64,000 nucleotides of DNA from a virus (taxonomy: Duplodnaviria > Caudoviricetes), in IMG/VR virus record IMGVR_UViG_3300032233_002382, positions 128,001 through 192,000 of that record. The stretch is one strand, 5' to 3'. Made by a program: the position numbers and the translations under genes. This document shows, piece by piece, positions 1 through 64,000 of the stretch. The notes beneath the pieces were generated by a model. The model made no database searches and had not been told where the DNA came from. It saw only the letters and a list, made by a program, of their open reading frames with translations. Numbering within the stretch: the first letter of the stretch is position 1; each line of letters begins with the position of its first letter.

Positions 1-540
1 TGTGCCTCGAAGTATGAGGGTAGCACGGTTTCCAAGCCAGAGTTGTGCTGCAACAAGTTAGGTGATGCGGATCAGACTGTAGCTGCCATCATCATGACCT
101 ACCCGGTCAAGGATGGTATGCAGGTAGACGAAGAGCTTCTTGCAGCTCGTAAGTACGTGAATTTCTACATCTGGAAGATGAGCGCCAAGAAGTTCCGCAA
201 GGTCGAGGACGCCTACAAGGAAGCGCGAGGTGATGATAAGTACACCATCGACCTCCTGGTTACGCTGGATGGCGACCCGAAGTACCAGAAGCAGCAGATC
301 GCAGCTGGTTCGAACGCGGTGTGGGCCAAGGGTAAGCTCGATGCTGAGGCTCGTGCTTGGGTACTCGATCAGGGTCTTCGTAACTGGAAGCACGTCTCGA
401 ATAGCCTTGGCTTCGAGATGAAGATGGACAAGCTGGCGGAGAAGCTCGGAATGGGCGGTGCTTCTTCTGCTGCTTTGATGGGTGACTCTGGTGCGGAGAC
501 CCCAAAGCTCATTAGCTCGTACGACGATCTTATCAGCTAA
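1..540 (+). CDS. Probable single-stranded DNA-binding protein, 5' truncated by window edge
   Basis: Frame 1 is open from base 1 (CASKYEG...ELCCNKLG). Flexible tail ends SYDDLIS. Sits directly upstream of ruvC-recA and has strongly biased codons. Function inferred from context only. Confidence 0.45.
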   Translation, partial: CASKYEGSTVSKPELCCNKLGDADQTVAAIIMTYPVKDGMQVDEELLAARKYVNFYIWKMSAKKFRKVEDAYKEARGDDKYTIDLLVTLDGDPKYQKQQIAAGSNAVWAKGKLDAEARAWVLDQGLRNWKHVSNSLGFEMKMDKLAEKLGMGGASSAALMGDSGAETPKLISSYDDLIS

Positions 541-556
541 GTCTGGCTAATTCGGA

Positions 557-586
557 ATGTGGCCTGGTTTAACCGCCAGGCCACAT
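557..586 (+). terminator. Intergenic stem-loop (terminator or processing site), no U-tract
   Basis: ATGTGGCCTGG (557-567) / CCAGGCCACAT (576-586), perfect 11-bp stem. Confidence 0.55.
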
Positions 587-602
587 CTGTATTCGGAGTA
601 CT

Positions 603-1334
603 ATGCGCACACTTGGTCTTGATCCGAGCTTGTCCGCTTACGGGTGGGCTATCCATGATAGTGATGCCACCGGAATGCAAAGAAGGGTAGCTTCCGGTCA
701 TGAAGGAACGCTTCCTTCCGCCGTTCCGGTAGCAAGATTCATGCACTATAGAGCACTGGTGGAAAGGCTTCTTCTTGAATACCAGCCTGATGTAGTCGGC
801 ATTGAGTCTCCTGCATATGATGCAGGACCGTTTCAAACCATCCACTTCGGATTGATGATGTTTAGTATGGAGAGCATATTCAAGCGGCGTAAAGATTTAG
901 TGTTATTTGATCCAGCAACGCTTAAAGGGCTTGCTAGATTCGGTCTAAAAAACAAGATAGGGATGATATCGAAACAGGATATGCAGCGTTTTGTTCAGTT
1001 AGATACTTTGGATACAAACATTATCGACAATAATGAGGCCGATGCATACTGTGTGGCATATTTTTCTGCGAGGTTTATGGGCGTGATCAACGGTTCGATA
1101 AATCCTGAAGACCTGACCCAGTCAGAGTTGAACACTTTCCTACTTAGAAAGAAGAACGTGAAAACTGTAAGGGGTAAGAAAATCAAGATGGTATCACATG
1201 CATTTAGAGAGAATTCTAGGTATTTCCGGTTTAGTGCAGTGCCTGAGGGCGAAGTAAACTTACCTAACAAAGCGAGCGTAAATCCCGACCTGATCGAGTA
1301 TCTTGAGGCTTTAGAACCTAACATCAAGCTCTGA
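603..1334 (+). CDS. ruvC: RuvC-like Holliday junction resolvase
   Basis: LGLDPSL (Asp1), VVGIESP (Glu), NNEADAYCVA (C-terminal acidic pair); GGAG SD upstream. Confidence 0.85.
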   Translation: MRTLGLDPSLSAYGWAIHDSDATGMQRRVASGHEGTLPSAVPVARFMHYRALVERLLLEYQPDVVGIESPAYDAGPFQTIHFGLMMFSMESIFKRRKDLVLFDPATLKGLARFGLKNKIGMISKQDMQRFVQLDTLDTNIIDNNEADAYCVAYFSARFMGVINGSINPEDLTQSELNTFLLRKKNVKTVRGKKIKMVSHAFRENSRYFRFSAVPEGEVNLPNKASVNPDLIEYLEALEPNIKL

Positions 1335-1345
1335 CATTTATAAGT

Positions 1346-1352
1346 GTAAAAT
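1346..1352 (+). promoter_or_regulatory. Putative -10 promoter element for recA (GTAAAAT)
   Basis: AAGTG-TAAAAT, purine 6 nt downstream (A1358), then GGGAG SD. Confidence 0.55.
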
Positions 1353-1371
1353 ATTCTAGAGGGAGAACACA

Positions 1372-2700
1372 ATGGCCAAAGCTCAACCAGTCGCGAAGTT
1401 ACACCCTAAGCTTGCTAGATTTATGGCAGGAATGGAAAAGAAATCCGGCATTGATATGCAGGATATTGTTGTTACTCCATCGCTTAAGATGGAACATATT
1501 AACACGGGTTCGACAGTATTAAACATGCTTATTGGCGGCTCTCGGGTTGGAGACGGTTCCTTCCTGTGCCCAGGATATCCTAGAGGCAAAATTATCGAAA
1601 TCTACGGTCGTGAGTCGAGCGGCAAATCCACAATAGCGTTGATGGCGGCCGGTCAGGCTGTTGCATCTAACGGTGGAACTGGAAGCGTGCTTTATGTGGA
1701 TCTTGAGCACGCTGTTGTAGATGCGTATGCATTGAAGCTTGGCGTTGACTTTCGGCCTATAGAGCTTGGCGGTAACGGTCAAGCTATCCGCGTTGCACCC
1801 CACATCTTCGAAGAGACTGAGGCTCTTGTTAACGGGGCTGCCCTGAACGGAGTCGATCTGATCGTGGTTGACTCGGTTGCTGGTCTTGTGTCGCGACGTG
1901 AGGCCTCAAGAGATCTCACCAATGAGAAAGAAAAGCAGGGCGTCGCTGAAATCCCGCGCTTGATGAGCGCTTGGATGCCTAAGCTACAGGCCATTATTGC
2001 AAAGACAGGCACCACCGTTATATTCCTTAACCAGACTCGAGACAAAATCGGAGCTATGGGATATACGGAAGAAGCTCTGAAGAGCACCACTGGTGGTAAC
2101 GCGCTCAAATTCTGGGCCTCTCTACGCATGATGCTAAAGCCTAAGCAATCGGCGAAAGCGAAGGTGTTTAATCCGATCATTAAGGAGTATGAGGAAGTCC
2201 CCGTAGCTACCGACGTTGAAGTCAAAAACATAAAGAATAAGATTGATGCCCGCCAGGGACATACTGGTCTCATTACGATCCGTTATGGAGTCGGCATTGA
2301 TGAAATGCGGACGATGTTAAACGTGGCAGAAGCGTATAACATCGTGAAAATGAGCAAAAACGCTCGCAAGCAGGAGGTTTATACTTATAAATGTGCAGCT
2401 ACTGGTGATGTGATTGAAGCTATTGGGGTGGAGAAGTTCCGGGTTGCTATGCAGCGCAATTCTACTGCATTTGAAGAGATGATGAGCGCTTGCCGTGATC
2501 GTATCATTCAAGGATTCCGAGCTATTGACGACGAGCAGCTTGCCCAATTGGCTGAAGATGCGGTCACTAAGAAGATCGACGATGAAGATGAATATTTAGA
2601 CGACTCGTCTACTGCGTTGGTGAGTCCAAATGATATGGGACTTGACGATTCGGAAGAAGACTCCGATTCGAATGTCACTATTTCAGCCGACGACGTCTAA
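1372..2700 (+). CDS. recA: RecA-family recombinase with acidic C-terminal tail
   Basis: GYPRGKIIEIYGRESSGKST (Walker A), LIVVDSVA (Walker B), IFLNQTR, TTGGNALKF. Confidence 0.95.
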   Translation: MAKAQPVAKLHPKLARFMAGMEKKSGIDMQDIVVTPSLKMEHINTGSTVLNMLIGGSRVGDGSFLCPGYPRGKIIEIYGRESSGKSTIALMAAGQAVASNGGTGSVLYVDLEHAVVDAYALKLGVDFRPIELGGNGQAIRVAPHIFEETEALVNGAALNGVDLIVVDSVAGLVSRREASRDLTNEKEKQGVAEIPRLMSAWMPKLQAIIAKTGTTVIFLNQTRDKIGAMGYTEEALKSTTGGNALKFWASLRMMLKPKQSAKAKVFNPIIKEYEEVPVATDVEVKNIKNKIDARQGHTGLITIRYGVGIDEMRTMLNVAEAYNIVKMSKNARKQEVYTYKCAATGDVIEAIGVEKFRVAMQRNSTAFEEMMSACRDRIIQGFRAIDDEQLAQLAEDAVTKKIDDEDEYLDDSSTALVSPNDMGLDDSEEDSDSNVTISADDV

Positions 2701-2711
2701 GGAGGAAACCT

Positions 2712-4769
2712 ATGGAAAACGCTTACTGGTCTCTACCTGTTATAGGTCCGCTGCTTCGTTCGCTTAATGTACAAGACCGAGAAGGTCTAATGTCTCTAAA
2801 TATATCCGATCTCGTGACGCGCAATGGTGTGGGTCGCACCAAAATGATGGCGTTGGTTGACCTCATCAATGCCGAAAAGAAGCAAAAGGAAATCGCCGGA
2901 ATTTCGTCTGATCTATATACGCTGTGTAAACCCTACCTCCATCTACCTGCTAAGTCCTGTTTGGGAAGGCTGAACTCCCGGTTAGAATCTAAGATAGATG
3001 AATATAACCTTCATACTGTAGCTGATGTCATTCGTTGGATCGAAGCAGTGGATGTTAAAGATGAACTAAACTACGGCCATAAAACACATGAATGGGCTAA
3101 AACAAGACTCTCTGATCTGTCTCGGGTAGGTCCGAACGTGTTAGTATTCGGACAGAATACCAGTCCTCAAACCGCTGATGAATTCGTGGAGTTGTACTTC
3201 AAGAATATCGAGAATCCTGCTTATCTTTCGATATTTAAGGAGTATTTTGCAGATGACAAAACGCTGGATGAAATCGGAAAAACTCGGACTCCACCCGTTA
3301 CGCGCGAGAGAATTCGCCAGATTATGGACATTCAAGTCCGTAGAGATTCGGACGGATGGTCTCGAGTCGCAGCTGACATACTAGATGTCCTTACCAGAAA
3401 GCTCGATGCTCAAAACGGCGTAGTGACGGAGTCTGCAGCTTTAAGTCTTACTGGTGCGAAGTACACTTGGCAAATCGATTTGCTGTCAAAGATTGCTGGA
3501 AGAGAGTTACACTTCCCCCGTGGTCGGCGCGAGGGAATTGTGTGTATTTATAAATCAGATGAACTATCGGATCTATGTAGTGAACTTGGCGAAGCGATCG
3601 ATTCGATACTTGAAGAATCGAATGTGCTAGTCAATCTACAGGAAAAGCTCAAGGATTATGGATTCGAATATGGGGATGAATTTAAGAACATCCTTCCCAT
3701 CCTTGCGAACGTAGAAATTAATGGAGATAGAGTATATGATAGTCGTAAGAAGATAAACACTTCTTACGTTGAGACATTAAGATCATTCGGACGACCTGCG
3801 ACCGCGAGAGAAATCACGGAAAAGCTGTCGGAATCTGATTCTAGTATATCTAACAGGCTCCATACTACGATTACTCAGCTTCGTCGGTCGTCTGAAGTAT
3901 TTAAGACGGATGACCACAAGTTCGTCCACGAAGAACACCTCGGTTTCAGCGTTAAACAGCTTAAAGCACTTGCAGTGGAAGCCTGCAAGCTTGTACCTCG
4001 AAATGGTTCTGCTGTAAACGTACGCCGGTTACTTAAAGAGCTAAGCGCTAGTAACCAGATTCCTGCTTCTCTGAGCCCTTTTACCTTGCGTGATGCCATG
4101 ATGTTGGTTGGAGATGTTAGGAGCTGGAGAGCTGGTTGTGATGTCGCTTGGATCTGTGAGAATACTCATCGGCTTACAATCCCCGAGTACTTTGATGAGA
4201 TAGCGCCAACATTGGATCAGCCGTTTTCGATGAAGGATCTCGTAGACTCGGTTTGTAAGATCAGCGGCTATTTGCCTGAATCTGTTAAAATGCAGTTTCA
4301 TTCAAATGAGTCTACTGTTCATATTGGTTACAATCTCTACGTAGCAAGGTCGGCGATTGAACCGGACTCCGCAAAATTCGACCAGTTGGTCAACGTTGCC
4401 GCGTCGCACGTGCCTGCTGTCGGTGTCGTAACGGGTCATGAGTTAGCAGCGTCTTGTAAAGAGCTTAAGTTATTAGCTAAAAAGCATGGTCCTGGTTTAA
4501 TATGGGGTCTTGCTAAACTTCACAAGAATATCGTGGCACGTTCACGTGGGCTTTTGCTTTACTCAGCGGCACACCCCAATCTGTGGAGCGCCTTTAAATC
4601 CGACCCACGCTGGAAGCTGCCGTCGACTTTCACAAGTGACGATCTGAGAAAGTGTATCATAGGCGAATTCAAGATAAATACCTACAGCTATTCTTATTAT
4701 CTGTTAAAGGACGCAATGTCTACTAAGGAAGTATCACTTAATCATGCAGACATGTACACGTCAGCGTAA
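2712..4769 (+). CDS. Multidomain protein: two RNAP alpha-CTD-like HhH domains, sigma70 region-4 HTH and winged-helix-like segments
   Basis: LRSLNVQDREGLMSLNISDLVTRNGVGRTK and LNSRLESKIDEYNLHTVADV...NYGHKT resemble alphaCTD; TLDEIGK...VTRERIRQI is the sigma4 motif; PATAREITEKL is wHTH-like. Confidence 0.6.
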   Translation: MENAYWSLPVIGPLLRSLNVQDREGLMSLNISDLVTRNGVGRTKMMALVDLINAEKKQKEIAGISSDLYTLCKPYLHLPAKSCLGRLNSRLESKIDEYNLHTVADVIRWIEAVDVKDELNYGHKTHEWAKTRLSDLSRVGPNVLVFGQNTSPQTADEFVELYFKNIENPAYLSIFKEYFADDKTLDEIGKTRTPPVTRERIRQIMDIQVRRDSDGWSRVAADILDVLTRKLDAQNGVVTESAALSLTGAKYTWQIDLLSKIAGRELHFPRGRREGIVCIYKSDELSDLCSELGEAIDSILEESNVLVNLQEKLKDYGFEYGDEFKNILPILANVEINGDRVYDSRKKINTSYVETLRSFGRPATAREITEKLSESDSSISNRLHTTITQLRRSSEVFKTDDHKFVHEEHLGFSVKQLKALAVEACKLVPRNGSAVNVRRLLKELSASNQIPASLSPFTLRDAMMLVGDVRSWRAGCDVAWICENTHRLTIPEYFDEIAPTLDQPFSMKDLVDSVCKISGYLPESVKMQFHSNESTVHIGYNLYVARSAIEPDSAKFDQLVNVAASHVPAVGVVTGHELAASCKELKLLAKKHGPGLIWGLAKLHKNIVARSRGLLLYSAAHPNLWSAFKSDPRWKLPSTFTSDDLRKCIIGEFKINTYSYSYYLLKDAMSTKEVSLNHADMYTSA

Positions 4770-4803
4770 TGTGTAATCCCATTCGTTTATCGACGGGTGA
4801 CTC

Positions 4804-6072
4804 ATGAATCCTATTAAAGTTCAGATCCGTAACTTTCAAAGCATTGAGTCGATAGATTTCGAAATAAACGGGTTTACCTGCTTAGTAGGTAAGACAAATG
4901 TAGGCAAAAGCGCGATAGTGCGTGCTATCACTTCTGCCATACTCAATAATCCTGTGGTCGGAATGGTCAGGCACGATCGACCCCATGCATCTGTTCGACT
5001 CACATCAGACCATTATGATATTTTATGGGAAAAGGCTGAACGCGGTTTAAACCGCTATCATGTCAATGGGAAGATGTACGACAAAGTAGGAGGCAACCAA
5101 CTTAAGGAAATTGAAGACCTGGGCTTCAAATCCGTTAAAGTGGGAAGTGATGAAATACTCCCTTGGTATGCATCACAATTCTTTCCAATATTTCTGCTCG
5201 ATCGAACAGGTCCGCAGGTAACCGATTTTATATCGGATATTTCTCGACTAAATGTGATTCAGGATGCCATTGTACTGTCTAACAGGAGAAAGAAACGCAA
5301 GAATGACATTATTGGTCTGAAAGAAAAAGATCATTCAGAAGATTCTGCTAAACTGAAGAGGATCGTTTCGCTTGACGCGCTTTTGTTAATAGGCCAGGAT
5401 TTACAAGATCAGAAACAATCGATAGAATCATATGAGAGTTCAGTTCTTTCAGCATCACGTTTGCAAGAGCTGATTGCTGATGCTTCATCTTTATTGTCGA
5501 ATATCTCCGCTGTAGAAACAGTATCATTACCAGATGTTGATACTATTGACATCGAGCTTTATGCCAAAGCTTCGGACTTGTATACAGATCTGCAAAGCAA
5601 TGCTAAATCGATCAGTGTGATCAAACAGATATCTAAAATACCAATATCTGAAGAACCGATTGAATTTAAAGAATATGCGAAGATAAGATCATTACCTGAC
5701 ATATCCGATTTAGCTAATAAAGTGTCACAGCTCGAGTCGATTAACGCGGTGTCGATAATCGACCAAGATCTTTCTGATCATATTGATAAGCTCAAGTCGG
5801 CTGAATCAGTACATCAAAGCATTAATAAAAACAGGTCCTTCGTGGGCGGGATAAGCGAGATAGAATTCCCAATAAGCTCTGTACTGGATGAGTACTTGAA
5901 TTACCGATCCCTGGTTCAGCTCGCAAGTCATATGTCGACTATTGCCAAGGAAGCGCGATCAGACAAGATCAAAATAGCAGACATGGAAAACGAGCTTAAG
6001 GTCGTTGAGGCTGACTTGTCTTCGATACCAACCTGCAGTACTTGTAAGCAACCAGTTCAGCACGAGCACTAA
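4804..6072 (+). CDS. SbcC/Rad50/gp46-like ATPase, N-terminal half ending at the zinc hook
   Basis: IRNFQSI...LVGKTNVGKSAIVRA (Walker A), coiled coil, terminal CSTC; no ABC signature or Walker B. Confidence 0.8.
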   Translation: MNPIKVQIRNFQSIESIDFEINGFTCLVGKTNVGKSAIVRAITSAILNNPVVGMVRHDRPHASVRLTSDHYDILWEKAERGLNRYHVNGKMYDKVGGNQLKEIEDLGFKSVKVGSDEILPWYASQFFPIFLLDRTGPQVTDFISDISRLNVIQDAIVLSNRRKKRKNDIIGLKEKDHSEDSAKLKRIVSLDALLLIGQDLQDQKQSIESYESSVLSASRLQELIADASSLLSNISAVETVSLPDVDTIDIELYAKASDLYTDLQSNAKSISVIKQISKIPISEEPIEFKEYAKIRSLPDISDLANKVSQLESINAVSIIDQDLSDHIDKLKSAESVHQSINKNRSFVGGISEIEFPISSVLDEYLNYRSLVQLASHMSTIAKEARSDKIKIADMENELKVVEADLSSIPTCSTCKQPVQHEH

Positions 6073-6563
6073 CCTAAATGAACTCCGCACATTCTTCTGA
6101 GGTCATCCAGATGCTGAGTGTCTGTAAGGGCGATATTCTCACCTAGCACTCTCAAAGCCGTGTTGTCTCCCGATATTTCACAAAGCTGGCGCGCTTTAGC
6201 AATTAGCTCCAACTCCATATCTACTAGACATTTACATAGAGACGGTAAATCTGAAGCACAATTTAGAGAGACATTCGTTATATTTGGATCCACGCCCATT
6301 CCCATTAATTTCATCGCTAAATCGTATGCGTGTTCTCTTTCCTCTTCTGCATGCTCTTGCCAGTGATCCACTAAAGCGTCTCTCCATGGACCTGTAACTC
6401 GATCTGCAAAGCTTCTATATGCAATATCAATTTTGTACTTACACACCAAAAGGTCCATTATTGTGTTTGATACGATATTACTGTCAGCGCCGTACGCGCC
6501 TTCCAACTCTATAGTCAAAGCGATTTTCTTTGATATATCATTTAGGTTGGCCATACCATACAT
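6069..6563 (-). CDS. Ferritin-like (Bfr/DPSL-type) four-helix protein
   Basis: EEEREHAYDLA...GMG, MELE and DTQHLDD align with di-iron helix motifs. Confidence 0.75.
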   Translation of the reverse strand: MYGMANLNDISKKIALTIELEGAYGADSNIVSNTIMDLLVCKYKIDIAYRSFADRVTGPWRDALVDHWQEHAEEEREHAYDLAMKLMGMGVDPNITNVSLNCASDLPSLCKCLVDMELELIAKARQLCEISGDNTALRVLGENIALTDTQHLDDLRRMCGVHLG

Positions 6564-6577
6564 GTCTTATTAGAACC

Positions 6578-6584
6578 GTAGAGT
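6578..6584 (+). promoter_or_regulatory. Putative -10 element (GTAGAGT), leaderless start at 6590
   Basis: TAnnnT-N5-ATG, no SD; overlapped by GTACTCT on the minus strand. Confidence 0.55.
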
Positions 6585-6589
6585 ACGAT

Positions 6590-6883
6590 ATGAAACAGTT
6601 TAATTCCAAATATTTAGCTCAATACCCGTGGTTAATCTTACTAACATGTGAGTCCGTGGATTTAGAATCGGACATTAAAATAGCTGATTATAAGGATACA
6701 GAAGCTCTCTATCATCCGAAATATGACAGATTTATAGGATATTCATCTTCTGGCATTCTACTTTTCGGAAAAAAACCGATCATACTGAATGATGGTATAT
6801 ACTACATTGAGCACGACACCGATACTACGAAATTAGCAAAGGATGTGTCGCCCCTCCAGTGCATTCTAAGAACTATATCATAG
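6590..6883 (+). CDS. Hypothetical protein
   Basis: ORF track; ATG 6590 preferred because TTG 6530 overlaps the divergent gene. Confidence 0.6.
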   Translation: MKQFNSKYLAQYPWLILLTCESVDLESDIKIADYKDTEALYHPKYDRFIGYSSSGILLFGKKPIILNDGIYYIEHDTDTTKLAKDVSPLQCILRTIS

Positions 6884-7291
6884 ATTCTCTAAGCCTACTC
6901 GTTTCACGACATCAGATAATGTCTCCCCAGCAGTCCTTGATTTGTTGATCCGACTCACCAACTCGTCCAAAGGAATCATCACTACGCTGGCTGCATTCCG
7001 AACCAGGCTAAGACTTCGCTTAGTGTCAACTATATTTTCGGACGCGAGTTTTAAAATATTGTTGAACAGTTGTGTGCGGTACTTCTCTTCATCAGTTCTC
7101 CTGAACCTCACAATCTTACCGCTCTCGACCCCAAACCACCGGTCTTCTTGAAGTTCGAAACTCCGCTCATGACAATTGTCGGATACGGATTCGGGGGAAC
7201 GTAGGAATAAAACGCTTTTATCCTCTGTGATTGCCCAGGTAGGAATGTAATATTCGAATTCCGATTTCTGGTAAGCAGTAATTTTATACAT
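6878..7291 (-). CDS. Hypothetical protein
   Basis: ORF coupled to neighbours by short overlaps. Confidence 0.6.
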   Translation of the reverse strand: MYKITAYQKSEFEYYIPTWAITEDKSVLFLRSPESVSDNCHERSFELQEDRWFGVESGKIVRFRRTDEEKYRTQLFNNILKLASENIVDTKRSLSLVRNAASVVMIPLDELVSRINKSRTAGETLSDVVKRVGLENL

Positions 7292-7604
7292 GTTTAATAA
7301 TCTCTTTGATGATCACTGCAATGCAGGCGCACATGAATCCGGTAAATGCAAGCGTGATTAGTCCCGCCGCAAATATCATTATACCAAAGCTGAATTTAAG
7401 AAATCGATCCGCGAATGTGGGTTCATATAAGTATTTGTTCTGTTGCGCGTCGTACACCGACTGTTGATCAATAATCTCAGGCTCTTGCACCCTGTAGAAG
7501 TTATTCTGAACCGGAGCCGCAAACACCGGACGTGCATTACACTCTTCACACGCCTTAAAATTCGTAACACCTCCACACATCATACAATACATACCGTTAC
7601 TCAT
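7284..7604 (-). CDS. Hypothetical membrane protein with N-terminal Zn ribbon
   Basis: CMMC-x7-CEEC and a hydrophobic C-terminal segment (FSFGIMIFAAGLITLAFTGFMCACIAVII). Confidence 0.6.
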   Translation of the reverse strand: MSNGMYCMMCGGVTNFKACEECNARPVFAAPVQNNFYRVQEPEIIDQQSVYDAQQNKYLYEPTFADRFLKFSFGIMIFAAGLITLAFTGFMCACIAVIIKEIIKHV

Positions 7605-8142
7605 TGGAACCCCCTAAATGCTGGCAGCAGTATTTAATGGCACTCGATGTGTCTGAACCTTCAGGGACAGTCGGCAATACGCTATCGATCGAAGATTTCC
7701 GAAATCCTAAATTCCGCAAAATATGCTGAACAGCATCTAAGTTACACCGTATCACATCAGAGCGATTCTCTATCATAGGCGTTACGGATTTGCTGTGGAC
7801 TTCTGAGAATCCTAAAAGCGACTGAAATTCAGATAGATCATTAGCATTGAATTCGTTCGCCTCATGTCTGTTGTACGTTAACTGATCTCGATCGGGCGAT
7901 ACAATATCATGTAAGAATTCGAATATCGGTATTTCCAGTAGGTCAAATGAATGGTGTTCGGAGTTCCGATCAAACCATGCTATACACTTGCAGTACTCTG
8001 AGACATCCCTACCCTGGTCTAAGATATAATCGATTCTCGACTGGTCATACCGGTCTTCTGGACAGATCTTCACGAGTCTACATGAACCGCTAGGGGAGAC
8101 GAAAGAGAAAATGTACGTCTTAAGCAGGGGATTCATACCCAC
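7597..8142 (-). CDS. Hypothetical protein with RuvA C-terminal-domain-like tail
   Basis: DAVQHILRNLGFRKSSIDSVL...TSSAIKYCCQHL resembles RuvA domain III. Confidence 0.45.
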   Translation of the reverse strand: MGMNPLLKTYIFSFVSPSGSCRLVKICPEDRYDQSRIDYILDQGRDVSEYCKCIAWFDRNSEHHSFDLLEIPIFEFLHDIVSPDRDQLTYNRHEANEFNANDLSEFQSLLGFSEVHSKSVTPMIENRSDVIRCNLDAVQHILRNLGFRKSSIDSVLPTVPEGSDTSSAIKYCCQHLGGSNE

Positions 8143-8170
8143 AGAACAATTACATTCAGGAATTTCCGCC

Positions 8171-8785
8171 CTATAATGTGGTTAAAATTGATAATAGAAT
8201 TTGAGTATATCCTACTATTACGTTTATATCCTGCGGCGCATCAAACCCGTCTACAATCGCATACTGAGACGGATATGGGATGTGAACAAACAATGGTTTT
8301 GCTTTAATAAAGCCTTCGTAATATGCAGATAGCATTTCGTAATATAAGCTATTACAGGTGTGAGTACCAGCATGGTAGCTTATCGACGAAGGAATCGACT
8401 GAGATTGTAAGGAAGCCTGGATGTCTGCGACGTTTACCGGAGTTACAAAAGCCGGAGGCGCGTTTGGTCTAATTGTTCTATTATATACTGGGATTTTAGT
8501 ATTATCACCGATCGCTGAATCCTCAATGTTAAGAGCGAATTTCTCGAGTTTAAGACCTCGAGCTCTTTCGCTGGCTCCAAACATAATGAGGTATTCAGGG
8601 TTAAATGATTTTGTCGCCCTAATTAGCATCTGGGCGTTTTGACGGAAAATTTGAGGCAGAATTATAGCTTGTAATTCGACGTCCGTTTGCTTTATTTCGT
8701 TCGAAACAAATGTGGACACCAAGTCACCACTTGGTGTCCGCTTCAGATTGTAAATTGGCTCGAATCCGCTGATAAGTATTTTCAT
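8171..8785 (-). CDS. pcp: Pyroglutamyl-peptidase I (peptidase C15)
   Basis: ILISGFEP, LEKFALN (Glu), AGTHTCN (Cys), FVHIPY (His); ATG 8785 preferred. Confidence 0.88.
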   Translation of the reverse strand: MKILISGFEPIYNLKRTPSGDLVSTFVSNEIKQTDVELQAIILPQIFRQNAQMLIRATKSFNPEYLIMFGASERARGLKLEKFALNIEDSAIGDNTKIPVYNRTIRPNAPPAFVTPVNVADIQASLQSQSIPSSISYHAGTHTCNSLYYEMLSAYYEGFIKAKPLFVHIPYPSQYAIVDGFDAPQDINVIVGYTQILLSILTTL

Positions 8786-8802
8786 ATCGGGTCCAATCAA
8801 GT

Positions 8803-8809
8803 GTATACT
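8803..8809 (+). promoter_or_regulatory. Putative -10 element (GTATACT) for the HD-MazG-guaB-guaA operon
   Basis: AAGTG-TATACT; predicted +1 is A8815, the first base of the AGGAGA SD. Confidence 0.6.
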
Positions 8810-8824
8810 CCTGCAGGAGAAAAA

Positions 8825-9454
8825 ATGGCTAACAGCTGGGACGAATTTTTAGGGTGCATTCAGGGCGACATTCGCAGATTAGACTCCGTGATTCGTTATA
8901 ACAGTATACCGGTGTTACAAAGGGAGTCTGTGGCGACTCACACCTTTTGGGTTACACTATATGCGATTTTGATTCACAGACACATTCATAAGGGTGGCAC
9001 CGCGTCTCATGTGGAGCAGGAAATAATGCTAGCAGCGTTGACTCACGATTTGGCTGAATGTGTTACTGGTGATGTTGTTAGAACATTTAAGTACTCGAAT
9101 CCGGAGTTAAAGAGGTGTATTGACGAATCCGAGGATATGATGGTCGTTAGATATTTTCCGGAAGCTCTAAAGTCGATCATGAGGGACAGTGATCGAATCT
9201 ATTCATCGAGTAGCGGACAGTATGTGAAGTCGATTATTAAAGCAGCAGACTTCACGTCCTTGTTTATGTTTATGAATCGAGAATGGATCAGGGGGAACCG
9301 TGAGATAACGCCCTTCATCAAACGAATGGTCCGTGATTTAGAAGCGTTTGCGTATGTAGATGAATCGGCTGAGTGGTACGATAAAGAATTAAGCCACCTC
9401 TATCATTTAATGTCCGAGCAAGCTCTGTGCGTACCCCCTAACCGCGAAGTGTAA
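8825..9454 (+). CDS. HD-domain nucleotidase (YfbR/DatZ-like)
   Basis: IRYNS...ESVATH, LTHDLAECVTGDV, IKAAD, GNRE; AGGAGA SD before ATG 8825. Confidence 0.85.
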   Translation: MANSWDEFLGCIQGDIRRLDSVIRYNSIPVLQRESVATHTFWVTLYAILIHRHIHKGGTASHVEQEIMLAALTHDLAECVTGDVVRTFKYSNPELKRCIDESEDMMVVRYFPEALKSIMRDSDRIYSSSSGQYVKSIIKAADFTSLFMFMNREWIRGNREITPFIKRMVRDLEAFAYVDESAEWYDKELSHLYHLMSEQALCVPPNREV

Positions 9455-9462
9455 AACCCATC

Positions 9463-9963
9463 ATGCTTATCGAAGAGAGAAACGTCGTCCAAGCACGAGT
9501 TGACGAACTTGATCGCCTTATGAACCAGATACCTGATGGAGGGTTACCAGAGACCGTTCGTTCGTATCTGTTAGCGAGGAAAAAGGAGCTCGAGGATCTG
9601 GGGGTTCAGTCGCAGGATCCCATCCTCACCTCGGTGATACGGTCGCATAAAGCGATATGTGCGGCAAAAAACATGGAAGAGAAGGCCGCGTATGGTCAAG
9701 ATCCGGCGGTTTATTACTCTCTAGGCATTTGTGGTGAAGCTGGAGAACTGGCCAACAACGTAGTTAAGAGTCTCCGGAATGGATGGGATCGTGTCCGTAT
9801 ATTAGAAGCCGTTAAAGGCGAGTTGCCTGACGTAATCATATATTCTTACATTCTGGCCTATGTACTAGATATAGATCTCACTAAATTAGTAAACGAGAAA
9901 GTCGAGATCGTTATTAAACGAGCGAACGCCGGGTACTACGGCGGTGAGATAGGTAAATCATGA
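9463..9963 (+). CDS. MazG-like nucleotide pyrophosphohydrolase with N-terminal helical extension
   Basis: LGICGEAGELAN...GELPDVIIY...LDIDL...NEK. Confidence 0.8.
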   Translation: MLIEERNVVQARVDELDRLMNQIPDGGLPETVRSYLLARKKELEDLGVQSQDPILTSVIRSHKAICAAKNMEEKAAYGQDPAVYYSLGICGEAGELANNVVKSLRNGWDRVRILEAVKGELPDVIIYSYILAYVLDIDLTKLVNEKVEIVIKRANAGYYGGEIGKS

Positions 9964-11027
9964 GGCTCGGATTGACGTTTGATGATGTGCTCTTGGTACC
10001 TCAGCACAGTGCAGTTCTTCCGAGTGGTGTCGATGTTTCGACGAAGTTTAGTCGGAACATCGACATGTCCATACCTATTTCTTCGAGCGCTATGGACACA
10101 GTTACCGAATCTGCGATGGCGGCAGCCCTAGGACAACTAGGCGGTGTGGGCGTAATTCACAAAAATAACTCGATTGACGAACAAGTATCACTTGTGCAGA
10201 CTGTTAAGCTTTACGATCCTTCGCTAACGATCTGTGCTGCGGTAGGAGTGAGTGATGATTGGAGGAAGCGTACCGAGTCGCTTATTAAGGCTGGTATAAA
10301 AGGAATAGTCTTAGATTCTGCTCATGGTCATTCGGAGAATGTGCTGGTAGTTGCCAAGACAATTAAGCGAGACTATTCGGAAGTCGATGTGATCGTCGGA
10401 AACGTAGCGACTGCTTCGGCAGCTCAAGCACTCTGTGACATCGGGATAGATGCGATCAAGGTCGGGATCGGTCCCGGATCGATATGTACTACTAGGATCG
10501 TCGCGGGAGTTGGAGTACCTCAACTAACCGCTATTCTGGATGTGGTACCGGTAGCAGATCGTTATGATATTCCGGTTATAGCAGACGGTGGCATAAAGCA
10601 TTCAGGCGACATCGTTAAAGCTTTAGCCGCAGGAGCCGATTCCGTAATGATTGGAAGCCTCTTAGCGGCAACCGATCAGTCTCCAGGTGCTGAGTTCGAA
10701 TCCGATGGGATCCGGTACAAGTCATATCGGGGAATGGGATCTGAAGCGGCGATGTCCAAGGGATCTAAAGACCGATATTTCCAGTCTGAGTCTACAAAGT
10801 TCGTACCTGAAGGTGTTGAAGGGGCGGTTCCACTTAAAGGCGCTACAAAAGACGTGATATTCCAGTTGGTCGGAGGTCTCAGAAGCGGGATGGGCTATTG
10901 TGGCGCAAAGAATCTAGCCTCGCTTCGTTCGAATGCCGAGTTCATTCAAATCACGACCGCTGGACTATCTGAGTCTCACGTTCACGGTCTTAGTTCATTT
11001 AAGAAATCGTTAAACTACGGAATTTAA
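9960..11027 (+). CDS. guaB: IMP dehydrogenase lacking the CBS pair
   Basis: [47 protein letters not shown] (catalytic Cys), IADGGI, YRGMGS, VPEGVEG; 355 aa. Confidence 0.97.
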
Positions 11028-12551
11028 ATGCAAAAGATTCTAATAGTAGACTTTGGCTCACAATACACCCAGTTGATTGCTAGGCGGATCAGGTCTTTCA
11101 ACGTGTTTTGTGAAATTGTGTCGTGTAAAACTGATTTAACGCCACATTTGACCAAAGATACTCGAGGAGTGATTCTTTCTGGCGGACCTGCAAGCGTCAA
11201 CGATCCAGGCGCACCTCAGCTCGATATGCGATTGCTAGAAATTGGTGTGCCGGTTCTAGGTATATGCTACGGATTTCAGCTCCTGGCTAAGTCTCTAGGA
11301 GGTGAAGTATCCAAATCCGATTCGCGAGAATATGGCTTATCTTATTTGATTCCGGATGAAGAGTATTATCTTAAGTCTGATGCGGATTCTCAGGTCTGGA
11401 TGTCTCATGGAGATAAAGTAACCAAGCTTCCTAATGGCTGGGTTCGAATTGCTTCTACAAGCACTTGCGAATTCGCGGTTGCCGAAGATATTAGTGGACT
11501 TATTTGTGGAATTCAGTTTCATCCAGAAGTGACTCATACACCTGACGGGTCTAGAATCCTTAAGGAATTCGTGCGTTCTTGCCGAATTTCGAGCGAATGG
11601 ACGAGCCAATCATTCATCGATAAGGCGGTTGAAGACATTAAAATCACTGTTGGATCTGATAACGTGATTTGCGCTTTGTCCGGTGGAGTCGATAGTGCAG
11701 TTACGGCAGCTCTTATATATAAAGCCATAGGAAGCCAGCTTACTTGTGTGTTTGTAGATAACGGTCTTATGCGACATAATGAAAGACATGATATAGAAGG
11801 CACATTTTCTTCAATGTTCGGAGGTTCCTTTCATTGCACCGATGCGGGTTTAGAATTCCTGCACGCCCTGCAAGGTGTGTCTGATCCGGAGCAAAAAAGA
11901 AAAATCATCGGACATAAATTCATAGAAGTATTCGATAGATTTGTTGCTGAATCCTCCATCGAATATAAGTTTTTAGCCCAGGGCACTTTATATCCAGATG
12001 TCATCGAAAGTACCAGCGCCAATGGGCCTAGCGCAGTAATCAAGAGTCATCATAATGTGGGAGGACTGCCAGAAGGCATTAAATTTTCGCTATTAGAGCC
12101 GCTGCGCTATCTATTTAAGGATGAAGTTCGTGAAGTAGGTCGGTCACTTGGCATAGATTCGAAAATTATTGATCGACAGCCTTTTCCAGGACCAGGATTG
12201 GCGATCCGCATATCAGGAGCCGTCGATGAGCTTAAGCTAAGTATTCTTCGCAGGGCAGACCTGATTGTTCGTGAGGAAGCGGCTAAGAGAGGACTCGACA
12301 AAACGACTTGGCAATGTTTTGCGGCTCTTCTGCCGATTCGCACGGTCGGCGTAATGGGCGACGGTCGGACTTACGATTATATGGCTTGTTTGCGAGTTGT
12401 AAACAGCGAGGATGGAATGACGGCCAGCGTGCCGTGGCCGATTGAATTCCTCGAACAAACCAGTTCGAGGATTGTTAACGAGGTCAAAGGAATAAATCGA
12501 GTAGTTTACGACATTACGACAAAGCCGCCATCTACCATCGAACTCGAGTGA
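11028..12551 (+). CDS. guaA: GMP synthase (glutamine-hydrolysing)
   Basis: DFGSQYTQLIARR, LGICYGFQ, QFHPEV, LSGGVDS, QGTLYPDVIES, IKSHHNVGGLP, PFPGPGL, KPPSTIELE. Confidence 0.97.
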   Translation: MQKILIVDFGSQYTQLIARRIRSFNVFCEIVSCKTDLTPHLTKDTRGVILSGGPASVNDPGAPQLDMRLLEIGVPVLGICYGFQLLAKSLGGEVSKSDSREYGLSYLIPDEEYYLKSDADSQVWMSHGDKVTKLPNGWVRIASTSTCEFAVAEDISGLICGIQFHPEVTHTPDGSRILKEFVRSCRISSEWTSQSFIDKAVEDIKITVGSDNVICALSGGVDSAVTAALIYKAIGSQLTCVFVDNGLMRHNERHDIEGTFSSMFGGSFHCTDAGLEFLHALQGVSDPEQKRKIIGHKFIEVFDRFVAESSIEYKFLAQGTLYPDVIESTSANGPSAVIKSHHNVGGLPEGIKFSLLEPLRYLFKDEVREVGRSLGIDSKIIDRQPFPGPGLAIRISGAVDELKLSILRRADLIVREEAAKRGLDKTTWQCFAALLPIRTVGVMGDGRTYDYMACLRVVNSEDGMTASVPWPIEFLEQTSSRIVNEVKGINRVVYDITTKPPSTIELE

Positions 12552-12881
12552 TTAAAACCCACCATTCAGGTTTCCACGAAAGAGCTTGTAGAAGGGCAGC
12601 GTGTTTTTAGGATTATTTATTACGTTGTATGGTCTTTGGTCTTGCTGTATTTGCGACTGGACTAGAGGGATTTCCAGAGCCATCCGTCGTAAGCATTCAT
12701 CAGTAGTGACTCTTAAAAGATCATTTTTAGCATGCGGATTTCTTTGGAGAATGAATGTCACCTGATCGTAGGTGAGTTGGTCTAGTCTACACTTTCCTTG
12801 TATAAACCACATATTGTTCGAACAGTCACCATCACATAATGATTTAGATGCATCTGGATTGCAGTTATCGTCCATGTTCAT
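12552..12881 (-). CDS. Hypothetical protein
   Basis: ORF with AGGAG SD. Confidence 0.55.
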   Translation of the reverse strand: MNMDDNCNPDASKSLCDGDCSNNMWFIQGKCRLDQLTYDQVTFILQRNPHAKNDLLRVTTDECLRRMALEIPLVQSQIQQDQRPYNVINNPKNTLPFYKLFRGNLNGGF

Positions 12882-12890
12882 CTGAGACTC

Positions 12891-13646
12891 CTAAATTCTA
12901 GTTGTGACTACACAGTTTTCATTGAATCGTAGACCATTTCGATGTACTTGCCAATCCTTACTAATGATCGAAGATCCACCGCATCCGAAGTCGAGAGTGT
13001 ATCCTGAGTTGTCTTCCACACCATAGTTATTCGCTATCGCTAGTGTGCAGTCGTTACGTTTGCAGAAATCCATCCAGTTGTTCGGAGGAAATCCTGATTT
13101 GCCCCAATTCGCACATGCCAACACGATGTCAGGTTTCGAGGTCGAAAAAATAGGATTATTTCCTAAGTGTGGTGGAGATTTCGATCTAATGTCGCGGCAA
13201 ATCAGCAGGGACACCTTTCCGTGCGGCGTTTTTATGATTCCGGGCTCTTCTTCTCCCACGCTTGCCCAAAGGAAATCGTTAGCCCACAAGTTCCGTTTCT
13301 GATAAGTAGATACTAAGTCCCCATTCGGATCGATTAGATTAGCAGCATTATATAGCGAATCATCGCGTCGTTCCATGAATCCATATGCTATGTAACAGGA
13401 GAGCTCCTGGGCGAACCTCGACATTTTGTTAAACGTAGGACCATCACAAGGCTCGCATAGAGTATTTACGACGCTTGAGTCTACGTGAGCATAGCCACTA
13501 AAACATAGTTCGGGCAAAACTATGATTTCGCTACCTAATTCTCCGGCCTGATATATCAAAGAGGAAGCTTTTCTTAAATTATCTGATATATCGGCTGCGC
13601 AAGATGCTAGACGCGGTTTATACTGTATTACTGATATTATGCTCAT
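12891..13646 (-). CDS. Carbon-nitrogen hydrolase (nitrilase-family amidohydrolase)
   Basis: VLPELCFSGY (Glu), YQKRNL (Lys), LICRDI (Cys) catalytic triad. Confidence 0.88.
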   Translation of the reverse strand: MSIISVIQYKPRLASCAADISDNLRKASSLIYQAGELGSEIIVLPELCFSGYAHVDSSVVNTLCEPCDGPTFNKMSRFAQELSCYIAYGFMERRDDSLYNAANLIDPNGDLVSTYQKRNLWANDFLWASVGEEEPGIIKTPHGKVSLLICRDIRSKSPPHLGNNPIFSTSKPDIVLACANWGKSGFPPNNWMDFCKRNDCTLAIANNYGVEDNSGYTLDFGCGGSSIISKDWQVHRNGLRFNENCVVTTRI

Positions 13647-13957
13647 TTTTCTATCTCAATATGAACGGAGTTTGCAGCTTTCTCAGCTGCTTCGTCGATT
13701 TTCTTCTGTATTCCGATCTTAAATGACATTGTATGCTTTTCGATCATATCCACACTAGCGCTGACGCTCTTGAATGCTTCAGCATCTCCGCCTCTATCCG
13801 GATGATGCTTAGCCATAAGTGCTTTGGCCTTCTTTTTAGCCTCTAACATAATTGCGTCGGCTGCAGACAACTTTTCTTTTCGAGTCATAACAGATAACTT
13901 AAGGAATATTACTCCAGGATCCATACCAATATTTCGAAAAGCGTCGTGAATGTTCAT
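13643..13957 (-). CDS. Small J-domain protein
   Basis: KALMAKHHPDRGGDAEAFK (HPD motif). Confidence 0.75.
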   Translation of the reverse strand: MNIHDAFRNIGMDPGVIFLKLSVMTRKEKLSAADAIMLEAKKKAKALMAKHHPDRGGDAEAFKSVSASVDMIEKHTMSFKIGIQKKIDEAAEKAANSVHIEIEK

Positions 13958-14136
13958 AAATTTAACCCACGAAGAGATTTCGCTCCCTTACTTTTACGTT
14001 TTACTAACTGTTTATCTAGAAAAGATAACAAATCTGATATTTTATCGGGTTCGTAACCATGTAGCTTTTTGTAGTCCTGGATGCACTCAAGAAGCTTGGT
14101 ATGCAACTCATCGTAGGTCATATTTCACATTACTCG

Positions 14137-14143
14137 GTACTGT
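14137..14143 (+). promoter_or_regulatory. Putative -10 element (GTACTGT), leaderless start at 14149
   Basis: TAnnnT-N5-ATG, no SD. Confidence 0.5.
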
Positions 14144-14148
14144 TGTGC

Positions 14149-14328
14149 ATGAAGAAGCCAATTTCACCGAACTGGAATGAACTGTTCAAGTATGCCGTGA
14201 CTGAAGCAGAGAAGAAATCTCTGAATAAAATGGTAGCGGTCTTAAAGAACAATGAGGGCCGTAAAGAGTATATATGCAGAAAATTAGGTATTATATCAAT
14301 AAATGACGTACGCCGAATGATAAAATGA
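14149..14328 (+). CDS. Small hypothetical protein
   Basis: Part of ORF 14101-14328; internal ATG matches the promoter spacing. Confidence 0.45.
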   Translation: MKKPISPNWNELFKYAVTEAEKKSLNKMVAVLKNNEGRKEYICRKLGIISINDVRRMIK

Positions 14329-14339
14329 CCTGCTTAAGT

Positions 14340-14346
14340 GTAATAT
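14340..14346 (+). promoter_or_regulatory. Putative -10 element (GTAATAT) for the H1-like gene
   Basis: AAGTG-TAATAT; predicted +1 is A14352. Confidence 0.55.
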
Positions 14347-14380
14347 TATACAGGTCCTTCATGACCTAATGGGGATATAC

Positions 14381-15163
14381 ATGGCTAAAATCAAGAAGGC
14401 AGCAAAGACAGTCAAGCAGAAAGTAACTCCGAAACCGCCGACGAAATCGGCAAAGCCTTCAAAGGTCGTTAAACCTTCGGCCACAATCAAGGCCGAAGTC
14501 AAAGCGCCGACTAAAGAGGCTGTAGCGACGGTTGTCAAGGTCAAACAGACAACAGCTGCTATCTCGAGGATCATTAAAGGTATCGACAACGAGGCCGTGT
14601 CGGTTAAGAAAGCCCATGAAGCCTTGACTAAGAAGATCGATAAAATCAACGCGTCGGTCAGCGTGGCGAACAAACTCCTCTCTGGACTTTCAAATATCTC
14701 GGTCGCATCTTTACCGAAGGCTATCCCTAATCCGGTTTCGAAGCCCGAAGGAAAGCCCTCTAAGACGCCTGAGAAGGTGGTCGCAGCGGTTAAGGCGCCT
14801 ACTACAAAAGATACGACGTTATCTGTGCCGAAAGACGCACCAGAGGCTTCATCGGTTTCGAATGGGTCTCGAGTCCCCCTCAAGACCGCGATCGACGATG
14901 TCATCAGCAGTTCTGATAAGCCCCTGAGCGCAGCGACCATTTATGCTGGAGTGACTTCTAAGCATGGTCAGTGGAGTCGTCAGAGCCTCTATAATGCATT
15001 AAAGGACGACACGCGGTACGTCAAGACCGGGGACGGTGCTAACGCCGCGTATTCGATCAAGTCCGCTGCCGGTGTCACGGTTCCGGGATCTACCGAAGAA
15101 GAGGCTGATGCGTTGATTCAGAAAATGACGGATAACTCCGCTCCTCTTGCCAATTTAGTTTAA
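14381..15163 (+). CDS. Histone H1-like Lys/Ala/Pro-rich protein with C-terminal winged helix
   Basis: AKIKKAAKTVKQKVTPKPPTKSAKPSK...; LKTAIDDVISSSDKPLSAATIY...SLYNALKDDTRYVKTG (HARE-HTH-like); GGGGA SD before ATG 14381. Confidence 0.6.
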   Translation: MAKIKKAAKTVKQKVTPKPPTKSAKPSKVVKPSATIKAEVKAPTKEAVATVVKVKQTTAAISRIIKGIDNEAVSVKKAHEALTKKIDKINASVSVANKLLSGLSNISVASLPKAIPNPVSKPEGKPSKTPEKVVAAVKAPTTKDTTLSVPKDAPEASSVSNGSRVPLKTAIDDVISSSDKPLSAATIYAGVTSKHGQWSRQSLYNALKDDTRYVKTGDGANAAYSIKSAAGVTVPGSTEEEADALIQKMTDNSAPLANLV

Positions 15164-15166
15164 ACT

Positions 15167-15200
15167 TGACCCCCTAAGGTATCATTACTTTAGGGGGTCA
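15167..15200 (+). terminator. Intergenic 15-bp stem-loop, probable terminator
   Basis: TGACCCCCTAAGGTA-TCAT-TACTTTAGGGGGTCA, one G-U pair, 4 nt after the stop. Confidence 0.65.
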
Positions 15201-15211
15201 TTCGTATCCAT

Positions 15212-15808
15212 ATGAAATTACCTATATTTAAAAATGTCGAAGAGCTTCGGGCAAATCTGGTAGAGCATAACTCCACTAAAGTATATGAGTCTCTTACTAA
15301 GTCAGGAATAAAACCGAGCTGCAAAAAAGGCTGTGCCTCATGTTGTTATCGAAAGATATATGTGACGTTAGCTGAGGCTATAATCATCTATAGAGAAATA
15401 AAGAAAAAGAAGATACTACAAGAGGTACTCAAGGACTGTAAAAAGAATGAATCCATAGTGAGTGAAACAGATGCGAACTCTTATTTTGTTATGAAAATTC
15501 CGTGTCCCTTATTGAATACGAAAACGAATTCATGTAGAGTGTATTCTGTTAGGCCGGTTGGATGTTCCACTCACTGGGTTTTATCAAGCCCTAAGCTTTG
15601 TGACCCGTGGAATTCAACGAATGCACAGTATAGACCTTTCCAGTTTAACTCAATAGCGAATTCCTTTTATAAGATTGCCGCTCGTAAGAATGGTACTCAG
15701 GCGCTAATACGTCTTCCGATTCAGCAGGCATTACTAATAGTCGATGGTATGACGAAGCGGCAGTTTGCCTCGTTAGAGGATTTCATAATCGAAGCGGGTA
15801 AAAGATGA
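15212..15808 (+). CDS. YkgJ/FliB-like cysteine-cluster (Fe-S or Zn) protein
   Basis: CKKGCASCC ... CPLL ... CRVYSVRPVGC. Confidence 0.85.
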   Translation: MKLPIFKNVEELRANLVEHNSTKVYESLTKSGIKPSCKKGCASCCYRKIYVTLAEAIIIYREIKKKKILQEVLKDCKKNESIVSETDANSYFVMKIPCPLLNTKTNSCRVYSVRPVGCSTHWVLSSPKLCDPWNSTNAQYRPFQFNSIANSFYKIAARKNGTQALIRLPIQQALLIVDGMTKRQFASLEDFIIEAGKR

Positions 15809-16068
15809 CAGGACCTTGCCTTTTTTGTGACAAGCCTTCGCCATTGCGTGTAAAAGCGAATACCGTAGAGAATAATAGAGACTTGCATGTGTGCGATATG
15901 CACTGGAAGATACTTCAAAATCCGCACACAGCTTTACCTTTTTTGCGTGGCGTAAGCATGATGCAGCTACAAAGAGACGAAATAAAATATGACGGAACCG
16001 TTAAGAAGCTAGTTGAAGGGTATTTTGATAGTATCGCTAAGTGGAAAAAGCAAAATCCGAAGAATTAG
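15805..16068 (+). CDS. Small Zn-finger-like hypothetical protein
   Basis: CLFC ... CDMH; ATGA overlap with the upstream gene. Confidence 0.55.
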   Translation: MTGPCLFCDKPSPLRVKANTVENNRDLHVCDMHWKILQNPHTALPFLRGVSMMQLQRDEIKYDGTVKKLVEGYFDSIAKWKKQNPKN

Positions 16069-16696
16069 AAACAACACCATTTATTTTATGGCGTATTTCT
16101 CGTATGTGCTTGTTCGTGATGGTCTTCCCGCCGTAAGATAAAGCTAGGCGGATAACCTCAACGTTCGCTCCGGTGCGAGCAGCTCTAATGAATTTTGCGC
16201 AGTCATACATCTTCTTTTGTCGGCATATTTCTTCAAGTTCAAGAACGCTTTCACTTTCCACAAAATTGCTCGATGGTTCCATCTCGGCTGTCTCTACGAG
16301 CGGTCGTTCTTCATCATTCATTGGTTCATAAATGCTGTCTTTTTCCTTGTCGTACCTTCTCTTTTTGTGAACAAGGTTTATACACACGTTGTTCGCGACC
16401 ATGTAAACATAGTGACCGAAACTCGACTTGCGCGGATCATGGGCGCTTTTCGTGTAATTCTTGTGAAGGATCGCTGCATAAACCTCCTGGAGCAGTTCTT
16501 CCATAGGAATACCTTCAACACTAAAAAATTTGTGTACTAGCTTAATGATATCCTGACGCTTCTTTAGAACGTCGATTCCCAGATCCACTTTGTCATTATC
16601 AACAGCTTTACGTGGCCATGGATACTTTGTGGGAGCTTTTTTGAGTTCTTTTTCGGTCCGAATATAAGCAATCGCTGGCTGGTCGGCTGCGCTCAT
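16037..16696 (-). CDS. Sigma70-family (ECF-like) RNA polymerase sigma factor
   Basis: EELLQEVYAAIL...HDPRKSSFGHYVYMVANNVCINLVHKKRR (region 2); GAGGG SD. Confidence 0.72.
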   Translation of the reverse strand: MSAADQPAIAYIRTEKELKKAPTKYPWPRKAVDNDKVDLGIDVLKKRQDIIKLVHKFFSVEGIPMEELLQEVYAAILHKNYTKSAHDPRKSSFGHYVYMVANNVCINLVHKKRRYDKEKDSIYEPMNDEERPLVETAEMEPSSNFVESESVLELEEICRQKKMYDCAKFIRAARTGANVEVIRLALSYGGKTITNKHIREIRHKINGVVSNSSDFAFST

Positions 16697-16784
16697 TAGT
16701 CGCCCTCTTGTCTAATATGGTCTAGTTTATGGTTCTAGTGGAAGAGTATTCTATCATTAGAACTTAAAAAGCGCAATATATTCG

Positions 16785-16791
16785 GTAAAGT
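16785..16791 (+). promoter_or_regulatory. Putative -10 element (GTAAAGT), leaderless start at 16797
   Basis: TAnnnT-N5-ATG, no SD. Confidence 0.55.
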
Positions 16792-16796
16792 ATATC

Positions 16797-17390
16797 ATGA
16801 AAGCCGATTTCTTAAAAGAATGTCATGGTGAAATTACCGCAAAAGCGGGTATGCCAGTTCCTTTGAATGACTTCATGAATGAGTATTGCAGAATTTGCCA
16901 AAATAAAGACTGCGGACGATCTGCTGGATCGAACAGTTTAATGTTTAATCGAGCCATAAACTGGCAAAATCGTCTATTTCTAGATGTTAAGCAAGACGTT
17001 AACGATCCAAAGTACGATCTGATTCGTAGCAAATGGTTTAAGCAAGAACAGATTTCAGTAAATGGTGAATTACTCGAAAATGCAAATCAAACGACAGAAT
17101 TTGTGAATTCACCTCCGGAACCCCAAGAACGCACTCCACCTGAGCCTGTTGGTTCTGATACGGTATTGTCTATCAGTAATGTCGAGCCCACAGAGTATGA
17201 AAACCGTTCAACCGAAGAGCCTAGAGATGTGATTAAAATAGAAGAGCCTAGAGGTGTGCTTAAGATAGAAGAGGTACCCAACAACCGAACCGTTGATTCT
17301 ATAATCCCACCTGACGGCGAACAATTCTTGGATGATGGTCGAAATGATGTAGTTATAAAACCTGGCGGCTCATTTACTTTCGGTGATTAA
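16797..17390 (+). CDS. Hypothetical protein (Cys-rich N-terminus, acidic linker)
   Basis: YCRICQNKDC; conserved-looking tail IKPGGSFTFG. Confidence 0.65.
   Translation: MKADFLKECHGEITAKAGMPVPLNDFMNEYCRICQNKDCGRSAGSNSLMFNRAINWQNRLFLDVKQDVNDPKYDLIRSKWFKQEQISVNGELLENANQTTEFVNSPPEPQERTPPEPVGSDTVLSISNVEPTEYENRSTEEPRDVIKIEEPRGVLKIEEVPNNRTVDSIIPPDGEQFLDDGRNDVVIKPGGSFTFGD
17214..17273 (+). repeat. Imperfect 27-bp in-frame tandem duplication
   Basis: GAAGAGCCTAGAGATGTGATTAAAATA / GAAGAGCCTAGAGGTGTGCTTAAGATA / GAAGAG (EEPRDVIKI EEPRGVLKI EE). Confidence 0.85.
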
Positions 17391-18070
17391 TGTCGACAGC
17401 ATTACTAAGCACGGATGACATCAGTATTCTTAATCAGACGCGTCGGTCGATAAACTCTCAAGACATTGATTCAGTCGCACTTGAGATCGAAACCAACCAT
17501 CCAAATCTACCAGTACACATTAAAGAAAGACTGTTGACTGAATTCAGTGTCATGCTGTCTGATCCAGGAACGTACTTGATCGATGAGTCTACCGGTTCGG
17601 TAATATTCAAGATTTCGGCAGAAATGTTAGTGCAATACCCTGATCTCAAAAGAGAAGATGGACGTTTAGTCTCGCGTGACAAGACGCTTCATCCCAAATT
17701 CACGAGTGCATTAGCTCTTAGCAGACATCACCAAACTAAGCTAGATCGGGTTATAAGGGATCAGCCATTCGAATCAGTCGAACATATCGTCGATCCGAAG
17801 AGTATTCTTAGAGAAGCCAAAACGCTTACTAAGAAAACCTATGCGAACTTACCGGTCGATAGTGAAACAGACTTGATTGAGATAGGCCGTGAGAATGTGA
17901 ACGGTATATTCCAGGCTTTCAATCCTAAATTCATTAGAACCAACATGTATGGGGCCCAGCTAGCTAAGGTCCTGGACCAAATAGAGCATCCGAATTATGA
18001 ATTCTTAGGAATAAAAATGAGATCTAATTACAAAGAGATGTGGTACGAGGTGTTAGTTCGAATCGGATAG
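17390..18070 (+). CDS. Hypothetical protein
   Basis: ORF with TAATG coupling to the upstream gene. Confidence 0.65.
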   Translation: MSTALLSTDDISILNQTRRSINSQDIDSVALEIETNHPNLPVHIKERLLTEFSVMLSDPGTYLIDESTGSVIFKISAEMLVQYPDLKREDGRLVSRDKTLHPKFTSALALSRHHQTKLDRVIRDQPFESVEHIVDPKSILREAKTLTKKTYANLPVDSETDLIEIGRENVNGIFQAFNPKFIRTNMYGAQLAKVLDQIEHPNYEFLGIKMRSNYKEMWYEVLVRIG

Positions 18071-18601
18071 CAAATTTTTCGGAATTTCAAATATTTGTAG
18101 CACTTTGTGTAATACCGATGACATGGCTAATTGAAAATCGCTAACCCCAACCACCCTGATGCTCTCTAAGCTCTCGAGAAGTTCTAATATTCGATCGATT
18201 TCGCATTTATAAGTAAAATCGATGTATATACCCAGTGGAAGCATTGGCACGATATCGGCCGGGTCCGTTAGATGCTGAGATATGTTCTTAAAAATAAGAC
18301 ATGTCCTATTAAGCTCTGCATGTAGAGCGGAATTCACCGATGCTGATATGGAACGTACAGACCTTGCTGGTAGACTGAATCTTTCATCCGTTAGCTGTGG
18401 CATCCACGTGGCGACAGGATCGGCGATTCGAAAATTCTCAATTATTCCACGGGGGAGTAAGACTGGACTTAAAGTCTGAAACAATATACAAGGAATCCTG
18501 ATTTCTATGGAAGCGCGTCGCTTAATCGGATCACATGCATCGAGACGCACTTGTCCATGCTCGAAGAATGTCGCATCATCAAGCGGCGCCGGATCACTCA
18601 T
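18053..18601 (-). CDS. Degenerate ThyX-fold protein lacking the RHRx7SxR catalytic motif
   Basis: By-eye alignment to ThyX: HGQVRL, IEIRIPCIL, WMP, LPLGIYIDFTYK; translationally coupled to dcd. Confidence 0.5.
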   Translation of the reverse strand: MSDPAPLDDATFFEHGQVRLDACDPIKRRASIEIRIPCILFQTLSPVLLPRGIIENFRIADPVATWMPQLTDERFSLPARSVRSISASVNSALHAELNRTCLIFKNISQHLTDPADIVPMLPLGIYIDFTYKCEIDRILELLESLESIRVVGVSDFQLAMSSVLHKVLQIFEIPKNLLSDSN

Positions 18602-19139
18602 TGCGTCTTTTACCTTTCGCAGGCGTGGCCCCCATCTGCATGTTGTAGTGGGATTTCAGACGGCTGCTACCATATAAGGTTTGACTTGGGGAAGTCATCG
18701 TAAAATACGATAGTTGTGCGATCTTCATTCCTTCATACAGCACAATTTCCCAAGGACCGTGGTTAACTATTTCAAGCGTAATTTGGCCTCGGAATCCAGC
18801 GTCCACCACGCCCGCTGTAACGTGGATCGCCAAAAACAAACGACCTAGACTGCTCTTTCCTTCTACTCGTGCCGATAAATCCTGAGGACACTCGACGATT
18901 TCCTGAGTGCATCCCAGAATAGACTCGCCTGGCAAAATAATAAACTCGTTTGCGCGGATTATCGTCATACATTTCGAGGGATCATCATCTCTGAGATCGA
19001 TTCTCACCCCGAGGTGGGGCAGTGCGAACGAATCTGACAGGGATAGATCATAGCTTGAAGGTTGAACACGGCCTTCTGCAAACGGCTTAATAAGATCAGG
19101 TCCTCTTGCAAGTATTTCACGATCGCTAAGCACACTCAT
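18594..19139 (-). CDS. dcd: dCTP deaminase (EGKSSLGRL type, possibly dUMP-forming)
   Basis: LSDREI, VQPSSYDL, RVEGKSSLGRL, HVTAGVVDAGFRGQITLE, IAQL, YGS; GGAG SD before ATG 19139. Confidence 0.93.
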   Translation of the reverse strand: MSVLSDREILARGPDLIKPFAEGRVQPSSYDLSLSDSFALPHLGVRIDLRDDDPSKCMTIIRANEFIILPGESILGCTQEIVECPQDLSARVEGKSSLGRLFLAIHVTAGVVDAGFRGQITLEIVNHGPWEIVLYEGMKIAQLSYFTMTSPSQTLYGSSRLKSHYNMQMGATPAKGKRRNE

Positions 19140-19151
19140 CACTACTCCGAA

Positions 19152-19158
19152 GTATAGT
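19152..19158 (+). promoter_or_regulatory. Putative -10 element (GTATAGT), leaderless start at 19164
   Basis: TAnnnT-N5-ATG; overlapping TATACT on the minus strand. Confidence 0.6.
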
Positions 19159-19163
19159 TAAAT

Positions 19164-19427
19164 ATGAAAGACTCGTTGACGGCTGAAGAGTTCAAGACAG
19201 CTATGATGTTGGTGAACCATTTAGACAACAATACTGTATCCGAAGAGCTCGAACGTCTGAGTCAACGAGAGCTCGACCTCCTAAATGTTCCCACGATCAC
19301 ACCCGAAGACAGGGAAATAATCCTATATAACCTCGTGGTTCTAAGCGCGGCATCTGCTAGAATAAAGCATGCTATTGTGATAGAAGAACCTAGTTATTCT
19401 CTAACCGACACCGAAGAGTCGGGATAA
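19164..19427 (+). CDS. Hypothetical protein
   Basis: ORF track; promoter spacing fits. Confidence 0.55.
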   Translation: MKDSLTAEEFKTAMMLVNHLDNNTVSEELERLSQRELDLLNVPTITPEDREIILYNLVVLSAASARIKHAIVIEEPSYSLTDTEESG

Positions 19428-22247
19428 TATCTCGAATTCAGGCACGCTTATCTTCGGAGATTTCTCCTCTGATATCAAAATCTTATTCGACGTATTAAGC
19501 ACACGAAGTGGGGTTCGGCCTTCGGCAAGTATGCAGATGGCGTGAAATTTCCTGAGGTTTAGTTCATTCATAGGAGCCCTGAACACGAACCTATGTACCG
19601 AGTTATCAGCATTAATCGCTTCTGGTGGCGCTGCATTTGAAGAATCAGTCGTGTTGACTACTGTCTTAGGATCAGCATGATCAATACGCTCTTCAAGTAC
19701 GCTGTCGCTGCGTTCACGATCCACGCTAGATACTTGCGATACTTCCGTGCTTAGAGCCTGTATGGGTGGATCGAGTTCTACTTCGTTGTGATGTTCCACT
19801 GATTCAGAAGATGGAGACTCGGATTCGGGATTAGATACGACTTCAGCCTCAAACGGATTCGGCTCTTCAGATTTCGCTTCTACTTCACTCGCTCGTCGGA
19901 TCCAACTGGCCAAGAAATCTGGGACTTTCTGATATACTCGTCCGTTGTCGTAGTATTCATCTTTCTTAAGCTTGCCTTTAAAATTCCCATCAATATCGAA
20001 TTCTTTGGGTTGAGGCTTAACGCCATCAACCATCTTAAAGTAGTCATAACGAGCTTTCCAGTTTATGTCGATACCCGGTTCAGTCAGCAAAGGTACTACC
20101 CAATCGCGACCGTGAGCCTTAGGCAGCTTCCAAGGCATTGTCATCCATTCATCTAACTTACGCACTGCTTCCATGAGAAGTTCGGGCTTAATCTCGTATA
20201 CGACTTCATCATGGACCGTAAGGACATACTTTACCTTATCCTCCCAACCGTTCGCTCTAATATTCTTATCGACAAAACACATGGCGAATTTAAGGATGTC
20301 GGCAGAGGTTGCCTGAATTGTATAATTGATCGCACACCGTTCCGCTTTTGAACGGATCATCCTTATTGGGCTATCAATTGTCGGGATTGGTATACGCCGC
20401 CCATAAGCCGTGAAGATCGCTTTGTGCTTCTTGGCGAAATTCTTCTGATGGTCCACGTACCCCATGAGAACCGGCACATCGCGCTTAAGATTTTCCATGT
20501 GACGACCTGCGTCCTCCATGGAACACCCGATATTGCGCTGGATGGCGCCAGCACCACCACCGTAAATGAAGGCAAAGTTACACCGTTTGCCACGGTTACG
20601 TTCATCTTTGCTGACTACATCTTTACCGAATAATGTCTTTGCCGTAATTGCATGAACGTCACCGTCTTTATTTAAGAAGGAATCGGTCCAAATGGGATCG
20701 CCTGAAAGATTCGTAACCACCCGAAGTTCTTCGCCTGCGAAGTCTAGCTTGACTAAGAAATAACCAGGTCTAGGAGTAATGCAAGACCTTATCTGCTTGA
20801 ACAACTCCGGTTTATCATCATCTGAATCTCGGGGGATACCTTGGAAATTTATGCCGGAGTAACCGTTCTCGATATCACCAGCTCTAGACGCGAGACGAGC
20901 AGTATCGGTCCCCATCTGTCGGAAGTCAGGTCGAACGTCACCGTTTTTGTCGACTGCCAAAGAAAGGGGCTCGACGTAACTTCCTTTCATCTTTAGATAG
21001 TGTCGCCATTCGATGATCAATTCGAACAAACTGATCATCTTCTGCTTGCCGTCTTTATCCAGGTGGCCCTTATGGGGTAGCATGAACTTAGCCCCGTAGG
21101 CTTCGTGCAAACTCTTCATCGCTTCATCTTTAAGCGAGTATTGCTTTTGTGCCTCCCCTGGCGTCTCAGACACATCATCGTCATCATCTGAGTCCGAAGA
21201 GGCGTTCCCGCCTTGTTCCTGCTCCCCCAACATAACGGAAGTAGGCTTTAGCTTAAGACCTTCCGGATCTGTAATGAGAGCGGTTGATAATTGCTTCGGA
21301 CTGCCTACGTTGAGAGTCGACCAACGACCGGTCTTACCGGTCCTAGACTCAATACAGTTCCTGATCTGGTCACCGACTTCTAGTAATTCTCTGTCGCATT
21401 CGATCGCCAATTGCTTTACACGTTCTACGTCTACATGGACGCGATTGCGTTCCATCTTACGTAGCACATTGCAGAAACTCTTCTCAAGGTTATATATCTT
21501 TTTGTCGCCTTCAGATAGTTTCTCCTGTAAGGCGAAGTTCAGAAGGTATGTGAAAATCCCGTCACTACATCCGTACTCAAGACCTTCCTTCGGATGAAGA
21601 ACACCGAAGTTGTGGGTCGATCTCTTCTCTCTCTTGAGCTGAGCTCTCATTTCATCGGTAAAGAGTTCATCAAGTTCGATCATATCTACGTTAAAATAAA
21701 CTTTAGCTAGTTGCTTTAACCCGCTTGGTGATCCCTTGAGCGGATTGAGAACTTTAGTCATCAAAAACGTGTCTTCATATTCATCGATTTTCCAGGTCTC
21801 TTTACCGGTCACCGCATAAAGGAATTCCTGGTCGAATTTCGCATTATGAAATACAGCTTTCGATTTAGAATGAACAAGTCGCTCGATTTCATTCCAAGCC
21901 AAGTCCCACTCTAAATTGGGGCTACCCTCAGGTTCATGAGAGAGTGGAATGTAATAACCATTCTTTCCATCAAAGGAAATGCAAACGCCTACAATGCGAT
22001 CGATCGTTCGCATCCCATGACGAGTCAGCTTCCCATCGTCGAAGTATGAATCTTCATATACTCGATTATCAACGCCCGTCGTTTCTAAGTCTAATGAATA
22101 AACATTACGGGAAATACACATGTCAACCAGCTTGGCTAATTGAGATATGCTAGACACAAGGTGGAACTTATAGTCAGACATCCAATTACGCATCACGCTG
22201 GGTTTGTCGTCGTACTGTAATAAATTCAAGGCATCCTCCGATACCAT
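19401..22247 (-). CDS. polA: Family A DNA polymerase with 3'-5' exonuclease and C-terminal extension
   Basis: ExoI LDLETTG, ExoII FHNAKFD, ExoIII YGCSD, motif A LDFAGEELR, motif B RGKRCNFAFIYG, motif C TVHDEV; exact start uncertain. Confidence 0.95.
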   Translation of the reverse strand: MVSEDALNLLQYDDKPSVMRNWMSDYKFHLVSSISQLAKLVDMCISRNVYSLDLETTGVDNRVYEDSYFDDGKLTRHGMRTIDRIVGVCISFDGKNGYYIPLSHEPEGSPNLEWDLAWNEIERLVHSKSKAVFHNAKFDQEFLYAVTGKETWKIDEYEDTFLMTKVLNPLKGSPSGLKQLAKVYFNVDMIELDELFTDEMRAQLKREKRSTHNFGVLHPKEGLEYGCSDGIFTYLLNFALQEKLSEGDKKIYNLEKSFCNVLRKMERNRVHVDVERVKQLAIECDRELLEVGDQIRNCIESRTGKTGRWSTLNVGSPKQLSTALITDPEGLKLKPTSVMLGEQEQGGNASSDSDDDDDVSETPGEAQKQYSLKDEAMKSLHEAYGAKFMLPHKGHLDKDGKQKMISLFELIIEWRHYLKMKGSYVEPLSLAVDKNGDVRPDFRQMGTDTARLASRAGDIENGYSGINFQGIPRDSDDDKPELFKQIRSCITPRPGYFLVKLDFAGEELRVVTNLSGDPIWTDSFLNKDGDVHAITAKTLFGKDVVSKDERNRGKRCNFAFIYGGGAGAIQRNIGCSMEDAGRHMENLKRDVPVLMGYVDHQKNFAKKHKAIFTAYGRRIPIPTIDSPIRMIRSKAERCAINYTIQATSADILKFAMCFVDKNIRANGWEDKVKYVLTVHDEVVYEIKPELLMEAVRKLDEWMTMPWKLPKAHGRDWVVPLLTEPGIDINWKARYDYFKMVDGVKPQPKEFDIDGNFKGKLKKDEYYDNGRVYQKVPDFLASWIRRASEVEAKSEEPNPFEAEVVSNPESESPSSESVEHHNEVELDPPIQALSTEVSQVSSVDRERSDSVLEERIDHADPKTVVNTTDSSNAAPPEAINADNSVHRFVFRAPMNELNLRKFHAICILAEGRTPLRVLNTSNKILISEEKSPKISVPEFEILSRLFGVG

Positions 22248-22251
22248 CAAT

Positions 22252-22258
22252 GTACATT
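22252..22258 (+). promoter_or_regulatory. Putative -10 element (GTACATT) for dnaJ
   Basis: Predicted +1 is G22264, the first base of the GAGG SD. Confidence 0.5.
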
Positions 22259-22272
22259 TAATCGAGGTTAGA

Positions 22273-23292
22273 ATGGATTATTACGAGGTATTAGGGGTAA
22301 CAAGAGCGTCTGACGAAGAGACGATAAAGAAAGCATACAGGAAACTAGCCTTCGAATATCATCCGGACCGGAACAATGGCGATAGCTTAAAAGAAGCTAA
22401 GTTCAAGGAGATAAACGAGGCCTATGCTACCCTAAGCGACGCTGCTAAACGAAAGTCGTACGATGCGAAGTTCTCTGGGGCGCCCAAGATCGACGATATT
22501 TTCAATGAGATATTTCGTAATTTCCACAGAAGGCAATCTCAAGAATTTAGAGTCGAATCACTGCCGGGCGCTGACATTGAAGTAAACGTTAAAATATCTC
22601 TAATCGACTCATATGTCGGTAAGTCCATCGACGTAGACGTTCCTCACAGTAACGAATGCGGTACCTGCCGAGCGACGGGAGCAAAACCAGGAAGCCGTGT
22701 CATTACATGCCAAACTTGCTACGGTAATGGATACTTTAGGGATCCATTCAATATAGGAAATCGGAAGTGTCCGGCGTGTAAAGGACGAAAAGTATTTCCG
22801 ATCGAAAAATGTGACGCCTGTGCTGGTGAAGGATCTAAGGCCACGAAGGAATCCGTGAACGTTAAACTACCATCGGGCATTAAAGACGGGCATGTCATAA
22901 AAATTAATGGTAAAGGCGAACCCGGAGATCCAAACGGAGATCTGCTATTAAACATCATCACCATTATGACACCAGGCATTCGCCGTGTCGGTGATGACTG
23001 TTATCACGACCTAGAATTACCTATATCGTTAATGATAACAGGAGGACGACATACCTTCCCCACGCAGATGGGTTATTCACTAGACGTTTCAGTAGAACCG
23101 AACAGCAAAACCGATGATTTCGTCCAGATAAAAGGTAAAGGATTTCGCAATCTATCGACGAATGGGATCGGGGATTTGTACTTGATTCTGAAACCACAAT
23201 TACCATCGAATATTCCGGAAACTGCAAAAGAGCTTCTTAATAAATTCATCGAAGAATGCGAAAATCATAACTGCTTTAGTCGGGACAAATGA
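22273..23292 (+). CDS. dnaJ: DnaJ/Hsp40 chaperone (J domain, four CxxCxGxG-type Zn motifs, C-terminal domain)
   Basis: DYYEVLG...EYHPDRN; CGTCRATG, CQTCYGNG, CPACKGRK, CDACAGEG; GAGG SD before ATG 22273. Confidence 0.93.
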   Translation: MDYYEVLGVTRASDEETIKKAYRKLAFEYHPDRNNGDSLKEAKFKEINEAYATLSDAAKRKSYDAKFSGAPKIDDIFNEIFRNFHRRQSQEFRVESLPGADIEVNVKISLIDSYVGKSIDVDVPHSNECGTCRATGAKPGSRVITCQTCYGNGYFRDPFNIGNRKCPACKGRKVFPIEKCDACAGEGSKATKESVNVKLPSGIKDGHVIKINGKGEPGDPNGDLLLNIITIMTPGIRRVGDDCYHDLELPISLMITGGRHTFPTQMGYSLDVSVEPNSKTDDFVQIKGKGFRNLSTNGIGDLYLILKPQLPSNIPETAKELLNKFIEECENHNCFSRDK

Positions 23293-23725
23293 TAACGGTT
23301 CTCTTTTCTCGCCATTTCCGCGAGAATTCAGTCATTATAAAGCGTTCTATTGGGTCTTCGGAATGATATTCATAACATATGGGAAAAATAGGTTCAGATC
23401 TTAAAGAAGCGTTAAGTCTGCAAATGTTGGACTCATAGTTGCTGCACTTATCTCTAAGTGCGCAGTGGATCGGACCTAGTTTAGCTAGAACCACATGTGG
23501 TGGTGAAGATAACTGCTTCGTAAACTGCGAATCATATCCTCTGATCGCAGCGTCTATTGCTTCACGACTGATCGACGGAACGCGTAAGACTGGCTTCTCC
23601 ACCAGATGCTTCTTAACATCTAAATCTGATATGCGATCCAGCGACAATTCTGATATGAGAATTCGTTCACGATTTCTGAGGTTGAGCTCAAAGTCATTGA
23701 ATTCAAGCAAGTTATATGAACTCAT
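23276..23725 (-). CDS. Hypothetical protein with Cys cluster
   Basis: HCALRDKC...C...PICY. Confidence 0.6.
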   Translation of the reverse strand: MSSYNLLEFNDFELNLRNRERILISELSLDRISDLDVKKHLVEKPVLRVPSISREAIDAAIRGYDSQFTKQLSSPPHVVLAKLGPIHCALRDKCSNYESNICRLNASLRSEPIFPICYEYHSEDPIERFIMTEFSRKWREKRTVIICPD

Positions 23726-24329
23726 TTGACTCCGAGATCATCTTGTCTAGCTTTTCAGAGGCTTTTTTCAGGATAATAATCATGTCCTTCGTTGGTGTGC
23801 CTGTCTTATCGAAGTCCCACGCGACTCTATCGAGAACTCGGCATATCTTTACATAATCCACAAAAGGAGCGACACTTCGAGTTCTTGAAAGCTTTTTCTC
23901 TAAGATCGCAAGGTGTCTAGGGATGTCTAGCCATGCCTCACTTTTATAATTCTCGCCTTTATCCTTAAACACATCAAGAATCGGCTCCTCAAGCTTAGGA
24001 ACGACAATGTGGAATCTTCTTTCGAGCTTAGAAAGAGCATCTGTAAACTTTAAGTTATGGAATCTAGCGAATAAACCTATCCCATTAAGGTTTATCTTGC
24101 ATTTGAAACAGAAAAAGTGTGATTTCTCTCTACCTGAAGACGAATAATATCGAGCCGCTGGAGTGTTCTTATTATCGTGAAATGGGCAGAATATTTGAAC
24201 ACTTGTCGACTCATCCGGGATTTCGACGCCGTTTTCAATGAGCGCCATATAAGCAGAATAAACAGCCGTTACCGCCTCAACCCGACGGTTAAACCACTGT
24301 TTTTGCGCTGTTTCGTTAGATGAAATCAC
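23712..24329 (-). CDS. Stand-alone CHC2 zinc-finger (DnaG N-terminal-like) protein
   Basis: IFCPFHDNKNTPAA...FFCFKC...FTDALSKL; no TOPRIM domain. Confidence 0.8.
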   Translation of the reverse strand: MISSNETAQKQWFNRRVEAVTAVYSAYMALIENGVEIPDESTSVQIFCPFHDNKNTPAARYYSSSGREKSHFFCFKCKINLNGIGLFARFHNLKFTDALSKLERRFHIVVPKLEEPILDVFKDKGENYKSEAWLDIPRHLAILEKKLSRTRSVAPFVDYVKICRVLDRVAWDFDKTGTPTKDMIIILKKASEKLDKMISESNEFI

Positions 24330-24334
24330 TTCTT

Positions 24335-24341
24335 ATCGTAC
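24335..24341 (-). promoter_or_regulatory. Putative -10 element (GTACGAT), leaderless GTG start at 24329
   Basis: TAnnnT-N5-GTG, no SD. Confidence 0.5.
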
Positions 24342-24342
24342 A

Positions 24343-24696
24343 TTAGAACAGTCGCATCTGCTTAGATGGCTCAGGAAATTTAACTTCAATCGGTTTCTCT
24401 TCGACATAATTCCGTTCGATCACTTGAACCGAATCATCTGATCTGTTCTGCTTAAGAACCGCGTTAATAATTCGACGTTCATATTTGTCTGCAAGGTCCA
24501 TGAGATCCCACTGATTCCCAGTCTTTTTGCCAACTTCGATCTTTAACTGCTTTAGCATGGTAACAGCATCGCCCAGCTCTACGCGCCGACCATGTTCGCG
24601 CCATAGACCGTAGATATCGTTCAAACGATTTTTACTGAGTACCACAGTTGAAGTGGCCCCGCTAATGCGAACGGCAATGTCGATTAGCGGGGCCAT
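24343..24696 (-). CDS. Hypothetical protein
   Basis: AGGAG SD 5 nt before ATG. Confidence 0.7.
   Translation of the reverse strand: MAPLIDIAVRISGATSTVVLSKNRLNDIYGLWREHGRRVELGDAVTMLKQLKIEVGKKTGNQWDLMDLADKYERRIINAVLKQNRSDDSVQVIERNYVEEKPIEVKFPEPSKQMRLF
24654..24695 (-). promoter_or_regulatory. 13-bp GC-rich hairpin covering the start codon and first 14 codons
   Basis: TGGCCCCGCTAAT (24654-24666) / ATTAGCGGGGCCA (24683-24695), perfect inverted repeat. Confidence 0.6.
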
Positions 24697-24704
24697 GCTA
24701 GCTC

Positions 24705-25016
24705 CTAGGAGTTTCGCTCCTCAAAGATTTCCTCTCGAGGATCAAGCCTCAAAATAGCTTCATTGATCCTCGGGAAGGCTCGCTTACGGCACGCAGCCAC
24801 TTGTTCTTCAGCAATAGCCAACACAAACGCTCTCGTCTTCGGACCCAAGTCGAGACCCAGCTCGAGCGCCTTTTTGCGAATTACCTCATCAGGATTCTTA
24901 CCGCCGAAATCGGTTCTCACTAGCTGCTTCGCGACCTTTAGCACCTTAGACGTTGGCTCATCTGACAGGTCGGTCTTTCTCTGGCCAGGGAGTCTAACGC
25001 TCTTCACATTTTCCAT
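24705..25016 (-). CDS. Hypothetical protein
   Basis: ORF with GGGG SD. Confidence 0.6.
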   Translation of the reverse strand: MENVKSVRLPGQRKTDLSDEPTSKVLKVAKQLVRTDFGGKNPDEVIRKKALELGLDLGPKTRAFVLAIAEEQVAACRKRAFPRINEAILRLDPREEIFEERNS

Positions 25017-25068
25017 TTTATAGCCCCAGAAGAAGTGAGACCATTCTCACCCCAAGGAACTATACATT

Positions 25069-25464
25069 TCAAGTTTTATCATCAGCTGCATTCATTTGCC
25101 TGACAAGCTTGTTCGCCCAACTCCGCCCTGGAGATCCACCCCACAGAGCCCAGGCTATTTTGCCGTTGCTCGGTTGACCATTGTCCAGGACACCTGATTT
25201 ATTCTTCTCATGGCGATCGAAAAACGCTTTCATACGTCGAGCTGTTCGGGGGCTAATGCGCTTGCCGTTAGACAGGTCTCGAGCCCTTGCAATACCTACT
25301 TCCGTGCCCCCGCGACCGTATTTCGAACGCCACTTAAGACCACGCGCTGCGGCTTTCTTAACGCTCTTAGGTGGAGTAAACTTAATGTGTTTATACTTTT
25401 CAGGGGTAGACGAAGAACCATCAGCGGCGATAGATATTCTATAGGCTATTTCAGATAGGTCCAT
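25069..25464 (-). CDS. Basic protein with a conserved phage head-associated domain
   Basis: PPKSVKKAAARGL...RGGTEVGIARARDL...RMKAFFDRH...IAWALWGG, a pattern I recognise from phage head-region proteins; ATG 25464 preferred. Confidence 0.6.
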   Translation of the reverse strand: MDLSEIAYRISIAADGSSSTPEKYKHIKFTPPKSVKKAAARGLKWRSKYGRGGTEVGIARARDLSNGKRISPRTARRMKAFFDRHEKNKSGVLDNGQPSNGKIAWALWGGSPGRSWANKLVRQMNAADDKT

Positions 25465-25472
25465 AGTAATAG

Positions 25473-25479
25473 GTAGCAT
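25473..25479 (+). promoter_or_regulatory. Putative -10 element (GTAGCAT), leaderless start at 25485
   Basis: TAnnnT-N5-ATG; overlapping TATGCT on the minus strand. Confidence 0.55.
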
Positions 25480-25484
25480 AAAAA

Positions 25485-26015
25485 ATGCATATAATAATAT
25501 CAAAGCGCATTCCTACTAACAAGAAACTCTGGAACAAGATGCAAGACCTTGTGTCAGGTCGATCGTCATATATAACATGGAATGATCAGAGGATCGACGG
25601 ACCCCGTGATGGTCAAGGATTTAAGAAACATCCTTCCGCATATAGCAATGGATGGGCAGCCAAGAAGTACAAGGAACTAGGCGGAAAATGGAAAGAGAAG
25701 AAAAAACGAAGTCGCAAAGCCTCAACGGTTGAATCTATAGCTATTCGAATAGCGGGATTAGATGAGTGGTTCGACAAAGACAGCCCGAAGGGTGATTGGG
25801 TGGCGATAGACACGGAAGGCAATATCGTAGGACCGTGCGCGCAGTCTGATAAGAGAGAAAAAGAGACGAAGAAAGGCGCAGATCCATTAAAGTGTATGCC
25901 AAGGTCTAAGGCACACGACTTAGGAAAAAAGGAGAGAGCCAAATCGGCAAAAAGAAAGAAACGCAAAGAACGAGGATCTAAGAATACTAAAAAGCCAGTC
26001 CATGCTCCTACTTAG
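25485..26015 (+). CDS. Very basic two-domain viral protein (PSAY...GG and GLDEWF domains)
   Basis: FKKHPSAYSNGWAAKKYKELGGKW; GLDEWF...DWVAI...GPCA...KCMP, recalled from cyanophage/giant-virus DUF proteins (unverified). Confidence 0.6.
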   Translation: MHIIISKRIPTNKKLWNKMQDLVSGRSSYITWNDQRIDGPRDGQGFKKHPSAYSNGWAAKKYKELGGKWKEKKKRSRKASTVESIAIRIAGLDEWFDKDSPKGDWVAIDTEGNIVGPCAQSDKREKETKKGADPLKCMPRSKAHDLGKKERAKSAKRKKRKERGSKNTKKPVHAPT

Positions 26016-26202
26016 GTCCTGATGACTCATCTAAGGAATCGCACAGACGTCTCACCAAATCCCTTTCAGCAGGATCGCAGTGCATGATAGCATCGATAGC
26101 CACATGACATGGTGGTCTTAACATGAGATCTATAAGATGATGAATTTCCTTCATATCAGAAGACCACTTCTTCTTAAGCTCTAGAAGCTCATCTCTCTTC
26201 AT
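26008..26202 (-). CDS. Small hypothetical protein
   Basis: ORF fills the gap in the minus-strand run. Confidence 0.45.
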   Translation of the reverse strand: MKRDELLELKKKWSSDMKEIHHLIDLMLRPPCHVAIDAIMHCDPAERDLVRRLCDSLDESSGPK

Positions 26203-26218
26203 AACGCAACATTACCAT

Positions 26219-26581
26219 TTAGATCTTCTGGATTTCGGATATTCCTAGCGATGATGAAGTCGCGGAGATTCGATCTCCAGCACTCAACGAGGACACCAAA
26301 GGACGAATTTCTGGAGCAACCAGGAATGTAGTTATCCAGACGTAGCCACTTTCTGTCTTGCTTTCATCAGCCTGTATGTGAACCAATTCACCATCACAGA
26401 ACGAACCTTTAAAAATGCCGGTGAATTGAATAGGGTCTCTACCGTTAAGTTTAGACTTCGCGTGTGCTTTGGATATATGATCCCACATTTCTTTATTGGC
26501 TTCTACAGTTTCCTTAATCTGTTTTGCCGCATCAGCTTGCTGGCTTCGACGTTGTGATTCGATCAATTCGGAGATTCGCAT
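26219..26581 (-). CDS. Hypothetical protein
   Basis: GAGG SD. Confidence 0.6.
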   Translation of the reverse strand: MRISELIESQRRSQQADAAKQIKETVEANKEMWDHISKAHAKSKLNGRDPIQFTGIFKGSFCDGELVHIQADESKTESGYVWITTFLVAPEIRPLVSSLSAGDRISATSSSLGISEIQKI

Positions 26582-26593
26582 TTCCAGTTACCT

Positions 26594-28102
26594 CTAGGCT
26601 ATCATGTCTTCTGCAGTAAGAGATATCGCGTTAGCTGTCGAAACGATGCGGTCAGCGTTCATGTCAATCATGCCGGTCTCAATGTGCCTCATGCGTTTGG
26701 TATTCCAAAAGATCTTCCCAAGGAACGGCTCGAATACTGGATTGTCTCGATTTTTTAGGCATCCGATTTTAAACTTCGCATCCCGCCTTAATTGATCATT
26801 CAGATAAGTGTAGGTGATTACATCGGCGTCTTTCTCCAATTGGTTCGCGTAGCTGATAGCGGCACTGTCGTACCGACCGTCCGCTTTGTCGGCTCGTAGC
26901 TTACCTTGACGATTCATGTGGAATAAGCCTAGAACGGGGACCGTGTTACCGCGAGCGAAATTTAAAGCTAAAAACCGACATTCAGTAACGACGCTATTAA
27001 TCATCGTGACGAAATCGTTTGTTCGATGCTTTGGTTTCATATTGCCAATGTTATCGAGTATGATGCCATCGCACCCGTACTTATTATGAAACATCTCCGA
27101 TTTCTTACGTACTTCGTCACATCCCACTTGCATTGGGGGACGCCATACGTACATTTTTCCTTTTGAGTTAGCCTTAAAATCCTGTGCAATGAGCTTGAGT
27201 CTCTTAAGCTCAAGCTCATCTAGCTTACCATCACGAACTCGTCGATAATCAAGACCAACGTAAGGATTAGGTCGACCCGCCTTAACGTCCTCTCGATACC
27301 ACTCTGTTACAAACTTTCCGTGGCTTGAATGAATTACATACAACTGACGACGCAATTGCTTGTATGGCATCTCGAAGATGCCATAGAAGATATTCTTACC
27401 GTAAATATAGGCATTATTATATGCATAATTAAGAGCCAGCGAAGTCTTAAGTTCACCTGGGTAAGCACAATGAACCCAGAACTCACCGGATTTGTGTCCT
27501 TCACAGGCATCATCAATTGGGTCGAGTCCAAAAATGTTACGGCCGGTGTACACATTAGAACGTGTGGATAGTTCATATTCTTCTAGGAATTCATCTGCGT
27601 CTTCTTCGACGAATCCTTCGAGTTTCTCACCAGACTCAAAGTGAGAAAAACCCGACATGCGATCAAACATCCAGCCCATAGCATCAGGAACACCACGAAG
27701 TACCTTTTTCCCATTGATGGGCTTATCGATGTTACGACCGTGCTCTGCGATATTCGCAGCATCACGACAAGCTAAGACGAAAGCTTTCAGCTGTTGTTGT
27801 TCTTGTTCAGATCGTACAATCGATAGAAAGTTCGTTCTAATGTAATGCTGAGCCTTGCTTATTTCTTCAAGTCTATTAACTACTTCAATATCATCCTGCT
27901 TTTCAAAATAGTCTTTGACAATTAAATAGTCAGGTGGTGCAGCCATCTGGCCATAGAAATCGGACAGGTATTTGTGAAGGCGAGCATCTTCCTCGTCAGG
28001 ATATGAAAGATTGTGTTCTTGAAGCTTATGCCAGTTAGCTAAGGCTTCTTCAGCATCAGGAACACTGCCTACGGTAATTACGCTTCTTAAAATACGGTTC
28101 AC
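26594..28102 (-). CDS. dnaB: DnaB-like replicative helicase
   Basis: AYPGELKT (variant Walker A), FEM, IILDN (Walker B), FHMNRQG, LEKDAD, LKNRD. Confidence 0.85.
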   Translation of the reverse strand: MNRILRSVITVGSVPDAEEALANWHKLQEHNLSYPDEEDARLHKYLSDFYGQMAAPPDYLIVKDYFEKQDDIEVVNRLEEISKAQHYIRTNFLSIVRSEQEQQQLKAFVLACRDAANIAEHGRNIDKPINGKKVLRGVPDAMGWMFDRMSGFSHFESGEKLEGFVEEDADEFLEEYELSTRSNVYTGRNIFGLDPIDDACEGHKSGEFWVHCAYPGELKTSLALNYAYNNAYIYGKNIFYGIFEMPYKQLRRQLYVIHSSHGKFVTEWYREDVKAGRPNPYVGLDYRRVRDGKLDELELKRLKLIAQDFKANSKGKMYVWRPPMQVGCDEVRKKSEMFHNKYGCDGIILDNIGNMKPKHRTNDFVTMINSVVTECRFLALNFARGNTVPVLGLFHMNRQGKLRADKADGRYDSAAISYANQLEKDADVITYTYLNDQLRRDAKFKIGCLKNRDNPVFEPFLGKIFWNTKRMRHIETGMIDMNADRIVSTANAISLTAEDMIA

Positions 28103-28971
28103 GACCGATTCCTATTCTTGAACTTGTTCTTAGATGAATTCAGTCCGGAACCATACAACGAAAGGCCACCAGTATCGGCGTCTTCATCGGTTGACGGTTT
28201 GATCCTTACCTTGGTCTTAGGCTTGCTGGCCGTTTTCGATACTTCTGAAGTCTCCAGAACGCCGTCCACTACATCCTCTTGCAAAGGCATCGGTTCAGTT
28301 ATGACGAGGTCATTCTGTGATTGACCAACATTGTTCACAGGTTCCGGCATCAAATTCAGGTCTTCCCCTAAGTTGATGCTGGGCAGAATTCGAGGAATGC
28401 GGACTATAGGGAAATTCGTCTTAATTACGTCTGCTATTGAATCCGAATAGGCATGGCTACCGACCGTAAACGGCCTATCGCAGTCGGAATAAAGCCAGGT
28501 AGGTTTATCTCTGTCGATTCGATAGCAAATAGCTTCTTCAAGGGCTCCAGGAGCAGCTTTATTTTTATATGACAATTCATTAAGTCTTACTATACATAGA
28601 CTCGGAGGTTCCATTAAATCTTCTAGGCTATTGTATATCGATCCTTCTTCGTCGCCTCTTGCGGCTCTTGATTTACTTCCGACATATACATCCCGAATTT
28701 CTCGGTCGCTCGTAATTCGAATAAACATGTTTGGGTTAGAAATCATCGCAGCTTTGACTACAGATTTCATGTCCTGCCAAGCACTGATGACTAGAGCGTG
28801 TTTCTTTAGGGCAGCCATGATCGGAAGCGAAACATGCTCTTTACGAACTTCAGCCCGCCTAATATACGCGGGCATACTAGCAGCCATCCTCCTTACGAAT
28901 GCACAGTGGCACTCGAATGTCTTATTATCTTTCTCTATGACGCCTGTATTACCACAGACTTTGCAATTCAT
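28099..28971 (-). CDS. DnaC/DnaI-like helicase loader, degenerate AAA+ domain
   Basis: N-terminal CKVCGNTG...CHC; LCIVRLNEL in place of Walker B; RIDRDKPTWLYSD resembles R...kPTiiTSN; overlaps the helicase start. Confidence 0.55.
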   Translation of the reverse strand: MNCKVCGNTGVIEKDNKTFECHCAFVRRMAASMPAYIRRAEVRKEHVSLPIMAALKKHALVISAWQDMKSVVKAAMISNPNMFIRITSDREIRDVYVGSKSRAARGDEEGSIYNSLEDLMEPPSLCIVRLNELSYKNKAAPGALEEAICYRIDRDKPTWLYSDCDRPFTVGSHAYSDSIADVIKTNFPIVRIPRILPSINLGEDLNLMPEPVNNVGQSQNDLVITEPMPLQEDVVDGVLETSEVSKTASKPKTKVRIKPSTDEDADTGGLSLYGSGLNSSKNKFKNRNRS

Positions 28972-28979
28972 GGTATACC

Positions 28980-31034
28980 TTAGATATCGCTTAGATCGAT
29001 TTCAACTGTGTCTATCTTCGGCTCGGACGCTTTCACTTCAGCATTCATCTTCGGCTTCACGGGACTGGCTTTCTTAATCGATTTATTTGATTTAAACTTT
29101 GAGTCCTTCTTCTCGTCACTGCGCATGTATGACAGAATATCTTGAACGGCGTCTTTAGACTCAAATGATAAACCACCGACCAAAGAATTTCCGGCTACTT
29201 TATCTGCGAGCTTCTTCTTTTCTCTTAGCGCCTTAAGTACGTGATGATCTATAGTCTTCTCGCCGGAGATTCGGACTCCCAGCATGTGGTGAGCCACGAC
29301 CGTCTTATGAGAAGAGCCGATGCGTATCATTCGGCCTAGAAGCTGGTCATAATCACCATAAGACCAAGGGAGATCGACGAAAACGAAGTGTTCTGCCGCC
29401 TGCAGGTTTAGAGATTCAGAACCGGCCATCGTAATCATTATCACGTTAACGCCGGAGTTCGGATCTTGAAATTTCTCTCTTGCGTTTTGACGCATTTTTG
29501 GATCAGATTCTTTCCCTGTGATTCTAACGTATTTAATGTTTGATTCTTTTAATGATACTTCGATTTGACTAATCATTTTCTCGAATCGAGAGAAAATGAT
29601 CACTTTCTGGTCAAACGCGTCATTCTCAAGAAGGTCGATAAGAGATTCTATTTTAGTGGAACTTCCATCAAACGGCTCACCCTCCTCATTCAATATGAGC
29701 TGCGGTGCATTGACTGCCTGAGCACACATGGTCAGGGAAGCTAGTATCTCCGCACCCGCTCCTTCCTCTGTATCATCCGAACCTCCAACACCAGACTCTG
29801 CCATATCATAAAGATCATCTTGTATTTGGCTAAGTTCACAAGGAATTTCTACCGAAATAAGCTCGGGTAATTCTTTGGCGACTTCGTGCTTTTTTCGAGA
29901 GAGATAATAGGGTTCGATTTTTTCGACGAATTTATCTAGATTCTTATATCCGACCACAATTGGAACTTGTCTACCGCCGCCTACTCTCTGAAGCTTAGTA
30001 ACGCAATATTCGTTCTGAAAGGCTGTGACCTTAGGGAATAAAGACGGATTAACAATTCGGAATATCCCGAAAAATTCCATCAGTTTATTCTTGACGGGCG
30101 TTGCAGTCATCCCCACAATGCGATCACATTGTAGAGAAATCGCCCTGACTTTATCATGTACTTGGCTACGATAATTTTTTACTTTGTGGGCTTCATCCAT
30201 CACCAGCATGAACTTTAAATTAGGATTTTCGGCCTTCAGAGTCGACACGCGTTCAGCGAGGCCTATTGTGGTCATAGGTGGCGAAATTTTATTGGATATG
30301 CTCTCGATTTCTAGTCTCGTCGATTCGAATTTTACTTTAAGCCCGATGGTGCGGTTTAAGATAAGCTGATCATCATCTGACCATCCATACGGGCGCGGGA
30401 GACTTTTGCCATTTAGGCTAGAGAAAACATACTCTGCATCTTCGAATTTTCGAGAATCAGTGATACTTCGTAGAACACTCATACCAGATTCTAATTGCGA
30501 TTTTATATCGTTAAATTCGTCCTTTTTATTCTTGAGTAATTTCTTAAGCTTAGGATCAGGCTTGACGCTACGATCCTTGACGACCGTCGAGTCTAGATCT
30601 CGGAATAGCGTGTCATACGTGATTAGCAGTATTTTCCGATGCGACTCTGAGTCAAAGAATTCTTCATACTGTAGCTGTCGTTCATGGGGCTCGCCATGAA
30701 TAACGACAGGCTGCATGCCAGTCATGAATTTTAAGGTTTCTGACTCCCACTGAAATAGGGCTGATTTCGTGGTTAAAATAATGGGTATATAGTCTGGCTC
30801 TTTCATCCAAACGTAACCAATAGTGCTCAGCACCTGGATAGTCTTTCCAAGACCTGTGCCGTCACCCAGAATAGTCCGTGGCGCTAAAAGAAGATTAGCA
30901 ATACCGCTTTTCTGATAATTCCGGAGAATGATAGGGTCCCCGTTCGCAAACGCTGGTTTTAGGAACGGGGATCCTGGTAAATTTAACTTATCTGATGTGC
31001 GGATATCACGAAGTTTCTGGATGGCGTCAGACAT
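28980..31034 (-). CDS. SNF2-family helicase with a large helical insertion
   Basis: LRNYQ, GDGTGLGKT, DEAH, MTATPVKN, VIIFSRF, ESLNLQAA, QLLGRMIRIG. Confidence 0.92.
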   Translation of the reverse strand: MSDAIQKLRDIRTSDKLNLPGSPFLKPAFANGDPIILRNYQKSGIANLLLAPRTILGDGTGLGKTIQVLSTIGYVWMKEPDYIPIILTTKSALFQWESETLKFMTGMQPVVIHGEPHERQLQYEEFFDSESHRKILLITYDTLFRDLDSTVVKDRSVKPDPKLKKLLKNKKDEFNDIKSQLESGMSVLRSITDSRKFEDAEYVFSSLNGKSLPRPYGWSDDDQLILNRTIGLKVKFESTRLEIESISNKISPPMTTIGLAERVSTLKAENPNLKFMLVMDEAHKVKNYRSQVHDKVRAISLQCDRIVGMTATPVKNKLMEFFGIFRIVNPSLFPKVTAFQNEYCVTKLQRVGGGRQVPIVVGYKNLDKFVEKIEPYYLSRKKHEVAKELPELISVEIPCELSQIQDDLYDMAESGVGGSDDTEEGAGAEILASLTMCAQAVNAPQLILNEEGEPFDGSSTKIESLIDLLENDAFDQKVIIFSRFEKMISQIEVSLKESNIKYVRITGKESDPKMRQNAREKFQDPNSGVNVIMITMAGSESLNLQAAEHFVFVDLPWSYGDYDQLLGRMIRIGSSHKTVVAHHMLGVRISGEKTIDHHVLKALREKKKLADKVAGNSLVGGLSFESKDAVQDILSYMRSDEKKDSKFKSNKSIKKASPVKPKMNAEVKASEPKIDTVEIDLSDI

Positions 31035-31065
31035 GGTAACCTCTGACGATAGCTTACATCAGAAT

Positions 31066-34000
31066 CTAGTTAGGTTTATTGCTTGTGTAAGCAATCGCAT
31101 CATTTCTTAGTGTCTCTTGACCTGAAGTGGTAGTGCCAGCGTAAGCGGTCTCTAGACCTTTCGGCCAAATAGACGTAAGTCCGTTGAAAGCCCCCGAACC
31201 ATTCTTTCCGATGCCGACAATACGAGCAAAAGCGTTTGCACTAGTTTGGCAAGCGTTACCGGTCACGATGGCTCGTGGGGTCGCTGAAGAAGCCGCATTT
31301 GCGTTTGTTAGTAAAATAGCCGGAATACCGATATCATTTACCCTGATATCATTGTTTATGATTCTTACCGCTGAACTCGTTCCATTAACTGCTGGAACGC
31401 ATAAAATTCCAGCAGTCTGAAGAAACGTGGTCATCGGGGTCGGTCCGGAGTATAGATTTCCATTCAGGTAAATTCGATTGTTACTTACTGTGATAAAGCC
31501 GATATTAGTGGTGTTAGTAGTCCAATCGATTCGTATACCCTGACAAACTACAGTGTTCGAGTAAGGAGCCGCGTAAATGGTGTTACCGTCTAAAATAATT
31601 GTCCCTGTCGGGCATTTATCGATCCGAATACCTACATCACCCGAATAATAGTTCGCCGTACTGGTACCTCCAAAGAATTCACAGTTCCGCACGATCACAT
31701 TACTTAGGGCATTCGGCTTTTCTGTCGTGGATGTCAGTAACATTAACGTGCCGGGACCTATCGCGCTGTTCATAATGAAATTGTTAACCGTGCACTTTTC
31801 GTAAAGAACATTGGCCGCGACATTCTTAACGAAGGCTACATTACAAAATTGAGATGAAGACTGAGAAGATCCTGAGAGTCGTAGATTTCGGATAATTGCC
31901 TGAGGACTCGCGACGCTGTTCGGGGTATTGAAAATCCCAGACGATGATGAAGTTACATATTCTACCCCAACGCGCACCTGAGGAATCCCTAAAGTAGATG
32001 GAACGTCAGATAATACTATGTCACAACCATCGATTTCACATTTGTAACCGACTACTACCACTAAATCTGCACCACCCGCTCCTGGATCAGTTGATCCAGT
32101 AGGCGAAGCTCCATATAAGCCCCTGGTTAAACCGTTTAATATCGTCAGGTCGCGAATGGTGTAGTCGTAAACTCCAAATGCGATGTTGCCATCAGATGAA
32201 ACATCGATCGCAGTCTTTTCTGTGAACCAGCCGGGCATTTTCCCATAAACCGAATTAGCATCCACATCCACGTACTCGATCGTGTTCGACTTTAGTCTTG
32301 CTCTTTTAGCGCCTTGACCAAGAACAAACGGCGAAACTGTAGCCCGTGTTGGTGATGCAGAAGGTAATCTAACCTTAAACAAATTGGTGTCGAGTTCAAA
32401 ACTGCCGATTTCAGCGTAGGCTGTAGACGAAGTTCCAGATGATCGGATATCTGAAGAATGCAAATGTAGAAGGATGTTCGTTTCAGATGCAGAAGTCGCT
32501 CTTATCTGACTGTTCCGAACAGTGAGACAGTTGATTCTTAAAGGTGAGTTCTTAGAAGTGGCATCTGATGGGTCGAGACTTATCAATCCCGTATTGAAAT
32601 TCGCGTATGGTCCCTTCGAATCTCCTGAGAAAATATAATCTATGTTCGCAGAGTACCCGAGTTCAAATTCGCATAGATTAAATTCGACAGAACCAAATGT
32701 CTCGTCTCCATTTCCCACGATAGAGATACACTTAATGTTATTTGAGTAATTGCTGTTAAAGTGACAATTTTCAAACGAGATCGGCGCAGCCCAAGAGCCT
32801 GCACTGTCGCTCATCCCACCGTTATAACTTAATTGTACTATAGAGTCCCAATTTTCGACCGCATTGTAACTTATTTGGCAATTTATGAATTTCGCACCGA
32901 GATTTTGCGTCGAGGTCTCATATCGGAGACCGTTTACCCTGCAATTTTCTAGCGTAACATTGCCAGATACGGACAGTCCCGCTTCAAAAGATAGTCCGCT
33001 TATGTAGACTCCATCAGGCTGCGAGCTTATGGAAACGTGGGTCGTAATTACCGAACCGTCTCCACTGAGCCGCATGAGCGGATCTGTGAAGTCAACGCCC
33101 TCGTAGGTTCCAGATTTTAGGTGGATTGAGAACGGGGTGAATAGAGTTCGTTGATTTACAAGCTGGGCTAAGGAATTAGATCCGTTATAATCGCCGAAAG
33201 TGCTAACTCCATTACCACAGAATATAACATTGCGAGCATTCAACGAACGCAGTATAGAATATCTATCCGAAGTAGGCGTCACGGCCGCATTGGCCTCTTG
33301 GTCGCCGACTCGGAGGAGTGCGTCTCCACTAGTTTCTGAATTACTAGAAAGAGGATAAAAGAGAGGAGTCGAAACTGCGTTCTTGATGTTAAAATCTGAA
33401 AAATTTAACGGTCCATCGGCAGTTGTGAGCACAGACTCACCGGCTAAAGTGAGGCTGTTGATTAGAGGTCCGTAGGCAGTCTCACTTGCCGAAAAACTAA
33501 AAGTTGGATCCCAGCTTTGAACTGACCACTGATCTGCGGGCGTAGGCTTAAAAAATAGCTTGAACGAAGTAGGAAACAATGAAGCGGAAGAAGAAGATAC
33601 GGAACTTACATCTGACTGCCAGTATGCATCGATATCAAAGAACCCTTTTAAGTTATAAGTAAAAGCAACACCATTCTGAGATCCAGAAGCATTTGATGTT
33701 GTAGAAAACCGAACTCCGACATTATCATTTACATTGATAGATTCGATTATCGGGTCAGCAAAATATTTAACTGGAGTAGCTATCTTAGGGACGGCTGAGA
33801 AGACCGAAGGAGAAGAAGTGGTGTACTTCGGAAAGCTTACCGATCCGATTGTGCTGTATCGCTGATTAAAAGGAATGTCATCATTCTGTATACGACCAAT
33901 TTCTGATTTTATGATGTATGAGCCGTATCCGAGATAACCAGGCTGATTTGTTATACCAAACCGCTTTTCGGTTGCTTGAGTGTCTGCTAAACGCTCATTA

Positions 34001-35565
34001 GTATCTTGATTATCAGGCACATCACCTACTTCTTCAAGTTCCCCTAGCAGTATCGAAATATAACCTTCTCCCACAAAGCTGTTAAACAACGAGTCGTTTT
34101 CGGGAATGCTAGGAAACCTTGAAGGATGTTCCTTTAAATAAGATGGGACAAAACCGTTTGAATCAAGGAGTGTGCTTAAACCGAATTTCGAAAGCACAGT
34201 GGGACTGGCAAAAAAGTTAAATGAGCACTCGGCAAACGGCACGTCGAACACTAGTTCTGATCCAGATACCGACACGATGTCGTACGATTTATAAATTCCT
34301 TCGGAGAAACCGAGTATTCTCCTAACCTCATCAGTCGCAGCGATAGATATTTGAGAGTCGACACCTTCAATTTCGCTTTCGAGGAAAATTCCTTCGTCAT
34401 CGATCAAAGTGGCTACGGCACCTCCACCATTCGCCATGATCGCATCATTCAGAGAATTCACTAATTGGAGAGGAGTCTTTACATCGGAACTAATTACCCA
34501 GTCGAAGGAAGCATTGCCGTTTAACGACAAATTAACCGACTCATATAAGTAGTATAAACCGCTAGTCCTTAAAAATATGGAAGCTTTCCTGTTACCAGTT
34601 TGTGAGTGCCATGCCGAATTTATAATATTAGCGATCTCACTTAGACTGGCAGGTGTTGAAGCAAAAACCACGTCAAACGATGTGTTATTTTGAGACGAGG
34701 TTTCGGTGACAGAAACCGTCAGAGCGTCGCCGCTCGATAAAGTAGGGAAATTGCTAAGAGTCGTAACGACAGGGCCTGCACGAAACGCCTTGGTGAAAAG
34801 GCTTAAGCGCAAGGTATCATCATTCACAAAGCTGGTGCGCCCAATTAACGGTGCACCAGTGTTTACTGCGGCCCCATATTGAGATTTTGGTCCTATTTCA
34901 AAGGCATCTAACGGGTATCGGTAGTACACCTGTTGGTTCGCTAGAAGCTCATATCCATCCGATTTGGTAAAGAAGGTATACCCTCCCTTCCCGTCCTCAG
35001 ATGTAGTCACGATTCCGCGTGTAATGTCCAAACCGCTTGAAACATACGGGGCGAGACCAGAAAACCCGAGAGCTGACAAGGCCGCTGCTGTTCCATTAAG
35101 GCTTATACGAGCATTAGAGCCGGTAAGGGGACTGTTTGAAGCCACGGATTTTAACGTAAGTGAACCATCTTCACTTCGGCTTGCTACTTTCTGATTTGTA
35201 TGAATCGCAAACGCATCATTTATGAGCTTGGACAGATATGAAGCCGAAATTCGACTTCCATATGAGTTAAAACCGGAGTCGATCTTAACTGCTACAGGTT
35301 GCGACTGGTTTAACCCAGGGATTGTGATATACAGATAACTATTTAACGGTATAGTGAAAGGTTCAATACTTGGAGTTGTAAGTACCGCAGGTAGAGCAGA
35401 CTCAATTCCGCCAAAGATACCGGTAACGGAACTTGCGGTAACATATGTTAAGTCCGGACCGGCGAAATCAAGCAATGACGAACCAGCAACCGGCACTGAC
35501 TTCAACGGTATTGAAGTGTACCTGGTTTGCGGATCGTTTAGTTGTGCTGCGCGCGGTCTAGTCAT
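31066..35565 (-). CDS. Giant tail fibre/spike protein A with pectin-lyase-like beta-helix C-terminal half
   Basis: Repeating IRNCEF/ITVSNNRI/IINNDI beta-helix turns; paralog of the next gene. Confidence 0.7.
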   Translation of the reverse strand: MTRPRAAQLNDPQTRYTSIPLKSVPVAGSSLLDFAGPDLTYVTASSVTGIFGGIESALPAVLTTPSIEPFTIPLNSYLYITIPGLNQSQPVAVKIDSGFNSYGSRISASYLSKLINDAFAIHTNQKVASRSEDGSLTLKSVASNSPLTGSNARISLNGTAAALSALGFSGLAPYVSSGLDITRGIVTTSEDGKGGYTFFTKSDGYELLANQQVYYRYPLDAFEIGPKSQYGAAVNTGAPLIGRTSFVNDDTLRLSLFTKAFRAGPVVTTLSNFPTLSSGDALTVSVTETSSQNNTSFDVVFASTPASLSEIANIINSAWHSQTGNRKASIFLRTSGLYYLYESVNLSLNGNASFDWVISSDVKTPLQLVNSLNDAIMANGGGAVATLIDDEGIFLESEIEGVDSQISIAATDEVRRILGFSEGIYKSYDIVSVSGSELVFDVPFAECSFNFFASPTVLSKFGLSTLLDSNGFVPSYLKEHPSRFPSIPENDSLFNSFVGEGYISILLGELEEVGDVPDNQDTNERLADTQATEKRFGITNQPGYLGYGSYIIKSEIGRIQNDDIPFNQRYSTIGSVSFPKYTTSSPSVFSAVPKIATPVKYFADPIIESINVNDNVGVRFSTTSNASGSQNGVAFTYNLKGFFDIDAYWQSDVSSVSSSSASLFPTSFKLFFKPTPADQWSVQSWDPTFSFSASETAYGPLINSLTLAGESVLTTADGPLNFSDFNIKNAVSTPLFYPLSSNSETSGDALLRVGDQEANAAVTPTSDRYSILRSLNARNVIFCGNGVSTFGDYNGSNSLAQLVNQRTLFTPFSIHLKSGTYEGVDFTDPLMRLSGDGSVITTHVSISSQPDGVYISGLSFEAGLSVSGNVTLENCRVNGLRYETSTQNLGAKFINCQISYNAVENWDSIVQLSYNGGMSDSAGSWAAPISFENCHFNSNYSNNIKCISIVGNGDETFGSVEFNLCEFELGYSANIDYIFSGDSKGPYANFNTGLISLDPSDATSKNSPLRINCLTVRNSQIRATSASETNILLHLHSSDIRSSGTSSTAYAEIGSFELDTNLFKVRLPSASPTRATVSPFVLGQGAKRARLKSNTIEYVDVDANSVYGKMPGWFTEKTAIDVSSDGNIAFGVYDYTIRDLTILNGLTRGLYGASPTGSTDPGAGGADLVVVVGYKCEIDGCDIVLSDVPSTLGIPQVRVGVEYVTSSSSGIFNTPNSVASPQAIIRNLRLSGSSQSSSQFCNVAFVKNVAANVLYEKCTVNNFIMNSAIGPGTLMLLTSTTEKPNALSNVIVRNCEFFGGTSTANYYSGDVGIRIDKCPTGTIILDGNTIYAAPYSNTVVCQGIRIDWTTNTTNIGFITVSNNRIYLNGNLYSGPTPMTTFLQTAGILCVPAVNGTSSAVRIINNDIRVNDIGIPAILLTNANAASSATPRAIVTGNACQTSANAFARIVGIGKNGSGAFNGLTSIWPKGLETAYAGTTTSGQETLRNDAIAYTSNKPN

Positions 35566-35606
35566 GGTGACACCTCACTGATGTCACATTACTAGAAGGC
35601 CAGTAT

Positions 35607-38600
35607 CTATGCCGGAGCGCTATAGTTCAGAAGTCTCGAGAAGTTATGTACTGTGTCGGCCCCGTCAGCCAACAAGTTGCTGACAGTTTCGCTGCCTACT
35701 ACGGCATATCCGGTTTCTACACCAACAAGCCCATAACTTGGCAAAATCGGACTAATTACGGGAACGAACGCGTTAGCACTAGCGTCGTATCCAGTTATTG
35801 CAATCCTACCTGTCCAATACTCAGGCCCTGCAAAATAGTTACTCATTACAGAGTTTCCTGAACATATAGCAGTTTCGTTTCCAGAATCTGACGACCCAGG
35901 CCACGGGACCAACCAAATCCCTGGTATCAATCGGGACCCAGCGGCTGTGTCAGTTGTTTTAATCACATTATCTTTAATGATTTTACGAGCATTTTTACGT
36001 GAAAGGGGGTCTACGGAAATACGAGTGGTAATCAGTATACCAGCAGACTCATTGTAATAAGAGCTACCTGATATTGGAGCAGACCCGCTATAGGATAATC
36101 CAGTCGTCTCAATGCTATTGGCGAGTATTTTTAAGCCGCCAAAGCCAACTTGAGTATTCTGCATTATTACCTGAATGCCCTGGGATTTCGTGTTCCCGCT
36201 TCCCGTAGGGAGAGATCTAATTTTGTTGTTAGTTATGCTGATATTCTCGCCAGGAGTCGTCGAAACGTTCGTTACGACGACACCACGATCAAATCCATCG
36301 AAGTTAGACTCAGCAATACTGACATTAGATCCAAGCTGAGCATAGCTGTTAGCAGTATATACATGAATGCCATAGGTAGTACCAGTCACTGAGGCATTTA
36401 AAAATGATTTACACGTCACGTTTCGGTATGTGACATTATTTGCAACATTATATATGATTGCAGAATCTGCCCAGCGCAGAGTAGGAGTCGAGTTCGGACC
36501 GATCAAATTAAGATTTTCTATAACAGCAGTCCCGTTCTCATCATATATGGGGCTACTAACAGTGTAGATTTTTTGAACGGCAACCCGGCACCTGGGACTT
36601 ATTGTGCCATCGCCATTCGATATGGTGCCGTCAGGTTTGGTCCAAGATAAGTTTACGTTATTTACTTTGAGTTTTGTGCCAAATGCCAAGGATAAATCAG
36701 CCCCGTATAATACAGACCTCGTGCTACCAGCAACACAACCTGTTACATCGAAATTTTCGATTATGGTTTGCTTGCTAATGAAGGAAATGTGCCCGAAAGA
36801 CGAAGCAGCTAAATTGGCTCCTGCGAAGGCCATCCAAGTTGGGCGGGCACCATATCCACAATCATTGTTCCCGTTGGTATATGCGATTTTGTTATTCACA
36901 AAAACACATTTTTGGACACTGTGACCAATAACGAATCCAAGAGAATAATTCGATATGGAAGTACTTGATAAGCGCAATCGCATATCCATGTTGTTCATAT
37001 ACAGTTCGTCAACAATCGCATAGTTGGAAGAAGCAGTCACGGTATTGGTCGTTAACCCAGAAGAAAGCTGCATTAGGCAGTTTAATCCCGTGTTTGTAGC
37101 ATCAACCGTGCAACTATCGTATGATAGTCTGCTTATCCTTAAGCCTGAAGCATTACGTATGTTAGTTGCTGGGTTCAGCTCTATGAGACCCACATTAACG
37201 TTCATGCGGTTATCGCCCTGAGCAGTGTAAGACGATAATTTAAACTCGCAGTTATTGAAAGCTATATCCTTAAAGGTCATCGACGCGTAGGCGCCAGCAA
37301 GACCAGATACGATACAAACGCGCTTATCATTTCCGGAATCACGTGGATCGAAATAACATTGATCAAAAATGATTGAATTCGCCAAAACATTCGACGTGGA
37401 CGCTTTAGTGATTTCTACGCATGAGTCATATGATCCGCCCGCTTTAAAAAAGCAATTTTTAGCATATAAAGCGCGTATACCAAGCTGGGAGTAATTTGGG
37501 GTCGTAGACGCAGACGCGGCTAGGTAAATCCCTGAATTAAATGAGCAATCTTCTAAATGAATATACCCATTTTGCGCATTAAGATTATAGTTCGAATTTG
37601 TGGCGAAATTAAGACCATAAATTTTAAGAACGCCTTTCCCGTCCGCCGTATTGGTAAATGTTAGTTGTGCCGCCGATGATCCGGACGCAGATACTGTAGC
37701 TCCATAACCCTCAATTGTGATGTTCGCATTCTGGAAAGCGATCGTATTCAAAGTCGTATAAACGCCTGGCTTAACTATTATATGAGCATCAGAAATCGAA
37801 TTTGAAGTGATGAAATCGGCTATTTCTGATATAGCTACGGGTCCGTTAAAATCTCCGAACGTGGAAATCCCATCACCGCAGGTTATCGTATTCCTTGAGT
37901 TAAGGGATCTGACGATCGAATACCTATCTCCGCTATAGGTCTGTACGTTGGTTACAGCCGGTAGGTTACCGACTCTTAAAACAGAATCGCCATTAGTACC
38001 ATCGATCGATGTCAGCTGAATATTCTTAAGCGCTACGTTTGATTCAGCTTGAGTATTCGCATCGGAGAACTTTAGGCTACTGTCTTTTTGAACAAATACT
38101 CCGCCATCGCTTAACGAGATTGCATGTATAATGCTGATGCCATAAGTGGTGTCTTCGACCTTCTCGAGAGAAATCGAAGGAGTCCAAGAATCGGCATCCC
38201 ATTCAGCAGATGAAGCGTCCTTAAAGTGTACTCCTATCGAGTCATTCGCGATAGATAAGGCGGATGCTGGACTACTGCCGCGATCAAGCGAGTATTTTAA
38301 AATGTTAGAGTCTACACTGGGCTTGGAATTAGTAGAAAGGATTAAACTATTGCGAGGAGAGACATTGTATGTGGATATTCTAGTAAACGATTGATCAGCA
38401 TCTTCTGGGGCTATCTCGGCAAACAATTTATAATTTACGGTAGTTAGACCCTGCTTTGCTATTGCTGAATATACTACTGGGGATGGAAGGTATGTAGCGT
38501 CTGGAAATTCCTGCGCGAACGTCGCTTGACCAACCCGACCGGTCGAGATCGAATATGGAAACAATGATTCGTTCAGATAACCACTGTCAGTGTTGAAGAC

Positions 38601-40220
38601 AGGAGTACCTGAAGTCTCATACAAGCTCGGAATCGTTATCTGCTTGCGTTTATATGGGCTTTGAAAGTCAGTTTCGCGCTCATCTGTGAATTGATCGGCG
38701 GGAACGTCGCCTGCTTCCATCAGTTCCGGAATCTGTATCGTTATATAATTAAGTTCCGACGAGTTCGAGGTGGATCCGGTTAGATTAGGAAATATAGCTC
38801 TCGCTTCTTTGGTGTCTACTGGAAGTGCGACCGATGTTACGTCGGCGTTGGTAATCCCTAAGTTCTTAAGGGTGCTAGGTAATGACGCATTATCAAACGA
38901 CAAGTTGCAATCGAAAGGTAAGCTAAAATATAACTCTGAACCGATTGCGGAGCAGATAATGTATGCTCTATACTGACCGTTTTGAATTCCAAGGGCTCTA
39001 GCAAATTCGCTATCAGATATTTCTGAGATTTCCACCAGCGAACTTGTGCCCGAGCTGCTCTTGATGACGACTCTTCCATTCAGTACGCTAGCTAAACCTT
39101 CAGACGACGCTCCGGCCACGCTGATATCTGCATTGATCTTATCAGCCACCTGCTGAGCATTTCTTAGGGTGGAGTCCAGGCTTACATTTATGTACGTGCC
39201 ACTAAACCGTAGTCTGAACGAACCGCTTAGGAAGAAGGGTTCGGAAACGGTTGATGTCCAATAAGGTGTCGTACAATCGGTGGCAAGACTAAACGAATCG
39301 TTAACGTAAGTAGCCACATCTTCTGAGGTCGGATTATTCGATGTTATGCTAGTAAGAAACGTAACACTTCTGCCAGACACTCTGTTTGTTATAGTGGTTT
39401 CGAAGCTATCGCCGGTCGTAAGTGCTGCACAATTTGCGTTCGTAGTCTTAAAAGGAGCGGCGGAATAAGCCTCAACCCGACAAATCGCGAGCACGTTAGA
39501 TGGGTCGGTTGCGACTAAACGACCATATAAACGTTTGTCTGGCCTTGACGCGGACGTGAAGTTCGGAAGGAACTCATCTTTCGCGGAGAAGTCTGGAAAT
39601 ACTCGATTCGAAACGGCCATGAGATCATAGCCGTCTGCGCGACTAAAGAATACTTTTCCACCAAATAAATCGAAAGCGTTTGTAACAACACCTCTACCGA
39701 GAGGAACCCCGGTAGCACTATTCGTCACGTCAAACCCGAAAAGCGCTAAGAGCGCAATTCGATTTGAAGTAATGGTCACAGATGCGCCAGTCCCGACTAT
39801 GTAACCGCTCGCATTAGCCGATCGAAGTATTAAATATTGATCGAATGTTCGGTCAGCGACGGCGACTGAAACGGACGGAGTTAATGCTAAGAACGCATTG
39901 TTAATGCTATCTATTATTTGCTGAAGTCGAACTGTGGTTCCCTGGACTAAATTTATTGAAGCAGAAGTACCGTCGTTCATCGAGACTGTCAGAGTACCTG
40001 TTACGGGTATCAGAAAACCCGCAGTCGGTTCACCGATAGTAGCTATAAGCGCAGCTGGTAGCGCGGTTTCGGCACCGCCAGTAACCTTTGTTACCGTGAA
40101 ATCAGTAACTGGGTTCGGTAAGAATATCTGCGTAGTTCCAGGATTTGGTGAAACTGGAAGAGTATAACTTGTATATCTGGTAGCCGGGTAGTTAAGCTGT
40201 GCTGAACGCGGACGAGTCAT
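35607..40220 (-). CDS. Giant tail fibre/spike protein B with beta-helix C-terminal half
   Basis: MTRPRSAQLN N-terminus, STFGDFNG then beta-helix repeats; GGAGG SD before ATG 40220. Confidence 0.7.
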   Translation of the reverse strand: MTRPRSAQLNYPATRYTSYTLPVSPNPGTTQIFLPNPVTDFTVTKVTGGAETALPAALIATIGEPTAGFLIPVTGTLTVSMNDGTSASINLVQGTTVRLQQIIDSINNAFLALTPSVSVAVADRTFDQYLILRSANASGYIVGTGASVTITSNRIALLALFGFDVTNSATGVPLGRGVVTNAFDLFGGKVFFSRADGYDLMAVSNRVFPDFSAKDEFLPNFTSASRPDKRLYGRLVATDPSNVLAICRVEAYSAAPFKTTNANCAALTTGDSFETTITNRVSGRSVTFLTSITSNNPTSEDVATYVNDSFSLATDCTTPYWTSTVSEPFFLSGSFRLRFSGTYINVSLDSTLRNAQQVADKINADISVAGASSEGLASVLNGRVVIKSSSGTSSLVEISEISDSEFARALGIQNGQYRAYIICSAIGSELYFSLPFDCNLSFDNASLPSTLKNLGITNADVTSVALPVDTKEARAIFPNLTGSTSNSSELNYITIQIPELMEAGDVPADQFTDERETDFQSPYKRKQITIPSLYETSGTPVFNTDSGYLNESLFPYSISTGRVGQATFAQEFPDATYLPSPVVYSAIAKQGLTTVNYKLFAEIAPEDADQSFTRISTYNVSPRNSLILSTNSKPSVDSNILKYSLDRGSSPASALSIANDSIGVHFKDASSAEWDADSWTPSISLEKVEDTTYGISIIHAISLSDGGVFVQKDSSLKFSDANTQAESNVALKNIQLTSIDGTNGDSVLRVGNLPAVTNVQTYSGDRYSIVRSLNSRNTITCGDGISTFGDFNGPVAISEIADFITSNSISDAHIIVKPGVYTTLNTIAFQNANITIEGYGATVSASGSSAAQLTFTNTADGKGVLKIYGLNFATNSNYNLNAQNGYIHLEDCSFNSGIYLAASASTTPNYSQLGIRALYAKNCFFKAGGSYDSCVEITKASTSNVLANSIIFDQCYFDPRDSGNDKRVCIVSGLAGAYASMTFKDIAFNNCEFKLSSYTAQGDNRMNVNVGLIELNPATNIRNASGLRISRLSYDSCTVDATNTGLNCLMQLSSGLTTNTVTASSNYAIVDELYMNNMDMRLRLSSTSISNYSLGFVIGHSVQKCVFVNNKIAYTNGNNDCGYGARPTWMAFAGANLAASSFGHISFISKQTIIENFDVTGCVAGSTRSVLYGADLSLAFGTKLKVNNVNLSWTKPDGTISNGDGTISPRCRVAVQKIYTVSSPIYDENGTAVIENLNLIGPNSTPTLRWADSAIIYNVANNVTYRNVTCKSFLNASVTGTTYGIHVYTANSYAQLGSNVSIAESNFDGFDRGVVVTNVSTTPGENISITNNKIRSLPTGSGNTKSQGIQVIMQNTQVGFGGLKILANSIETTGLSYSGSAPISGSSYYNESAGILITTRISVDPLSRKNARKIIKDNVIKTTDTAAGSRLIPGIWLVPWPGSSDSGNETAICSGNSVMSNYFAGPEYWTGRIAITGYDASANAFVPVISPILPSYGLVGVETGYAVVGSETVSNLLADGADTVHNFSRLLNYSAPA

Positions 40221-40244
40221 AGCAACCTCCACAAAATCCCGCTA

Positions 40245-43200
40245 CTAGAATATCACATACCAGAACTCAACCACGTCGGTCGTGACCAACGGTGGATGCA
40301 CCGGAGGATTCGGGAAGTAGGTTACGGTTTGGTTCGTAGCTCCACCGACCACAAAATCTGCGGTTGCTCCATACTGGAGCTTGACGCCGTTCACGAACAT
40401 CTGAACGGTCGTCGGATCAAGCGGTCTAGTGCTTAAACTAAAGACCGTTTGATCGTTGGCCGTTACAGCGACCGTTTCCTGCTTTAAAGATATCAAGGGC
40501 AAGTCGCTTGAACCGTAGAACGCGGGGTTATCGTAAATCTTATTGACGAACAGCGGCTGATTTGCCGGAAGGACGTTTGTATCGACCGTTCCACGACGCT
40601 TCTCAAGCGGCTTACCTAACAGGCGATACCGATCGACCGCAGTATAACCCTCGTTTGTTCCAGCAGCACTATGATTTATTTCACTATCCCTAAAGTATGA
40701 AGGCGCGGCTTGCGTGACTATGACCATCTGAAGTTCGTTTCCTACGTGAACTTCGCGGCCCGCATACGTTTCTGGCTGAGATCTTACCAAATATGCAGTT
40801 GCCGTTAGCACAGACCCTGCGGTGTTGTTTGGTCTAGCCTTAGGGAACCGTGAAGACAAGTTCCCGCCAGGCCATGGGCCGGTGGCCGAATAAGCCGCCC
40901 CACCGCGAGTCGTCTTAAATATAGTGGTGCTTGTGTAAGCACCCGAGCCGTTTCGTGTATCAATACCGTCGACTTTCACTAATGCTTCAGATCCGACGCC
41001 GGATGTATTGCTACTGTTGCCGCAAACGAATTCTCTACCTTCCCAAGTCGAAAGGCCGACGGAGGATGGCGTCGTGGGTGCTTCATACGGGGTAACGCTG
41101 AAGGTGCCGACAGGGATTGAAGCATTACCAGAAGCACTACGCGTCTGGTATAGAGTCTTACCGATAAAATCCTTGTCTCTGAAGTAGACACCTAAAGGAA
41201 GCTGTGTAATGCTTCCTGCTAACTCCGGATGAATGTCTGAATCAAAGACTTCGGACAGAGCGTACGTCTTGATTTCAGGACGTTCGATTATCGTGGCCGG
41301 ATCAACAGGGAATTTTATGTCTTCCCAGTCTTCATAACCCACGCGATTAAGGCTAAACCGTCGATATAAGTCTACACGCGTCCCGGCATAGTCAGGTGGG
41401 TTAGCTGGTGCCTCGAACGTGTTAAGTAACGGGATCGGATTTGAACCAGATAAACGCCCGGTTCCGAGATCTGTGGTGAAAGATATGGCAGTTAGGATCT
41501 CATATCCATTCTTAGCAGGTAGCTGCAAAGTATCAACAGGACCTAACGGGTTGTTAAATATCGAGTAAGACTGAGATGGAGTTAACGGTCCAAGTCGGTA
41601 TATGTCGTCGGTCTGGCCATATTGTGTGCCGAATGGATTTCCTTGATAAGGAGCTCTTGAATAGAAAACGGTAACCTGATTATTTGTACCGAGAACCGCC
41701 AAAGGTGCAGGCGAAATGATACCTATCTTAGAATCAGCGTTTGAAGTCTGTTGATTCGCGACCCGCGTTGTTGAATTCACGACAGAAGGATTCACTACGA
41801 CAAATCGTCCGTTAGTCTGTAGGAACCCACGATCGAAGCCGAATAGAACACACTCAATCAACCACTCCCGATCTTCAAATGTAGCACCTGGAGTAGCTTT
41901 CGTCAGGTCTATGACTTCTGAGTTTAACACGAAAGTCAAATCGCCGTTTTTATCGACCTCTAACAGGAACGTAGGACCATCGAAACTATCTCGTAAACAG
42001 TTAGGCGAAGTGCCTCCAACAAATTCCCGATCACTGTTGAAAGGAGAATTCGTAGGTTCATATGCACCAGAAATTCGTTCGTAAACACCTGTAATACGAG
42101 CTGGGCCGTAGAACTTCGGGAATCTAATACCTGTGAAAACAGTGCCTGTAGCAGAACTTACCGCATTAATACTGGCCTTCTGTCCGAACACAGTATAAGC
42201 GGAGGTACCGGGCTTCGTACCGTAGATTTCACCGGCTTGTGGCGTTGCAATATAATAGCCAGGTCTATCAGGATAAGCAACTATGTTCGGGTTATAAAGT
42301 GCGTTATCTCCAACTACACCCTGGAACGCACTAAGCATGAAGTTAATGCCGCTGCTATAATAAGCAGTAGGCGTAGCGGACATAGGGTAAATCGGGACGT
42401 GGTGGAATCCAGGTTTCGGTAGGAATTCAAGAGGAATTTCTACGTACACGCTCCCAACGTTGCCCTTCTTGAATAAATTAAGAGCGTCCCGATTGGCCGC
42501 ACTCATACCAGAAATCGGATTACCGTTCTGGTCATTGATGGGCATTAGTCCCTGGTACAAAGGAACCGTCGCACTTGGAGTCGTATAGTACCAGTTCGAA
42601 GTATCACCGCTGCGTGCGGTTAACGTAGGGATCGTCTGGTATGTGTAAGGAGCTATGTAGAGAGACTTCGAACCTGGATCTAGCATCACGTCTGAGGTTC
42701 GAGCATAAGTCCGATTATTACCGGTCTGAATGTAAGGGGAGTCCGACAAATAAGTCGGTACCATCGGATTGGTGTTTGAAAGACCCTGACGCAACAACGC
42801 TTTTGAAGTCTGGACCGGATTCCCATCGTATACAACGGAGTGTATCCACTCTGGCTTATGTGAAAGACCTCGACCGGCTCCATAGATAACGGTGAATTCG
42901 ATCCAAGCAGCCACATTAGTGGCATAAGCATCGTTGTTGCCCTGAAGAGCATCTGCCCACTCGTTTAATGGGCTGTCAACTGCACCCGAAAGAAACTTGA
43001 TTTTTAGATCAGAGCCATCGAGAGTTACGACTAATCCATCATTAGGCTTCAAGATCCTCTTTCCAGAGATTGTGATTTGAGGATTCGAAGCAGTCGGTGA
43101 AGTGGTATTCGGGTTTACAGGGATGCCACCATTCGGATCCGAAGTGCCGCCCTCGAATCGAACCAAGATCGACTCCGATAGCTCGTCCGGAAGCACGAAT

Positions 43201-44936
43201 CTGACCTGGTCCGCATCAGAGCCTAGCACAGACTGGAAAGGCTGTAACTTAACAGTTACCTCATCACCGTTCCACCAATATCTTATACCACTGGCGTTAT
43301 TCCGGCTAGGACCATTTGGATGAGCTGGAGCGAATCCGGACCAATTTATGACCGATTCATATGGGGCGATTTTAAAATTACCGGCCAAATCTGTAGGACT
43401 GGTCACCGGGTTCGGATCTGCCGGATTCGGACATCTTATCGGGATGCAGAATCTTTGCATTACCGCGCTATCAGACCACGTACGCCGTAAACCATCTGGT
43501 GCATCAAGCTTAGTGAGCCCTGCGTTCGTCGGATTATTCGTAACGATATCACCGTAAAGGACAACAGCTCCCTGTGAAGCTGCGGCTCCGTATGTCTTCC
43601 AAGTACTACGCAGGTTGCCCTTCAAGAGCTCGACCACGTTAGTCTTCAGGATAGATTCGTAATCGAATTTGTCGGCTACTGAGTGGCGTAAATCGAGAAT
43701 GTCTGTCGAGGTGACCTGATCAGCGAATAAGCCGTCTGGACGGATGGTGTATAGTTTTACGGCGGACCCGGCAACATGTGAACGTGCGGTAGAGCCGAGA
43801 ACTCCACGATCGGTGATGTTTACTATGAAGCTCGTTGGAGACACAGTCGTAACGCTAGAAATTCGGACATATTCGTCATCGATTCGAACATACGCCTCCC
43901 CGAAATTCGACATTTTCGAGAGGAACGTTCCGGATATACTGTTTAGAGTGAACGTTGTGTCGGTATCAGAAATCGCTGCAGGCAACGTGATCTGATTTGC
44001 GTAAGTTGTGTAATCAAGCTTCGAGATGGCAGTTGAATTTCGGTTAAAAGCACCAGCTAAATTAGAAGTGCTGAATCCAGCTGAATTGCGGCGCCATACA
44101 ACGCAGAGTGGTATTGCGTAAACGTAACCGTCTGCGGTTCCGAAAGTGACAGGATCGCCCGTCCCAGCTCTCCAGAGACCTGGATCGCCTAGAGCTTGGC
44201 GCATGTTGGTGAATGGCACGTTCGTGGGAACGGATAAAGCACCCTGCGCGAAAACAGTTGTGGGATCGAATCCTTCCGGATTCGTGCTCAAACCAATGTT
44301 CTGAACATTGCGAATTCGATACTGGAGCTGAACACGCTTGGTGGTCTCATAGTTAATGTCAGGGTCGACTAGCTCGTCAGGTAAATATGAGAAACCACCG
44401 TCGACGTTTCCGAATCGATAAATGAAATTACGAGTGGGCTTGCCAGGCGCTACTGCTGGCGGAGGCGGATCTACATCGATCCGTTGTAACCACACTTCTA
44501 AGAAAATAAATTCCGGTACGTTTCCACTCGCACCAGTTGGCGGTGGATTCAGTATGATTCGGTTCCAGTAGTCTACGTCGTTCGGATTGATCGGAGGGCT
44601 TCCAGTCCTAGTCCCTGTGACCGGGACCATCCAACCATTCACAACAGCCCAAGTTAGATTCCGGACTTCACCGGATTGATTGCGCCCAAAGAAGAAATAG
44701 TTCGAATAAGATGGATCCGTCGAATAATCGGCCCTAGGATTCATTTCATTCATTAGCCATCCGGAGGGCAGACGGCTACGAACTTCCTCCGCTTGGTTCT
44801 CGAGATCGATAAGACTGATAAGATTTAATTCTGAATCGAGAGGTGGTTTAGAAGCTTGAAAGACGACTGAGGTATACTGACGGTCTTTATCCGTTATGTA
44901 ACGGGAGACGCCAGAACCAAGGGGATTTGTGGCCAT
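40245..44936 (-). CDS. Large baseplate-wedge/tail structural protein
   Basis: YTSVVFQASKPPLDSELN (DUF4815-like start), GYVYAIPLCVVWRRN, terminal FVNGVK...DF.V...TVT motif. Confidence 0.6.
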   Translation of the reverse strand: MATNPLGSGVSRYITDKDRQYTSVVFQASKPPLDSELNLISLIDLENQAEEVRSRLPSGWLMNEMNPRADYSTDPSYSNYFFFGRNQSGEVRNLTWAVVNGWMVPVTGTRTGSPPINPNDVDYWNRIILNPPPTGASGNVPEFIFLEVWLQRIDVDPPPPAVAPGKPTRNFIYRFGNVDGGFSYLPDELVDPDINYETTKRVQLQYRIRNVQNIGLSTNPEGFDPTTVFAQGALSVPTNVPFTNMRQALGDPGLWRAGTGDPVTFGTADGYVYAIPLCVVWRRNSAGFSTSNLAGAFNRNSTAISKLDYTTYANQITLPAAISDTDTTFTLNSISGTFLSKMSNFGEAYVRIDDEYVRISSVTTVSPTSFIVNITDRGVLGSTARSHVAGSAVKLYTIRPDGLFADQVTSTDILDLRHSVADKFDYESILKTNVVELLKGNLRSTWKTYGAAASQGAVVLYGDIVTNNPTNAGLTKLDAPDGLRRTWSDSAVMQRFCIPIRCPNPADPNPVTSPTDLAGNFKIAPYESVINWSGFAPAHPNGPSRNNASGIRYWWNGDEVTVKLQPFQSVLGSDADQVRFVLPDELSESILVRFEGGTSDPNGGIPVNPNTTSPTASNPQITISGKRILKPNDGLVVTLDGSDLKIKFLSGAVDSPLNEWADALQGNNDAYATNVAAWIEFTVIYGAGRGLSHKPEWIHSVVYDGNPVQTSKALLRQGLSNTNPMVPTYLSDSPYIQTGNNRTYARTSDVMLDPGSKSLYIAPYTYQTIPTLTARSGDTSNWYYTTPSATVPLYQGLMPINDQNGNPISGMSAANRDALNLFKKGNVGSVYVEIPLEFLPKPGFHHVPIYPMSATPTAYYSSGINFMLSAFQGVVGDNALYNPNIVAYPDRPGYYIATPQAGEIYGTKPGTSAYTVFGQKASINAVSSATGTVFTGIRFPKFYGPARITGVYERISGAYEPTNSPFNSDREFVGGTSPNCLRDSFDGPTFLLEVDKNGDLTFVLNSEVIDLTKATPGATFEDREWLIECVLFGFDRGFLQTNGRFVVVNPSVVNSTTRVANQQTSNADSKIGIISPAPLAVLGTNNQVTVFYSRAPYQGNPFGTQYGQTDDIYRLGPLTPSQSYSIFNNPLGPVDTLQLPAKNGYEILTAISFTTDLGTGRLSGSNPIPLLNTFEAPANPPDYAGTRVDLYRRFSLNRVGYEDWEDIKFPVDPATIIERPEIKTYALSEVFDSDIHPELAGSITQLPLGVYFRDKDFIGKTLYQTRSASGNASIPVGTFSVTPYEAPTTPSSVGLSTWEGREFVCGNSSNTSGVGSEALVKVDGIDTRNGSGAYTSTTIFKTTRGGAAYSATGPWPGGNLSSRFPKARPNNTAGSVLTATAYLVRSQPETYAGREVHVGNELQMVIVTQAAPSYFRDSEINHSAAGTNEGYTAVDRYRLLGKPLEKRRGTVDTNVLPANQPLFVNKIYDNPAFYGSSDLPLISLKQETVAVTANDQTVFSLSTRPLDPTTVQMFVNGVKLQYGATADFVVGGATNQTVTYFPNPPVHPPLVTTDVVEFWYVIF

Positions 44937-44965
44937 TGATATACCTCAAATAAACCGAGTAGTCA

Positions 44966-44972
44966 ATCCTAC
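44966..44972 (-). promoter_or_regulatory. Putative -10 element (GTAGGAT) for the 44936 gene
   Basis: GTAnnnT-N5-A, then GAGG SD. Confidence 0.45.
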
Positions 44973-44995
44973 TGGCCTATTAGTAACCTATTGAG

Positions 44996-45640
44996 TTAAA
45001 AAGTAAGGCGCCAAGTCCAGTTTAAAACATTTCCTGGGGCTTTGTTTATAACCGGAAATGTTAAATAATTACAAAGCACGTCCTTGCCTTGAATGTCGAC
45101 TGGTGTGTCTGAATTTGGTGGGGTAATAGGATTACGGACGTACATATTATTACCATCCAAATCACCGCCTATCAGTCCCATTTCGACCAAGGGACCAACG
45201 GCTTCAGAAGCACCGAACGTAAAACTAAAATCCACAACGTTTGTGGGGATGGTACTATCGTTACCACTAGGATCTATAAATTTAGCGCTTGCCACTACTT
45301 TTCTAGCTATTTCACCATATAAAGAATGCTGTGTAGGTTCAGCAGGTGGCGGGCTCATCGGGTCCCATCCTGCCTTACCGACACCTACGGCCAAAGCGCG
45401 AATTCCCCATTTGGGAGCACTTGTATTTACGACGCTAGTCCCGCGCATGAAGGATGCTAACAGTATACCAGCGTCCAAGGTGACGACGTTCTTCTTTTTT
45501 CCTGACCCAATGACTTCCCCATTGTGATCGAGGAGAGTCCAGAAGACTTCGCCTTGGAGGTTAAATCGAGTTTCGTTTATTTGATTCGAGAATTCTAGAG
45601 AATTGCCGGATCGCATCATCTTATTTCGATCTAGTATCAT
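44996..45640 (-). CDS. Tail-collar/baseplate fibre-attachment protein
   Basis: KNVVTLDAG...LAVGVG...LYGEIARK...EMGL...FPVINK...WRLTF pattern. Confidence 0.6.
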   Translation of the reverse strand: MILDRNKMMRSGNSLEFSNQINETRFNLQGEVFWTLLDHNGEVIGSGKKKNVVTLDAGILLASFMRGTSVVNTSAPKWGIRALAVGVGKAGWDPMSPPPAEPTQHSLYGEIARKVVASAKFIDPSGNDSTIPTNVVDFSFTFGASEAVGPLVEMGLIGGDLDGNNMYVRNPITPPNSDTPVDIQGKDVLCNYLTFPVINKAPGNVLNWTWRLTF

Positions 45641-45655
45641 TTTGGCCTCTCTAAA

Positions 45656-46348
45656 CTATACGTCGTTTAGCGTTCCTCCCTCATCATCCGAGAAAGAGGC
45701 CAACAAATTCGGGATCCCTGTTGATTTTAAATAAACCGAAATACTGTTGTAAAGCGTACGAGCTGGGGCATCGAGACGTATAACAGCGACATTTCCATGT
45801 ACTGAATGTTCTTCTCGGTGCCTATTATACCTTAGTTTGATTTCATTCAATAAAACGATCGCAGAGTCTAAATCTGTTGCATCCGGAGAAGTGACACTAT
45901 TAATAAAGTCACTTTGCATATGTACTCGTTCCTTAACCGGAACGTTATTACGGTATTCCCGAAATACCTCTAGAGCAATATGTTTATTATATGCGGCCTT
46001 GAGGAGATTGGCTAATTTGACCAGATCAACAATTTCTGGGGTTACATCTGGAGTAATAGGGGCATACCGAGAAGGCACCCATGGTGTTGCATCAATCGTA
46101 TACGCCAAAGCCCATTTATACGTCCGGGTCGGCACATATGGATTAACGTCCTGGGGCTTACCTACGGTCCAGTCGTATGTAAATGTGTCCCACCATGGTA
46201 TGTCGATAACATTATAAGCTAAATTCCATAAACATGTTTCTACATCTATCCAGGGGACCCATTCCGGGTCCCCTGGGATATATGCCAACGCAAATAAAGG
46301 TGGGTCTACTTCATACCAGTCATTCGCGTCGACATTAACAGATGCCAT
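45656..46348 (-). CDS. Virion protein with Trp/LAY repeats and His-pair repeats
   Basis: Three LAY-x6-W units; two N..YNxH...H units. Confidence 0.6.
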   Translation of the reverse strand: MASVNVDANDWYEVDPPLFALAYIPGDPEWVPWIDVETCLWNLAYNVIDIPWWDTFTYDWTVGKPQDVNPYVPTRTYKWALAYTIDATPWVPSRYAPITPDVTPEIVDLVKLANLLKAAYNKHIALEVFREYRNNVPVKERVHMQSDFINSVTSPDATDLDSAIVLLNEIKLRYNRHREEHSVHGNVAVIRLDAPARTLYNSISVYLKSTGIPNLLASFSDDEGGTLNDV

Positions 46349-46358
46349 TTATTGACCA

Positions 46359-47486
46359 TTAGACAGCAGGATTATATTGGAACGGCCAAGGCATCCAGCA
46401 GTCGCCTACCTTAATATAGTCATATTTCGGCGGCACTCCAACCGGCGCAGCTGGACGGGTCGCTAGCTGCGGGATTACCCCGCTTGCGAGTTTAATGTCT
46501 CGCAAGCGACCCTTGAATTGCTGATGCGAATATAGTGTGAATACCGGTATGTGCCACTCGTTGTAATTACCATCACTTTCATTCTGATCGTTCACGTAGC
46601 CATCGTCTATTAGTCCGCTATAACTTCCGTTTATGGCGCAAGATCCTGCAACTACCTGAACGAAGTCATTACCCGGAGTCGCTTGAGTGGAGCGACCTCT
46701 CATAGCGCCGTAGAATTCCGTCCCAGAGTTGGAACTCGAGAAAATGCTGTAGGAAGGAGAAATCTTAAATGAGTCATAATCTTCGAAAGCGGCAGCTGCA
46801 ACCGAGGGCTGATTATCGTTGGCTCGAATATTATCGATGCGGGTAGCTAGGATAGTCGCGTAAAACTTCTCCGCGTTTGCAGGATTGGTGAAGAAATAGA
46901 AACCGCCACGATTTTGAGAGGCGCTTGTGCAGAGTACGAAATGATTGTAATGAGATAGTTCTACATCCCCATTATTTATGGCATTTCCTGCGTAATACAT
47001 GTTTGCATCCAAAAGGCTATAGCCGAACTCGTCTTCGGCCACAGGTCGAGCTGTAGAACTGGCTGCCACGACATCCGGCAGGGACTGAGAGAAGTAAAAA
47101 TCAGCACCGTTAGGATATAACATGTCGATCGTCATGTACAGATTTAAATCATTCGAAGTAGCATGCGGACTATGCAGAACGATCCAGGATCGAGGCAAAG
47201 TCTTATCAGTCCCGTCGGCACAGACTATCTTGGTCGAGTCGAATGTATTTCCCCAGGTATTTGTGCCGGTAATGTCCTTGACCAGCGAGGTCCCGTTATA
47301 ATAGCAAGAGGCTACCACGGTCCATGCAGCAGGGTTGCCCGTCACTGGATTACCGCCCGAGATTAATCCCGTCAAGCTCTCCACCAACCACCAGATCTGA
47401 TTTTTTGTGATGTCGACGGGATCGACGTAGGTGAAAGCGTCAATCTTATAATCCTGAACCCCTACGTACGTCAATTCGGTGGCCAT
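46359..47486 (-). CDS. Hypothetical virion protein
   Basis: GAGAGG SD; within the tail gene block. Confidence 0.6.
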   Translation of the reverse strand: MATELTYVGVQDYKIDAFTYVDPVDITKNQIWWLVESLTGLISGGNPVTGNPAAWTVVASCYYNGTSLVKDITGTNTWGNTFDSTKIVCADGTDKTLPRSWIVLHSPHATSNDLNLYMTIDMLYPNGADFYFSQSLPDVVAASSTARPVAEDEFGYSLLDANMYYAGNAINNGDVELSHYNHFVLCTSASQNRGGFYFFTNPANAEKFYATILATRIDNIRANDNQPSVAAAAFEDYDSFKISPSYSIFSSSNSGTEFYGAMRGRSTQATPGNDFVQVVAGSCAINGSYSGLIDDGYVNDQNESDGNYNEWHIPVFTLYSHQQFKGRLRDIKLASGVIPQLATRPAAPVGVPPKYDYIKVGDCWMPWPFQYNPAV

Positions 47487-47496
47487 GCTTATCCTC

Positions 47497-50400
47497 TCAT
47501 TTGGTGATCAGTATCGGTATATCAATGACCTCTAAGTGTGAGGTCTTCTTGTTTACGTGGCTTCCAAAATTTTTAAGAATATCGAAAGCCAAAGATACGG
47601 CGACGTTATAGCTATCCTTGAGATCTGACTGTTCCGGTATATCGACGACATCTCGACTGCCGTGAGCCAAAGCTAACAATCCGGGAGCTCCAACGCCACA
47701 GGGTATGTGACTATCGAAGAGCACACTGCGAGCTTGTAAGACTGCTTGAGCTGAAGTGATCTCATCTGTAGCTACTGTACTATATAAAGCGTCGAAACTT
47801 CTAAAGTCTTCGGTTCGGTGCACCTGCTGACCGTCAAAAGTAGAAAGAGATTTATTTGTGTGTGAGCGTATGTTAGATATTATAGTGTTTATTTCGGATA
47901 TTATGGTGTCTGATTGCGGTTGAGCTAAAACACCAAAGCCTAGTACATAAACCGCAGTCGAAGGTGTATAGGCAAATTGGTCATCAGACGTGTGGAGTGT
48001 TAAATCAGAGAGGTGGGAATTTAGAGAGTCCCTTAATGAATTCATGAGCCTAATGGCAAATTCCCAGTTTTCATAGAAAGCCACGGACGGAATGAAATCA
48101 GTGGGCGAATGGAAATTACCACCCGTGTTGTTGATGTGGCCAGACAACCTAGCTTGCAGAGCGTTTACAAGTGGAATCAAAGATGCCAATGTATTTGTAG
48201 CATTAGCCGGGAGCGAAGTGTTTATGGTATCTGGCAACAGATGTATGGGTGTCGAATTGAACGTTGTTAGTGGAATATGAGCCAGATATGCGGCCTTCAG
48301 GGCGTTCGCTACACTGCATGCCGATAGGATATCTGTTGCATAGCTGTTAATAGCTATGGCGTCATAGACTCCCAGGTGATAGTCGTTACCAGTAGGTTCA
48401 TTCCTTATATGCTCATTGAAAACTGTAACCAGAAAATTCACGGCCGCAATGTAGTCGGGAGTATAATCGATCTGTGTCGGCTTGTAAGCTAAGTGAGCGA
48501 AATCTGAGTTAATATGTGCTTCGACTTTTTTGGCTACGCGGTTATAGTAATCGATGGTGCCTTGCAGAGTGAGCGGGAACTCAGGTTCGATGATGTGAGC
48601 AGTATCAGCTATATTGTGGAATTGCTTTGATCCTGGTGGTGAGTAGTTGCTTAAGTGGCGGTTATACACTTCGATGAAACTATTCAACCAGGATGTGAAG
48701 GTCTCGTAGTCTGGGTAGACTGATCCGACAAAATCGAAAGTATCAGACAGTTTGTGTGTATTGTTAGCGGTCTTCACGATGTGATCGTTATATTTAGATT
48801 CTAGGTTCTTTAGTGTGGCGTTCAATAACTCAACGTTGCCTATAAAGGTCGTAGCTTCCGAGGCCAGAACTGTATTGGTGGTGTCGTCCTCGAGCGACTC
48901 CATGTTGCCACGCGCATCTATCACGTCATTTACGCTTGCTAGAGATCCGACGGGAGTCGCGGATGTAATCAATCCGCCTCTTGACTCCAGATTCTGCGTA
49001 GATATGAACGACGGAGTCCCATCTAAAAGAATTTCTCCGGACGACAACGCATCTTCAGTTAAGAAATCAGTCTCCGGAGTTCCCGAGGAGTAAGCAATCT
49101 TTCCGTTATGCGCATGAGTTAATTTCGATTTCAGATGTTCAGAAGATGTAACCACATTTGCAGCGTTTAGAACGCTGTGTGGCGGAACGAATCCATCCGT
49201 AAGTGTTTCAACACCGATCGAATATTTAATGTCATACCAAACCGTTCTACTAATCTCTAGTGGATTAAACGAACCAAAAGCTATAAATTTACCAGATGGC
49301 ACTACATTCGCCAAAAAGTCCAGGTCATCAATAGGTAGAGATAGAACGTCATAGCTTGCGGAGATAGCGGGGACTTGATCACCGTTAACATATACAGTAA
49401 CGCCTGATATCGGGTCTCTTACAAGACGGTATGTCTTAGGTACTGTCCAGTCTAATTCATGTAAATAATAAGAGGATAAATCGTTTACACTGCCTCCCCG
49501 ATATATACCAATATAGCGGTTAGCATCGAGGTTAGAATAGTGAATTGCGCTGATCGAATCCCATTCTGTGATAGATCTGGAGTACCGAAGATCGCAGTTA
49601 GTGACGGGAGATGAACCAGTTCCAAAGATTACCGATGGTCCATAGAATCCATATTCAAAGGCACTATACGGTACACCAGCGCCTAAGAGAACGCTGTCGG
49701 CCCAGAACGTCACGATCTGTGATGCCTTATCAGTGAAAATGTTGTATGTGTGGAATTCTCCATCGTTCCACCTAAATGGGAACGCAGCGACCTGCTTAAG
49801 TGAAAATTCTGACGTTTCACCATCGACCACGTAAGTCAATATATTAAGATAAGGCTCGTCGTTATTGTCTACTGATAGATGAACTTCAATGTTTTTCCCA
49901 TAGATACCGTAACTTGCAGTTGGTCCTTCATCGATCGAAAATGCAGCGCCACAAAAGTGCAAGTTGGAACCAGATTCGACAATATCGCCCTTGATATAGG
50001 ACTCGACTCTAAGCCTTACATCGAATTTCCAGTCATCCGACGGAAGAATGACTTTGGTCATGATTAACGGGTCGACACATGAATATGACTTGTAGTCCGT
50101 AGTACTATTATCTTCGATACGTAGAATCCGGCCTACCATAAACACTGGCTGATTTCCAGATTCGATCCAGACAGGGTAACTTCTATTCGGGAAGTTCATA
50201 CCCGACCAAGACATCTTCGGTTCGGGTGATGAGTCAGTACCGAATACTTTGCCTTGCATAAATCCGAGCTTCGACCAAAGATTACCGCTAATTAAATTTA
50301 TGGAGCTGCTTGCGCCCTTGGTAGGACTGGTTAGAACTATCGCCTTGCTTCCATACTGATTTGCAACCGTAGTAGCTACGCTTCCGTTTAAACTTGCATT

Positions 50401-53136
50401 AATTAGATCCGCAACTGATTGCGCGGAAGTCAACGGAGAAGGTCCGGTATTGGTTATGGTGATCTGATTAGACCCATCTATCTCAATATAGCCTAAATCG
50501 CCAGGGTTGATACTGAAACTGCCTTCGTAATTAGTTCCTGAAATCGTGGCGGGCTTCGGATTCGCTTGTAAAAAACAGAATTGAGTGCTGTATTGACCAT
50601 CCCCGATGCTAACACTATATGATCTATTATCGATACCGAAGCTGTAATAATTTCCATAAGTCTTAAAATCAACACTTATGAGGTTTTTAGGGGTGGCGGT
50701 TGGTTCAACCCGGAGGTATCCTCTGAATTCTCCCGTTACGTATCCAGTAAAAGGGACATCGACACTTGGAATACTACTGGTTGAGTCTACGACAAGACGA
50801 TTCGGGCTCGTCTTGAGGTATTCAGTACCACCCTGGCCGACGGTGATCCAAGGGTAAGAAGTATCGAATTCAGGTAAGGTCGAAGCTTCATATGTAACTG
50901 TTTTATTCTTACCCACCTGCCTCCGAGCCAGAGGGATGACACTCGCTCTAATAAATTTCCAAGTCGACTGGTTCGTAGCCGCATCCTGCAACGAACCGAA
51001 AAATACTTGGTATAAGTTGTCAAACACAAGGTCTTGGTCGGCAGCGTTAGGTAGATCTTCATATCTTACGACAGAACCTGGAGTAAGACTCCCGCTCAAT
51101 GATAAAGACACATCACCTACTTCATTTCGGAACATCAAATATGAAGTTTCGACACTCCAGTCATACGGAAATAGATTCCAGCTATACTGATTCTCAGAGG
51201 GCCCGCGAGAGGTTAACAACCCTACCTGTTTTACTTGAACCACTGTGTTTGTGGTGTCGTTATTGTAATGAACGTCTGCACGAACAAGATGATGGTTAAA
51301 AGAAGACACGATACTGTTAACGGTAGCGATGGCAGAGTCTTCATCAATCGGAGCCGGGATAAGAATCGAGTCCAAAGCGTCAACGTTTTTGTGAATGTTA
51401 GCAGGACCCTGGATGATATGATTATTGAATTTCGAAATTAAGTCGCCGCAAAGCGTTATAAGGCTGTCTAAATCAACGGCATCGTTGGCCGATAACTGAT
51501 CCTGAACCAAATCATCATTAGGAGCATGAACACCAGTCTCTGCCAAATGGGCGGAATATTTTGATTTAAGCTGATTAGCGATCAAGATCGCGGAGCCTAA
51601 ATTAGTCGCATCAGTGTATAACAGACCCGCAATCGAAGCTTTTTGACCGTCCGTGATACCGAATCCGACGCCCGTGTCATTGCCGTCCGTTATAAAGGAC
51701 TCGCGATCCGCCAAGGAAGAGAGTCTAGCAACTAAATATACATAGCTAGAGTATGTTAAATCAATTGAGTACGAATAAAATGGGCTGCCTAGTGCAATGT
51801 CGACTTCACTACTGTTATCAAGTAAGACAAGTCCTCCGTTGTTAGGAATTAAGCTTGTCTGGCCCACTCCGTTAAACATCCATGGATTGACTTGATTTTC
51901 GGGTAAAACAATCGGATCATACCTGATATAAGTCGGAGGGGTGACATCTTCGAATACGGGAAACATGATCCGATTTGTCGGAACATTGAGCAATAGCGTG
52001 TTGGGATCGTTTAAAGATGCCGTATAACTACGTTCGAAACCCTTGTATTTTATGCTCGTCGTTTTCGGGGAATATGGAGAGATTATGTCAGATGACGCAA
52101 CGACTGGATTCACTAAAAATGATCGCTGTCTATACAGATGATCAGGAAAGCCCGATTTACCACGATTCTTTTCCTGGTTCAGCACGAATTCGAAACTATT
52201 TAGTCGCTCGAATTGACTCGGCGGATTCACCAAGTAACTGTAGTCCAGCTTGACTTGATCTCCTGTGTTCGGTATGTCAGTCAATACAACTGCGCCTAAT
52301 GACCCATAGACTGCGTCTACAGAGGCCGGAACATCATTTACGGTTACAAAAACATCGGCGGCGTCGTCAGCTATCTGGCCTAGTCTCGGGTCGAAAATCG
52401 TATAAGAAAAAGGTCCGGCTTTTACGATGAAATCTGATAGTTTAATCTGAGGAAGCAGGTATAAGTTCGTGTTATCTTCAGAAACATGGAAAGTTAAGTT
52501 CGACCTGTGATCATTATACCTACGAACACATAGATTAAACGTATTTACGATAGGAACTAAATCGACATTATTAAGATCTTGAATTTGAGAGTATATTTTG
52601 TAATTTGGATCAGCAAAATAATGTATGCTTGGATCGTAAGGCGGACCGACTAACGGTCCGTTATTAGCATGTTGCTCCAAAGACGTGAGCAGTTCGACCA
52701 AGACATATTTGTACGAAAATGCGTCTATGGCATCCGAATCTAAATTGTTGTATACATCGGGATTTAAATGGAAATCGGAGCTTAATATATGATCGTTGAA
52801 TAATGATCTTAGTGTCGTTATATTTTGTATTAGAGTCGATTCTAAGCTATCTCGATCTAATAGATCAAAATTAGAGCCGCGAACTCTTAGTCTTCTAGGA
52901 TTGACGATCTCTACAATCTCATATCGACCGGAAAAGGGACCTGAATTGATATTCAAATCCTTACCGAGATAACTATCATCGAATATTTGCGTCGAAATTT
53001 CTACAACGTCATTAGATATGACTGAACAGTTATTTCCGAACAAAACGGGGACCGGCGGTTTAACGATAGTAGCCTTATTCGCAAAAATGGTGCGGTCTAA
53101 CGTAGATGGAGTGCCTATGAAATTGACGTTCGGCAT
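47497..53136 (-). CDS. 1879-aa virion protein with 16 His-pair helical repeats
   Basis: For example NQLKSKYSAHLAETGVHAPND and NALKAAYLAH...IHLLPD. Confidence 0.7.
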   Translation of the reverse strand: MPNVNFIGTPSTLDRTIFANKATIVKPPVPVLFGNNCSVISNDVVEISTQIFDDSYLGKDLNINSGPFSGRYEIVEIVNPRRLRVRGSNFDLLDRDSLESTLIQNITTLRSLFNDHILSSDFHLNPDVYNNLDSDAIDAFSYKYVLVELLTSLEQHANNGPLVGPPYDPSIHYFADPNYKIYSQIQDLNNVDLVPIVNTFNLCVRRYNDHRSNLTFHVSEDNTNLYLLPQIKLSDFIVKAGPFSYTIFDPRLGQIADDAADVFVTVNDVPASVDAVYGSLGAVVLTDIPNTGDQVKLDYSYLVNPPSQFERLNSFEFVLNQEKNRGKSGFPDHLYRQRSFLVNPVVASSDIISPYSPKTTSIKYKGFERSYTASLNDPNTLLLNVPTNRIMFPVFEDVTPPTYIRYDPIVLPENQVNPWMFNGVGQTSLIPNNGGLVLLDNSSEVDIALGSPFYSYSIDLTYSSYVYLVARLSSLADRESFITDGNDTGVGFGITDGQKASIAGLLYTDATNLGSAILIANQLKSKYSAHLAETGVHAPNDDLVQDQLSANDAVDLDSLITLCGDLISKFNNHIIQGPANIHKNVDALDSILIPAPIDEDSAIATVNSIVSSFNHHLVRADVHYNNDTTNTVVQVKQVGLLTSRGPSENQYSWNLFPYDWSVETSYLMFRNEVGDVSLSLSGSLTPGSVVRYEDLPNAADQDLVFDNLYQVFFGSLQDAATNQSTWKFIRASVIPLARRQVGKNKTVTYEASTLPEFDTSYPWITVGQGGTEYLKTSPNRLVVDSTSSIPSVDVPFTGYVTGEFRGYLRVEPTATPKNLISVDFKTYGNYYSFGIDNRSYSVSIGDGQYSTQFCFLQANPKPATISGTNYEGSFSINPGDLGYIEIDGSNQITITNTGPSPLTSAQSVADLINASLNGSVATTVANQYGSKAIVLTSPTKGASSSINLISGNLWSKLGFMQGKVFGTDSSPEPKMSWSGMNFPNRSYPVWIESGNQPVFMVGRILRIEDNSTTDYKSYSCVDPLIMTKVILPSDDWKFDVRLRVESYIKGDIVESGSNLHFCGAAFSIDEGPTASYGIYGKNIEVHLSVDNNDEPYLNILTYVVDGETSEFSLKQVAAFPFRWNDGEFHTYNIFTDKASQIVTFWADSVLLGAGVPYSAFEYGFYGPSVIFGTGSSPVTNCDLRYSRSITEWDSISAIHYSNLDANRYIGIYRGGSVNDLSSYYLHELDWTVPKTYRLVRDPISGVTVYVNGDQVPAISASYDVLSLPIDDLDFLANVVPSGKFIAFGSFNPLEISRTVWYDIKYSIGVETLTDGFVPPHSVLNAANVVTSSEHLKSKLTHAHNGKIAYSSGTPETDFLTEDALSSGEILLDGTPSFISTQNLESRGGLITSATPVGSLASVNDVIDARGNMESLEDDTTNTVLASEATTFIGNVELLNATLKNLESKYNDHIVKTANNTHKLSDTFDFVGSVYPDYETFTSWLNSFIEVYNRHLSNYSPPGSKQFHNIADTAHIIEPEFPLTLQGTIDYYNRVAKKVEAHINSDFAHLAYKPTQIDYTPDYIAAVNFLVTVFNEHIRNEPTGNDYHLGVYDAIAINSYATDILSACSVANALKAAYLAHIPLTTFNSTPIHLLPDTINTSLPANATNTLASLIPLVNALQARLSGHINNTGGNFHSPTDFIPSVAFYENWEFAIRLMNSLRDSLNSHLSDLTLHTSDDQFAYTPSTAVYVLGFGVLAQPQSDTIISEINTIISNIRSHTNKSLSTFDGQQVHRTEDFRSFDALYSTVATDEITSAQAVLQARSVLFDSHIPCGVGAPGLLALAHGSRDVVDIPEQSDLKDSYNVAVSLAFDILKNFGSHVNKKTSHLEVIDIPILITK

Positions 53137-55187
53137 TATGGCACCAAATTTCCGACGGTATCTTTTAACCCCGTCAGAGATAACGAATAAGATTTTTGGC
53201 GCATCTTGTTCACGTTAAAGAGCAAGCGAGTTGGAGATGGCCATTTAAAGCTAGTAACTTCCAAAGGCGGAGCCACTGATGTAAATGAATAACTAAAACT
53301 TTGTTTTGTGTCTATGGCTTTTGAAAAGTAGACCTCCACTTCATCGGAACGAATCACTTCACCGTTAAATTCTAATCTTAAACCAGGGACAGGAAGAGCG
53401 ACAGCAACATATGGAGGATAGTCCAAACCGATTATAACATCCGATAAGCCATAGAATATGTCGTTAGTGTTTCCAGTTTCATTGTCTGAAACCAATACAT
53501 TCGCTTTAAATGTTAACTGATAAGGCTGTCCAATGAGCTGATTGGGTTCTGATGTGATGATTTGGTCAGAAAGACCTGCACTCAACCATGATAGCCTTAA
53601 ACCTTGATGGATGAATTCATTCTGTGTATGACGAATGAAGTAATTGGCTAAAGAGCCTATTAAATCGAGTAGAGTCGATAAATCGACGGCATCTGGCGTT
53701 GAAAACACTTGATAATCTGCAACGTTCCCATGGTACTCTGCAGTTGTGCTATGAGTAAGAATCCTTAGTTTAAGTAGATTGGCTGACGATATGAGATCAG
53801 ATAGAGTCGTGCCCGGAATTGTCTCAGAAATCATATTAACGAGGTCTACAGTAGAATGGGACGACGCATTCTTGCGGTGACCATCGAAAGAAGTCCACAA
53901 GTTATTTAATAACCAGTATAAACTATATATGGAGATAGAATTCTCACTTGGTGATTGATGATTTAAGGGATATGATACGCTTGGTGGTGATGACAATACG
54001 AAGCCTACATCATGCCGCGCCAAAAAACCGACAGAAGGAACCGACACCAGTTTTAACGGTTTCGGGATCGAACCGGAAGGTCGTGGACTGGAGGAACCGG
54101 TTGTAGACGGAACAGTCTCAGATAAACCATCCTCGGATTTAATTTTAGCCGAAATCAATATTTTAGGATTTCGAATGCCAGATCGGACCCGTAAGTCTAC
54201 ATGCCAAAAGTACTGCGCATCTGGACACGCAGATTCACTCGATGCATAATCGTAGGATATGTAAGAATTTATCCAGGAAGCGCTAATGTTTATGAATTCA
54301 GCTGGAAGCCCGTCGACTATCATGTTCCAGTTGCTAGTATTCTTCGCCGATGCGATTTGAACTGGAACGTTAAAGAAAGCTCTCACATTTACATATGAAT
54401 TAAATGGATCATTATGATCGTAGAACCAATCGGTAATCCGAGAAAATAATAACCTAATAGACTTTAGTTTAGGAAAATCGATCGGTCTCGGTATTTCTTG
54501 CGGGACAATAAAGGGAACCGACCCATTCGAAGTATTAAGACTCGTATCTTTTATCGCGCTATATGTGACCAGATAATTTGAGTTTGTTGGGTCTATAGCA
54601 TCGATTTTGAACAAAAGGAGGTTCGGTGGAATTAGATCAGTATTTGGCACCCATGTAAGTGGTTTTACCTTAGTTAAATCATCTTGAGGACTTATACTTG
54701 CTGTAGCCGCCGTCGTATATGGGAATACAACACGATCATATTCGATAACTAAGTATCCTTCTTTATGCGAATATGCTCCAATTGCAATCGCATAATCCGG
54801 AACTGTAGCTACAAAGTTATAAGCTCCGACATTGACACCACCAATCCCATCATAAGCAGTAACCCCGAAGATTTCGAGGGAATATGTGGAGTTTAAAGTT
54901 AAGCTTTTCTTAAAGATAAGTTCGTACTGCATATTGTCGAGCTCATATGGTCGAACCGTTTCGATCTCCGGCAAAAAAGATCCTGGCGTAATGACTGAAA
55001 GCCTGTAGCTATCGACACTTAGTGCTAAACCGTCGTTTACTGGTCTCGCATACTTAATTCGAATCGATTTGCTAGTCAGACTATGAAGTATGACGCCGAA
55101 AGCCTGCGTTCCGAACTCATTCACGAGTCCGGGAACTAAAGTTCCGGGTTGAGCGTCTACACTTCCGATCGTTCCAGCGAAAGGCAT
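53136..55187 (-). CDS. Virion protein with Ig-like segments and three His-pair repeats
   Basis: IRIKYARPV...DSYRL Ig-like pattern; NLLKLRILTH...YHGNVAD. Confidence 0.6.
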   Translation of the reverse strand: MPFAGTIGSVDAQPGTLVPGLVNEFGTQAFGVILHSLTSKSIRIKYARPVNDGLALSVDSYRLSVITPGSFLPEIETVRPYELDNMQYELIFKKSLTLNSTYSLEIFGVTAYDGIGGVNVGAYNFVATVPDYAIAIGAYSHKEGYLVIEYDRVVFPYTTAATASISPQDDLTKVKPLTWVPNTDLIPPNLLLFKIDAIDPTNSNYLVTYSAIKDTSLNTSNGSVPFIVPQEIPRPIDFPKLKSIRLLFSRITDWFYDHNDPFNSYVNVRAFFNVPVQIASAKNTSNWNMIVDGLPAEFINISASWINSYISYDYASSESACPDAQYFWHVDLRVRSGIRNPKILISAKIKSEDGLSETVPSTTGSSSPRPSGSIPKPLKLVSVPSVGFLARHDVGFVLSSPPSVSYPLNHQSPSENSISIYSLYWLLNNLWTSFDGHRKNASSHSTVDLVNMISETIPGTTLSDLISSANLLKLRILTHSTTAEYHGNVADYQVFSTPDAVDLSTLLDLIGSLANYFIRHTQNEFIHQGLRLSWLSAGLSDQIITSEPNQLIGQPYQLTFKANVLVSDNETGNTNDIFYGLSDVIIGLDYPPYVAVALPVPGLRLEFNGEVIRSDEVEVYFSKAIDTKQSFSYSFTSVAPPLEVTSFKWPSPTRLLFNVNKMRQKSYSLSLTGLKDTVGNLVP

Positions 55188-55192
55188 GTTAT

Positions 55193-55199
55193 ATTTTAC
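55193..55199 (-). promoter_or_regulatory. Putative -10 element (GTAAAAT), possibly leaderless start at 55187
   Basis: TAnnnT-N5-ATG, directly downstream of a perfect hairpin. Confidence 0.5.
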
Positions 55200-55223
55200 C
55201 TACTAATAATGCTTCAAATATTC

Positions 55224-55258
55224 CGATGGCCTATGAGCTCCGAGCTCATAGGCCATCG
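55224..55258 (-). terminator. Perfect 17-bp inverted repeat, probable terminator
   Basis: CGATGGCCTATGAGCTC-C-GAGCTCATAGGCCATCG. Confidence 0.7.
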
Positions 55259-55266
55259 AAAAACCG

Positions 55267-55554
55267 TTATTCCTTAACGTTTAGCTCTAAATACTGAGTA
55301 GCGACATCTGCGATATAACAAAAGGCCGAAGAACCAAACGCCATGGCGACTGCGGCGCTAAGACCTGATAAGACGGACCCATAAGAGTGAACCGGAAAAG
55401 TTATTATGAACGTCAAGTATCCAGCATGAAACCCCGTGCAGTAAGAACACTTCAGAAGGTCCTTAAAGAACGGCTTTTTATGTAGGAACGCTATCTTGTT
55501 CATTAGCCCAAAAGCAATGCCGTAAGCCACTAGAAGATCGAATAGTATGTACAT
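55267..55554 (-). CDS. Small membrane protein with CxxC (DUF1360-like)
   Basis: Hydrophobic segments and LLKCSYCTGFH. Confidence 0.55.
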   Translation of the reverse strand: MYILFDLLVAYGIAFGLMNKIAFLHKKPFFKDLLKCSYCTGFHAGYLTFIITFPVHSYGSVLSGLSAAVAMAFGSSAFCYIADVATQYLELNVKE

Positions 55555-55875
55555 TTATTCCTCCGTAGTTCTACGCGAAGATGACCGCGTGCGTTTAGTG
55601 GAGTCGATCGGGGCGAGTCTGCAGCAAGAAGTCTTCGCAGACGCTGCGAATATTTTGACGCTGTCGGGAACACCATCGTTGTCGCAGTCAAAGCCTAAAT
55701 CAAGACGCTGAGTATTTAGAGCTTCGACTATTAGATCTCTTTCAGCTGCAGCCTGCGCCGGAACCGCGACAATACCTTTAGTTCGAAGGTGTTCAATCTG
55801 CATAAGCCTCAGTATTGCTTCGCCTAAGCCCATTTGCATGACTTTAGCAAATTTTTTATCTTTAGCAGGTCCCAT
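55555..55875 (-). CDS. Hypothetical protein with Ca-binding-like loop
   Basis: DCDNDGVPD; GGGGTG SD. Confidence 0.55.
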   Translation of the reverse strand: MGPAKDKKFAKVMQMGLGEAILRLMQIEHLRTKGIVAVPAQAAAERDLIVEALNTQRLDLGFDCDNDGVPDSVKIFAASAKTSCCRLAPIDSTKRTRSSSRRTTEE

Positions 55876-55890
55876 TTACACCCCATATAC

Positions 55891-55926
55891 AACACAGCCA
55901 GAGAGATTGCTCTCTCTGGCTGTGTT
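55891..55926 (-). terminator. 16-bp perfect stem with GCAA (GNRA) tetraloop
   Basis: AACACAGCCAGAGAGA-TTGC-TCTCTCTGGCTGTGTT; the loop reads GCAA on the transcribed minus strand. Confidence 0.75.
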
Positions 55927-55937
55927 AGAATTAAGGT

Positions 55938-57626
55938 TTACAGATCGGTTACAAAGACCGGACGGAATAGAACCGAGCGAGTATCGCTCTGACTGCGGGT
56001 CTCGGCAGTTCCGATTCTCCAAACTCGACCAGTCTCAGGAGGAGTTATGCTGGCGTTACCAGGAGTAGAGGAGAGATAAATGGGAGTGCCGATGGTCGAT
56101 CCAGCGGTGCCACTGGCTCCGAAGAAGACGTCAGTAGCAACGCCAGAGGTAGTAACGACAGCACCAGCAGTATAAGAATCACCGGAGCCACCAGTGAAGC
56201 CAGAAGGCACGAAGAAGCTGGTGATGGTGTCGTAAACGTAGCCGCCGTTATAGTGGTCTATTGGACCGCTACCGGTCGAACCGCCTAGGTAGAAGCCCTC
56301 AGTCGTAATGCCCTTAACCTGCCAACCCTTATTTATATCGTAGTACGGGATATCGCTCTCGATGTTACGTAGAGCAATCCAGTCGTTATTATTGACGCTT
56401 CCGGTAAGGTCATTGGTGAACACGAACCATTCACCATCCGCATTTCCGATCGTGGCAGTAAGACCGATACCGGTCACCGGGCTAATGGACGCAAAACTAG
56501 GTCCGGTAGCCGATACGAAGAACGGAAGCTCTCCGCCAGACTGAGCGATCTGATCATAAAGATCGATGAGCGGGGTTCCGTTACCGTCAGTCACGAAGTT
56601 AAAGATAAAGTTGTTTCCTACTTGATCAGTCTGAAGGAAAGAGCTCTGGTAATTTCCGGAGGTGGCGCCGAAATAAAGACTGCTACCCAAAGTACCAGGA
56701 ACAGTGGCCGTGAAGGCAAGATCGAATCCGGCACCGGTCCAACCAGAGGTGTCTCCAACCGAGGGACCCGAAATAGTCGCGATTCCTACTAACTCCTTGA
56801 GCGCGTTCGTGGAGCTACCCTGTTCGGCAGGACGCAGAAGCCCTTCGAAGAAGGGATCGTGAGCAAGAATACTTCCAGCAGTAGAACCGGCCATGATACT
56901 ATAAACGGAACTCCCGCCGGTCCCAATCTCCGTATAACCGGTGCCGTTCGTGGTTCCGTTAAAATCGCTCAGCTTCGCAGTGGCGTAGAAAGCCGAAACC
57001 ATCTTACCTAAGGTAATCGAAGTACCCATCGAATCTTTAATATAGCTACCATCGGACATCGCAAGAACGCCGAGGTCGATCTGAACTACGGTTCCAGTAA
57101 CCGTGTCATACTGTGGATCGCTAAATGTGACGTCATCCTTAATAAACGGAGCATACCCAGGAACCGACGTTTCTAAATAAAGTACAGTGTTTCCGCCGGA
57201 ATACTCTGTGTTCTGAACAGAGAACAGACCGTTGTTCTCGATTTTGTTCGCGCCTGATACTTGAATTAAAGCGCCGGAAACAAACTCGCTAGTAACGTTG
57301 CCGCTGACGTAAATGCGGGCCTGACCGGAAGACATTGCCTTTGAACGATAGGCAACTGCTGTCATCGTCGACTTGCCGGAGGCCTTCTTAATGTTGAAGG
57401 TAAAGCCGACAGCCGACGCGCTCGAGCTTACGTTCGTGGCGTTAATGTCAAGGAACTTATCGCCGACCATCAAGTCGACGCCACTGCCGCCAACGACTAA
57501 ACTGCCAGCAACCTGTAGGTTACCCCCGACCTTGAGGGTACCGCCCATCGTCAAGTCGTCGGCCGCGCTTATTTTCTGAACTCTTCCATCCACATAGACT
57601 AATATCTGATTATTATAAGTGGCCAT
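55938..57626 (-). CDS. Gly/Ser/Thr-rich virion fibre or decoration protein
   Basis: GGTLKVGGNLQVAGSLVV...GDKFLDIN; GTPIYLSSTPG tail; GGAGGG SD. Confidence 0.6.
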   Translation of the reverse strand: MATYNNQILVYVDGRVQKISAADDLTMGGTLKVGGNLQVAGSLVVGGSGVDLMVGDKFLDINATNVSSSASAVGFTFNIKKASGKSTMTAVAYRSKAMSSGQARIYVSGNVTSEFVSGALIQVSGANKIENNGLFSVQNTEYSGGNTVLYLETSVPGYAPFIKDDVTFSDPQYDTVTGTVVQIDLGVLAMSDGSYIKDSMGTSITLGKMVSAFYATAKLSDFNGTTNGTGYTEIGTGGSSVYSIMAGSTAGSILAHDPFFEGLLRPAEQGSSTNALKELVGIATISGPSVGDTSGWTGAGFDLAFTATVPGTLGSSLYFGATSGNYQSSFLQTDQVGNNFIFNFVTDGNGTPLIDLYDQIAQSGGELPFFVSATGPSFASISPVTGIGLTATIGNADGEWFVFTNDLTGSVNNNDWIALRNIESDIPYYDINKGWQVKGITTEGFYLGGSTGSGPIDHYNGGYVYDTITSFFVPSGFTGGSGDSYTAGAVVTTSGVATDVFFGASGTAGSTIGTPIYLSSTPGNASITPPETGRVWRIGTAETRSQSDTRSVLFRPVFVTDL

Positions 57627-57697
57627 TGACCCTCCGGGTGAAACGAGATCCGTCTCGTCAATTACTCAGGCTCATTAAAAATTCGATTAAGACGAAA

Positions 57698-58582
57698 TCA
57701 GACTTCGACCGAATATAACACTGCCGACCAGTCCGTTCCAGAAACGCCGCTGGCCGTAGTACCCCAGGCTTGAATATACAAACCCGGAATCGAATCGTCT
57801 GAAATGAACGAGGGTCCCGTCACATATCCTGAGAACGAACCAAACGGTGTGACTGTTTCGCTTTCGATAAAAATAGTGCCACCATCATTGAATGCTAGGC
57901 ATTCAATTGTAAACCCTTTAGATCCTAGCGATGTAGTCGACCCGAAGTTTCTAGCCACTAACTCGGCCCGTATCTTACTAGAAGAATTGTAAGGCAATGG
58001 ATATACGTTGCCAGGGACTAGCCCTAAATCGGGGTCAACTAGCAAGTTTACAGAAGTGTTGCCCGAAACGGATCCATAATACCGACTCCCGAATGAAGGG
58101 CCAGTCGGTCCAACTAATCCCGCAGACCCGGTAGGTCCAACTAATCCCGCAGACCCGGTAGGTCCAACTAAACCTACTGCCCCGGCCGGACCAGTAGGAC
58201 CTACAAATCCTGAGTAACCTGTAGGTCCTTTTGGACCCGTTGAACCAGTGGAACCTATGGAACCTGTTGGTCCGATAGGTCCCTGAGCACCAGTATCACC
58301 ACGGATATTATCAAGGCTTCCAGCCGTAACTATCAGGGTAACAAGAGCACCGTAGTTGTGAGGTTGCGGTGAAGTGCCTTCGATGCCTCGATAAACAGTA
58401 AAGACATTACCAGATACATCGACGACGAGTAGTAACTCGTCGTCGATCCTAATCCTAAATTGCCCAGTAGATGTAGGGAAGCGACTGGCATCGGCCACAC
58501 GAATTTTAGAATCTGTCGCGGTTATGCCGCTTAGTTTATTTAGGAAAGTCTGAGCATTATTTGCGAATAACTCGTGAGACAT
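57698..58582 (-). CDS. Collagen-like fibre protein (23 Gly-X-Y triplets)
   Basis: [12 protein letters not shown] ... GPT GPS; N-terminal FANNA...RGIEGT domain. Confidence 0.85.
58107..58171 (+). repeat. Exact 27-bp tandem repeat (two copies plus an 11-nt partial) in the collagen region
   Basis: GGTCCAACTAATCCCGCAGACCCGGTA at 58107 and 58134. Confidence 0.9.
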
Positions 58583-58597
58583 ATTATACCTGCTTTT

Positions 58598-59413
58598 CTA
58601 TGGTGCTACGTGTAATTCATCTACTACCGCGTGGTTTTGCTTTGCACCAAACGGATCGATTCCGAAAACACCCAAAGAAAAACGCCTAAAATCCGCGTAT
58701 CTATACTGGTCTGTAGACACTATAGGCTTATCTAGCACTTTGTTAGGTTCAAATGGGGACCCCACTTCGAAGGTCGTTCTATTGCCTTCATATTCGTCAC
58801 GAAGAATATACTTTAATCGATAAAGAGTATGAGCAGGCTTAATGACCGACAATAAGATTCGAATATTATGGTCAGATAAAATAGTATTCACGCCGCTTTC
58901 TTCATTCAAGTATATGTCGACTGTAAAGGTGAACTCATTAGAGATGTCATAACCGTAAGCACTTTTGCTTAAAGACTGAATGTCTTCTGAAATACGAACC
59001 GTTCCGCTCGTCAGCAGTTCGATTCCTTCTTGGATCGCTTCGGGTGTGCTCCCTTTAAAATAAACCGAAATTATCGAAACCAGGAAGGACCTGAAATCGT
59101 CATCTGTAGACTCTAAATTAGGTGCTGATTCAGGAAAAAGCAAATTTGTGACTACTTGATATAAATACTCAGTGCGAGTAGCCGAGAATTTATTATCGGC
59201 AAGCACATCATCTAAAGCGATTTTTATCTGGCTTAAGCAAATAGAAATCGCTTTCAAGTTTCGAGCGTAGTTAGGTCCATCGACGTTTGATTTCCAGTAC
59301 GAACTCAATAAAGTGAACAACACGCCGAATTCGCGGTTTACTTCATTTTGAAGCCTGGCTAAGTAGACTTCCCCACTCTCATACGCGTTAACATTTTGTT
59401 TTATGATCGCCAT
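58598..59413 (-). CDS. Baseplate wedge protein (P2 gpI-like)
   Basis: YFKGST...IQEGIELL; LSVIKPAHTLY; follows baseplate J. Confidence 0.7.
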   Translation of the reverse strand: MAIIKQNVNAYESGEVYLARLQNEVNREFGVLFTLLSSYWKSNVDGPNYARNLKAISICLSQIKIALDDVLADNKFSATRTEYLYQVVTNLLFPESAPNLESTDDDFRSFLVSIISVYFKGSTPEAIQEGIELLTSGTVRISEDIQSLSKSAYGYDISNEFTFTVDIYLNEESGVNTILSDHNIRILLSVIKPAHTLYRLKYILRDEYEGNRTTFEVGSPFEPNKVLDKPIVSTDQYRYADFRRFSLGVFGIDPFGAKQNHAVVDELHVAP

Positions 59414-59415
59414 AA

Positions 59416-62400
59416 CTATCCCTTTTTATAAGTTATGGTCAGATCGCCCGAAGTAAGATATTCTAGGTTACTTACATAAACATCTTTGGCGCTGACGTCA
59501 CCGCTAACGATGTAAGAAGCTGCGAATGAATGATTTGTCGGGACATCTGGAGGCGATTGACCGAAATCGAGAGACACTAAGACTCGATTGGCCGTCAAAT
59601 TTTTTCTCGCATTTAATATCTCAATGGCTGTGTCATAAGATTTCGAAAGCGTCGCATCATCACTGAAACCGGGAATTATGGCGCCATCTGAACCAATTAT
59701 GTACGATTGATTTAAGCCAGAGCTCACATCTTCTATGGATCTAGCGTTAGTCATGGACAGACTATCTTTATAGACGCAATGGAAAATGTTGTTCGGACCA
59801 CCACCATTACTAGTAGCGAAGGGCAGAGGTTGAGTAAGCAGATAAACCGCATTCACTCCGGCGCTAATGGAAGGAAGAAACACGAAATCACTAGCCAATT
59901 CGTCTTTCGCCCTGTATGATCCGTTTGCAAGAGTCATTCGGTTGAAGGGCGTGACTATATAGTCGACGCCTTCCGTATTATCAAAAGACGCTATCACATC
60001 TGAAACGTGAACGTCCTCTCCAACGTTCTTATTATTTATAGCATTTGAATATGAGGTGCGAAGGTTTATATCCACTGTCGATTGAACGGAATTCGGCTTT
60101 AACACAACAGTAGTCTCGATATACAGAGGATTCTCGATCGCTTGCTTCACCAAAATGTCTGCTGTTATGTGACGCTTTGCATCTATCTCGTCATTGACTC
60201 TCTGTAGCACGTCATTCACGACATATGTCACTGCGAAGTTTTCATCATGTTCATAGTCAACTGAAACTGTCGAACCATCAGGTATCGAACTTAGTGCGGT
60301 CCGTACAATCGACAATGGGCTTGTCTGCGTTCCAGGTATGACTAAGTAATCCGGACTTACTCCGTCCGGACCAGCATAGAGGACAGTTCTATCTTCAGAG
60401 TAAACTTTTAGAGTGTAACGGTTTATACCTACCGAGTTTAAGGATTCGTTTATGGTTCCGATAAGAACGTGCGTTTCACCGTTAACCTGAATCGGAGCAC
60501 CACTCGGTTGTCCGAGGTATTGATTTACGCTCACATAATCCGTTGACTGAACGCTTTCGCCTTCGTAGAGCGGATCTTGTAATTTATACAGTGTATAACC
60601 GAAAGTGTTATCCAAAGCGCCACTGACCTGGCCTACAACGCTAGAAACTGAGACGATTGGCTGAACGGTCGGAGTAAACTTATTGTTGCTGCGGAATCGA
60701 TAATCACCTTGAATGAAATCGTCGTAGGCAGTATCAGGTTGTGGTATGGAAGTGTTCAATTTTATTGTACGGTAATCGACATAAACGACGCCTGAAAGAT
60801 CATATGATGATACCGGAATTGTCGAATAGTTGCGTAATCCTTGATCACGACTCGGGTTGTATAGCATTTCAGCTATCGGATTATTTGGCGTTAGACGACT
60901 ATCCAAGGCCACGAATATCAGATTTGTCGGATCAATGACCTGAAACCGCATGCCCGACACAACGTCGAATTCAAAAGCAAACGTTTCGACTACGGTGCGT
61001 TCAATAGTGCCCTTGATGTAAATGTCGACTTTGCCGCCCGTATGTTTACGCCTTATCGGGTCATAATCACGCATCATATACTGATTGCCTGCATCAACCA
61101 CATAATAGCTTAAGACACCTGGAACAGAAGAAACTATTTTTTCGATCCCGTAACGAGTCCCGCTATCAACACCTACCAGCGACTGCATGGCGGAAGTCGC
61201 TAAGTCTAAATTCGACTGATTATCAGACCCACCGATAGCTGCAGATTCATTTATCGTAAGAAATCCATTGGCTCCACTTTCTACTATATCCAGGGTGTTC
61301 GCTGGAACGTTCCCGGCAAGCCCAGGGGTGTCCGCATACATTTGGACTTTGACTTCGTAGCGCTTCTTAGTCGGGTTATAAAACCTAGCGGCTTCCGGCT
61401 GCGGTGGTATGCTATAAAGCCCTTTTGCAATAAATCTCGGGGCAGTCGGAGTAGTGGAAGAACGAACCACAGCATTTTGATTTACATATAGGGTTCTTAC
61501 AGGAGCAGTGGTTGTATAAAATATCTGTTCAATCACACTCCGCTGTGGACCTTTACGGACGATGCCATAATTTGCTGCCAAACTATCGAAAGCAGAATTT
61601 ATGAGAGATTGGACAGTAACATCATCATTCGTGGCTAAAGCAGTACGTAAATTTATCTTATACGCTGAGTCGGAAACGGGGATGCTGGTGCCCGATAAAG
61701 TAGGATCGTCTATAGCTAACAATGCAGGAAAGGACTTCGCTCGATGTACGAAGTCAAGCAAGAAATAAGTCTTTTGGATTTCGTTTGAAAATGGCTCGAC
61801 GTGAACTTCACGAATTGTGGATCCGGGAATCAGAGACAGCTCTGGAGCCACCTGCTGCACTACTTGAATGTAATCACGCGCCACTTGAGATTGATCTCGT
61901 ATCTTGAGACCTTTGATATCCTGAGTTATCGGAAGTGGCGAACCAGGCATTTCTTGAGAGTAACGGGACTCGATGAATGTCCCGCTTTGCTTATTGAAAT
62001 AGCAAGCAGTCACTACGTAATATAAAGGCTGATCGTTCGGGATTAGAGCGAACGTATCACTGTTTAAGATGCCGTTCAACTGGGTGGCATTACGATTATG
62101 AACGAATCTGTATCTGGATGTAGGGCTAGTTCGACTGAACTTTATATCTACTTTGTAATTAGGGCTATATATTAGTGGGTATACATTCCTAACTAACTCA
62201 TTAGTATCATTGTTTACTGAATCAACTGTATTTAGGACTACCTGTAAATTCTGGCTACGTGTCGAAGTAAGACTAAAGTCATAGCTGACCGATTGGCTGT
62301 CTAATTCGATAATGTCGGTGGTCGTAGGATTATCGATCGGGATCATCTGAGCGTTAACGCGCAAGTACCCACTTCCGGCACCACCCGGACCACTTGAAGC

Positions 62401-62850
62401 ATATATATTAAATCCTGAAGCGCTAGAAACGAATTGACCTGACCACTCGATGACGACCGAGTTGGCTGACCTCTGGAGATTCGTCCCAGAGGGAGGAGCA
62501 TAGACAGTGCCAATGGCAGAGTCAGACTTTACGTCGACTACTATGACACTTTCATCACTAAGGCTACCGTTAATGTCAACGGCTTTGAGCTTTATGATGT
62601 TAGTACTATAGTTAAACCTAAATCCATTTGGGTTTGCAGACGAATTAGGGATCGTGAAATATGGCAGATTCAAAGATACCAATGAAGGGTCTGCTACATA
62701 TCCACTATCATTAATATTTATCAGAATGTCGACGGTGCTATCGTCGACTAATCCGGAAAAAACCAGACTCGGGATGTTTGTAGTAATATTTAGGGCAGTC
62801 GTAGTCTCAACCGTGCTGCCTGGATAAAATATTTTAGGTGCGGTAGCCAT
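59416..62850 (-). CDS. Baseplate J-like protein with N-terminal Ig/FN3-like domains
   Basis: DSLAANYGIVR, ADTPGLAGNV, INESAAIGGSD, SGTRYGIE...VPGV, GGKVDIYI. Confidence 0.85.
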   Translation of the reverse strand: MATAPKIFYPGSTVETTTALNITTNIPSLVFSGLVDDSTVDILININDSGYVADPSLVSLNLPYFTIPNSSANPNGFRFNYSTNIIKLKAVDINGSLSDESVIVVDVKSDSAIGTVYAPPSGTNLQRSANSVVIEWSGQFVSSASGFNIYASSGPGGAGSGYLRVNAQMIPIDNPTTTDIIELDSQSVSYDFSLTSTRSQNLQVVLNTVDSVNNDTNELVRNVYPLIYSPNYKVDIKFSRTSPTSRYRFVHNRNATQLNGILNSDTFALIPNDQPLYYVVTACYFNKQSGTFIESRYSQEMPGSPLPITQDIKGLKIRDQSQVARDYIQVVQQVAPELSLIPGSTIREVHVEPFSNEIQKTYFLLDFVHRAKSFPALLAIDDPTLSGTSIPVSDSAYKINLRTALATNDDVTVQSLINSAFDSLAANYGIVRKGPQRSVIEQIFYTTTAPVRTLYVNQNAVVRSSTTPTAPRFIAKGLYSIPPQPEAARFYNPTKKRYEVKVQMYADTPGLAGNVPANTLDIVESGANGFLTINESAAIGGSDNQSNLDLATSAMQSLVGVDSGTRYGIEKIVSSVPGVLSYYVVDAGNQYMMRDYDPIRRKHTGGKVDIYIKGTIERTVVETFAFEFDVVSGMRFQVIDPTNLIFVALDSRLTPNNPIAEMLYNPSRDQGLRNYSTIPVSSYDLSGVVYVDYRTIKLNTSIPQPDTAYDDFIQGDYRFRSNNKFTPTVQPIVSVSSVVGQVSGALDNTFGYTLYKLQDPLYEGESVQSTDYVSVNQYLGQPSGAPIQVNGETHVLIGTINESLNSVGINRYTLKVYSEDRTVLYAGPDGVSPDYLVIPGTQTSPLSIVRTALSSIPDGSTVSVDYEHDENFAVTYVVNDVLQRVNDEIDAKRHITADILVKQAIENPLYIETTVVLKPNSVQSTVDINLRTSYSNAINNKNVGEDVHVSDVIASFDNTEGVDYIVTPFNRMTLANGSYRAKDELASDFVFLPSISAGVNAVYLLTQPLPFATSNGGGPNNIFHCVYKDSLSMTNARSIEDVSSGLNQSYIIGSDGAIIPGFSDDATLSKSYDTAIEILNARKNLTANRVLVSLDFGQSPPDVPTNHSFAASYIVSGDVSAKDVYVSNLEYLTSGDLTITYKKG

Positions 62851-62873
62851 ACTTACCCCTTTTAATTAACCAT

Positions 62874-63998
62874 TCATCCGCGTAATCCGTACGGGGCGTT
62901 TTGAATATAAGCCGCACCATTCGTCGTTAACGTGAACGGGTCAGGTATCGAGACAATCCGTGTAACCTCAATGGGACCTTGAGACCTGCTCTTTATGGTA
63001 ACATTAGCTAAATATATAGTAGGATCAGATTCGGATGGAGAAGCAGATAAGTCGACAATCGCAGAGGGTGTTTCAGCATCCGTCACCCTTTGAAATGGGA
63101 AATTGTTGAGCTGCTGAACTTTGATATTTTGATATGTGGCGAATGCTTGATTTATATCTAGAGTTATGGAGGCGCTTGAATCCCCGCCATTCACGTTCGC
63201 CTTTGAACCTATCCTCGACAAGATATTGGAACCTAACCAAGGCCACTTCCAGTGACTACCCAATTCGGTAAACAGGAATTTATCGGCCTCTTGAATAAGA
63301 AGATCTGTATTCCGAACTACATCATAGGTGCGTCCAGAGACCGTGTAATCGTATTCTAGTCTCGTACCGCTACATCTACCGCAAAATTGGGATAGCGTCG
63401 TGTATGATATTTTGATATTCGGAAGAAAATTCCGAATAGGCTTTGAGAACAGAATTATGAGTTCTTGCAGAAATGAATTCTGATTTTTAGTTAAAACCCA
63501 AGACGGATAAATCTCCTGGCCTATACCAGATTTACCCGGTACGACTCCGACCGATGCATAAAACGCAAGTATGCGTTTAGTAGACAAAAGAGTACCAGCC
63601 TTGTCAGACCACCGTGGATCTGGTAGAGAAAAAACGAACCCGGCAGCACGGCTAGTAGACCGAAGAACAACGTGGTCATTTACTACTAGAACGTCTAGCT
63701 CGGGTATGGATTGTTGCAACTCGTTTGCAACCTCTGTCGAAGTTCTTTCGAACCCCGGACTTAATTTTATCGTTCGGGTCGTCCCGTTACCTATTTTAAT
63801 CATCATCATATCGGATTTATTATATTCTATCCGGTACGGGGCGGGTTTAGAGAAATTTACTTCAGCGAAACTATATAGTCCCTGTTTCGGAATTTCTAAA
63901 TCGTCTATTTTAACTACTATTTTGTCACTCGCGACTTCCCGACTAGGGTCCACGAAGTTCGAAGAATCCGTATCCAGAGTTTTCAGTTCATCAACTAT
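62874..63998 (-). CDS. Baseplate gp25/GPW-like protein, 5' truncated by window edge
   Basis: Frame is open to the window end (IVDELKTLDTDSSNF-VDP...); LLIQEADKFLFTELGSH...WLGS, DPTIYLANVTIKSRS. Confidence 0.7.
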   Translation of the reverse strand: MVDELKTLDTDSSNFVDPSREVASDKIVVKIDDLEIPKQGLYSFAEVNFSKPAPYRIEYNKSDMMMIKIGNGTTRTIKLSPGFERTSTEVANELQQSIPELDVLVVNDHVVLRSTSRAAGFVFSLPDPRWSDKAGTLLSTKRILAFYASVGVVPGKSGIGQEIYPSWVLTKNQNSFLQELIILFSKPIRNFLPNIKISYTTLSQFCGRCSGTRLEYDYTVSGRTYDVVRNTDLLIQEADKFLFTELGSHWKWPWLGSNILSRIGSKANVNGGDSSASITLDINQAFATYQNIKVQQLNNFPFQRVTDAETPSAIVDLSASPSESDPTIYLANVTIKSRSQGPIEVTRIVSIPDPFTLTTNGAAYIQNAPYGLRG

Positions 63999-64000
63999 AT

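Follow-up and report, generated by a model that had tools for sequence, protein, structure and literature searches.

The DNA analysed here (the window) is a 64,000-nucleotide stretch of a giant phage of the Caudoviricetes, covering positions 128,001 to 192,000 of the IMG/VR record IMGVR_UViG_3300032233_002382. Gene X (P0001) occupies positions 2712–4769 of the plus strand as an open ORF of 685 amino acids and encodes a non-enzymatic multi-HTH protein. It is immediately preceded by a gene for a RecA/UvsX-like recombinase (1372–2700, plus strand, E 1e-43) and immediately followed by one for an SbcC-like ATPase (4804–6072, plus strand), which comprises an N-terminal head and a coiled coil and ends just past a CxxC hook. 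A RuvC-like resolvase (603–1334, plus strand) is encoded further out on the recA side. These flanks bear out the position between recA and sbcC that was given in a preliminary description made from the sequence alone. The distance from recA to X is 11 nt and that from X to the sbcC-like gene 34 nt, and neither gap contains a convincing promoter or terminator. The recA stop codon TAA at 2698–2700 directly abuts the Shine-Dalgarno sequence GGAGG of gene X (2701–2705, plus strand), which lies about 6–7 nt 5' of the ATG. Homologues align with X from residue 1, with L8, P9, and G12 being invariant; together with the placement of GGAGG, this supports the start at 2712.

The alphaCTD and sigma region 4 are the RNAP modules that read promoter DNA. 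On the promoter they occupy neighbouring positions, and in X they appear in the same order. The alphaCTD-type HhH domain of X (2949–3149, plus strand, aa ~80–146) is recognised by both profile and fold. When a 16-sequence profile of X aa 72–156 was compared with the PDB, the top 29 matches were RNAP alpha subunits (E 1.1e-8), and the HhH domains of Pol X and DNA ligase ranked behind them. Residues 64–138 of the X model align with the alphaCTD of B. subtilis, E. coli, and H. pylori (Z 6.1–6.2, 19–22% identity). Specifically, R90, N120, G122, K124, and T125 of X align with the R and the N-x-G-R/K-K-S of the B. subtilis alphaCTD, which we take to be the DNA-contact residues of this domain. A RuvA-like role of the HhH units was considered and rejected, as RNAP alpha subunits rank first and RuvA does not occur among the best 60 matches listed. 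The chain begins with a further unit (2733–2897, plus strand, aa ~8–62), which consists of helices in the model. Two N-terminal alphaCTD-like units had been described previously. The second is the alphaCTD-type domain above, while the first is only HhH/SAM-like (VIA matches it with a SAM domain at Z 5.5), so that the count of two is slightly generous for X. In alignments, the first unit of X pairs with the leading alphaCTD-like unit of the long bacterial forms discussed below, and in those forms this unit does match rpoA models.

The sigma-70 region 4 domain of X spans positions 3174–3410 (plus strand, aa ~155–233). Its HTH (TLDEIG...VTRERIRQI), anticipated at about 3261–3323, was found at 3261–3326 (plus strand, aa 184–205), with Pfam, profile, and fold in agreement. 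The Pfam model Sigma70_r4 matches with 27.5 bits, above its cut-off of 24.1, and a 67-sequence family profile matches sigma region 4 of RpoD/SigA chains in the PDB at E 1.5e-12. Model residues 151–222 align with sigma domain 4 at Z 5.2–6.2, an rmsd of 1.7–3.0, and an identity of at most 31%. The recognition helix VTRERIRQI finds its match in solved primary-sigma chains, and its residues presumably correspond to the sigma-70 residues reading the -35 element.

HhH and WH domains make up the rest of X. The additional winged-helix-like segments noted earlier prove to be seven WH units, three in the middle of the protein (3420–3929, plus strand, aa ~237–406) and four in tandem at its C-terminus (3942–4766, plus strand, aa 411–685). 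For aa 397–685, four tandem WH domains are predicted with a pLDDT of 96.3 and a pTM of 0.87, and the closest folds to this model are WH domains and WH arrays. Conservation in X peaks in WH-d (aa 411–484, with the wing RSWRAGCDVAW). The third WH unit (aa 344–406) appears HARE-HTH-like and takes a second, weaker Sigma70_r4 match. HARE-HTH (PF05066) has no Pfam match in X itself; on the equivalent WH of the myxobacterial orthologue L033 it reaches 23.4 bits, below the cut-off of 25.9, and it is carried by 12% of the members in Atlas clusters of the family.

As had been proposed, X contains no recognisable catalytic domain: neither Pfam, PHROGs, and PADLOC nor Foldseek and VIA searches with the models revealed a catalytic fold. 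A nuclease or another enzyme in the C-terminus appears unlikely, since this region resolves into four WH domains, and the same sequence searches as well as Foldseek and VIA with the pLDDT-96 model found no nuclease there, although a missing match is in itself no proof that a family is missing. Conservation per domain is highest in the alphaCTD, sigma 4, and WH-d. R90 and G122 of the alphaCTD unit and R198 and Q203 of the sigma-4 helix are nearly invariant over 67 family members. X probably binds duplex DNA at many points in a non-catalytic manner.

X shares the domains of RNAP alpha (PF03118) and sigma-70 region 4 (PF04545) by profile and fold, but differs from RNAP in carrying both fused in one chain. 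The N-terminal domain of RNAP alpha is absent, with no RNA_pol_A_bac or RNA_pol_L match and the HhH unit in its place, and no Sigma70_r2 or r3 match was obtained at E<=1. X thus qualifies neither as an RNAP subunit nor as a sigma factor. As both domains are true homologues of RNAP modules, X might be regarded, as in the main proposal of the preliminary description, as a mimic of the RNAP surface, i.e., a decoy titrating host activators, anti-sigma factors, and other RNAP binders. The HARE-HTH-like unit would add to this picture, as it recalls the RNAP delta subunit, albeit by a sub-threshold match. Such a decoy function is nevertheless very improbable. The conserved residues R90, G122, R198, and Q203 lie in DNA-binding segments, where conservation is concentrated, and DNA binding thus fits better than protein mimicry. 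Furthermore, about 450 of the 685 residues form generic WH domains, and the relatives of X are tied to DNA-processing enzymes.

Rather unlikely, too, is an RNAP-free binder of promoter elements, which would recognise a UP-proximal A-tract and a -35-like hexamer and would either occlude host sigma-70 promoters, shutting off the host, or regulate phage genes. The other proposal made in the preliminary description, upstream contacts at promoters, lives on in this alternative. This is consistent with the intact VTRERIRQI helix, the retention of the conserved R and N-x-G-R/K-K-S residues, and the adjacency of alphaCTD and sigma 4 in promoter order. The phage also has its own sigma factors, a search for region 2 having identified two genes other than X. 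The hexamer TTGACA is specifically avoided in the phage clade (O/E 0.46), but relatives without X show an equally strong depletion, and a link between X and TTGACA avoidance was rejected on this ground. Moreover, many relatives are not free-standing regulators but are built into methylases, translocases, and helicase-nuclease systems as subunits or fused domains, and the TRERxRQ helix is lost in conserved myxobacterial orthologues.

The gene order RuvC-RecA-X-SbcC-like is kept in the related metagenome contig L037. In three other relatives (L063/L064, L065), whose RecA is 68–80% identical, recA is joined directly to the sbcC-like gene, and X is absent from the whole records, including one 100% complete genome of 393 kb. 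Since these relatives lack X at the same recA/sbcC-like junction, the earlier statement that X is inserted there is confirmed. The two carriers share 34% identity in X versus 87% in RecA. X diverges much faster than RecA and, judged from these sequences, appears to be a lineage-specific, accessory gene. No match to X was found in PHROGs, PADLOC, GenBank phages (tblastn), or BFVD (fold search), and pattern scans of IMG/VR with the family alignment yielded no further viral copies.

The surroundings could suggest that X is a recombination or repair adaptor tethering the RecA/UvsX-like, SbcC-like, or RuvC-like protein to DNA sites or ends. The close spacing, the strong Shine-Dalgarno sequence, the lack of a convincing promoter or terminator between the genes, and the conserved order in L037 are all compatible with this function, and the location of the gene in a recombination operon is as compatible with a recombination role as with an anti-defence role. 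In addition, the bacterial relative in L002 is likewise flanked by helicase and nuclease genes, and the family member in L030 lies two genes 3' of an AAA_15/AAA_23 ATPase, families also matched by the SbcC-like neighbour of X. An adaptor is still judged unlikely, as the recombination module works without X in the relatives where the sbcC-like gene directly follows recA, and the rapid divergence of X relative to RecA also speaks against it.

The bacterial family to which X belongs is uncharacterised; it has 214 representatives, 45 of which score below 1e-30, and is present in 19 of 401 Myxococcota genomes. P0006, P0007, and P0008 are collinear with X over 86–99% of the query. Atlas clusters of the family carry the same Pfam pair as X, and its database names are "RNAP alpha C-terminal domain-containing protein" or "sigma factor-like HTH DNA-binding protein". 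The nearest bacterial homologues possess an N-terminal extension of about 370–430 aa, which the phage protein lacks. This extension gave no Pfam match in the L002 copy and no Atlas match, and among the best 60 PDB-profile matches listed there is nothing besides sigma. X does not appear to be one half of a split gene, as the phage genome contains no BLAST-level homologue of the extension; the other proteins of the L002 operon likewise have no BLAST-level homologue there. In a quick IQ-TREE run, the short forms, two of which are shown to be phage-borne, constitute one clade (SH-aLRT 98). Its sister group (SH-aLRT 99) comprises long forms from Myxococcales, the L002 operon protein among them.

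The preliminary description had pointed to similar fusions in poorly characterised bacterial accessory regions, and the family is indeed found in defence contexts. In L002, which holds the one close long-form homologue viewed in its operon, the family member is part of a Druantia-like operon with UvrD-like, DruE1 (PADLOC E=0), and PD-(D/E)XK proteins. The Druantia accessory models in PADLOC (DruA-D, DruH, and others) match neither X nor the L002 homologue. In L034, the family member is followed by PglZ and BrxL with overlapping stop and start. In L025, it follows HsdS and HsdR of a type I R-M system and then YgjP, and in L030, it follows an Eco57I/MmeI-type methylase and the AAA_15 ATPase. Other members are fused to Eco57I-type methylases or to FtsK. 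From these gene neighbourhoods, DNA-acting defence machinery appears to include many relatives, though not all, as subunits or as fused domains. A close Myxococcota homologue, L023, lies by itself with unrelated genes around it, and the subgroup L026, L032, L033, and L035 represents a vertically conserved gene of about 800 aa in housekeeping-like surroundings; the family is thus not exclusively defensive.

PglW of BREX type 2 (Pgl) resembles X in its C-terminal half, where an alphaCTD-like domain is followed by several wHTH modules. The sensory part of PglW, with an alphaCTD-like and three wHTH modules, is read as the DNA-binding part of a defence protein (PMC12839542). In one fusion protein of the family, the HhH and sigma-4 region corresponds to positions 810–982 of the NCBIfam PglW model (E 3.5e-7). 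PglW additionally carries a NERD nuclease, a pseudo- and an active S/T/Y kinase, and a C-terminal iSTAND, whereas X has none of these; X gave no kinase or NERD Pfam match, and the PglW model has no match in the phage genome. X in turn differs from PglW by a second HhH unit, a true sigma region 4, seven WH units instead of three, and its nature as a stand-alone phage protein. A second parallel is provided by BrxA and DUF4007 of BREX, enzyme-free tri-(w)HTH "scanning units" inside defence operons (PMC12839542). They are enzyme-free strings of HTH/wHTH units, as is X, and one relative of X is located directly 5' of PglZ-BrxL. X is far larger and contains RNAP-derived modules, and the likeness seen is one of architecture.

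The tentatively preferred explanation is that X is a captured, N-terminally truncated DNA-reading subunit, which disturbs those host systems that rely on this module as well. It is favoured over a polymerase mimic because the bacterial relatives reside in anti-phage defence islands. The earlier interpretation of X as a whole is partly supported, in its domain assignments, the absence of an enzyme domain, and the occurrence of similar fusions in bacteria, whereas the comparative evidence does not point to a decoy. In the preferred explanation, family members would be the component with which defence and DNA-translocating machinery reads or targets DNA. An ancestor from the branch with the Myxococcales proteins of the Druantia-like helicase-nuclease operon may have been acquired by the phage, the direction of transfer being deduced. 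X would be made together with the phage recombination genes and would contact duplex DNA through the alphaCTD-type HhH, then sigma 4 with its intact recognition helix, and then the chain of seven WH units. It could bind the same DNA features or partner enzymes as the full-length host protein without passing the signal on. Lacking the N-terminal domain of about 400 aa, it may act as a dominant-negative or competitive factor, and its role would accordingly be one of anti-defence.

Defence contexts of the family, together with the accessory distribution and fast evolution of X, would also accord with the opposite role. X might be a phage-borne DNA scanner for defence or superinfection exclusion, possibly working with the adjacent SMC-like ATPase against competing phages or host DNA. 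The phage encodes a diverged gene of the adenylosuccinate-synthetase family, and if its genome carries 2-aminoadenine, minor-groove reading of the alphaCTD type could separate its own DNA from foreign DNA. This role is improbable, as no effector was gained with X, the sbcC-like neighbour being present in relatives without X, and as X has no PADLOC matches.

Should X prove to be a captured subunit, it would be a candidate for a new type of phage counter-defence protein. Copies of the RNAP promoter-contact modules would then form a DNA-reading subunit class of their own, widespread and used by Druantia-like, BREX-like, and restriction-type systems, and the giant phage would have taken an effector-less copy. 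This would offer a concrete candidate for how such defence systems choose DNA, a question not yet settled for Druantia type I and BREX. A bolder proposal, which we consider decidedly doubtful, is that the alphaCTD and sigma-4 cassette is a free-standing promoter-upstream reader of an A-tract and a -35-type hexamer, by which both defence systems and the phage locate or mask promoter-like DNA without the help of RNAP. If so, a phage from a clade strongly avoiding TTGACA, and perhaps using 2-aminoadenine, would possess a reader that binds host DNA and hardly its own, since replacing adenine by 2-aminoadenine would alter the minor groove read by the alphaCTD. The result would be self/non-self discrimination for host shut-off or counter-defence. 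If X is an ordinary DNA-binding accessory protein, the gain is a useful annotation only. All members of the family, which number in the hundreds, carry the annotation hypothetical, and the binding specificity of one would inform many loci.

Two more distant likenesses concern parts of X. MzaA, a sigma-70 family protein of the MZA anti-phage system (NF041931), is also defence-associated and has a sigma-4 HTH, but it bears this at its C-terminus, unlike X. Its matches are weak, confined to the sigma-4 part (E 1e-4 to 3e-3), and far under the 800-bit cut-off, and X is not an MzaA member. The nearest solved multi-WH arrays are the SelB C-terminus, UFL1, and the AlkX/YcaQ glycosylase (Foldseek E 2e-3 to 1e-2), with which X, at low TM-scores of 0.18–0.33 that imply no functional relation, has a common building block.

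Gene X (2712-4769, + strand), an open reading frame for a 685-aa protein, lies in a window that corresponds to bases 128,001-192,000 of a 307,777-bp IMG/VR record, a giant phage with an estimated completeness of 72%. It follows genes for a RuvC-like resolvase (603-1334; phrog_159, E 2e-16) and a RecA/UvsX-like recombinase (1372-2700; Pfam RecA, E 1e-43), and precedes a + strand gene for an SbcC-like ATPase of 422 aa (4804-6072; phrog_77, AAA_23). The start of the longer form is the correct one, rather than that of the 659-aa protein-database form, because a GGAGG motif (2701-2705) directly follows the TAA stop of the recA-like gene and homologues of X can be aligned from the first residues onward. 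Consensus scans for promoter-like and terminator-like sites around X gave no excess over shuffled sequence. The SbcC-like product consists of the N-terminal ATPase head and coiled coil only, ending a few residues past the CxxC zinc-hook motif, and has the same length (~417-435 aa) in four relatives; the C-terminal head may be encoded by a separate gene. Metallophos genes, possibly encoding SbcD, are distant (G000:C1:32703-33338 and 292377-292961 of the whole phage record).

The preliminary description regarded X as inserted between recA and sbcC, and the relatives bear this out. Pattern scans identified L037, a related metagenome contig of 51.9 kb, which carries the RuvC-like, RecA, X (homologue P0007) and SbcC-like genes in this order, with guaB/guaA farther along. 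Three IMG/VR relatives located via RecA (L063 and L064, 80% RecA identity; L065, 68%), one of them complete at 393 kb and bearing terminal repeats, have recA joined directly to the sbcC-like gene. The family profile has no match anywhere in these three records; as positive controls, it found its targets in control genome G001 and matched X itself in the phage. Between the two X carriers, identity falls from 87% for RecA to 53% for the RuvC-like protein, 41% for the SbcC-like protein and 34% for X. Given this divergence and its absence from relatives, X is an accessory gene, specific to its lineage and diverging fast. Its full length is nevertheless preserved intact, and each domain has invariant residues. 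A role as recombination adaptor, which the neighbouring genes might suggest, is unlikely, as the recA and sbcC-like pair also operates in relatives that lack X.

X is composed of a helix-hairpin-helix (HhH) unit, an alphaCTD, a sigma region 4 and seven winged-helix (WH) domains. The Pfam match to Sigma70_r4 exceeds its cut-off and comprises two stretches. While a four-sequence profile gave only weak matches in the PDB, a 67-sequence family profile matched primary sigma region 4 across regions 4.1 and 4.2 (E 1.5e-12) and the Bacillus subtilis alphaCTD (E 4e-9). The sigma-4 helix VTRERIRQI is identical to that of solved SigA/RpoD chains, where these positions contact the -35 hexamer. When the second HhH unit is profiled by itself, the top 29 PDB matches are RNAP alpha subunits (E 1.1e-8), followed by HhH domains of Pol X and DNA ligase. 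Profile alignment shows that the alphaCTD arginine and N-x-G-R/K-K-S/T motif, the alphaCTD determinant of DNA contact, are retained as R90, N120, G122, K124 and T125.

The full-length model (pLDDT 71) is good across residues 1-460. In a structure search without Foldseek, residues 64-138 resembled alphaCTDs (Z 6.1-6.2), residues 151-222 many sigma domain-4 structures (Z 5.2-6.2, identity up to 31%) and residues 345-411 winged helices. The Z values of this N-terminal half are middling, yet they span whole domains and are consistent with the sequence statistics. Residues 397-685, modelled from a 57-sequence alignment (pLDDT 96.3, pTM 0.87), form four successive helix-helix-helix-hairpin units. 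Their best single-domain matches are the winged helices of SAMD1, the cullin WHB and the MCM C-terminus (Z 7.7-8.4), and their best multi-domain matches the tandem-WH arrays of UFL1, SelB and AlkX/YcaQ (E 2e-3 to 1e-2). No sequence or model-based search found an enzyme fold in X, and the C-terminus, considered beforehand as a possible nuclease, resolves in the model into winged helices. The sigma-4 and winged-helix segments and the lack of a recognisable catalytic domain are confirmed as first observed. Of the two alphaCTD-like units described, the second stands; the first (residues 1-62) resembles SAM/HhH-like folds only. The accompanying interpretation is partly supported, and its proposal of an RNAP-surface decoy is judged very improbable.

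Conservation is highest in the alphaCTD, in sigma 4 and in WH-d (aa 411-484), whose wing reads RSWRAGCDVAW, and lowest in WH-b, WH-f and WH-g. Near-invariant across 67 family members are R90, G122, G140, P152, R198 and Q203, which include residues within the alphaCTD and sigma-4 DNA-binding segments. As every domain is also of a nucleic-acid-binding type, DNA binding is the sole activity that can be inferred for X.

An exhaustive profile search (E<=1e-3, 50% clustering) yielded 214 representatives of the family, 45 of them below 1e-30. Many carry an N-terminal extension of 370-430 aa, and some are fused to Eco57I-type methylases (P0059, P0069) or an FtsK/SpoIIIE ATPase (P0081). The same Pfam pair also marks Atlas clusters from Bacillota, Bacteroidota, Pseudomonadota and Planctomycetota, which have automatic names only (for instance 'RNAP alpha C-terminal domain-containing protein'), and 19 of 401 sampled Myxococcota genomes contain a match. 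Gene contexts cover a minority of the homologues. L002 (Myxococcales MAG contig JAJZQG010000227.1, 2-14283) encodes a 745-aa protein without assignment, a family member of 1103 aa, a UvrD-like helicase with ParE-like N-terminus, a DruE1-like helicase of 2029 aa (PADLOC E=0) and a PD-(D/E)XK nuclease. With no DruA-D matches in the operon, it is classed as non-canonical Druantia-like. In L034 (Myxococcota genome G360, 2860-9827, - strand), a 921-aa member precedes PglZ and BrxL, its stop overlapping the PglZ start and the contig ending just upstream; this suggests a BREX-type system with the family member as a putative component. L025 places HsdS, HsdR and a YgjP-like peptidase before the family member, and L030 combines an Eco57I/MmeI-type methylase, an AAA_15 ATPase, the family member, an AAA ATPase and a subtilase. 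In L023, a close homologue lies amid unrelated genes. Four Myxococcota loci (L026, L032, L033, L035) share a vertically conserved orthologue of ~800 aa (70-81% identical) in syntenic, housekeeping-like, non-defence surroundings, with the sigma-4 helix degenerated to VSFQAIQARF (TRERxRQ to SFQAIQA). A conserved 173-aa gene follows it in L032, L033 and L035, and in L033 is a Metallophos_2 phosphoesterase.

Within P0059, the segment comprising HhH and sigma 4 hits the NCBIfam PglW model (E 3.5e-7). A 2026 comparative study (PMC12839542) describes PglW of BREX as having three wHTH modules after an alphaCTD-like domain, and reads this part as the sensory DNA-binding half. That X serves as a phage-borne exclusion sensor is considered improbable. 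The literature search yielded no description of the stand-alone family, and X adds a truncated, phage-borne variant to a known type of multi-HTH DNA-reading module.

The nearest BLAST relatives of X are P0006 (45%) and P0007 (34%), followed by ~1100-aa forms (P0008, P0009, L002; 31-33%). In a quick IQ-TREE search, the ~680-704-aa forms (P0001, which is X, P0006, P0007, P0014, P0015 and P0019), two of which are shown to be phage-borne, cluster together (SH-aLRT 98) as sister (99) to the clade containing L002, P0008-P0010 and P0011. A single event, either capture or exchange, that involved a Myxococcota-like lineage and was followed by fast divergence would fit this picture, the direction being only inferred because the tree is unrooted. 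At BLAST level, neither the N-terminal extension nor the other L002 operon genes have a counterpart in the phage.

Judged by the contexts of relatives, family members look like the components with which DNA-processing defence machines read DNA. Accessory status, fast evolution and lack of the N-terminal domain of the nearest bacterial relatives are typical of arms-race cargo. On these grounds, X is ranked first as a possible competitive or dominant-negative anti-defence factor, a tentative assignment somewhat short of an even chance. According to preprint abstracts, Druantia-type helicase-nucleases act on ssDNA-containing replication/recombination intermediates, which would provide a rationale, not evidence, for co-expression of X with recombination genes.

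Binding or occlusion of promoter elements is supported by the intact sigma-4 helix and the phage's own sigma factors, and is rated about as doubtful as the adaptor role. The -35 consensus hexamer TTGACA occurs 13 times in the window against 35.8 +/- 5.7 expected; genome-wide, TTGACA/TGTCAA is found 74 times where dinucleotide frequencies predict 162 (O/E 0.46), which ranks it 14th in depletion among 2078 hexamer classes. Most tested one-mismatch neighbours (~0.9-1.0) and TATAAT (1.00) are not depleted. Related megaphages show the same depletion with X (L037) and without it (L063, L065). As it is equally strong in relatives without X, it was rejected as evidence of the specificity of X, and TTGACA avoidance is a clade feature. 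CCCGGG is nearly absent (2 vs 97).

Among the sigma-related genes of the phage is at least one for a small sigma factor that is complete, having both region 2 and region 4. A second protein, with a weak region 2, is encoded within the window, and additional proteins bear sigma 4, in one case as two copies of region 4; the genes are G000:C1:33618-34172 (+), window 16037-16696 (-), and G000:C1:283472-283810 and 306161-306304. A diverged adenylosuccinate-synthetase-family gene lies at G000:C1:3891-5033 on the - strand (Pfam E 3e-16).

Follow-up and report, generated by a model that had tools for sequence, protein, structure and literature searches.

A guanylate-synthesis and nucleotide-hydrolase operon in an uncultured huge phage, a probable supply arm of 2-aminoadenine DNA synthesis

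PurZ, the synthetase of 2-aminoadenine (Z) DNA phages, is known to be accompanied by HD and MazG partner proteins (PMC8342488). In DatZ, I22 and P79 select adenine and W20 selects the deoxy form (PMC8065100), and in PurZ roles have been assigned to aromatic residues that stack on the adenine of ATP and to the residues of the dGMP pocket (10.1101/2025.10.22.683976, PMC8342488). Additional pool enzymes of Z phages, namely DUF550/MazZ-2, the Dut-like DutZ, DUF5664 and DmtZ, are non-orthologous; such accessory enzymes have joined PurZ through independent acquisitions, with dATP removal and dGMP production as their convergent functions (PMC12884076). In guanylate synthesis, the CBS/Bateman domain of bacterial IMP dehydrogenase (IMPDH), approximately 120 aa, serves control by ATP, GTP and (p)ppGpp, and is needed for inhibition by GTP/(p)ppGpp while being dispensable for catalysis (PMC9462843). 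A connection of PurZ to IMP dehydrogenase or GMP synthase is made neither in PMC12884076 nor in any other paper that we found.

In this study, we analysed a stretch of 64,000 nucleotides (the window) from an uncultured phage, the record of which is 307,777 bp (~308 kb) long and 72% complete. The ORF listing of the window contained four co-directional, tightly coupled genes that form an operon on the plus strand (8825-12551; Table 1). The stop codon TAA of the HD gene is followed by 8 nt and the ATG of the MazG-like gene, the MazG-like gene and guaB overlap by ATGA, and the ATG of guaA comes immediately after the TAA of guaB. An initial annotation of this DNA had described this tight coupling and named the products as HD, MazG, IMPDH and GMP synthase; ORF coordinates and junction sequences agree with the former, and profile, motif and fold evidence with the latter. 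It had also placed one predicted promoter before the operon. The predicted match is indeed present, but sigma-70-like matches in the region (12) are not in excess of those in shuffled sequences (9.7 +/- 3.5), and a transcript started from this -10 element would have practically no leader. The candidate lies within the start of a divergent pyroglutamyl-peptidase gene, which lies only 24 bp from the HD gene. The neighbouring genes, which include those for PolA, DnaB, RecA, dCTP deaminase and an SbcC-like ATPase, make up a general replication/recombination module, and none of them was recognised as a defence or anti-defence gene.

Table 1. Location of the operon genes, the promoter candidate and related features of the phage record
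Feature	Position	Strand	Evidence
Sigma-70-like promoter match TTCATA-17-TATACT, weak candidate	8781..8809	+	9/12 matches
HD phosphohydrolase, YfbR/DatZ/OxsA group, 209 aa	8825..9454	+	PF12917, PHROG 7076, fold
MazG-fold all-alpha NTP pyrophosphohydrolase, 166 aa	9463..9963	+	PF12643, phrog_229, fold
Catalytic core of IMP dehydrogenase, lacking CBS/Bateman, 355 aa	9960..11027	+	PF00478, TIGR01302
Glutamine-hydrolysing GMP synthase GuaA, 507 aa	11028..12551	+	NF000848 equivalog
dCTP deaminase-like gene (context)	18594..19142	-	PF22769 DCD 1e-37; syntenic in L042
Family A DNA polymerase PolA, 949 aa (context)	19401..22250	-	PF00476 1.4e-65; NCBIfam Pol I 1e-79
PurZ-type synthetase (outside the window)	L001:763-1938	-	NCBIfam PurZ NF038379 best; PDB matches

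IMP dehydrogenase was recognised by its Cys loop, by the water-activating Arg-Tyr dyad, which GMP reductase does not have, and by a better match to the IMPDH model than to the GMP reductase model. The guaB product matched PF00478 over the full profile (5e-143) and TIGR01302 at 4.6e-130, versus 1.5e-60 for the GMP reductase model. It carries the Cys loop GSICTT at 173, DGG at 209, YRGMGS at 256 and PEGVEG at 283, as well as the Arg-Tyr flap dyad in KDRYFQ at 272. The Asp of DGG is presumably a ligand of the ribose hydroxyls. Judged by these residues and models, the product is a genuine IMP dehydrogenase (IMP to XMP). The Pfam search gave no PF00571 match, that is, no CBS/Bateman domain, in its 355 aa; the match to TIGR01302 consists of two stretches with the CBS part skipped, and its score of 434.5 falls under the cut-off of 481.5 for that reason. 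Neither this short length without CBS/Bateman nor the Arg-Tyr dyad was mentioned in the initial annotation. The protein is 56-63% identical to CBS-bearing bacterial IMPDHs. Loss of the Bateman domain removes the GTP/(p)ppGpp inhibition site of the bacterial enzyme (PMC9462843), and the phage enzyme is predicted to be insensitive to this feedback. The domain is absent from 10 of 10 phage IMPDHs examined. Phage IMPDHs belong to at least two far-separated clades, and all keep the Cys loop and the dyad.

The guaA product reached 704.5 bits with NF000848 (cut-off 400) and contains the class I GATase triad C80, H165 and E167, the ATP-PPase PP-loop SGGVDS (218-223) and, for the C-terminal dimerisation/XMP domain, KPPSTIELE, features by which it is classed as a complete GMP synthase (XMP to GMP). 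The argument for ordinary IMP-to-GMP activity, originally drawn from GSICTTR, YRGMGS and PEGVEG, is borne out by motifs and enzymes that are canonical. GuaA is approximately 50% identical to its bacterial counterparts, and in the tree it falls together with other huge-phage GuaA proteins (support 97/91). Convincing phage-borne GuaA was not found in 50,697 GenBank phage records, where the matches were only prophage-edge or host-like.

The HD protein matched the YfbR-like family PF12917 (2e-19; 70.4 bits, cut-off 25.9) and PHROG 7076, 'dATP triphosphohydrolase' (1.6e-20), and scored 50.4 bits with the YfbR equivalog NF003009, under the cut-off of 122. E. coli YfbR, a 5'-deoxynucleotidase (2paq), was the best match in both sequence and fold (TMt 0.71) and shares the framework HD...HDxxE...GD...K...KxxD, but the identity is only 21-24%, and the base-binding loop reads PTPVKY in YfbR and VRTFKYS here. 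DatZ 6zpa ranked seventh by fold (TMt 0.65). S-2L DatZ aligned with 96% probability in hhalign, and the DatZ chains gave no phmmer match at E <= 0.01. H39, H74, D75, E78, K89, K139 and D142 are invariant, so that the metal and phosphate ligands are kept; the selecting residues I22, P79 and W20 of DatZ are replaced by S27, T87 and Y25. On this basis, the protein is a homologue rather than a demonstrated orthologue of DatZ; its subfamily, marked by the loop motif GDVVRTFKYS, is specific to huge phages. We regard it as a candidate dATP- or dAMP-clearing enzyme, a presumed functional analogue of DatZ.

The MazG-like protein scored 26.6 bits with PF12643 (cut-off 27), a family that its fold confirmed, and 6e-7 with phrog_229. 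Its AF2 model (pLDDT 91.8) has an N-terminal helical extension of approximately 50 aa. E92, E95, E120, D123, K102 and R105 are invariant across 13 homologues. The top Foldseek matches were DCTPP1/RS21-C6 (TMt 0.70, ~30% identity), then iMazG and HisE, and S-2L MazZ 7ody ranked 40th, with no sequence match at E <= 1. Thus, the MazG-HisE-type fold and the four acidic ligands ExxE...ExxD are kept, and the protein is closer to the dCTP pyrophosphatase DCTPP1 than to S-2L MazZ. It is a candidate (d)GTP and/or dATP diphosphohydrolase yielding dNMP, with a presumed substrate that would make it an analogue of MazZ. The comparison with DatZ and MazZ in the initial annotation was a fair lead.

The same annotation had stated that purZ is absent. 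This is true of the window; the record does hold a PurZ-type gene, approximately 125 kb upstream of the operon (G000). Its product had NF038379 (PurZ) as the top NCBIfam model (194 bits, under the cut-off of 300) and matched phiVC8 PurZ 6fm1 and S-2L PurZ 7odx in the PDB at 6e-31. The P-loop WGSSGKG has Ser where PurA has the catalytic Asp. T262 of phiVC8 PurZ is kept (T302 here), as are F295 and Y298 in NFIQY, and the S-2L dGMP-pocket residues N49, A50, S131, T132, Q190, C204, T205, R240 and V241 are kept as well. These residues mark the synthetase as PurZ-type. In addition, the record encodes, outside the window, a true PurB (TIGR00928, 446 bits; cut-off 326), and a ribonucleotide reductase (RNR) and PolA are also present. 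The DpoZ models matched PolA with only 60 and 39 bits, far under their cut-offs, and no gene of the NDT/DmtZ family was found in this phage. Since PurZ-type and PurB genes are both encoded, guaB-guaA is best read as upstream supply for PurZ and not, as had been proposed, as an alternative biosynthetic partner in its place.

The HD and MazG-like genes are adjacent in at least 13 loci of related huge phages. All five complete genomes (363-436 kb) of the close PurZ clade have the pair, as does G002, with PurZ roughly 185-235 kb away in the complete relatives. The pair is confined to this one PurZ clade, and its co-occurrence with PurZ may reflect plain shared ancestry. Behind the pair, guaB-guaA was found only in the sub-lineage of the window, where it is translationally coupled in the window and in L008, L042 and L043; the identical four genes and order in these loci show that the arrangement did not come about by chance. 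The contigs of L044 and L045 stop after the HD, MazG-like and guaB genes, which are accompanied by one inserted gene. Scattering of the genes in relatives, which the initial annotation had named as a point against a joint module, is seen in part: close relatives keep the operon, and more distant ones keep only the HD/MazG-like pair, with guaB elsewhere or absent. IMPDH is absent from three of the five complete clade genomes and GuaA from all five, which makes guaBA an optional booster. CBS-less IMPDH and/or GuaA also occur in other PurZ-type huge phages (G008, G012, G020, G033, G035, G060 and G071); in G071 guaB and guaA are adjacent and PurZ contains an intein.

Taken together, we consider that the operon probably supplies precursors and edits the nucleotide pool for a Z DNA pathway, and would deliver dGMP to PurZ; the earlier suggestion of a (d)G pool-boosting module holds. 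The presence of Z in the phage DNA, the substrates of the two hydrolases and the flux argument are inferences. Points that speak against this reading are the 125 kb between PurZ and the operon, the replaced adenine-selecting residues of the HD protein and its best fold match to YfbR, the closeness of the MazG-like protein to DCTPP1, the PurZ score under the cut-off, the clade genomes that have the pair but no guaBA, and a GuaA in G069, a genome without a PurZ-type gene. In the proposed sequence, Bateman-less GuaB would oxidise IMP to XMP free of GTP/(p)ppGpp feedback, and GuaA would aminate XMP to GMP, drawing IMP from the adenylate to the guanylate branch. GMP would become dGTP through host kinases and the phage RNR, and the MazG-like pyrophosphohydrolase would convert dGTP, perhaps also dATP, to the monophosphate. 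The PurZ-type synthetase and phage PurB would then turn dGMP into dZMP, and the HD hydrolase would clear dATP or dAMP so that phage PolA, the polymerase that would need to accept dZTP, inserts Z and not A. At a G+C content of 44%, Z and G would together form half of the bases, versus 22% for G alone, so that DNA synthesis would need approximately 2.3 times as much guanylate.

A less probable, though still credible, explanation is generic purine metabolism that does not involve modified DNA, in which the phage, infecting freshwater hosts that grow slowly, raises GTP/dGTP to replicate and transcribe, a PurA-like enzyme and PurB serve the adenylate branch, and both hydrolases have ordinary pool-sanitising or alarmone-related functions. 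The canonical GuaB and GuaA, the general replication/recombination setting, the absence of guaBA from most clade members and the terminally repeated 104-kb genome G069, whose GuaA falls in the same clade but which has no PurZ-type gene, would all suit it, and a Bateman-less IMPDH would escape (p)ppGpp control in this case too (PMC9462843). However, the synthetase does not have the catalytic Asp of PurA, retains PurZ-specific ATP-stacking and dGMP-pocket residues and is matched best by the PurZ model; guaB/guaA recur across several PurZ-type lineages, whereas isolated phages are without convincing GuaA; and HD and MazG proteins are the partners already associated with PurZ (PMC8342488).

The initial annotation had suggested dGTP-depleting defence or the stringent response as possible targets of such a module. 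Counter-defence, with dGTP refilled against a host dGTPase or dNTP depletion, or signalling nucleotides removed, independently of Z DNA, appears improbable. The logic of a feedback-free guanylate line beside two nucleotide hydrolases is the one point in its favour; it is weakened by the lack of identified defence or anti-defence genes beside the operon and by a MazG-type dNTP pyrophosphohydrolase that would itself use up dNTPs, and it leaves the association with PurZ-type genes unexplained. We give very little credence to a new purine chemistry, in which GuaB/GuaA either use deoxynucleotides (dIMP to dXMP to dGMP) or make Z by a second route through C2 oxidation and amination of adenine nucleotides, the latter having been raised in the initial annotation. 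The single observation that speaks for it is that guaB-guaA is translationally coupled to two hydrolases of deoxynucleotide type, while all residues of the IMP/XMP enzymes are canonical, including the DGG Asp, the IMPDH is highly similar to ordinary bacterial enzymes, and PurZ and PurB in the genome make such a route unnecessary. Adenosine/AMP deaminase families were also not found in the 308-kb record (72% complete). It is similarly hard to credit that deoxy-level GuaB/GuaA recycle the dA stripped by the HD and MazG-like enzymes (dAMP to dIMP to dXMP to dGMP to dZMP); if they did, the host dA pool would be converted to Z by an undescribed line of deoxy-purine interconversion.

If the supply of dGMP to PurZ is indeed the role of the operon, a genome with Z in place of A strains the guanylate supply enough to select dedicated genes, and several PurZ-type lineages have evolved this solution, in whole or part. 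Both hydrolases would then be further non-orthologous stand-ins for DatZ and MazZ. The deregulated IMPDH, GuaA and the new hydrolases could be used as parts for engineering Z DNA production, and the genes could serve as a set of genomic markers by which Z genomes are predicted in uncultured huge phages.

Compared with the bacterial guaBA operon, the gene order (guaB then guaA) and catalytic residues are identical, but here the pair is phage-borne, has an IMPDH without the CBS/Bateman domain of the bacterial enzyme and is translationally coupled to two nucleotide hydrolases. The datZ-mazZ-purZ cluster of S-2L/phiVC8 (PMC8342488, PMC8065100) likewise combines PurZ with HD and MazG-fold hydrolases, the metal ligands of which are intact here, and has a common logic in which dGMP is made and dATP removed. 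Its three genes are contiguous, whereas the present PurZ-type gene stands far from HD and MazG-like genes of other subfamilies, and this phage adds PurB, RNR and, uniquely, guaB-guaA. The HD/MazG-like pair fits the pattern of non-orthologous pool enzymes in Z phages (PMC12884076), none of which is described as acting upstream of GMP. Known Z phages take host dGTP and start their special chemistry from dGMP, while in this huge-phage lineage it apparently begins two steps earlier, at IMP.

The four-gene operon, which encodes an HD hydrolase, a MazG-like protein, an IMP dehydrogenase (IMPDH, guaB) and a GMP synthase (guaA), belongs to a virus that also carries a PurZ-type gene. The initial annotation had reported no purZ in the window; a search of the whole record for the adenylosuccinate-synthetase family revealed a PurZ-type ORF of 391 aa, about 125 kb upstream of the operon. 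The best NCBIfam model for its product was PurZ (NF038379, 194 bits), below the cut-off of 300 and just above the archaeal-type PurA model, and the protein matched the PurZ of phages phiVC8 (6fm1) and S-2L (7odx) over the full length (~6e-31). Its P-loop, WGSSGKG, has Ser where PurA has the catalytic Asp, a position at which reversion abolishes PurZ selectivity (10.1101/2025.10.22.683976). T262, F295 and Y298 of phiVC8 PurZ were kept, as were the dGMP-pocket residues of the S-2L enzyme, including V241, which excludes the 2'-OH (PMC8342488). An ordinary PurA was rejected as a reading on account of the Asp-to-Ser change and the lost GTP-type motif. A genuine PurB (TIGR00928, 446 bits versus a cut-off of 326) and a ribonucleotide reductase (RNR) were encoded in the record as well, and the three ORFs beside PurZ were assigned to no NCBIfam family. 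Neither guanylate kinase, adenosine/AMP deaminase nor NDT/DmtZ families were found in the record (linear, 307,777 bp, 72% complete by CheckV), of which the window spans positions 128001-192000 (G000:C1). Across the huge-phage group the PurZ-type protein was much more conserved than the HD protein (65-81% versus 36-61% identity; alignment A4). As a query it gave 2,289 database matches at E <= 1e-20, the best 120 of which were all at least 63% identical, many on contigs of 200-445 kb; this large and widespread lineage of PurZ-type huge phages was not covered in the literature that we found on phages with 2-aminoadenine (Z).

The operon is placed within a replication and recombination block of the window (see table), and its junctions, an 8-nt gap, an ATGA overlap and a TAA-ATG abutment, were exactly as initially described. 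The single promoter predicted for it fared less well: a sigma-70-like match (9/12) is present at 8781-8809, but we took it as weak because such matches in the region were no commoner than in shuffled sequence. An ECF-like promoter motif, GGAAGT-N13-CGT-N7-GTGG, had zero copies in the window with two mismatches allowed, and a hairpin at 8714-8739 was dropped as a terminator because it lies inside the pyroglutamyl-peptidase ORF, whose Pfam match begins at residue 6. Among the sequencing runs listed, no RNA run contained the stretch, which was found only in the probable source DNA run. The pyroglutamyl peptidase, the ferritin-like protein and the carbon-nitrogen hydrolase were all syntenic in L008, an NCBI assembly. 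Judging from their sequences, the 685-aa and 219-aa proteins could be sigma factors encoded by the phage itself.

Features of the window (plain coordinates) and of other loci
Feature	Position	Strand	Remark
RecA	1372-2700		
685-aa protein	2712-4769	+	sigma-70 region 4-like stretch
SbcC-like ATPase	4804-6072		
Ferritin-like protein	6069-6563	-	operon flank
Pyroglutamyl peptidase	8171-8800	-	divergent, 24 bp upstream of operon; PF01470 1.4e-27
HD hydrolase gene	8825-9454	+	
MazG-like gene	9463-9963	+	
IMPDH gene	9960-11027	+	
GMP synthase gene	11028-12551	+	
Convergent gene	12552-12881		just downstream of operon
Carbon-nitrogen hydrolase	12891-13646	-	operon flank; PF00795 2.9e-25
219-aa protein	16037-16696	-	weak sigma-70 region 2 match
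dCTP deaminase	18594-19142		
Family A polymerase (PolA)	19401-22250	-	not recognisably a DpoZ
Full-length DnaJ	22204-23292	+	J domain, CXXCXGXG zinc-finger region, C-terminal domain; adjoins PolA, overlapping its start region
DnaB-like helicase	26594-28102		
PurZ-type ORF	L001:763-1938	-	same virus record
PurB	L041:2478-3776		same virus record
MTES_1575-domain gene	L044:2385-3509		partial operon
MTES_1575-domain gene	L045:1715-3484		partial operon
PurZ-type gene of G071	L182:1348-3381	-	interrupted by an intein carrying a LAGLIDADG homing endonuclease (PF14528 3e-18; Intein_splicing 1e-4)
IMPDH of G001	L004:5980-7549		two ORFs

The first gene encodes a small HD phosphohydrolase (PF12917 YfbR-like, 2e-19; PHROG 7076 'dATP triphosphohydrolase', 1.6e-20). 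The best fold match of its AF2 model (pLDDT 87) was E. coli YfbR (TMt 0.71), S-2L DatZ ranked seventh (TMt 0.65) and OxsA was present as well, and a profile of 26 homologues matched S-2L DatZ with 96% probability. All residues that bind metal or phosphate in DatZ (PMC8065100) were invariant in the family (H39, H74, D75, D142, E78, K89 and K139). The adenine-specificity residues of DatZ were not kept (I22 to S27, P79 to T87, W20 to Y25), and a strongly conserved loop, GDVVRTFKYS, was peculiar to the family. By these comparisons the protein is classed as a DatZ/YfbR homologue of a separate subfamily. A small alarmone hydrolase was rejected as a candidate, the RelH fold match being poor (TM 0.41). 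The second gene product fell narrowly below the Pfam MazG-like cut-off (26.6 versus 27 bits), and its ExxE...ExxD metal ligands (E92, E95, E120, D123) as well as K102 and R105 were invariant in 13 homologues. Structural matches of its model (pLDDT 91.8) were exclusively all-alpha NTP pyrophosphohydrolases, led by DCTPP1/RS21-C6 (TMt 0.70, ~30% identity), followed by iMazG and then HisE, with S-2L MazZ at rank 40. It is an active-looking enzyme of the MazG superfamily.

The canonical guaB and guaA motifs noted at the outset were borne out. The third gene scored far higher as IMPDH (TIGR01302, 4.6e-130) than as GMP reductase (1.5e-60); its Cys loop reads GSICTT, and the stretch KDRYFQ contains the Arg-Tyr flap dyad. 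The scores and the dyad ruled out GMP reductase. This 355-aa protein has a short linker in place of the CBS/Bateman domain, and the TIGR01302 match is split in two stretches. Bacterial IMPDH does not need the Bateman domain for catalysis; GTP/GDP or (p)ppGpp inhibit the enzyme through this domain, and its removal in E. coli disturbs the ATP/GTP balance (PMC9462843). The fourth gene encodes a complete GMP synthase (NF000848, 704 bits versus a cut-off of 400) with intact catalytic sites, namely the triad C80, H165 and E167 and the PP-loop SGGVDS.

The operon gave zero blastn matches among 50,697 phage records, and single-protein scans of IMG/VR with HD or GuaA returned zero relatives; the IMG/VR relatives of both were detected by alignment-based scans. 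HD homologues numbered 66, many on contigs of 100-400 kb, and a MazG-like gene was the immediate or near neighbour of the HD gene in at least 13 loci. The four-gene order was kept in L008 and in two Logan assemblies (L042 and L043), with HD identity to the window in operon-bearing relatives falling from 61% to ~50%, but synteny did not extend to farther relatives: the distant L005 had the HD and MazG-like pair without guaB-guaA, and in L006 and L007 the HD gene alone was detected. Two further contigs, L044 and L045, carried a partial operon and stopped just past guaB; in both, the HD gene was separated from the MazG-like one by an inserted gene with a weak match to the restriction-endonuclease-like MTES_1575 domain, possibly a mobile or homing element. 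All five complete genomes among IMG/VR records with HD (363-436 kb, terminal repeats) contained a PurZ-type gene. Conversely, among 50 IMG/VR PurZ-type records, the HD and MazG-like families were confined to the close clade (PurZ at least 59% identical), where both occurred in 5/5 complete genomes plus G002. The pair was absent from the distant PurZ-type phages G026, G033, G040, G045 and G059, G033 giving only a weak MazG-like match (2.4e-7). This confinement agrees with published work in which the accessory pool enzymes that accompany PurZ differ between lineages and have converged (PMC12884076); the co-occurrence within this one clade could also be plain shared ancestry.

The recurrence of guaB and guaA is the stronger argument for a link with PurZ. 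In the complete genomes of the close clade IMPDH was missing in 3/5 and GuaA in 5/5, which marks these genes as an add-on, and they recurred in PurZ-type huge phages of further lineages. G008 and G012 had a lone CBS-less IMPDH and G035 an IMPDH; G020 encoded PurZ, IMPDH and GuaA within 62 kb; G033 (371 kb, complete; PurZ 43% identical) had IMPDH and GuaA; G071 (315 kb, complete) had adjacent CBS-less guaB and guaA as well as an intein-bearing PurZ-type gene; and G060 (159 kb) had GuaA and a PurZ0-like FGSEGKGK enzyme. The intein-hosting protein of G071 (314,886 bp) scored 440 bits to the PurZ of the window's genome. The CBS domain was missing in all ten phage IMPDHs examined; in a motif check of nine, the Arg-Tyr dyad was present in 9/9 and the Cys-loop pattern in 8/9. 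Phage IMPDHs formed three tree groups (the operon clade; G071, G008, G012 and G020; and a very distant G033/G035 pair), which indicates at least two origins. In G001 (134 kb) the IMPDH comprised two ORFs of 284 and 208 aa, ~90 nt apart, which could mean that the gene is split, frameshifted or interrupted by another element; a PurZ-type gene was not found in this 60% complete record. Further CBS-less IMPDHs of 357-366 aa on short metagenomic contigs (P0071, P0072, P0075, P0079, P0082, P0107, P0116 and P0157) formed two clades separate from the phage ones; one of these sequences is labelled uncultured Helcococcus.

For GuaA, the window, L008, L042, G060, G033, G071 and G069 formed one clade (support 97/91). 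The background frequency was low: all 17 GuaA matches in 50,697 GenBank phage records were prophage-edge or host-like fragments, and full-length matches in IMG/VR lay mostly at provirus contig ends. Among seven GuaA-bearing records (the large, non-provirus, searchable ones plus G000, the window's own record, G020 and G033), five had a PurZ-type gene, a count of small numbers that ignores kinship and points one way. G069 (locus L130), a complete phage of 104,166 bp with terminal repeats, is a negative case for the link between guaA and PurZ, as no gene of the adenylosuccinate-synthetase family, PurZ-type included, was found in it.

The genes and their catalytic residues are present and travel together, and on balance we think it probable that the operon provides guanylate supply and pool editing for a PurZ-based Z-DNA pathway; the substrates of the HD and MazG-like enzymes, the flux and the presence of Z in DNA are what we infer. 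If Z replaced A, both DNA purines would derive from guanylate, 50% of bases versus 22% at 44% G+C, the adenylate demand for DNA would fall to zero, and IMP would be the branch point. The Bateman-less IMPDH and GuaA would draw IMP into GMP whatever the GTP/(p)ppGpp level, host kinases and the phage RNR would convert GMP to dGTP, and the MazG-like enzyme would hydrolyse dGTP to dGMP, as do MazZ and DUF550 proteins, and possibly dATP to dAMP. PurZ and the phage PurB would then make dZMP, while the HD enzyme would remove either dATP, as DatZ does, or dAMP, as YfbR does. Translational coupling of guaB-guaA behind the two hydrolases would place supply and pool editing under single control.

Generic purine auxiliary metabolism, with the hydrolases as ordinary housekeeping enzymes, gains support from the canonical enzymes, the patchy distribution of guaB and guaA and the GuaA of G069, but it is made less likely by the residues specific to PurZ and by the repeated occurrence of guaB/guaA together with PurZ-type genes, and we regard it as a rather unlikely alternative. 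A refill of dGTP against host defence found no specific support and seems very improbable. An unusual chemistry, in which deoxy or adenine nucleotides would be the substrates of GuaB and GuaA, is the least credible, as the residues of both enzymes are fully canonical, PurZ and PurB are present and no deaminase was found in the 308-kb record (72% complete).

The nearest known system to the proposed guanylate-to-Z supply is the datZ-mazZ-purZ Z-cluster, which the operon and PurZ resemble in logic and protein folds. In contrast to that cluster, however, the three corresponding genes are not contiguous here, the DatZ specificity residues are missing in the HD protein, and comparison with S-2L MazZ does not support placing the MazG-like protein in the MazZ subfamily; the system would thus work like the Z-cluster yet is no straightforward member of it. 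No paper found in a literature search connects PurZ to IMP dehydrogenase or to GMP synthase. If the Z reading is true, these huge phages would extend the Z pathway known from the Z-cluster upstream to IMP, with a deregulated IMPDH.

Follow-up and report, generated by a model that had tools for sequence, protein, structure and literature searches.

The flavin-dependent thymidylate synthase ThyX is a homo-tetramer, and in the T. maritima enzyme adjoining subunits together form the active sites. To our knowledge, the ThyX fold is known almost solely as an enzyme, in ThyX and in a methylase related to it, PolB. PolB (PDB entry 4p5a) is a UMP/dUMP methylase of polyoxin biosynthesis, in which the fold serves something other than housekeeping dTMP synthesis. 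Full-text literature searches turned up no account of a ThyX homologue that is catalytically dead. A short protein annotated as 'ThyX-like thymidylate synthase' occurs in Gordonia phage Skog (A0A6G6XKC7, 185 aa), and this phage also encodes another ThyX-like protein, which is longer (372 aa).

The protein described here, X, is encoded by a roughly 308-kb phage, in a window of 64,000 nucleotides. X resembles ThyX (PF02511; T. maritima TM0449; PDB entries 1kq4, 1o26 and 5chp) in its predicted fold (TM 0.62–0.65), in the order of strands and helices and in an LPL-type motif before strand 5, and X is predicted to self-associate. It differs from ThyX in having no Pfam match, no RHRx7SxR signature, no arginines of the LPL and ELR regions and no FAD insert of roughly 40 residues. 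X is also shorter (182 against about 220 aa), its family is acidic, and its gene lies in a polymerase operon. PolB shares the fold of X (Z 10.4 over 152 residues), but PolB is a flavin- and folate-dependent enzyme and X is without residues for such chemistry. The 185-aa Skog protein is similar in size to X and matches its modelled structure (Foldseek E 3.8e-4, TM 0.57–0.58). A tblastn search with X in 50,697 phage records gave no match, and no sequence relation to the Skog-type actinobacteriophage proteins was detected there.

The genes around X are as follows.

16037..16696, minus strand: sigma-70-region-2-like protein, 219 aa, in the same conserved module
17390..18070, plus strand: convergent gene (dn226), 226 aa, no assigned function; shares 18 nt with X, 3' end over 3' end
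18053..18601, minus strand: X (P0001), 182-aa ORF, candidate non-catalytic ThyX-fold protein
18594..18601, minus strand: overlap of dcd and X (ATGAGTGA), 8 nt, with the dcd stop over the X ATG
18594..19142, minus strand: dcd (P0002), 182-aa dCTP deaminase of the 'short' type, in the slot between PolA and X
19164..19427, plus strand: opposite-strand ORF (anti87), 87 aa, between PolA and dcd, overlapping the PolA 3' end
19401..22250, minus strand: family-A DNA polymerase (PolA), 949 aa, with 3'-5' exonuclease and polymerase domains
22204..23292, plus strand: 362-aa chaperone of the DnaJ type, divergent from PolA; delimits the conserved module on its upstream side

Judged by profile matches, the gene directly upstream of X is a genuine dCTP deaminase. 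It scores 143.2 bits with the TIGR02274 equivalog over residues 8–176 (cut-off 92.8) and matches Pfam DCD at 1e-37 and PHROG 1663 at 1.3e-46. X lies directly after dcd, as the original prediction had it, and the 8-nt overlap of the dcd stop with the X start suggests translational coupling. PolA matches Pfam DNA_pol_A (7e-65) and DNA_pol_A_exo1 (1.1e-7), and the chaperone matches DnaJ (3e-26) and DnaJ_C (5e-24). The sigma-like gene matches Sigma70_r2 at 1.3e-4, which is below the cut-off, and PHROG 1740 at 2.6e-5. Neither the 87-aa ORF (Pfam, PHROGs) nor the convergent 226-aa gene (Pfam, PHROGs, ESM Atlas) gives any lead. A promoter and terminator scan of 17800–19600 found zero sites, fewer than in shuffled sequence; since the phage encodes a sigma-like factor itself, this result is uninformative.

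The comparison of related loci, searched for with an 11-sequence alignment of X, covers about 25 distinct ones. Every locus that reaches far enough keeps the order DnaJ, PolA, variable slot, X, convergent 226-aa-type gene and sigma-like gene. The convergent gene is the usual downstream neighbour of X and holds its position in nearly all related loci, and homologues of the 87-aa ORF are found at the same place in eight (L004, L020, L022, L023, L026, L030, L033 and L035). Upstream, the constant neighbour is PolA, present in every locus that extends far enough in this direction. That the polymerase rather than Dcd is the constant neighbour of X had been missed earlier.

X taken alone has no match in Pfam (E <= 10), PHROGs, NCBIfam or the PDB sequences. 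It does not exceed the cut-off of Pfam Thy1 (PF02511) or TIGR02170, and among 62 family members only one reaches Thy1, with E 0.24. A word-indexed protein search returned a single relative, and an exhaustive profile search was required to find the 77 clusters of the X family, of which 62 members were aligned. The lack of database matches would fit a spurious ORF or a ThyX pseudogene in decay, and we regard this explanation as practically negligible. Reading frames are intact across the 77 homologous clusters, and dN/dS is 0.03–0.10 overall (0.04 for L024/L022 at dS 0.63, and 0.10 for L026/L036). The position of X is fixed, it is single-copy in this phage and in two complete relatives (G000, G001 and G002), and its structure is modelled with confidence, as described below. 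Neutral decay, which the original prediction had named as a refuting outcome, is thus not seen, and X is a genuine protein under strong purifying selection. The longest family members have 295 aa (P0009) and 249 aa (P0014) with short, unannotated extensions, so there are no fusions and no Rosetta-stone clue to function. The stretch is matched in one DNA metagenome run, which may be the sample it came from, and no RNA run is listed for it, which is uninformative on expression.

The AF2 model of X was calculated from the 62-sequence alignment and replaces a mediocre one made from two sequences (pLDDT 68). It has a pLDDT of 93.7 and a pTM of 0.86. Foldseek finds 52 matches to the PDB with E < 1e-3, and all 50 of the 50 listed are chains of T. 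maritima ThyX, the best at 7.6e-5. A VIA-align comparison with 48,161 chains ranks five proteins of the ThyX family first, with Z from 13.3 to 9.7. The best is T. maritima ThyX 5chp (Z 13.3, 158 of 182 residues aligned, rmsd 3.7), followed by 2af6 (11.1), PolB 4p5a (10.4), 4fzb (10.1) and 3ah5 (9.7), while the first unrelated fold has a Z of 6.2. Searches of BFVD and of the ESM Atlas, by structure and by features, lead to Thy1 families too. These checks confirm the resemblance to ThyX at the level of the fold, as first proposed by eye, with matches to the ThyX family only, and the lack of a structural match, the other refuting outcome named earlier, is not seen; on the strength of the model, X descends from ThyX or has the same fold.

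At the sequence level the signal is faint. The X family profile aligns with T. maritima ThyX at a weak E of 0.28–0.4, pairing profile positions 81–161 with chain residues 127–208, and a local hhalign of X with ThyX, also weak (P 0.005), finds the same LPLG...helix segment. A global hhalign of the family with the ThyX C-domain alignment is insignificant (probability 0.1%) and was not used for residue mapping. Among the matches originally drawn by eye, the fourth, LPLG...helix, coincides with this weak signal, while the others have no signal at the sequence level. The best PDB matches of the family profile are to chymotrypsin inhibitor 2 (E 0.01–0.7). They were rejected as chance because they consist only of an LPxGxxVxxEYR coincidence of roughly 30 residues, with a 64-residue protein of another fold.

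X lacks the features by which ThyX works. The RHRx7SxR signature is absent from X and from all 62 aligned members, as the original prediction had it for X; the arginine thought to be kept from it, R58, is basic in just 48% of members. In columns 40–70, no column is more than 48% Lys, Arg or His in any register. Only two columns of the whole family are semi-conserved as basic, R28 (66%) and R/K132 (73%), and position 132 is the only one in columns 108–150. The arginines of the LPL and ELR regions of ThyX are R147 and R174 (T. maritima numbering), which contact the dUMP phosphate and O4. In the weak local hhalign alignment (P 0.005), where the register is uncertain, the invariant ThyX Arg six residues after the LPL proline corresponds to D128 of X. 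The ELR Arg lies one column beyond the end of this alignment; its counterpart would be L145, with the same uncertainty of register. In the AF2 model, strands 16–24 and 29–37 make a tight hairpin with a 4-residue turn. At this point ThyX has about 40 helical residues with the flavin-binding motif GH(E/S/T)..E(H), which are absent in X. Both PDB entry 3ge9 and the ThyX encoded by this phage contain the helical segment between strands 2 and 3. Its loss accounts for the roughly 40 residues that X is missing, which had been noted correctly but placed at the N-terminus. Because the insert, the RHR/SxR residues and the dUMP-binding arginines are lost across the family, X is, as far as alignment and model can tell, a ThyX-fold pseudoenzyme that would not make dTMP by the ThyX mechanism.

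X may have kept a ligand-binding or catalytic role at a rebuilt site, for instance in sensing nucleotides or in converting dU or dC nucleotides for a non-standard base. Several polar residues are near-invariant (D24 97%, Y126 94%, E/D155 94% and D136 77%, besides W66), and the first four might make up a new site for binding or catalysis. The very strong purifying selection on X also fits such a function, and so does a module rich in genes of nucleotide metabolism. An adenylosuccinate-synthetase-family gene (PurZ/PurA-like) adjoins the phage ThyX, and the base chemistry of the clade may be unusual. No separate dUTPase was found in G000 or in the two complete relatives G001 and G002. Against this, almost no basic residue is conserved for holding a phosphate, the FAD-binding insert is deleted, and Pro, Gly or hydrophobic residues occupy most of the conserved positions, which lie inside a predicted self-interface. 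We therefore consider a rebuilt site unlikely, and the earlier suggestion of a repurposed dUMP-binding protein is weakened by the same scarcity of basic columns (two, at 66–73%) in an acidic family with a median pI of 5.2.

The conserved positions of X fall mostly in a predicted interface. Four copies of X were predicted as a complex, with ipSAE of 0.71, 0.70 and 0.71 against 0.25 for the best control; at least 63% of contacts are common to the runs and the partner pLDDT is at least 78. In the calibration of the tool, the mark is reached by 20 of 30 proteins whose solved structure is a pair of one chain and by just one of 23 single chains, and this calibration used a setup different from the four copies and custom alignment used for X. 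The predicted interface comprises residues 37–49, 65–79, 85–125 and 151, with a contact of residue 122 with its own counterpart on the two-fold axis. The most conserved motifs of the family, P37, W66-x-P68 and PxLPLG, all lie in it. The output is one pairwise interface, whereas ThyX is a tetramer. Modelling supports self-association of X through a two-fold interface made of its most conserved motifs. Such an interface would explain why conservation falls mostly on Pro, Gly and hydrophobic residues and not on polar residues of a catalytic kind. Part of the score may stem from ThyX oligomers that the model has memorised.

A search for ThyX elsewhere in the genome, proposed with the original prediction, found a separate gene of tandem type (P0005, G000:C1:1931-3235) about 143 kb from X, and G001 and G002 carry one too. 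X had been said to sit where a thymidylate synthase is expected; the real one is at this distant place. The tandem proteins (P0005 and its homologues in G001 and G002) have 434–474 aa and two Thy1 domains, and P0005 matches Pfam Thy1 with 127 bits over two domains. In the N-domain the signature reads FQR...STRY, and the C-domain retains RHR but no SxR. P0005 is probably active, since both halves together keep one full motif set. It is like X in its ThyX lineage, in its presence in the same genomes and in the partial loss of the signature within individual domains. It is unlike X in its Pfam match and full motif set, where X is a single short domain with neither. A phage with dU-DNA was also considered for these genomes without a detected dUTPase, and the tandem ThyX argues against it (criteria: PMC7824862).

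The tandem ThyX bears on whether X acts as a decoy subunit, which would enter mixed oligomers and either poison the host ThyX or modulate the half-degenerate ThyX of the phage. The only sequence motif common to X and ThyX (LPLG versus LPL[AN]) is on the predicted two-fold interface, and a dead subunit would be dominant-negative in an enzyme whose active sites span subunits. X and the tandem ThyX also occur together in all three large genomes examined. However, the phage has its own ThyX and a deaminase that feeds dU, so blocking dTMP synthesis looks counter-productive and a poison of the host enzyme becomes less obvious. The other residues of the interface (P37 and W66-x-P68) are peculiar to the X family and not those of ThyX. 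We consider a decoy distinctly unlikely.

We consider that X is probably a selected ThyX-fold pseudoenzyme, self-associating and belonging to a module of replication and dTTP supply. It would act by binding, without catalysis, as a structural or regulatory oligomer of the module in which replication meets pyrimidine supply (dC to dU to dT). X may connect nucleotide supply with the polymerase or with the ThyX that the phage itself encodes. We infer an adaptor or regulator role from gene order alone, and co-transcription with the polymerase does not imply a common function. A more specific form of this has a small chance of being right: X would be the organising, non-catalytic subunit of a viral complex for thymidylate supply, a dead oligomer that docks on the tandem ThyX, on PolA or on both, and dU from the deaminase in the slot would be turned into dTTP at the fork. 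X would then be the first ThyX-fold pseudoenzyme to which a role is assigned, and huge phages would have a polymerase accessory factor of a new kind. Whatever its role, X is a core gene, present once per genome, of the replication operon of a group of related 300–440-kb phages. A ThyX fold stripped of its cofactor and substrate sites can evidently stay under very strong selection, and the family offers an expressible target for studying how huge phages couple nucleotide supply and replication.

The slot between PolA and X is unusually clear as a place where three kinds of cytosine-nucleotide deaminase are exchanged. It holds a short Dcd, a long Dcd, a gene of the dCMP-deaminase family, small ORFs or nothing. 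About two thirds of the related loci have a Dcd directly before X, and in 8 of about 25 there is none next to it. In L007, L008, L014 and L015 there is no deaminase upstream, and X is coupled as tightly to PolA; in L023, L032 and L035 the slot has small unannotated ORFs only. L033 carries a zinc deaminase of the dCMP-deaminase family, structurally unrelated to Dcd (PF00383 66 bits; phrog_174 5e-44). Throughout the relatives, X is equally tight to any upstream gene, with an overlap or a gap of 2–9 nt. Between L020 and L022 the identity is 86% for PolA, 98% for anti87, 95% for X and 76% for dn226, and only 32% for Dcd, a sign that the Dcd was swapped recently.

This variation bears on a dedicated partnership with Dcd, in which X would be its scaffold, regulator or inhibitor, made in fixed ratio through translational coupling. 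The 8-nt overlap, the high frequency of Dcd directly upstream and the repeated placing of some type of deaminase before X all speak for it. A specific interface, however, would have to tolerate Dcds of 32% identity beside X proteins of 95% identity, an unrelated zinc deaminase in L033, and slots with small ORFs or no deaminase at all, where X persists and is joined just as tightly to PolA. For these reasons we find a dedicated partnership quite improbable, and the Dcd scaffold of the original prediction does not hold up well against the loci without Dcd. We infer that the deaminase gene before X is a swappable accessory cassette rather than an obligate partner. Still, the repeated arrival of three kinds of cytosine-nucleotide deaminase directly before X could mean a closer tie to dU production than we allow here. 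On the tree of X, slot content is barely clustered, with 9 changes against a mean of 10.6 after shuffling. ORFs for HNH endonucleases are present at two of the related loci.

The AlphaFold2 model of X (P0001), whose gene directly follows that of dCTP deaminase (Dcd), has a pLDDT of 93.7 and a pTM of 0.86 with a 62-sequence alignment. Foldseek finds 52 matches to it in the PDB at E<1e-3, and the 50 listed ones are without exception chains of T. maritima ThyX (best E 7.6e-5, TM 0.62–0.65). The same fold is obtained with VIA-align, which is independent of Foldseek: among 48,161 chains the top five are all five ThyX-family representatives, 5chp (Z 13.3, 158 aligned residues, rmsd 3.7), 2af6 (Z 11.1), PolB 4p5a (Z 10.4), PBCV-1 4fzb (Z 10.1) and 3ah5 (Z 9.7), and the next fold has Z 6.2. 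Searches of BFVD and of the ESM Atlas, the latter by structure and by language-model features, likewise lead to Thy1 families. The sequence echo of ThyX is weak and confined to the surroundings of the LPLG motif, with E 0.28–0.4 for the X family profile against the T. maritima protein and an hhalign P of 0.005 for the LPLG segment. This is one of the segments that the original prediction had matched by eye to ThyX, and together with the structural comparison it had proposed, which finds the ThyX fold, the echo makes that alignment essentially right.

The source is a 307,777-bp IMG/VR virus record of a huge phage (completeness 72%, CheckV estimate), of which the window covers bases 128001-192000. 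On the minus strand the order is PolA, dcd, X, with an 8-nt overlap, ATGAGTGA, between the X start codon and the dcd stop.

Genes around X in the window
19401-22250, minus strand: family-A DNA polymerase (PolA), 949 residues; Pfam DNA_pol_A 7e-65
19164-19427, plus strand: conserved 87-residue ORF with no assigned function, opposite strand, between PolA and the slot (the variable gene position between PolA and X)
18594-19142, minus strand: dCTP deaminase, 182 residues; Pfam DCD 1e-37, TIGR02274 143 bits against a cut-off of 92.8
18053-18601, minus strand: X (P0001), 182 residues
16037-16696, minus strand: sigma-70-region-2-like protein, fixed member of the syntenic block of X
15212-15808, plus strand: CxxCxxCC (putative metal-chelating) protein, fixed member of the same block

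The 87-residue ORF overlaps the 3' end of PolA and is found in many related loci.

Searched by itself, the X sequence finds nothing in Pfam, PHROG, NCBIfam or PDB, and tblastn does not match it in any of 50,697 phage records. Its family emerges from an exhaustive profile search among 1.84 billion representative proteins: 77 clusters (72 at E<1e-10), all 74–295 residues long and therefore without fusions. Pro37 and Pro122 are invariant in the 62-sequence alignment, and Asp24, Gly52, Pro62, Trp66, Pro68, Leu121, Gly124 and Tyr126 are conserved in 90% or more of the sequences. Between relatives whose synonymous divergence is unsaturated, dN/dS is 0.04 for loci L024 and L022 (dS 0.63), 0.03–0.04 when L020 and L021 are compared with L022 and L024, and 0.10 for L026/L036. 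These values, from a check proposed at the outset, indicate strong selection and no neutral decay. One copy of X is kept in this phage and in each of two complete relatives (393 and 436 kb). A pseudogene is refuted by the conserved family, the low dN/dS and the single-copy retention.

The catalytic features of ThyX are lost. No member of the X family has RHR or SxR, and in columns 40–70 no position is more than 48% basic; the RHRx7SxR signature is absent as originally described, while the last arginine, Arg58, said to be kept, is not conserved. The only semi-conserved basic positions of the whole protein are Arg28 (66%) and Arg/Lys132 (73%), and the family is acidic (median pI 5.2). In the local profile alignment, which is weak (hhalign P 0.005), the ThyX arginine after the LPL motif falls on Asp128; the ELR arginine, just one column beyond the end of this alignment, would be placed on Leu145. 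About 40 residues had been thought missing from the N-terminus. The gap is internal: in the model, strands 16–24 and 29–37 form a tight hairpin at the place of a helical stretch of about 40 residues that bears the GH..E flavin-binding motif in ThyX proteins. X is thus outside ThyX by every sequence-level membership test and inside it by fold, a pseudoenzyme branch of the ThyX fold, and we are highly confident that it is a selected, non-catalytic protein. To our knowledge no characterised protein works like X, and literature searches on phage ThyX-like proteins, ThyX pseudoenzymes and inactive ThyX homologues gave nothing comparable.

X was modelled as four copies in one prediction, alongside controls and with our own alignment. 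The self-interface has ipSAE values of 0.71, 0.70 and 0.71, compared with 0.25 for the best control; at least 63% of contacts recur between runs, with partner pLDDT of at least 78. In the calibration, 20 of 30 proteins solved as pairs of one chain reach the mark, as does 1 of 23 single chains; this job departs from the calibration by its four copies and supplied alignment. The confident interface is predicted to be two-fold symmetric, residue 122 against residue 122, and to involve residues 37–49, 65–79, 85–125 and 151, among them the invariant or nearly invariant Pro37, Trp66-x-Pro68 and PxLPLG. X therefore likely self-associates in the model, with support that covers the two-fold interface rather than a tetramer. 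Conservation of prolines, glycines and hydrophobic residues would then reflect an oligomer interface rather than an active site. A rebuilt ligand or catalytic site is the first-ranked of three alternatives and still improbable. The closest fold relatives, ThyX and PolB, are both flavoenzymes.

X had been described as sitting where a thymidylate synthase is expected, and a search for thyX or thyA elsewhere in the genome had been proposed. This phage genome (G000) has no ThyA; it encodes a tandem two-domain ThyX of 434 residues outside the window, at G000:C1:1931-3235 (minus strand; L001:841-2145; Pfam Thy1 127 bits, two domains), with homologues of 448–474 residues in G001 and G002, the two complete relatives. 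X is therefore a ThyX-fold protein over and above the thymidylate synthase of the phage. The N-domain of the tandem protein has FQR...STRY in place of RHR...SxR and the C-domain has RHR without SxR; judged by these motifs, the halves are complementary, half-degenerate copies that together hold one full set, split between halves as in bacterial long-form ThyX. That X is a ThyX decoy or heteromer subunit ranks second and seems unlikely. In each of the three genomes the tandem ThyX adjoins an adenylosuccinate-synthetase-family gene (PF00709, frame of about 405–420 residues; G000:C1:3891-5033, minus strand, outside the window; G001:C1:295661-296680; G002:C1:402863-404005). If this gene, a candidate by its PurZ/PurA family match, is PurZ, the clade may use 2-aminoadenine in DNA. 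The three genomes have no dUTPase-family gene besides Dcd. A second cytidine/dCMP-deaminase-family match lies at G000:C1:40275-40565 (plus strand, outside the window; PF00383 31.7 bits, 127-residue frame), with none in G001 or G002.

We used profiles of the window genes to annotate about 25 distinct related loci, taken from contigs in IMG/VR, JGI, ENA and Logan. Contigs of sufficient extent all show DnaJ (opposite strand), then PolA, slot, X, a convergent gene of 226 to 300 residues, a gene of 170 to 200 residues (both with no assigned function) and the sigma-like gene.

Content of the slot in related loci
Short Dcd, as in the window: window, L020, L025, L029, L030, L037
Long Dcd, 30–37% identical to the short type: L004, L005, L006, L010, L012, L022, L024, L026/L036, L027, L031, L034
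Zinc dCMP-deaminase-family gene: L033:721-1197 (PF00383 66 bits; phrog_174 5e-44)
Small unassigned ORFs: L023, L032, L035
Empty, PolA directly into X: L007, L008, L014, L015

X is tightly joined to its upstream gene in every case, whichever gene that is. In L033, where the zinc enzyme is a non-homologous replacement of Dcd, the gap is 2 nt. Since phage zinc 'dCMP deaminase' homologues can be dCTP deaminases (PMC12697855), it may by analogy do the same job. On the X tree, slot content requires 9 changes, only just below the shuffled-label mean of 10.6, and well-supported branches alone force several changes. With the slot swaps, this makes the deaminase a labile cassette before a stable core gene, whose constant partner gene is the polymerase and not Dcd. 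HNH-endonuclease-like ORFs between short-type Dcd and X (L020:2240-2929 and L025:2398-3108; phrog_2255, 1.6e-7 and 6.6e-7) suggest that cassette exchange is driven by a homing endonuclease. A Dcd-specific role for X, proposed originally as a scaffold, would gain from the notable arrival of three kinds of cytosine-nucleotide deaminase at one spot in front of it. However, in the closely related phages L020 and L022 identity is 95% for X, 86% for PolA, 98% for the small antisense (87-residue) ORF and 76% for the downstream gene, whereas the Dcds are just 32% identical; with the slot so labile, we rank this role last and consider it unlikely. Gene order suggests instead that non-catalytic X would have a structural or regulatory role within a replication and pyrimidine-supply module; its possible partners include the polymerase and the phage ThyX.

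In PolA, residues from about 330–400 and 800–949 comprise an acidic low-complexity insertion containing an Asp run, a long linker that is likewise of low complexity and, after this linker, a conserved domain of about 65 residues at the C-terminus. This domain could be a docking module; it is the part still recognisable just before X in the short contigs L007, L014 and L032. Close to the syntenic block of X, relatives have further genes of nucleotide and folate metabolism: a FolD-type methylene-THF dehydrogenase/cyclohydrolase (L007:2909-3775) and an HD-domain YfbR-like 5'-deoxynucleotidase (L010:14848-15519).
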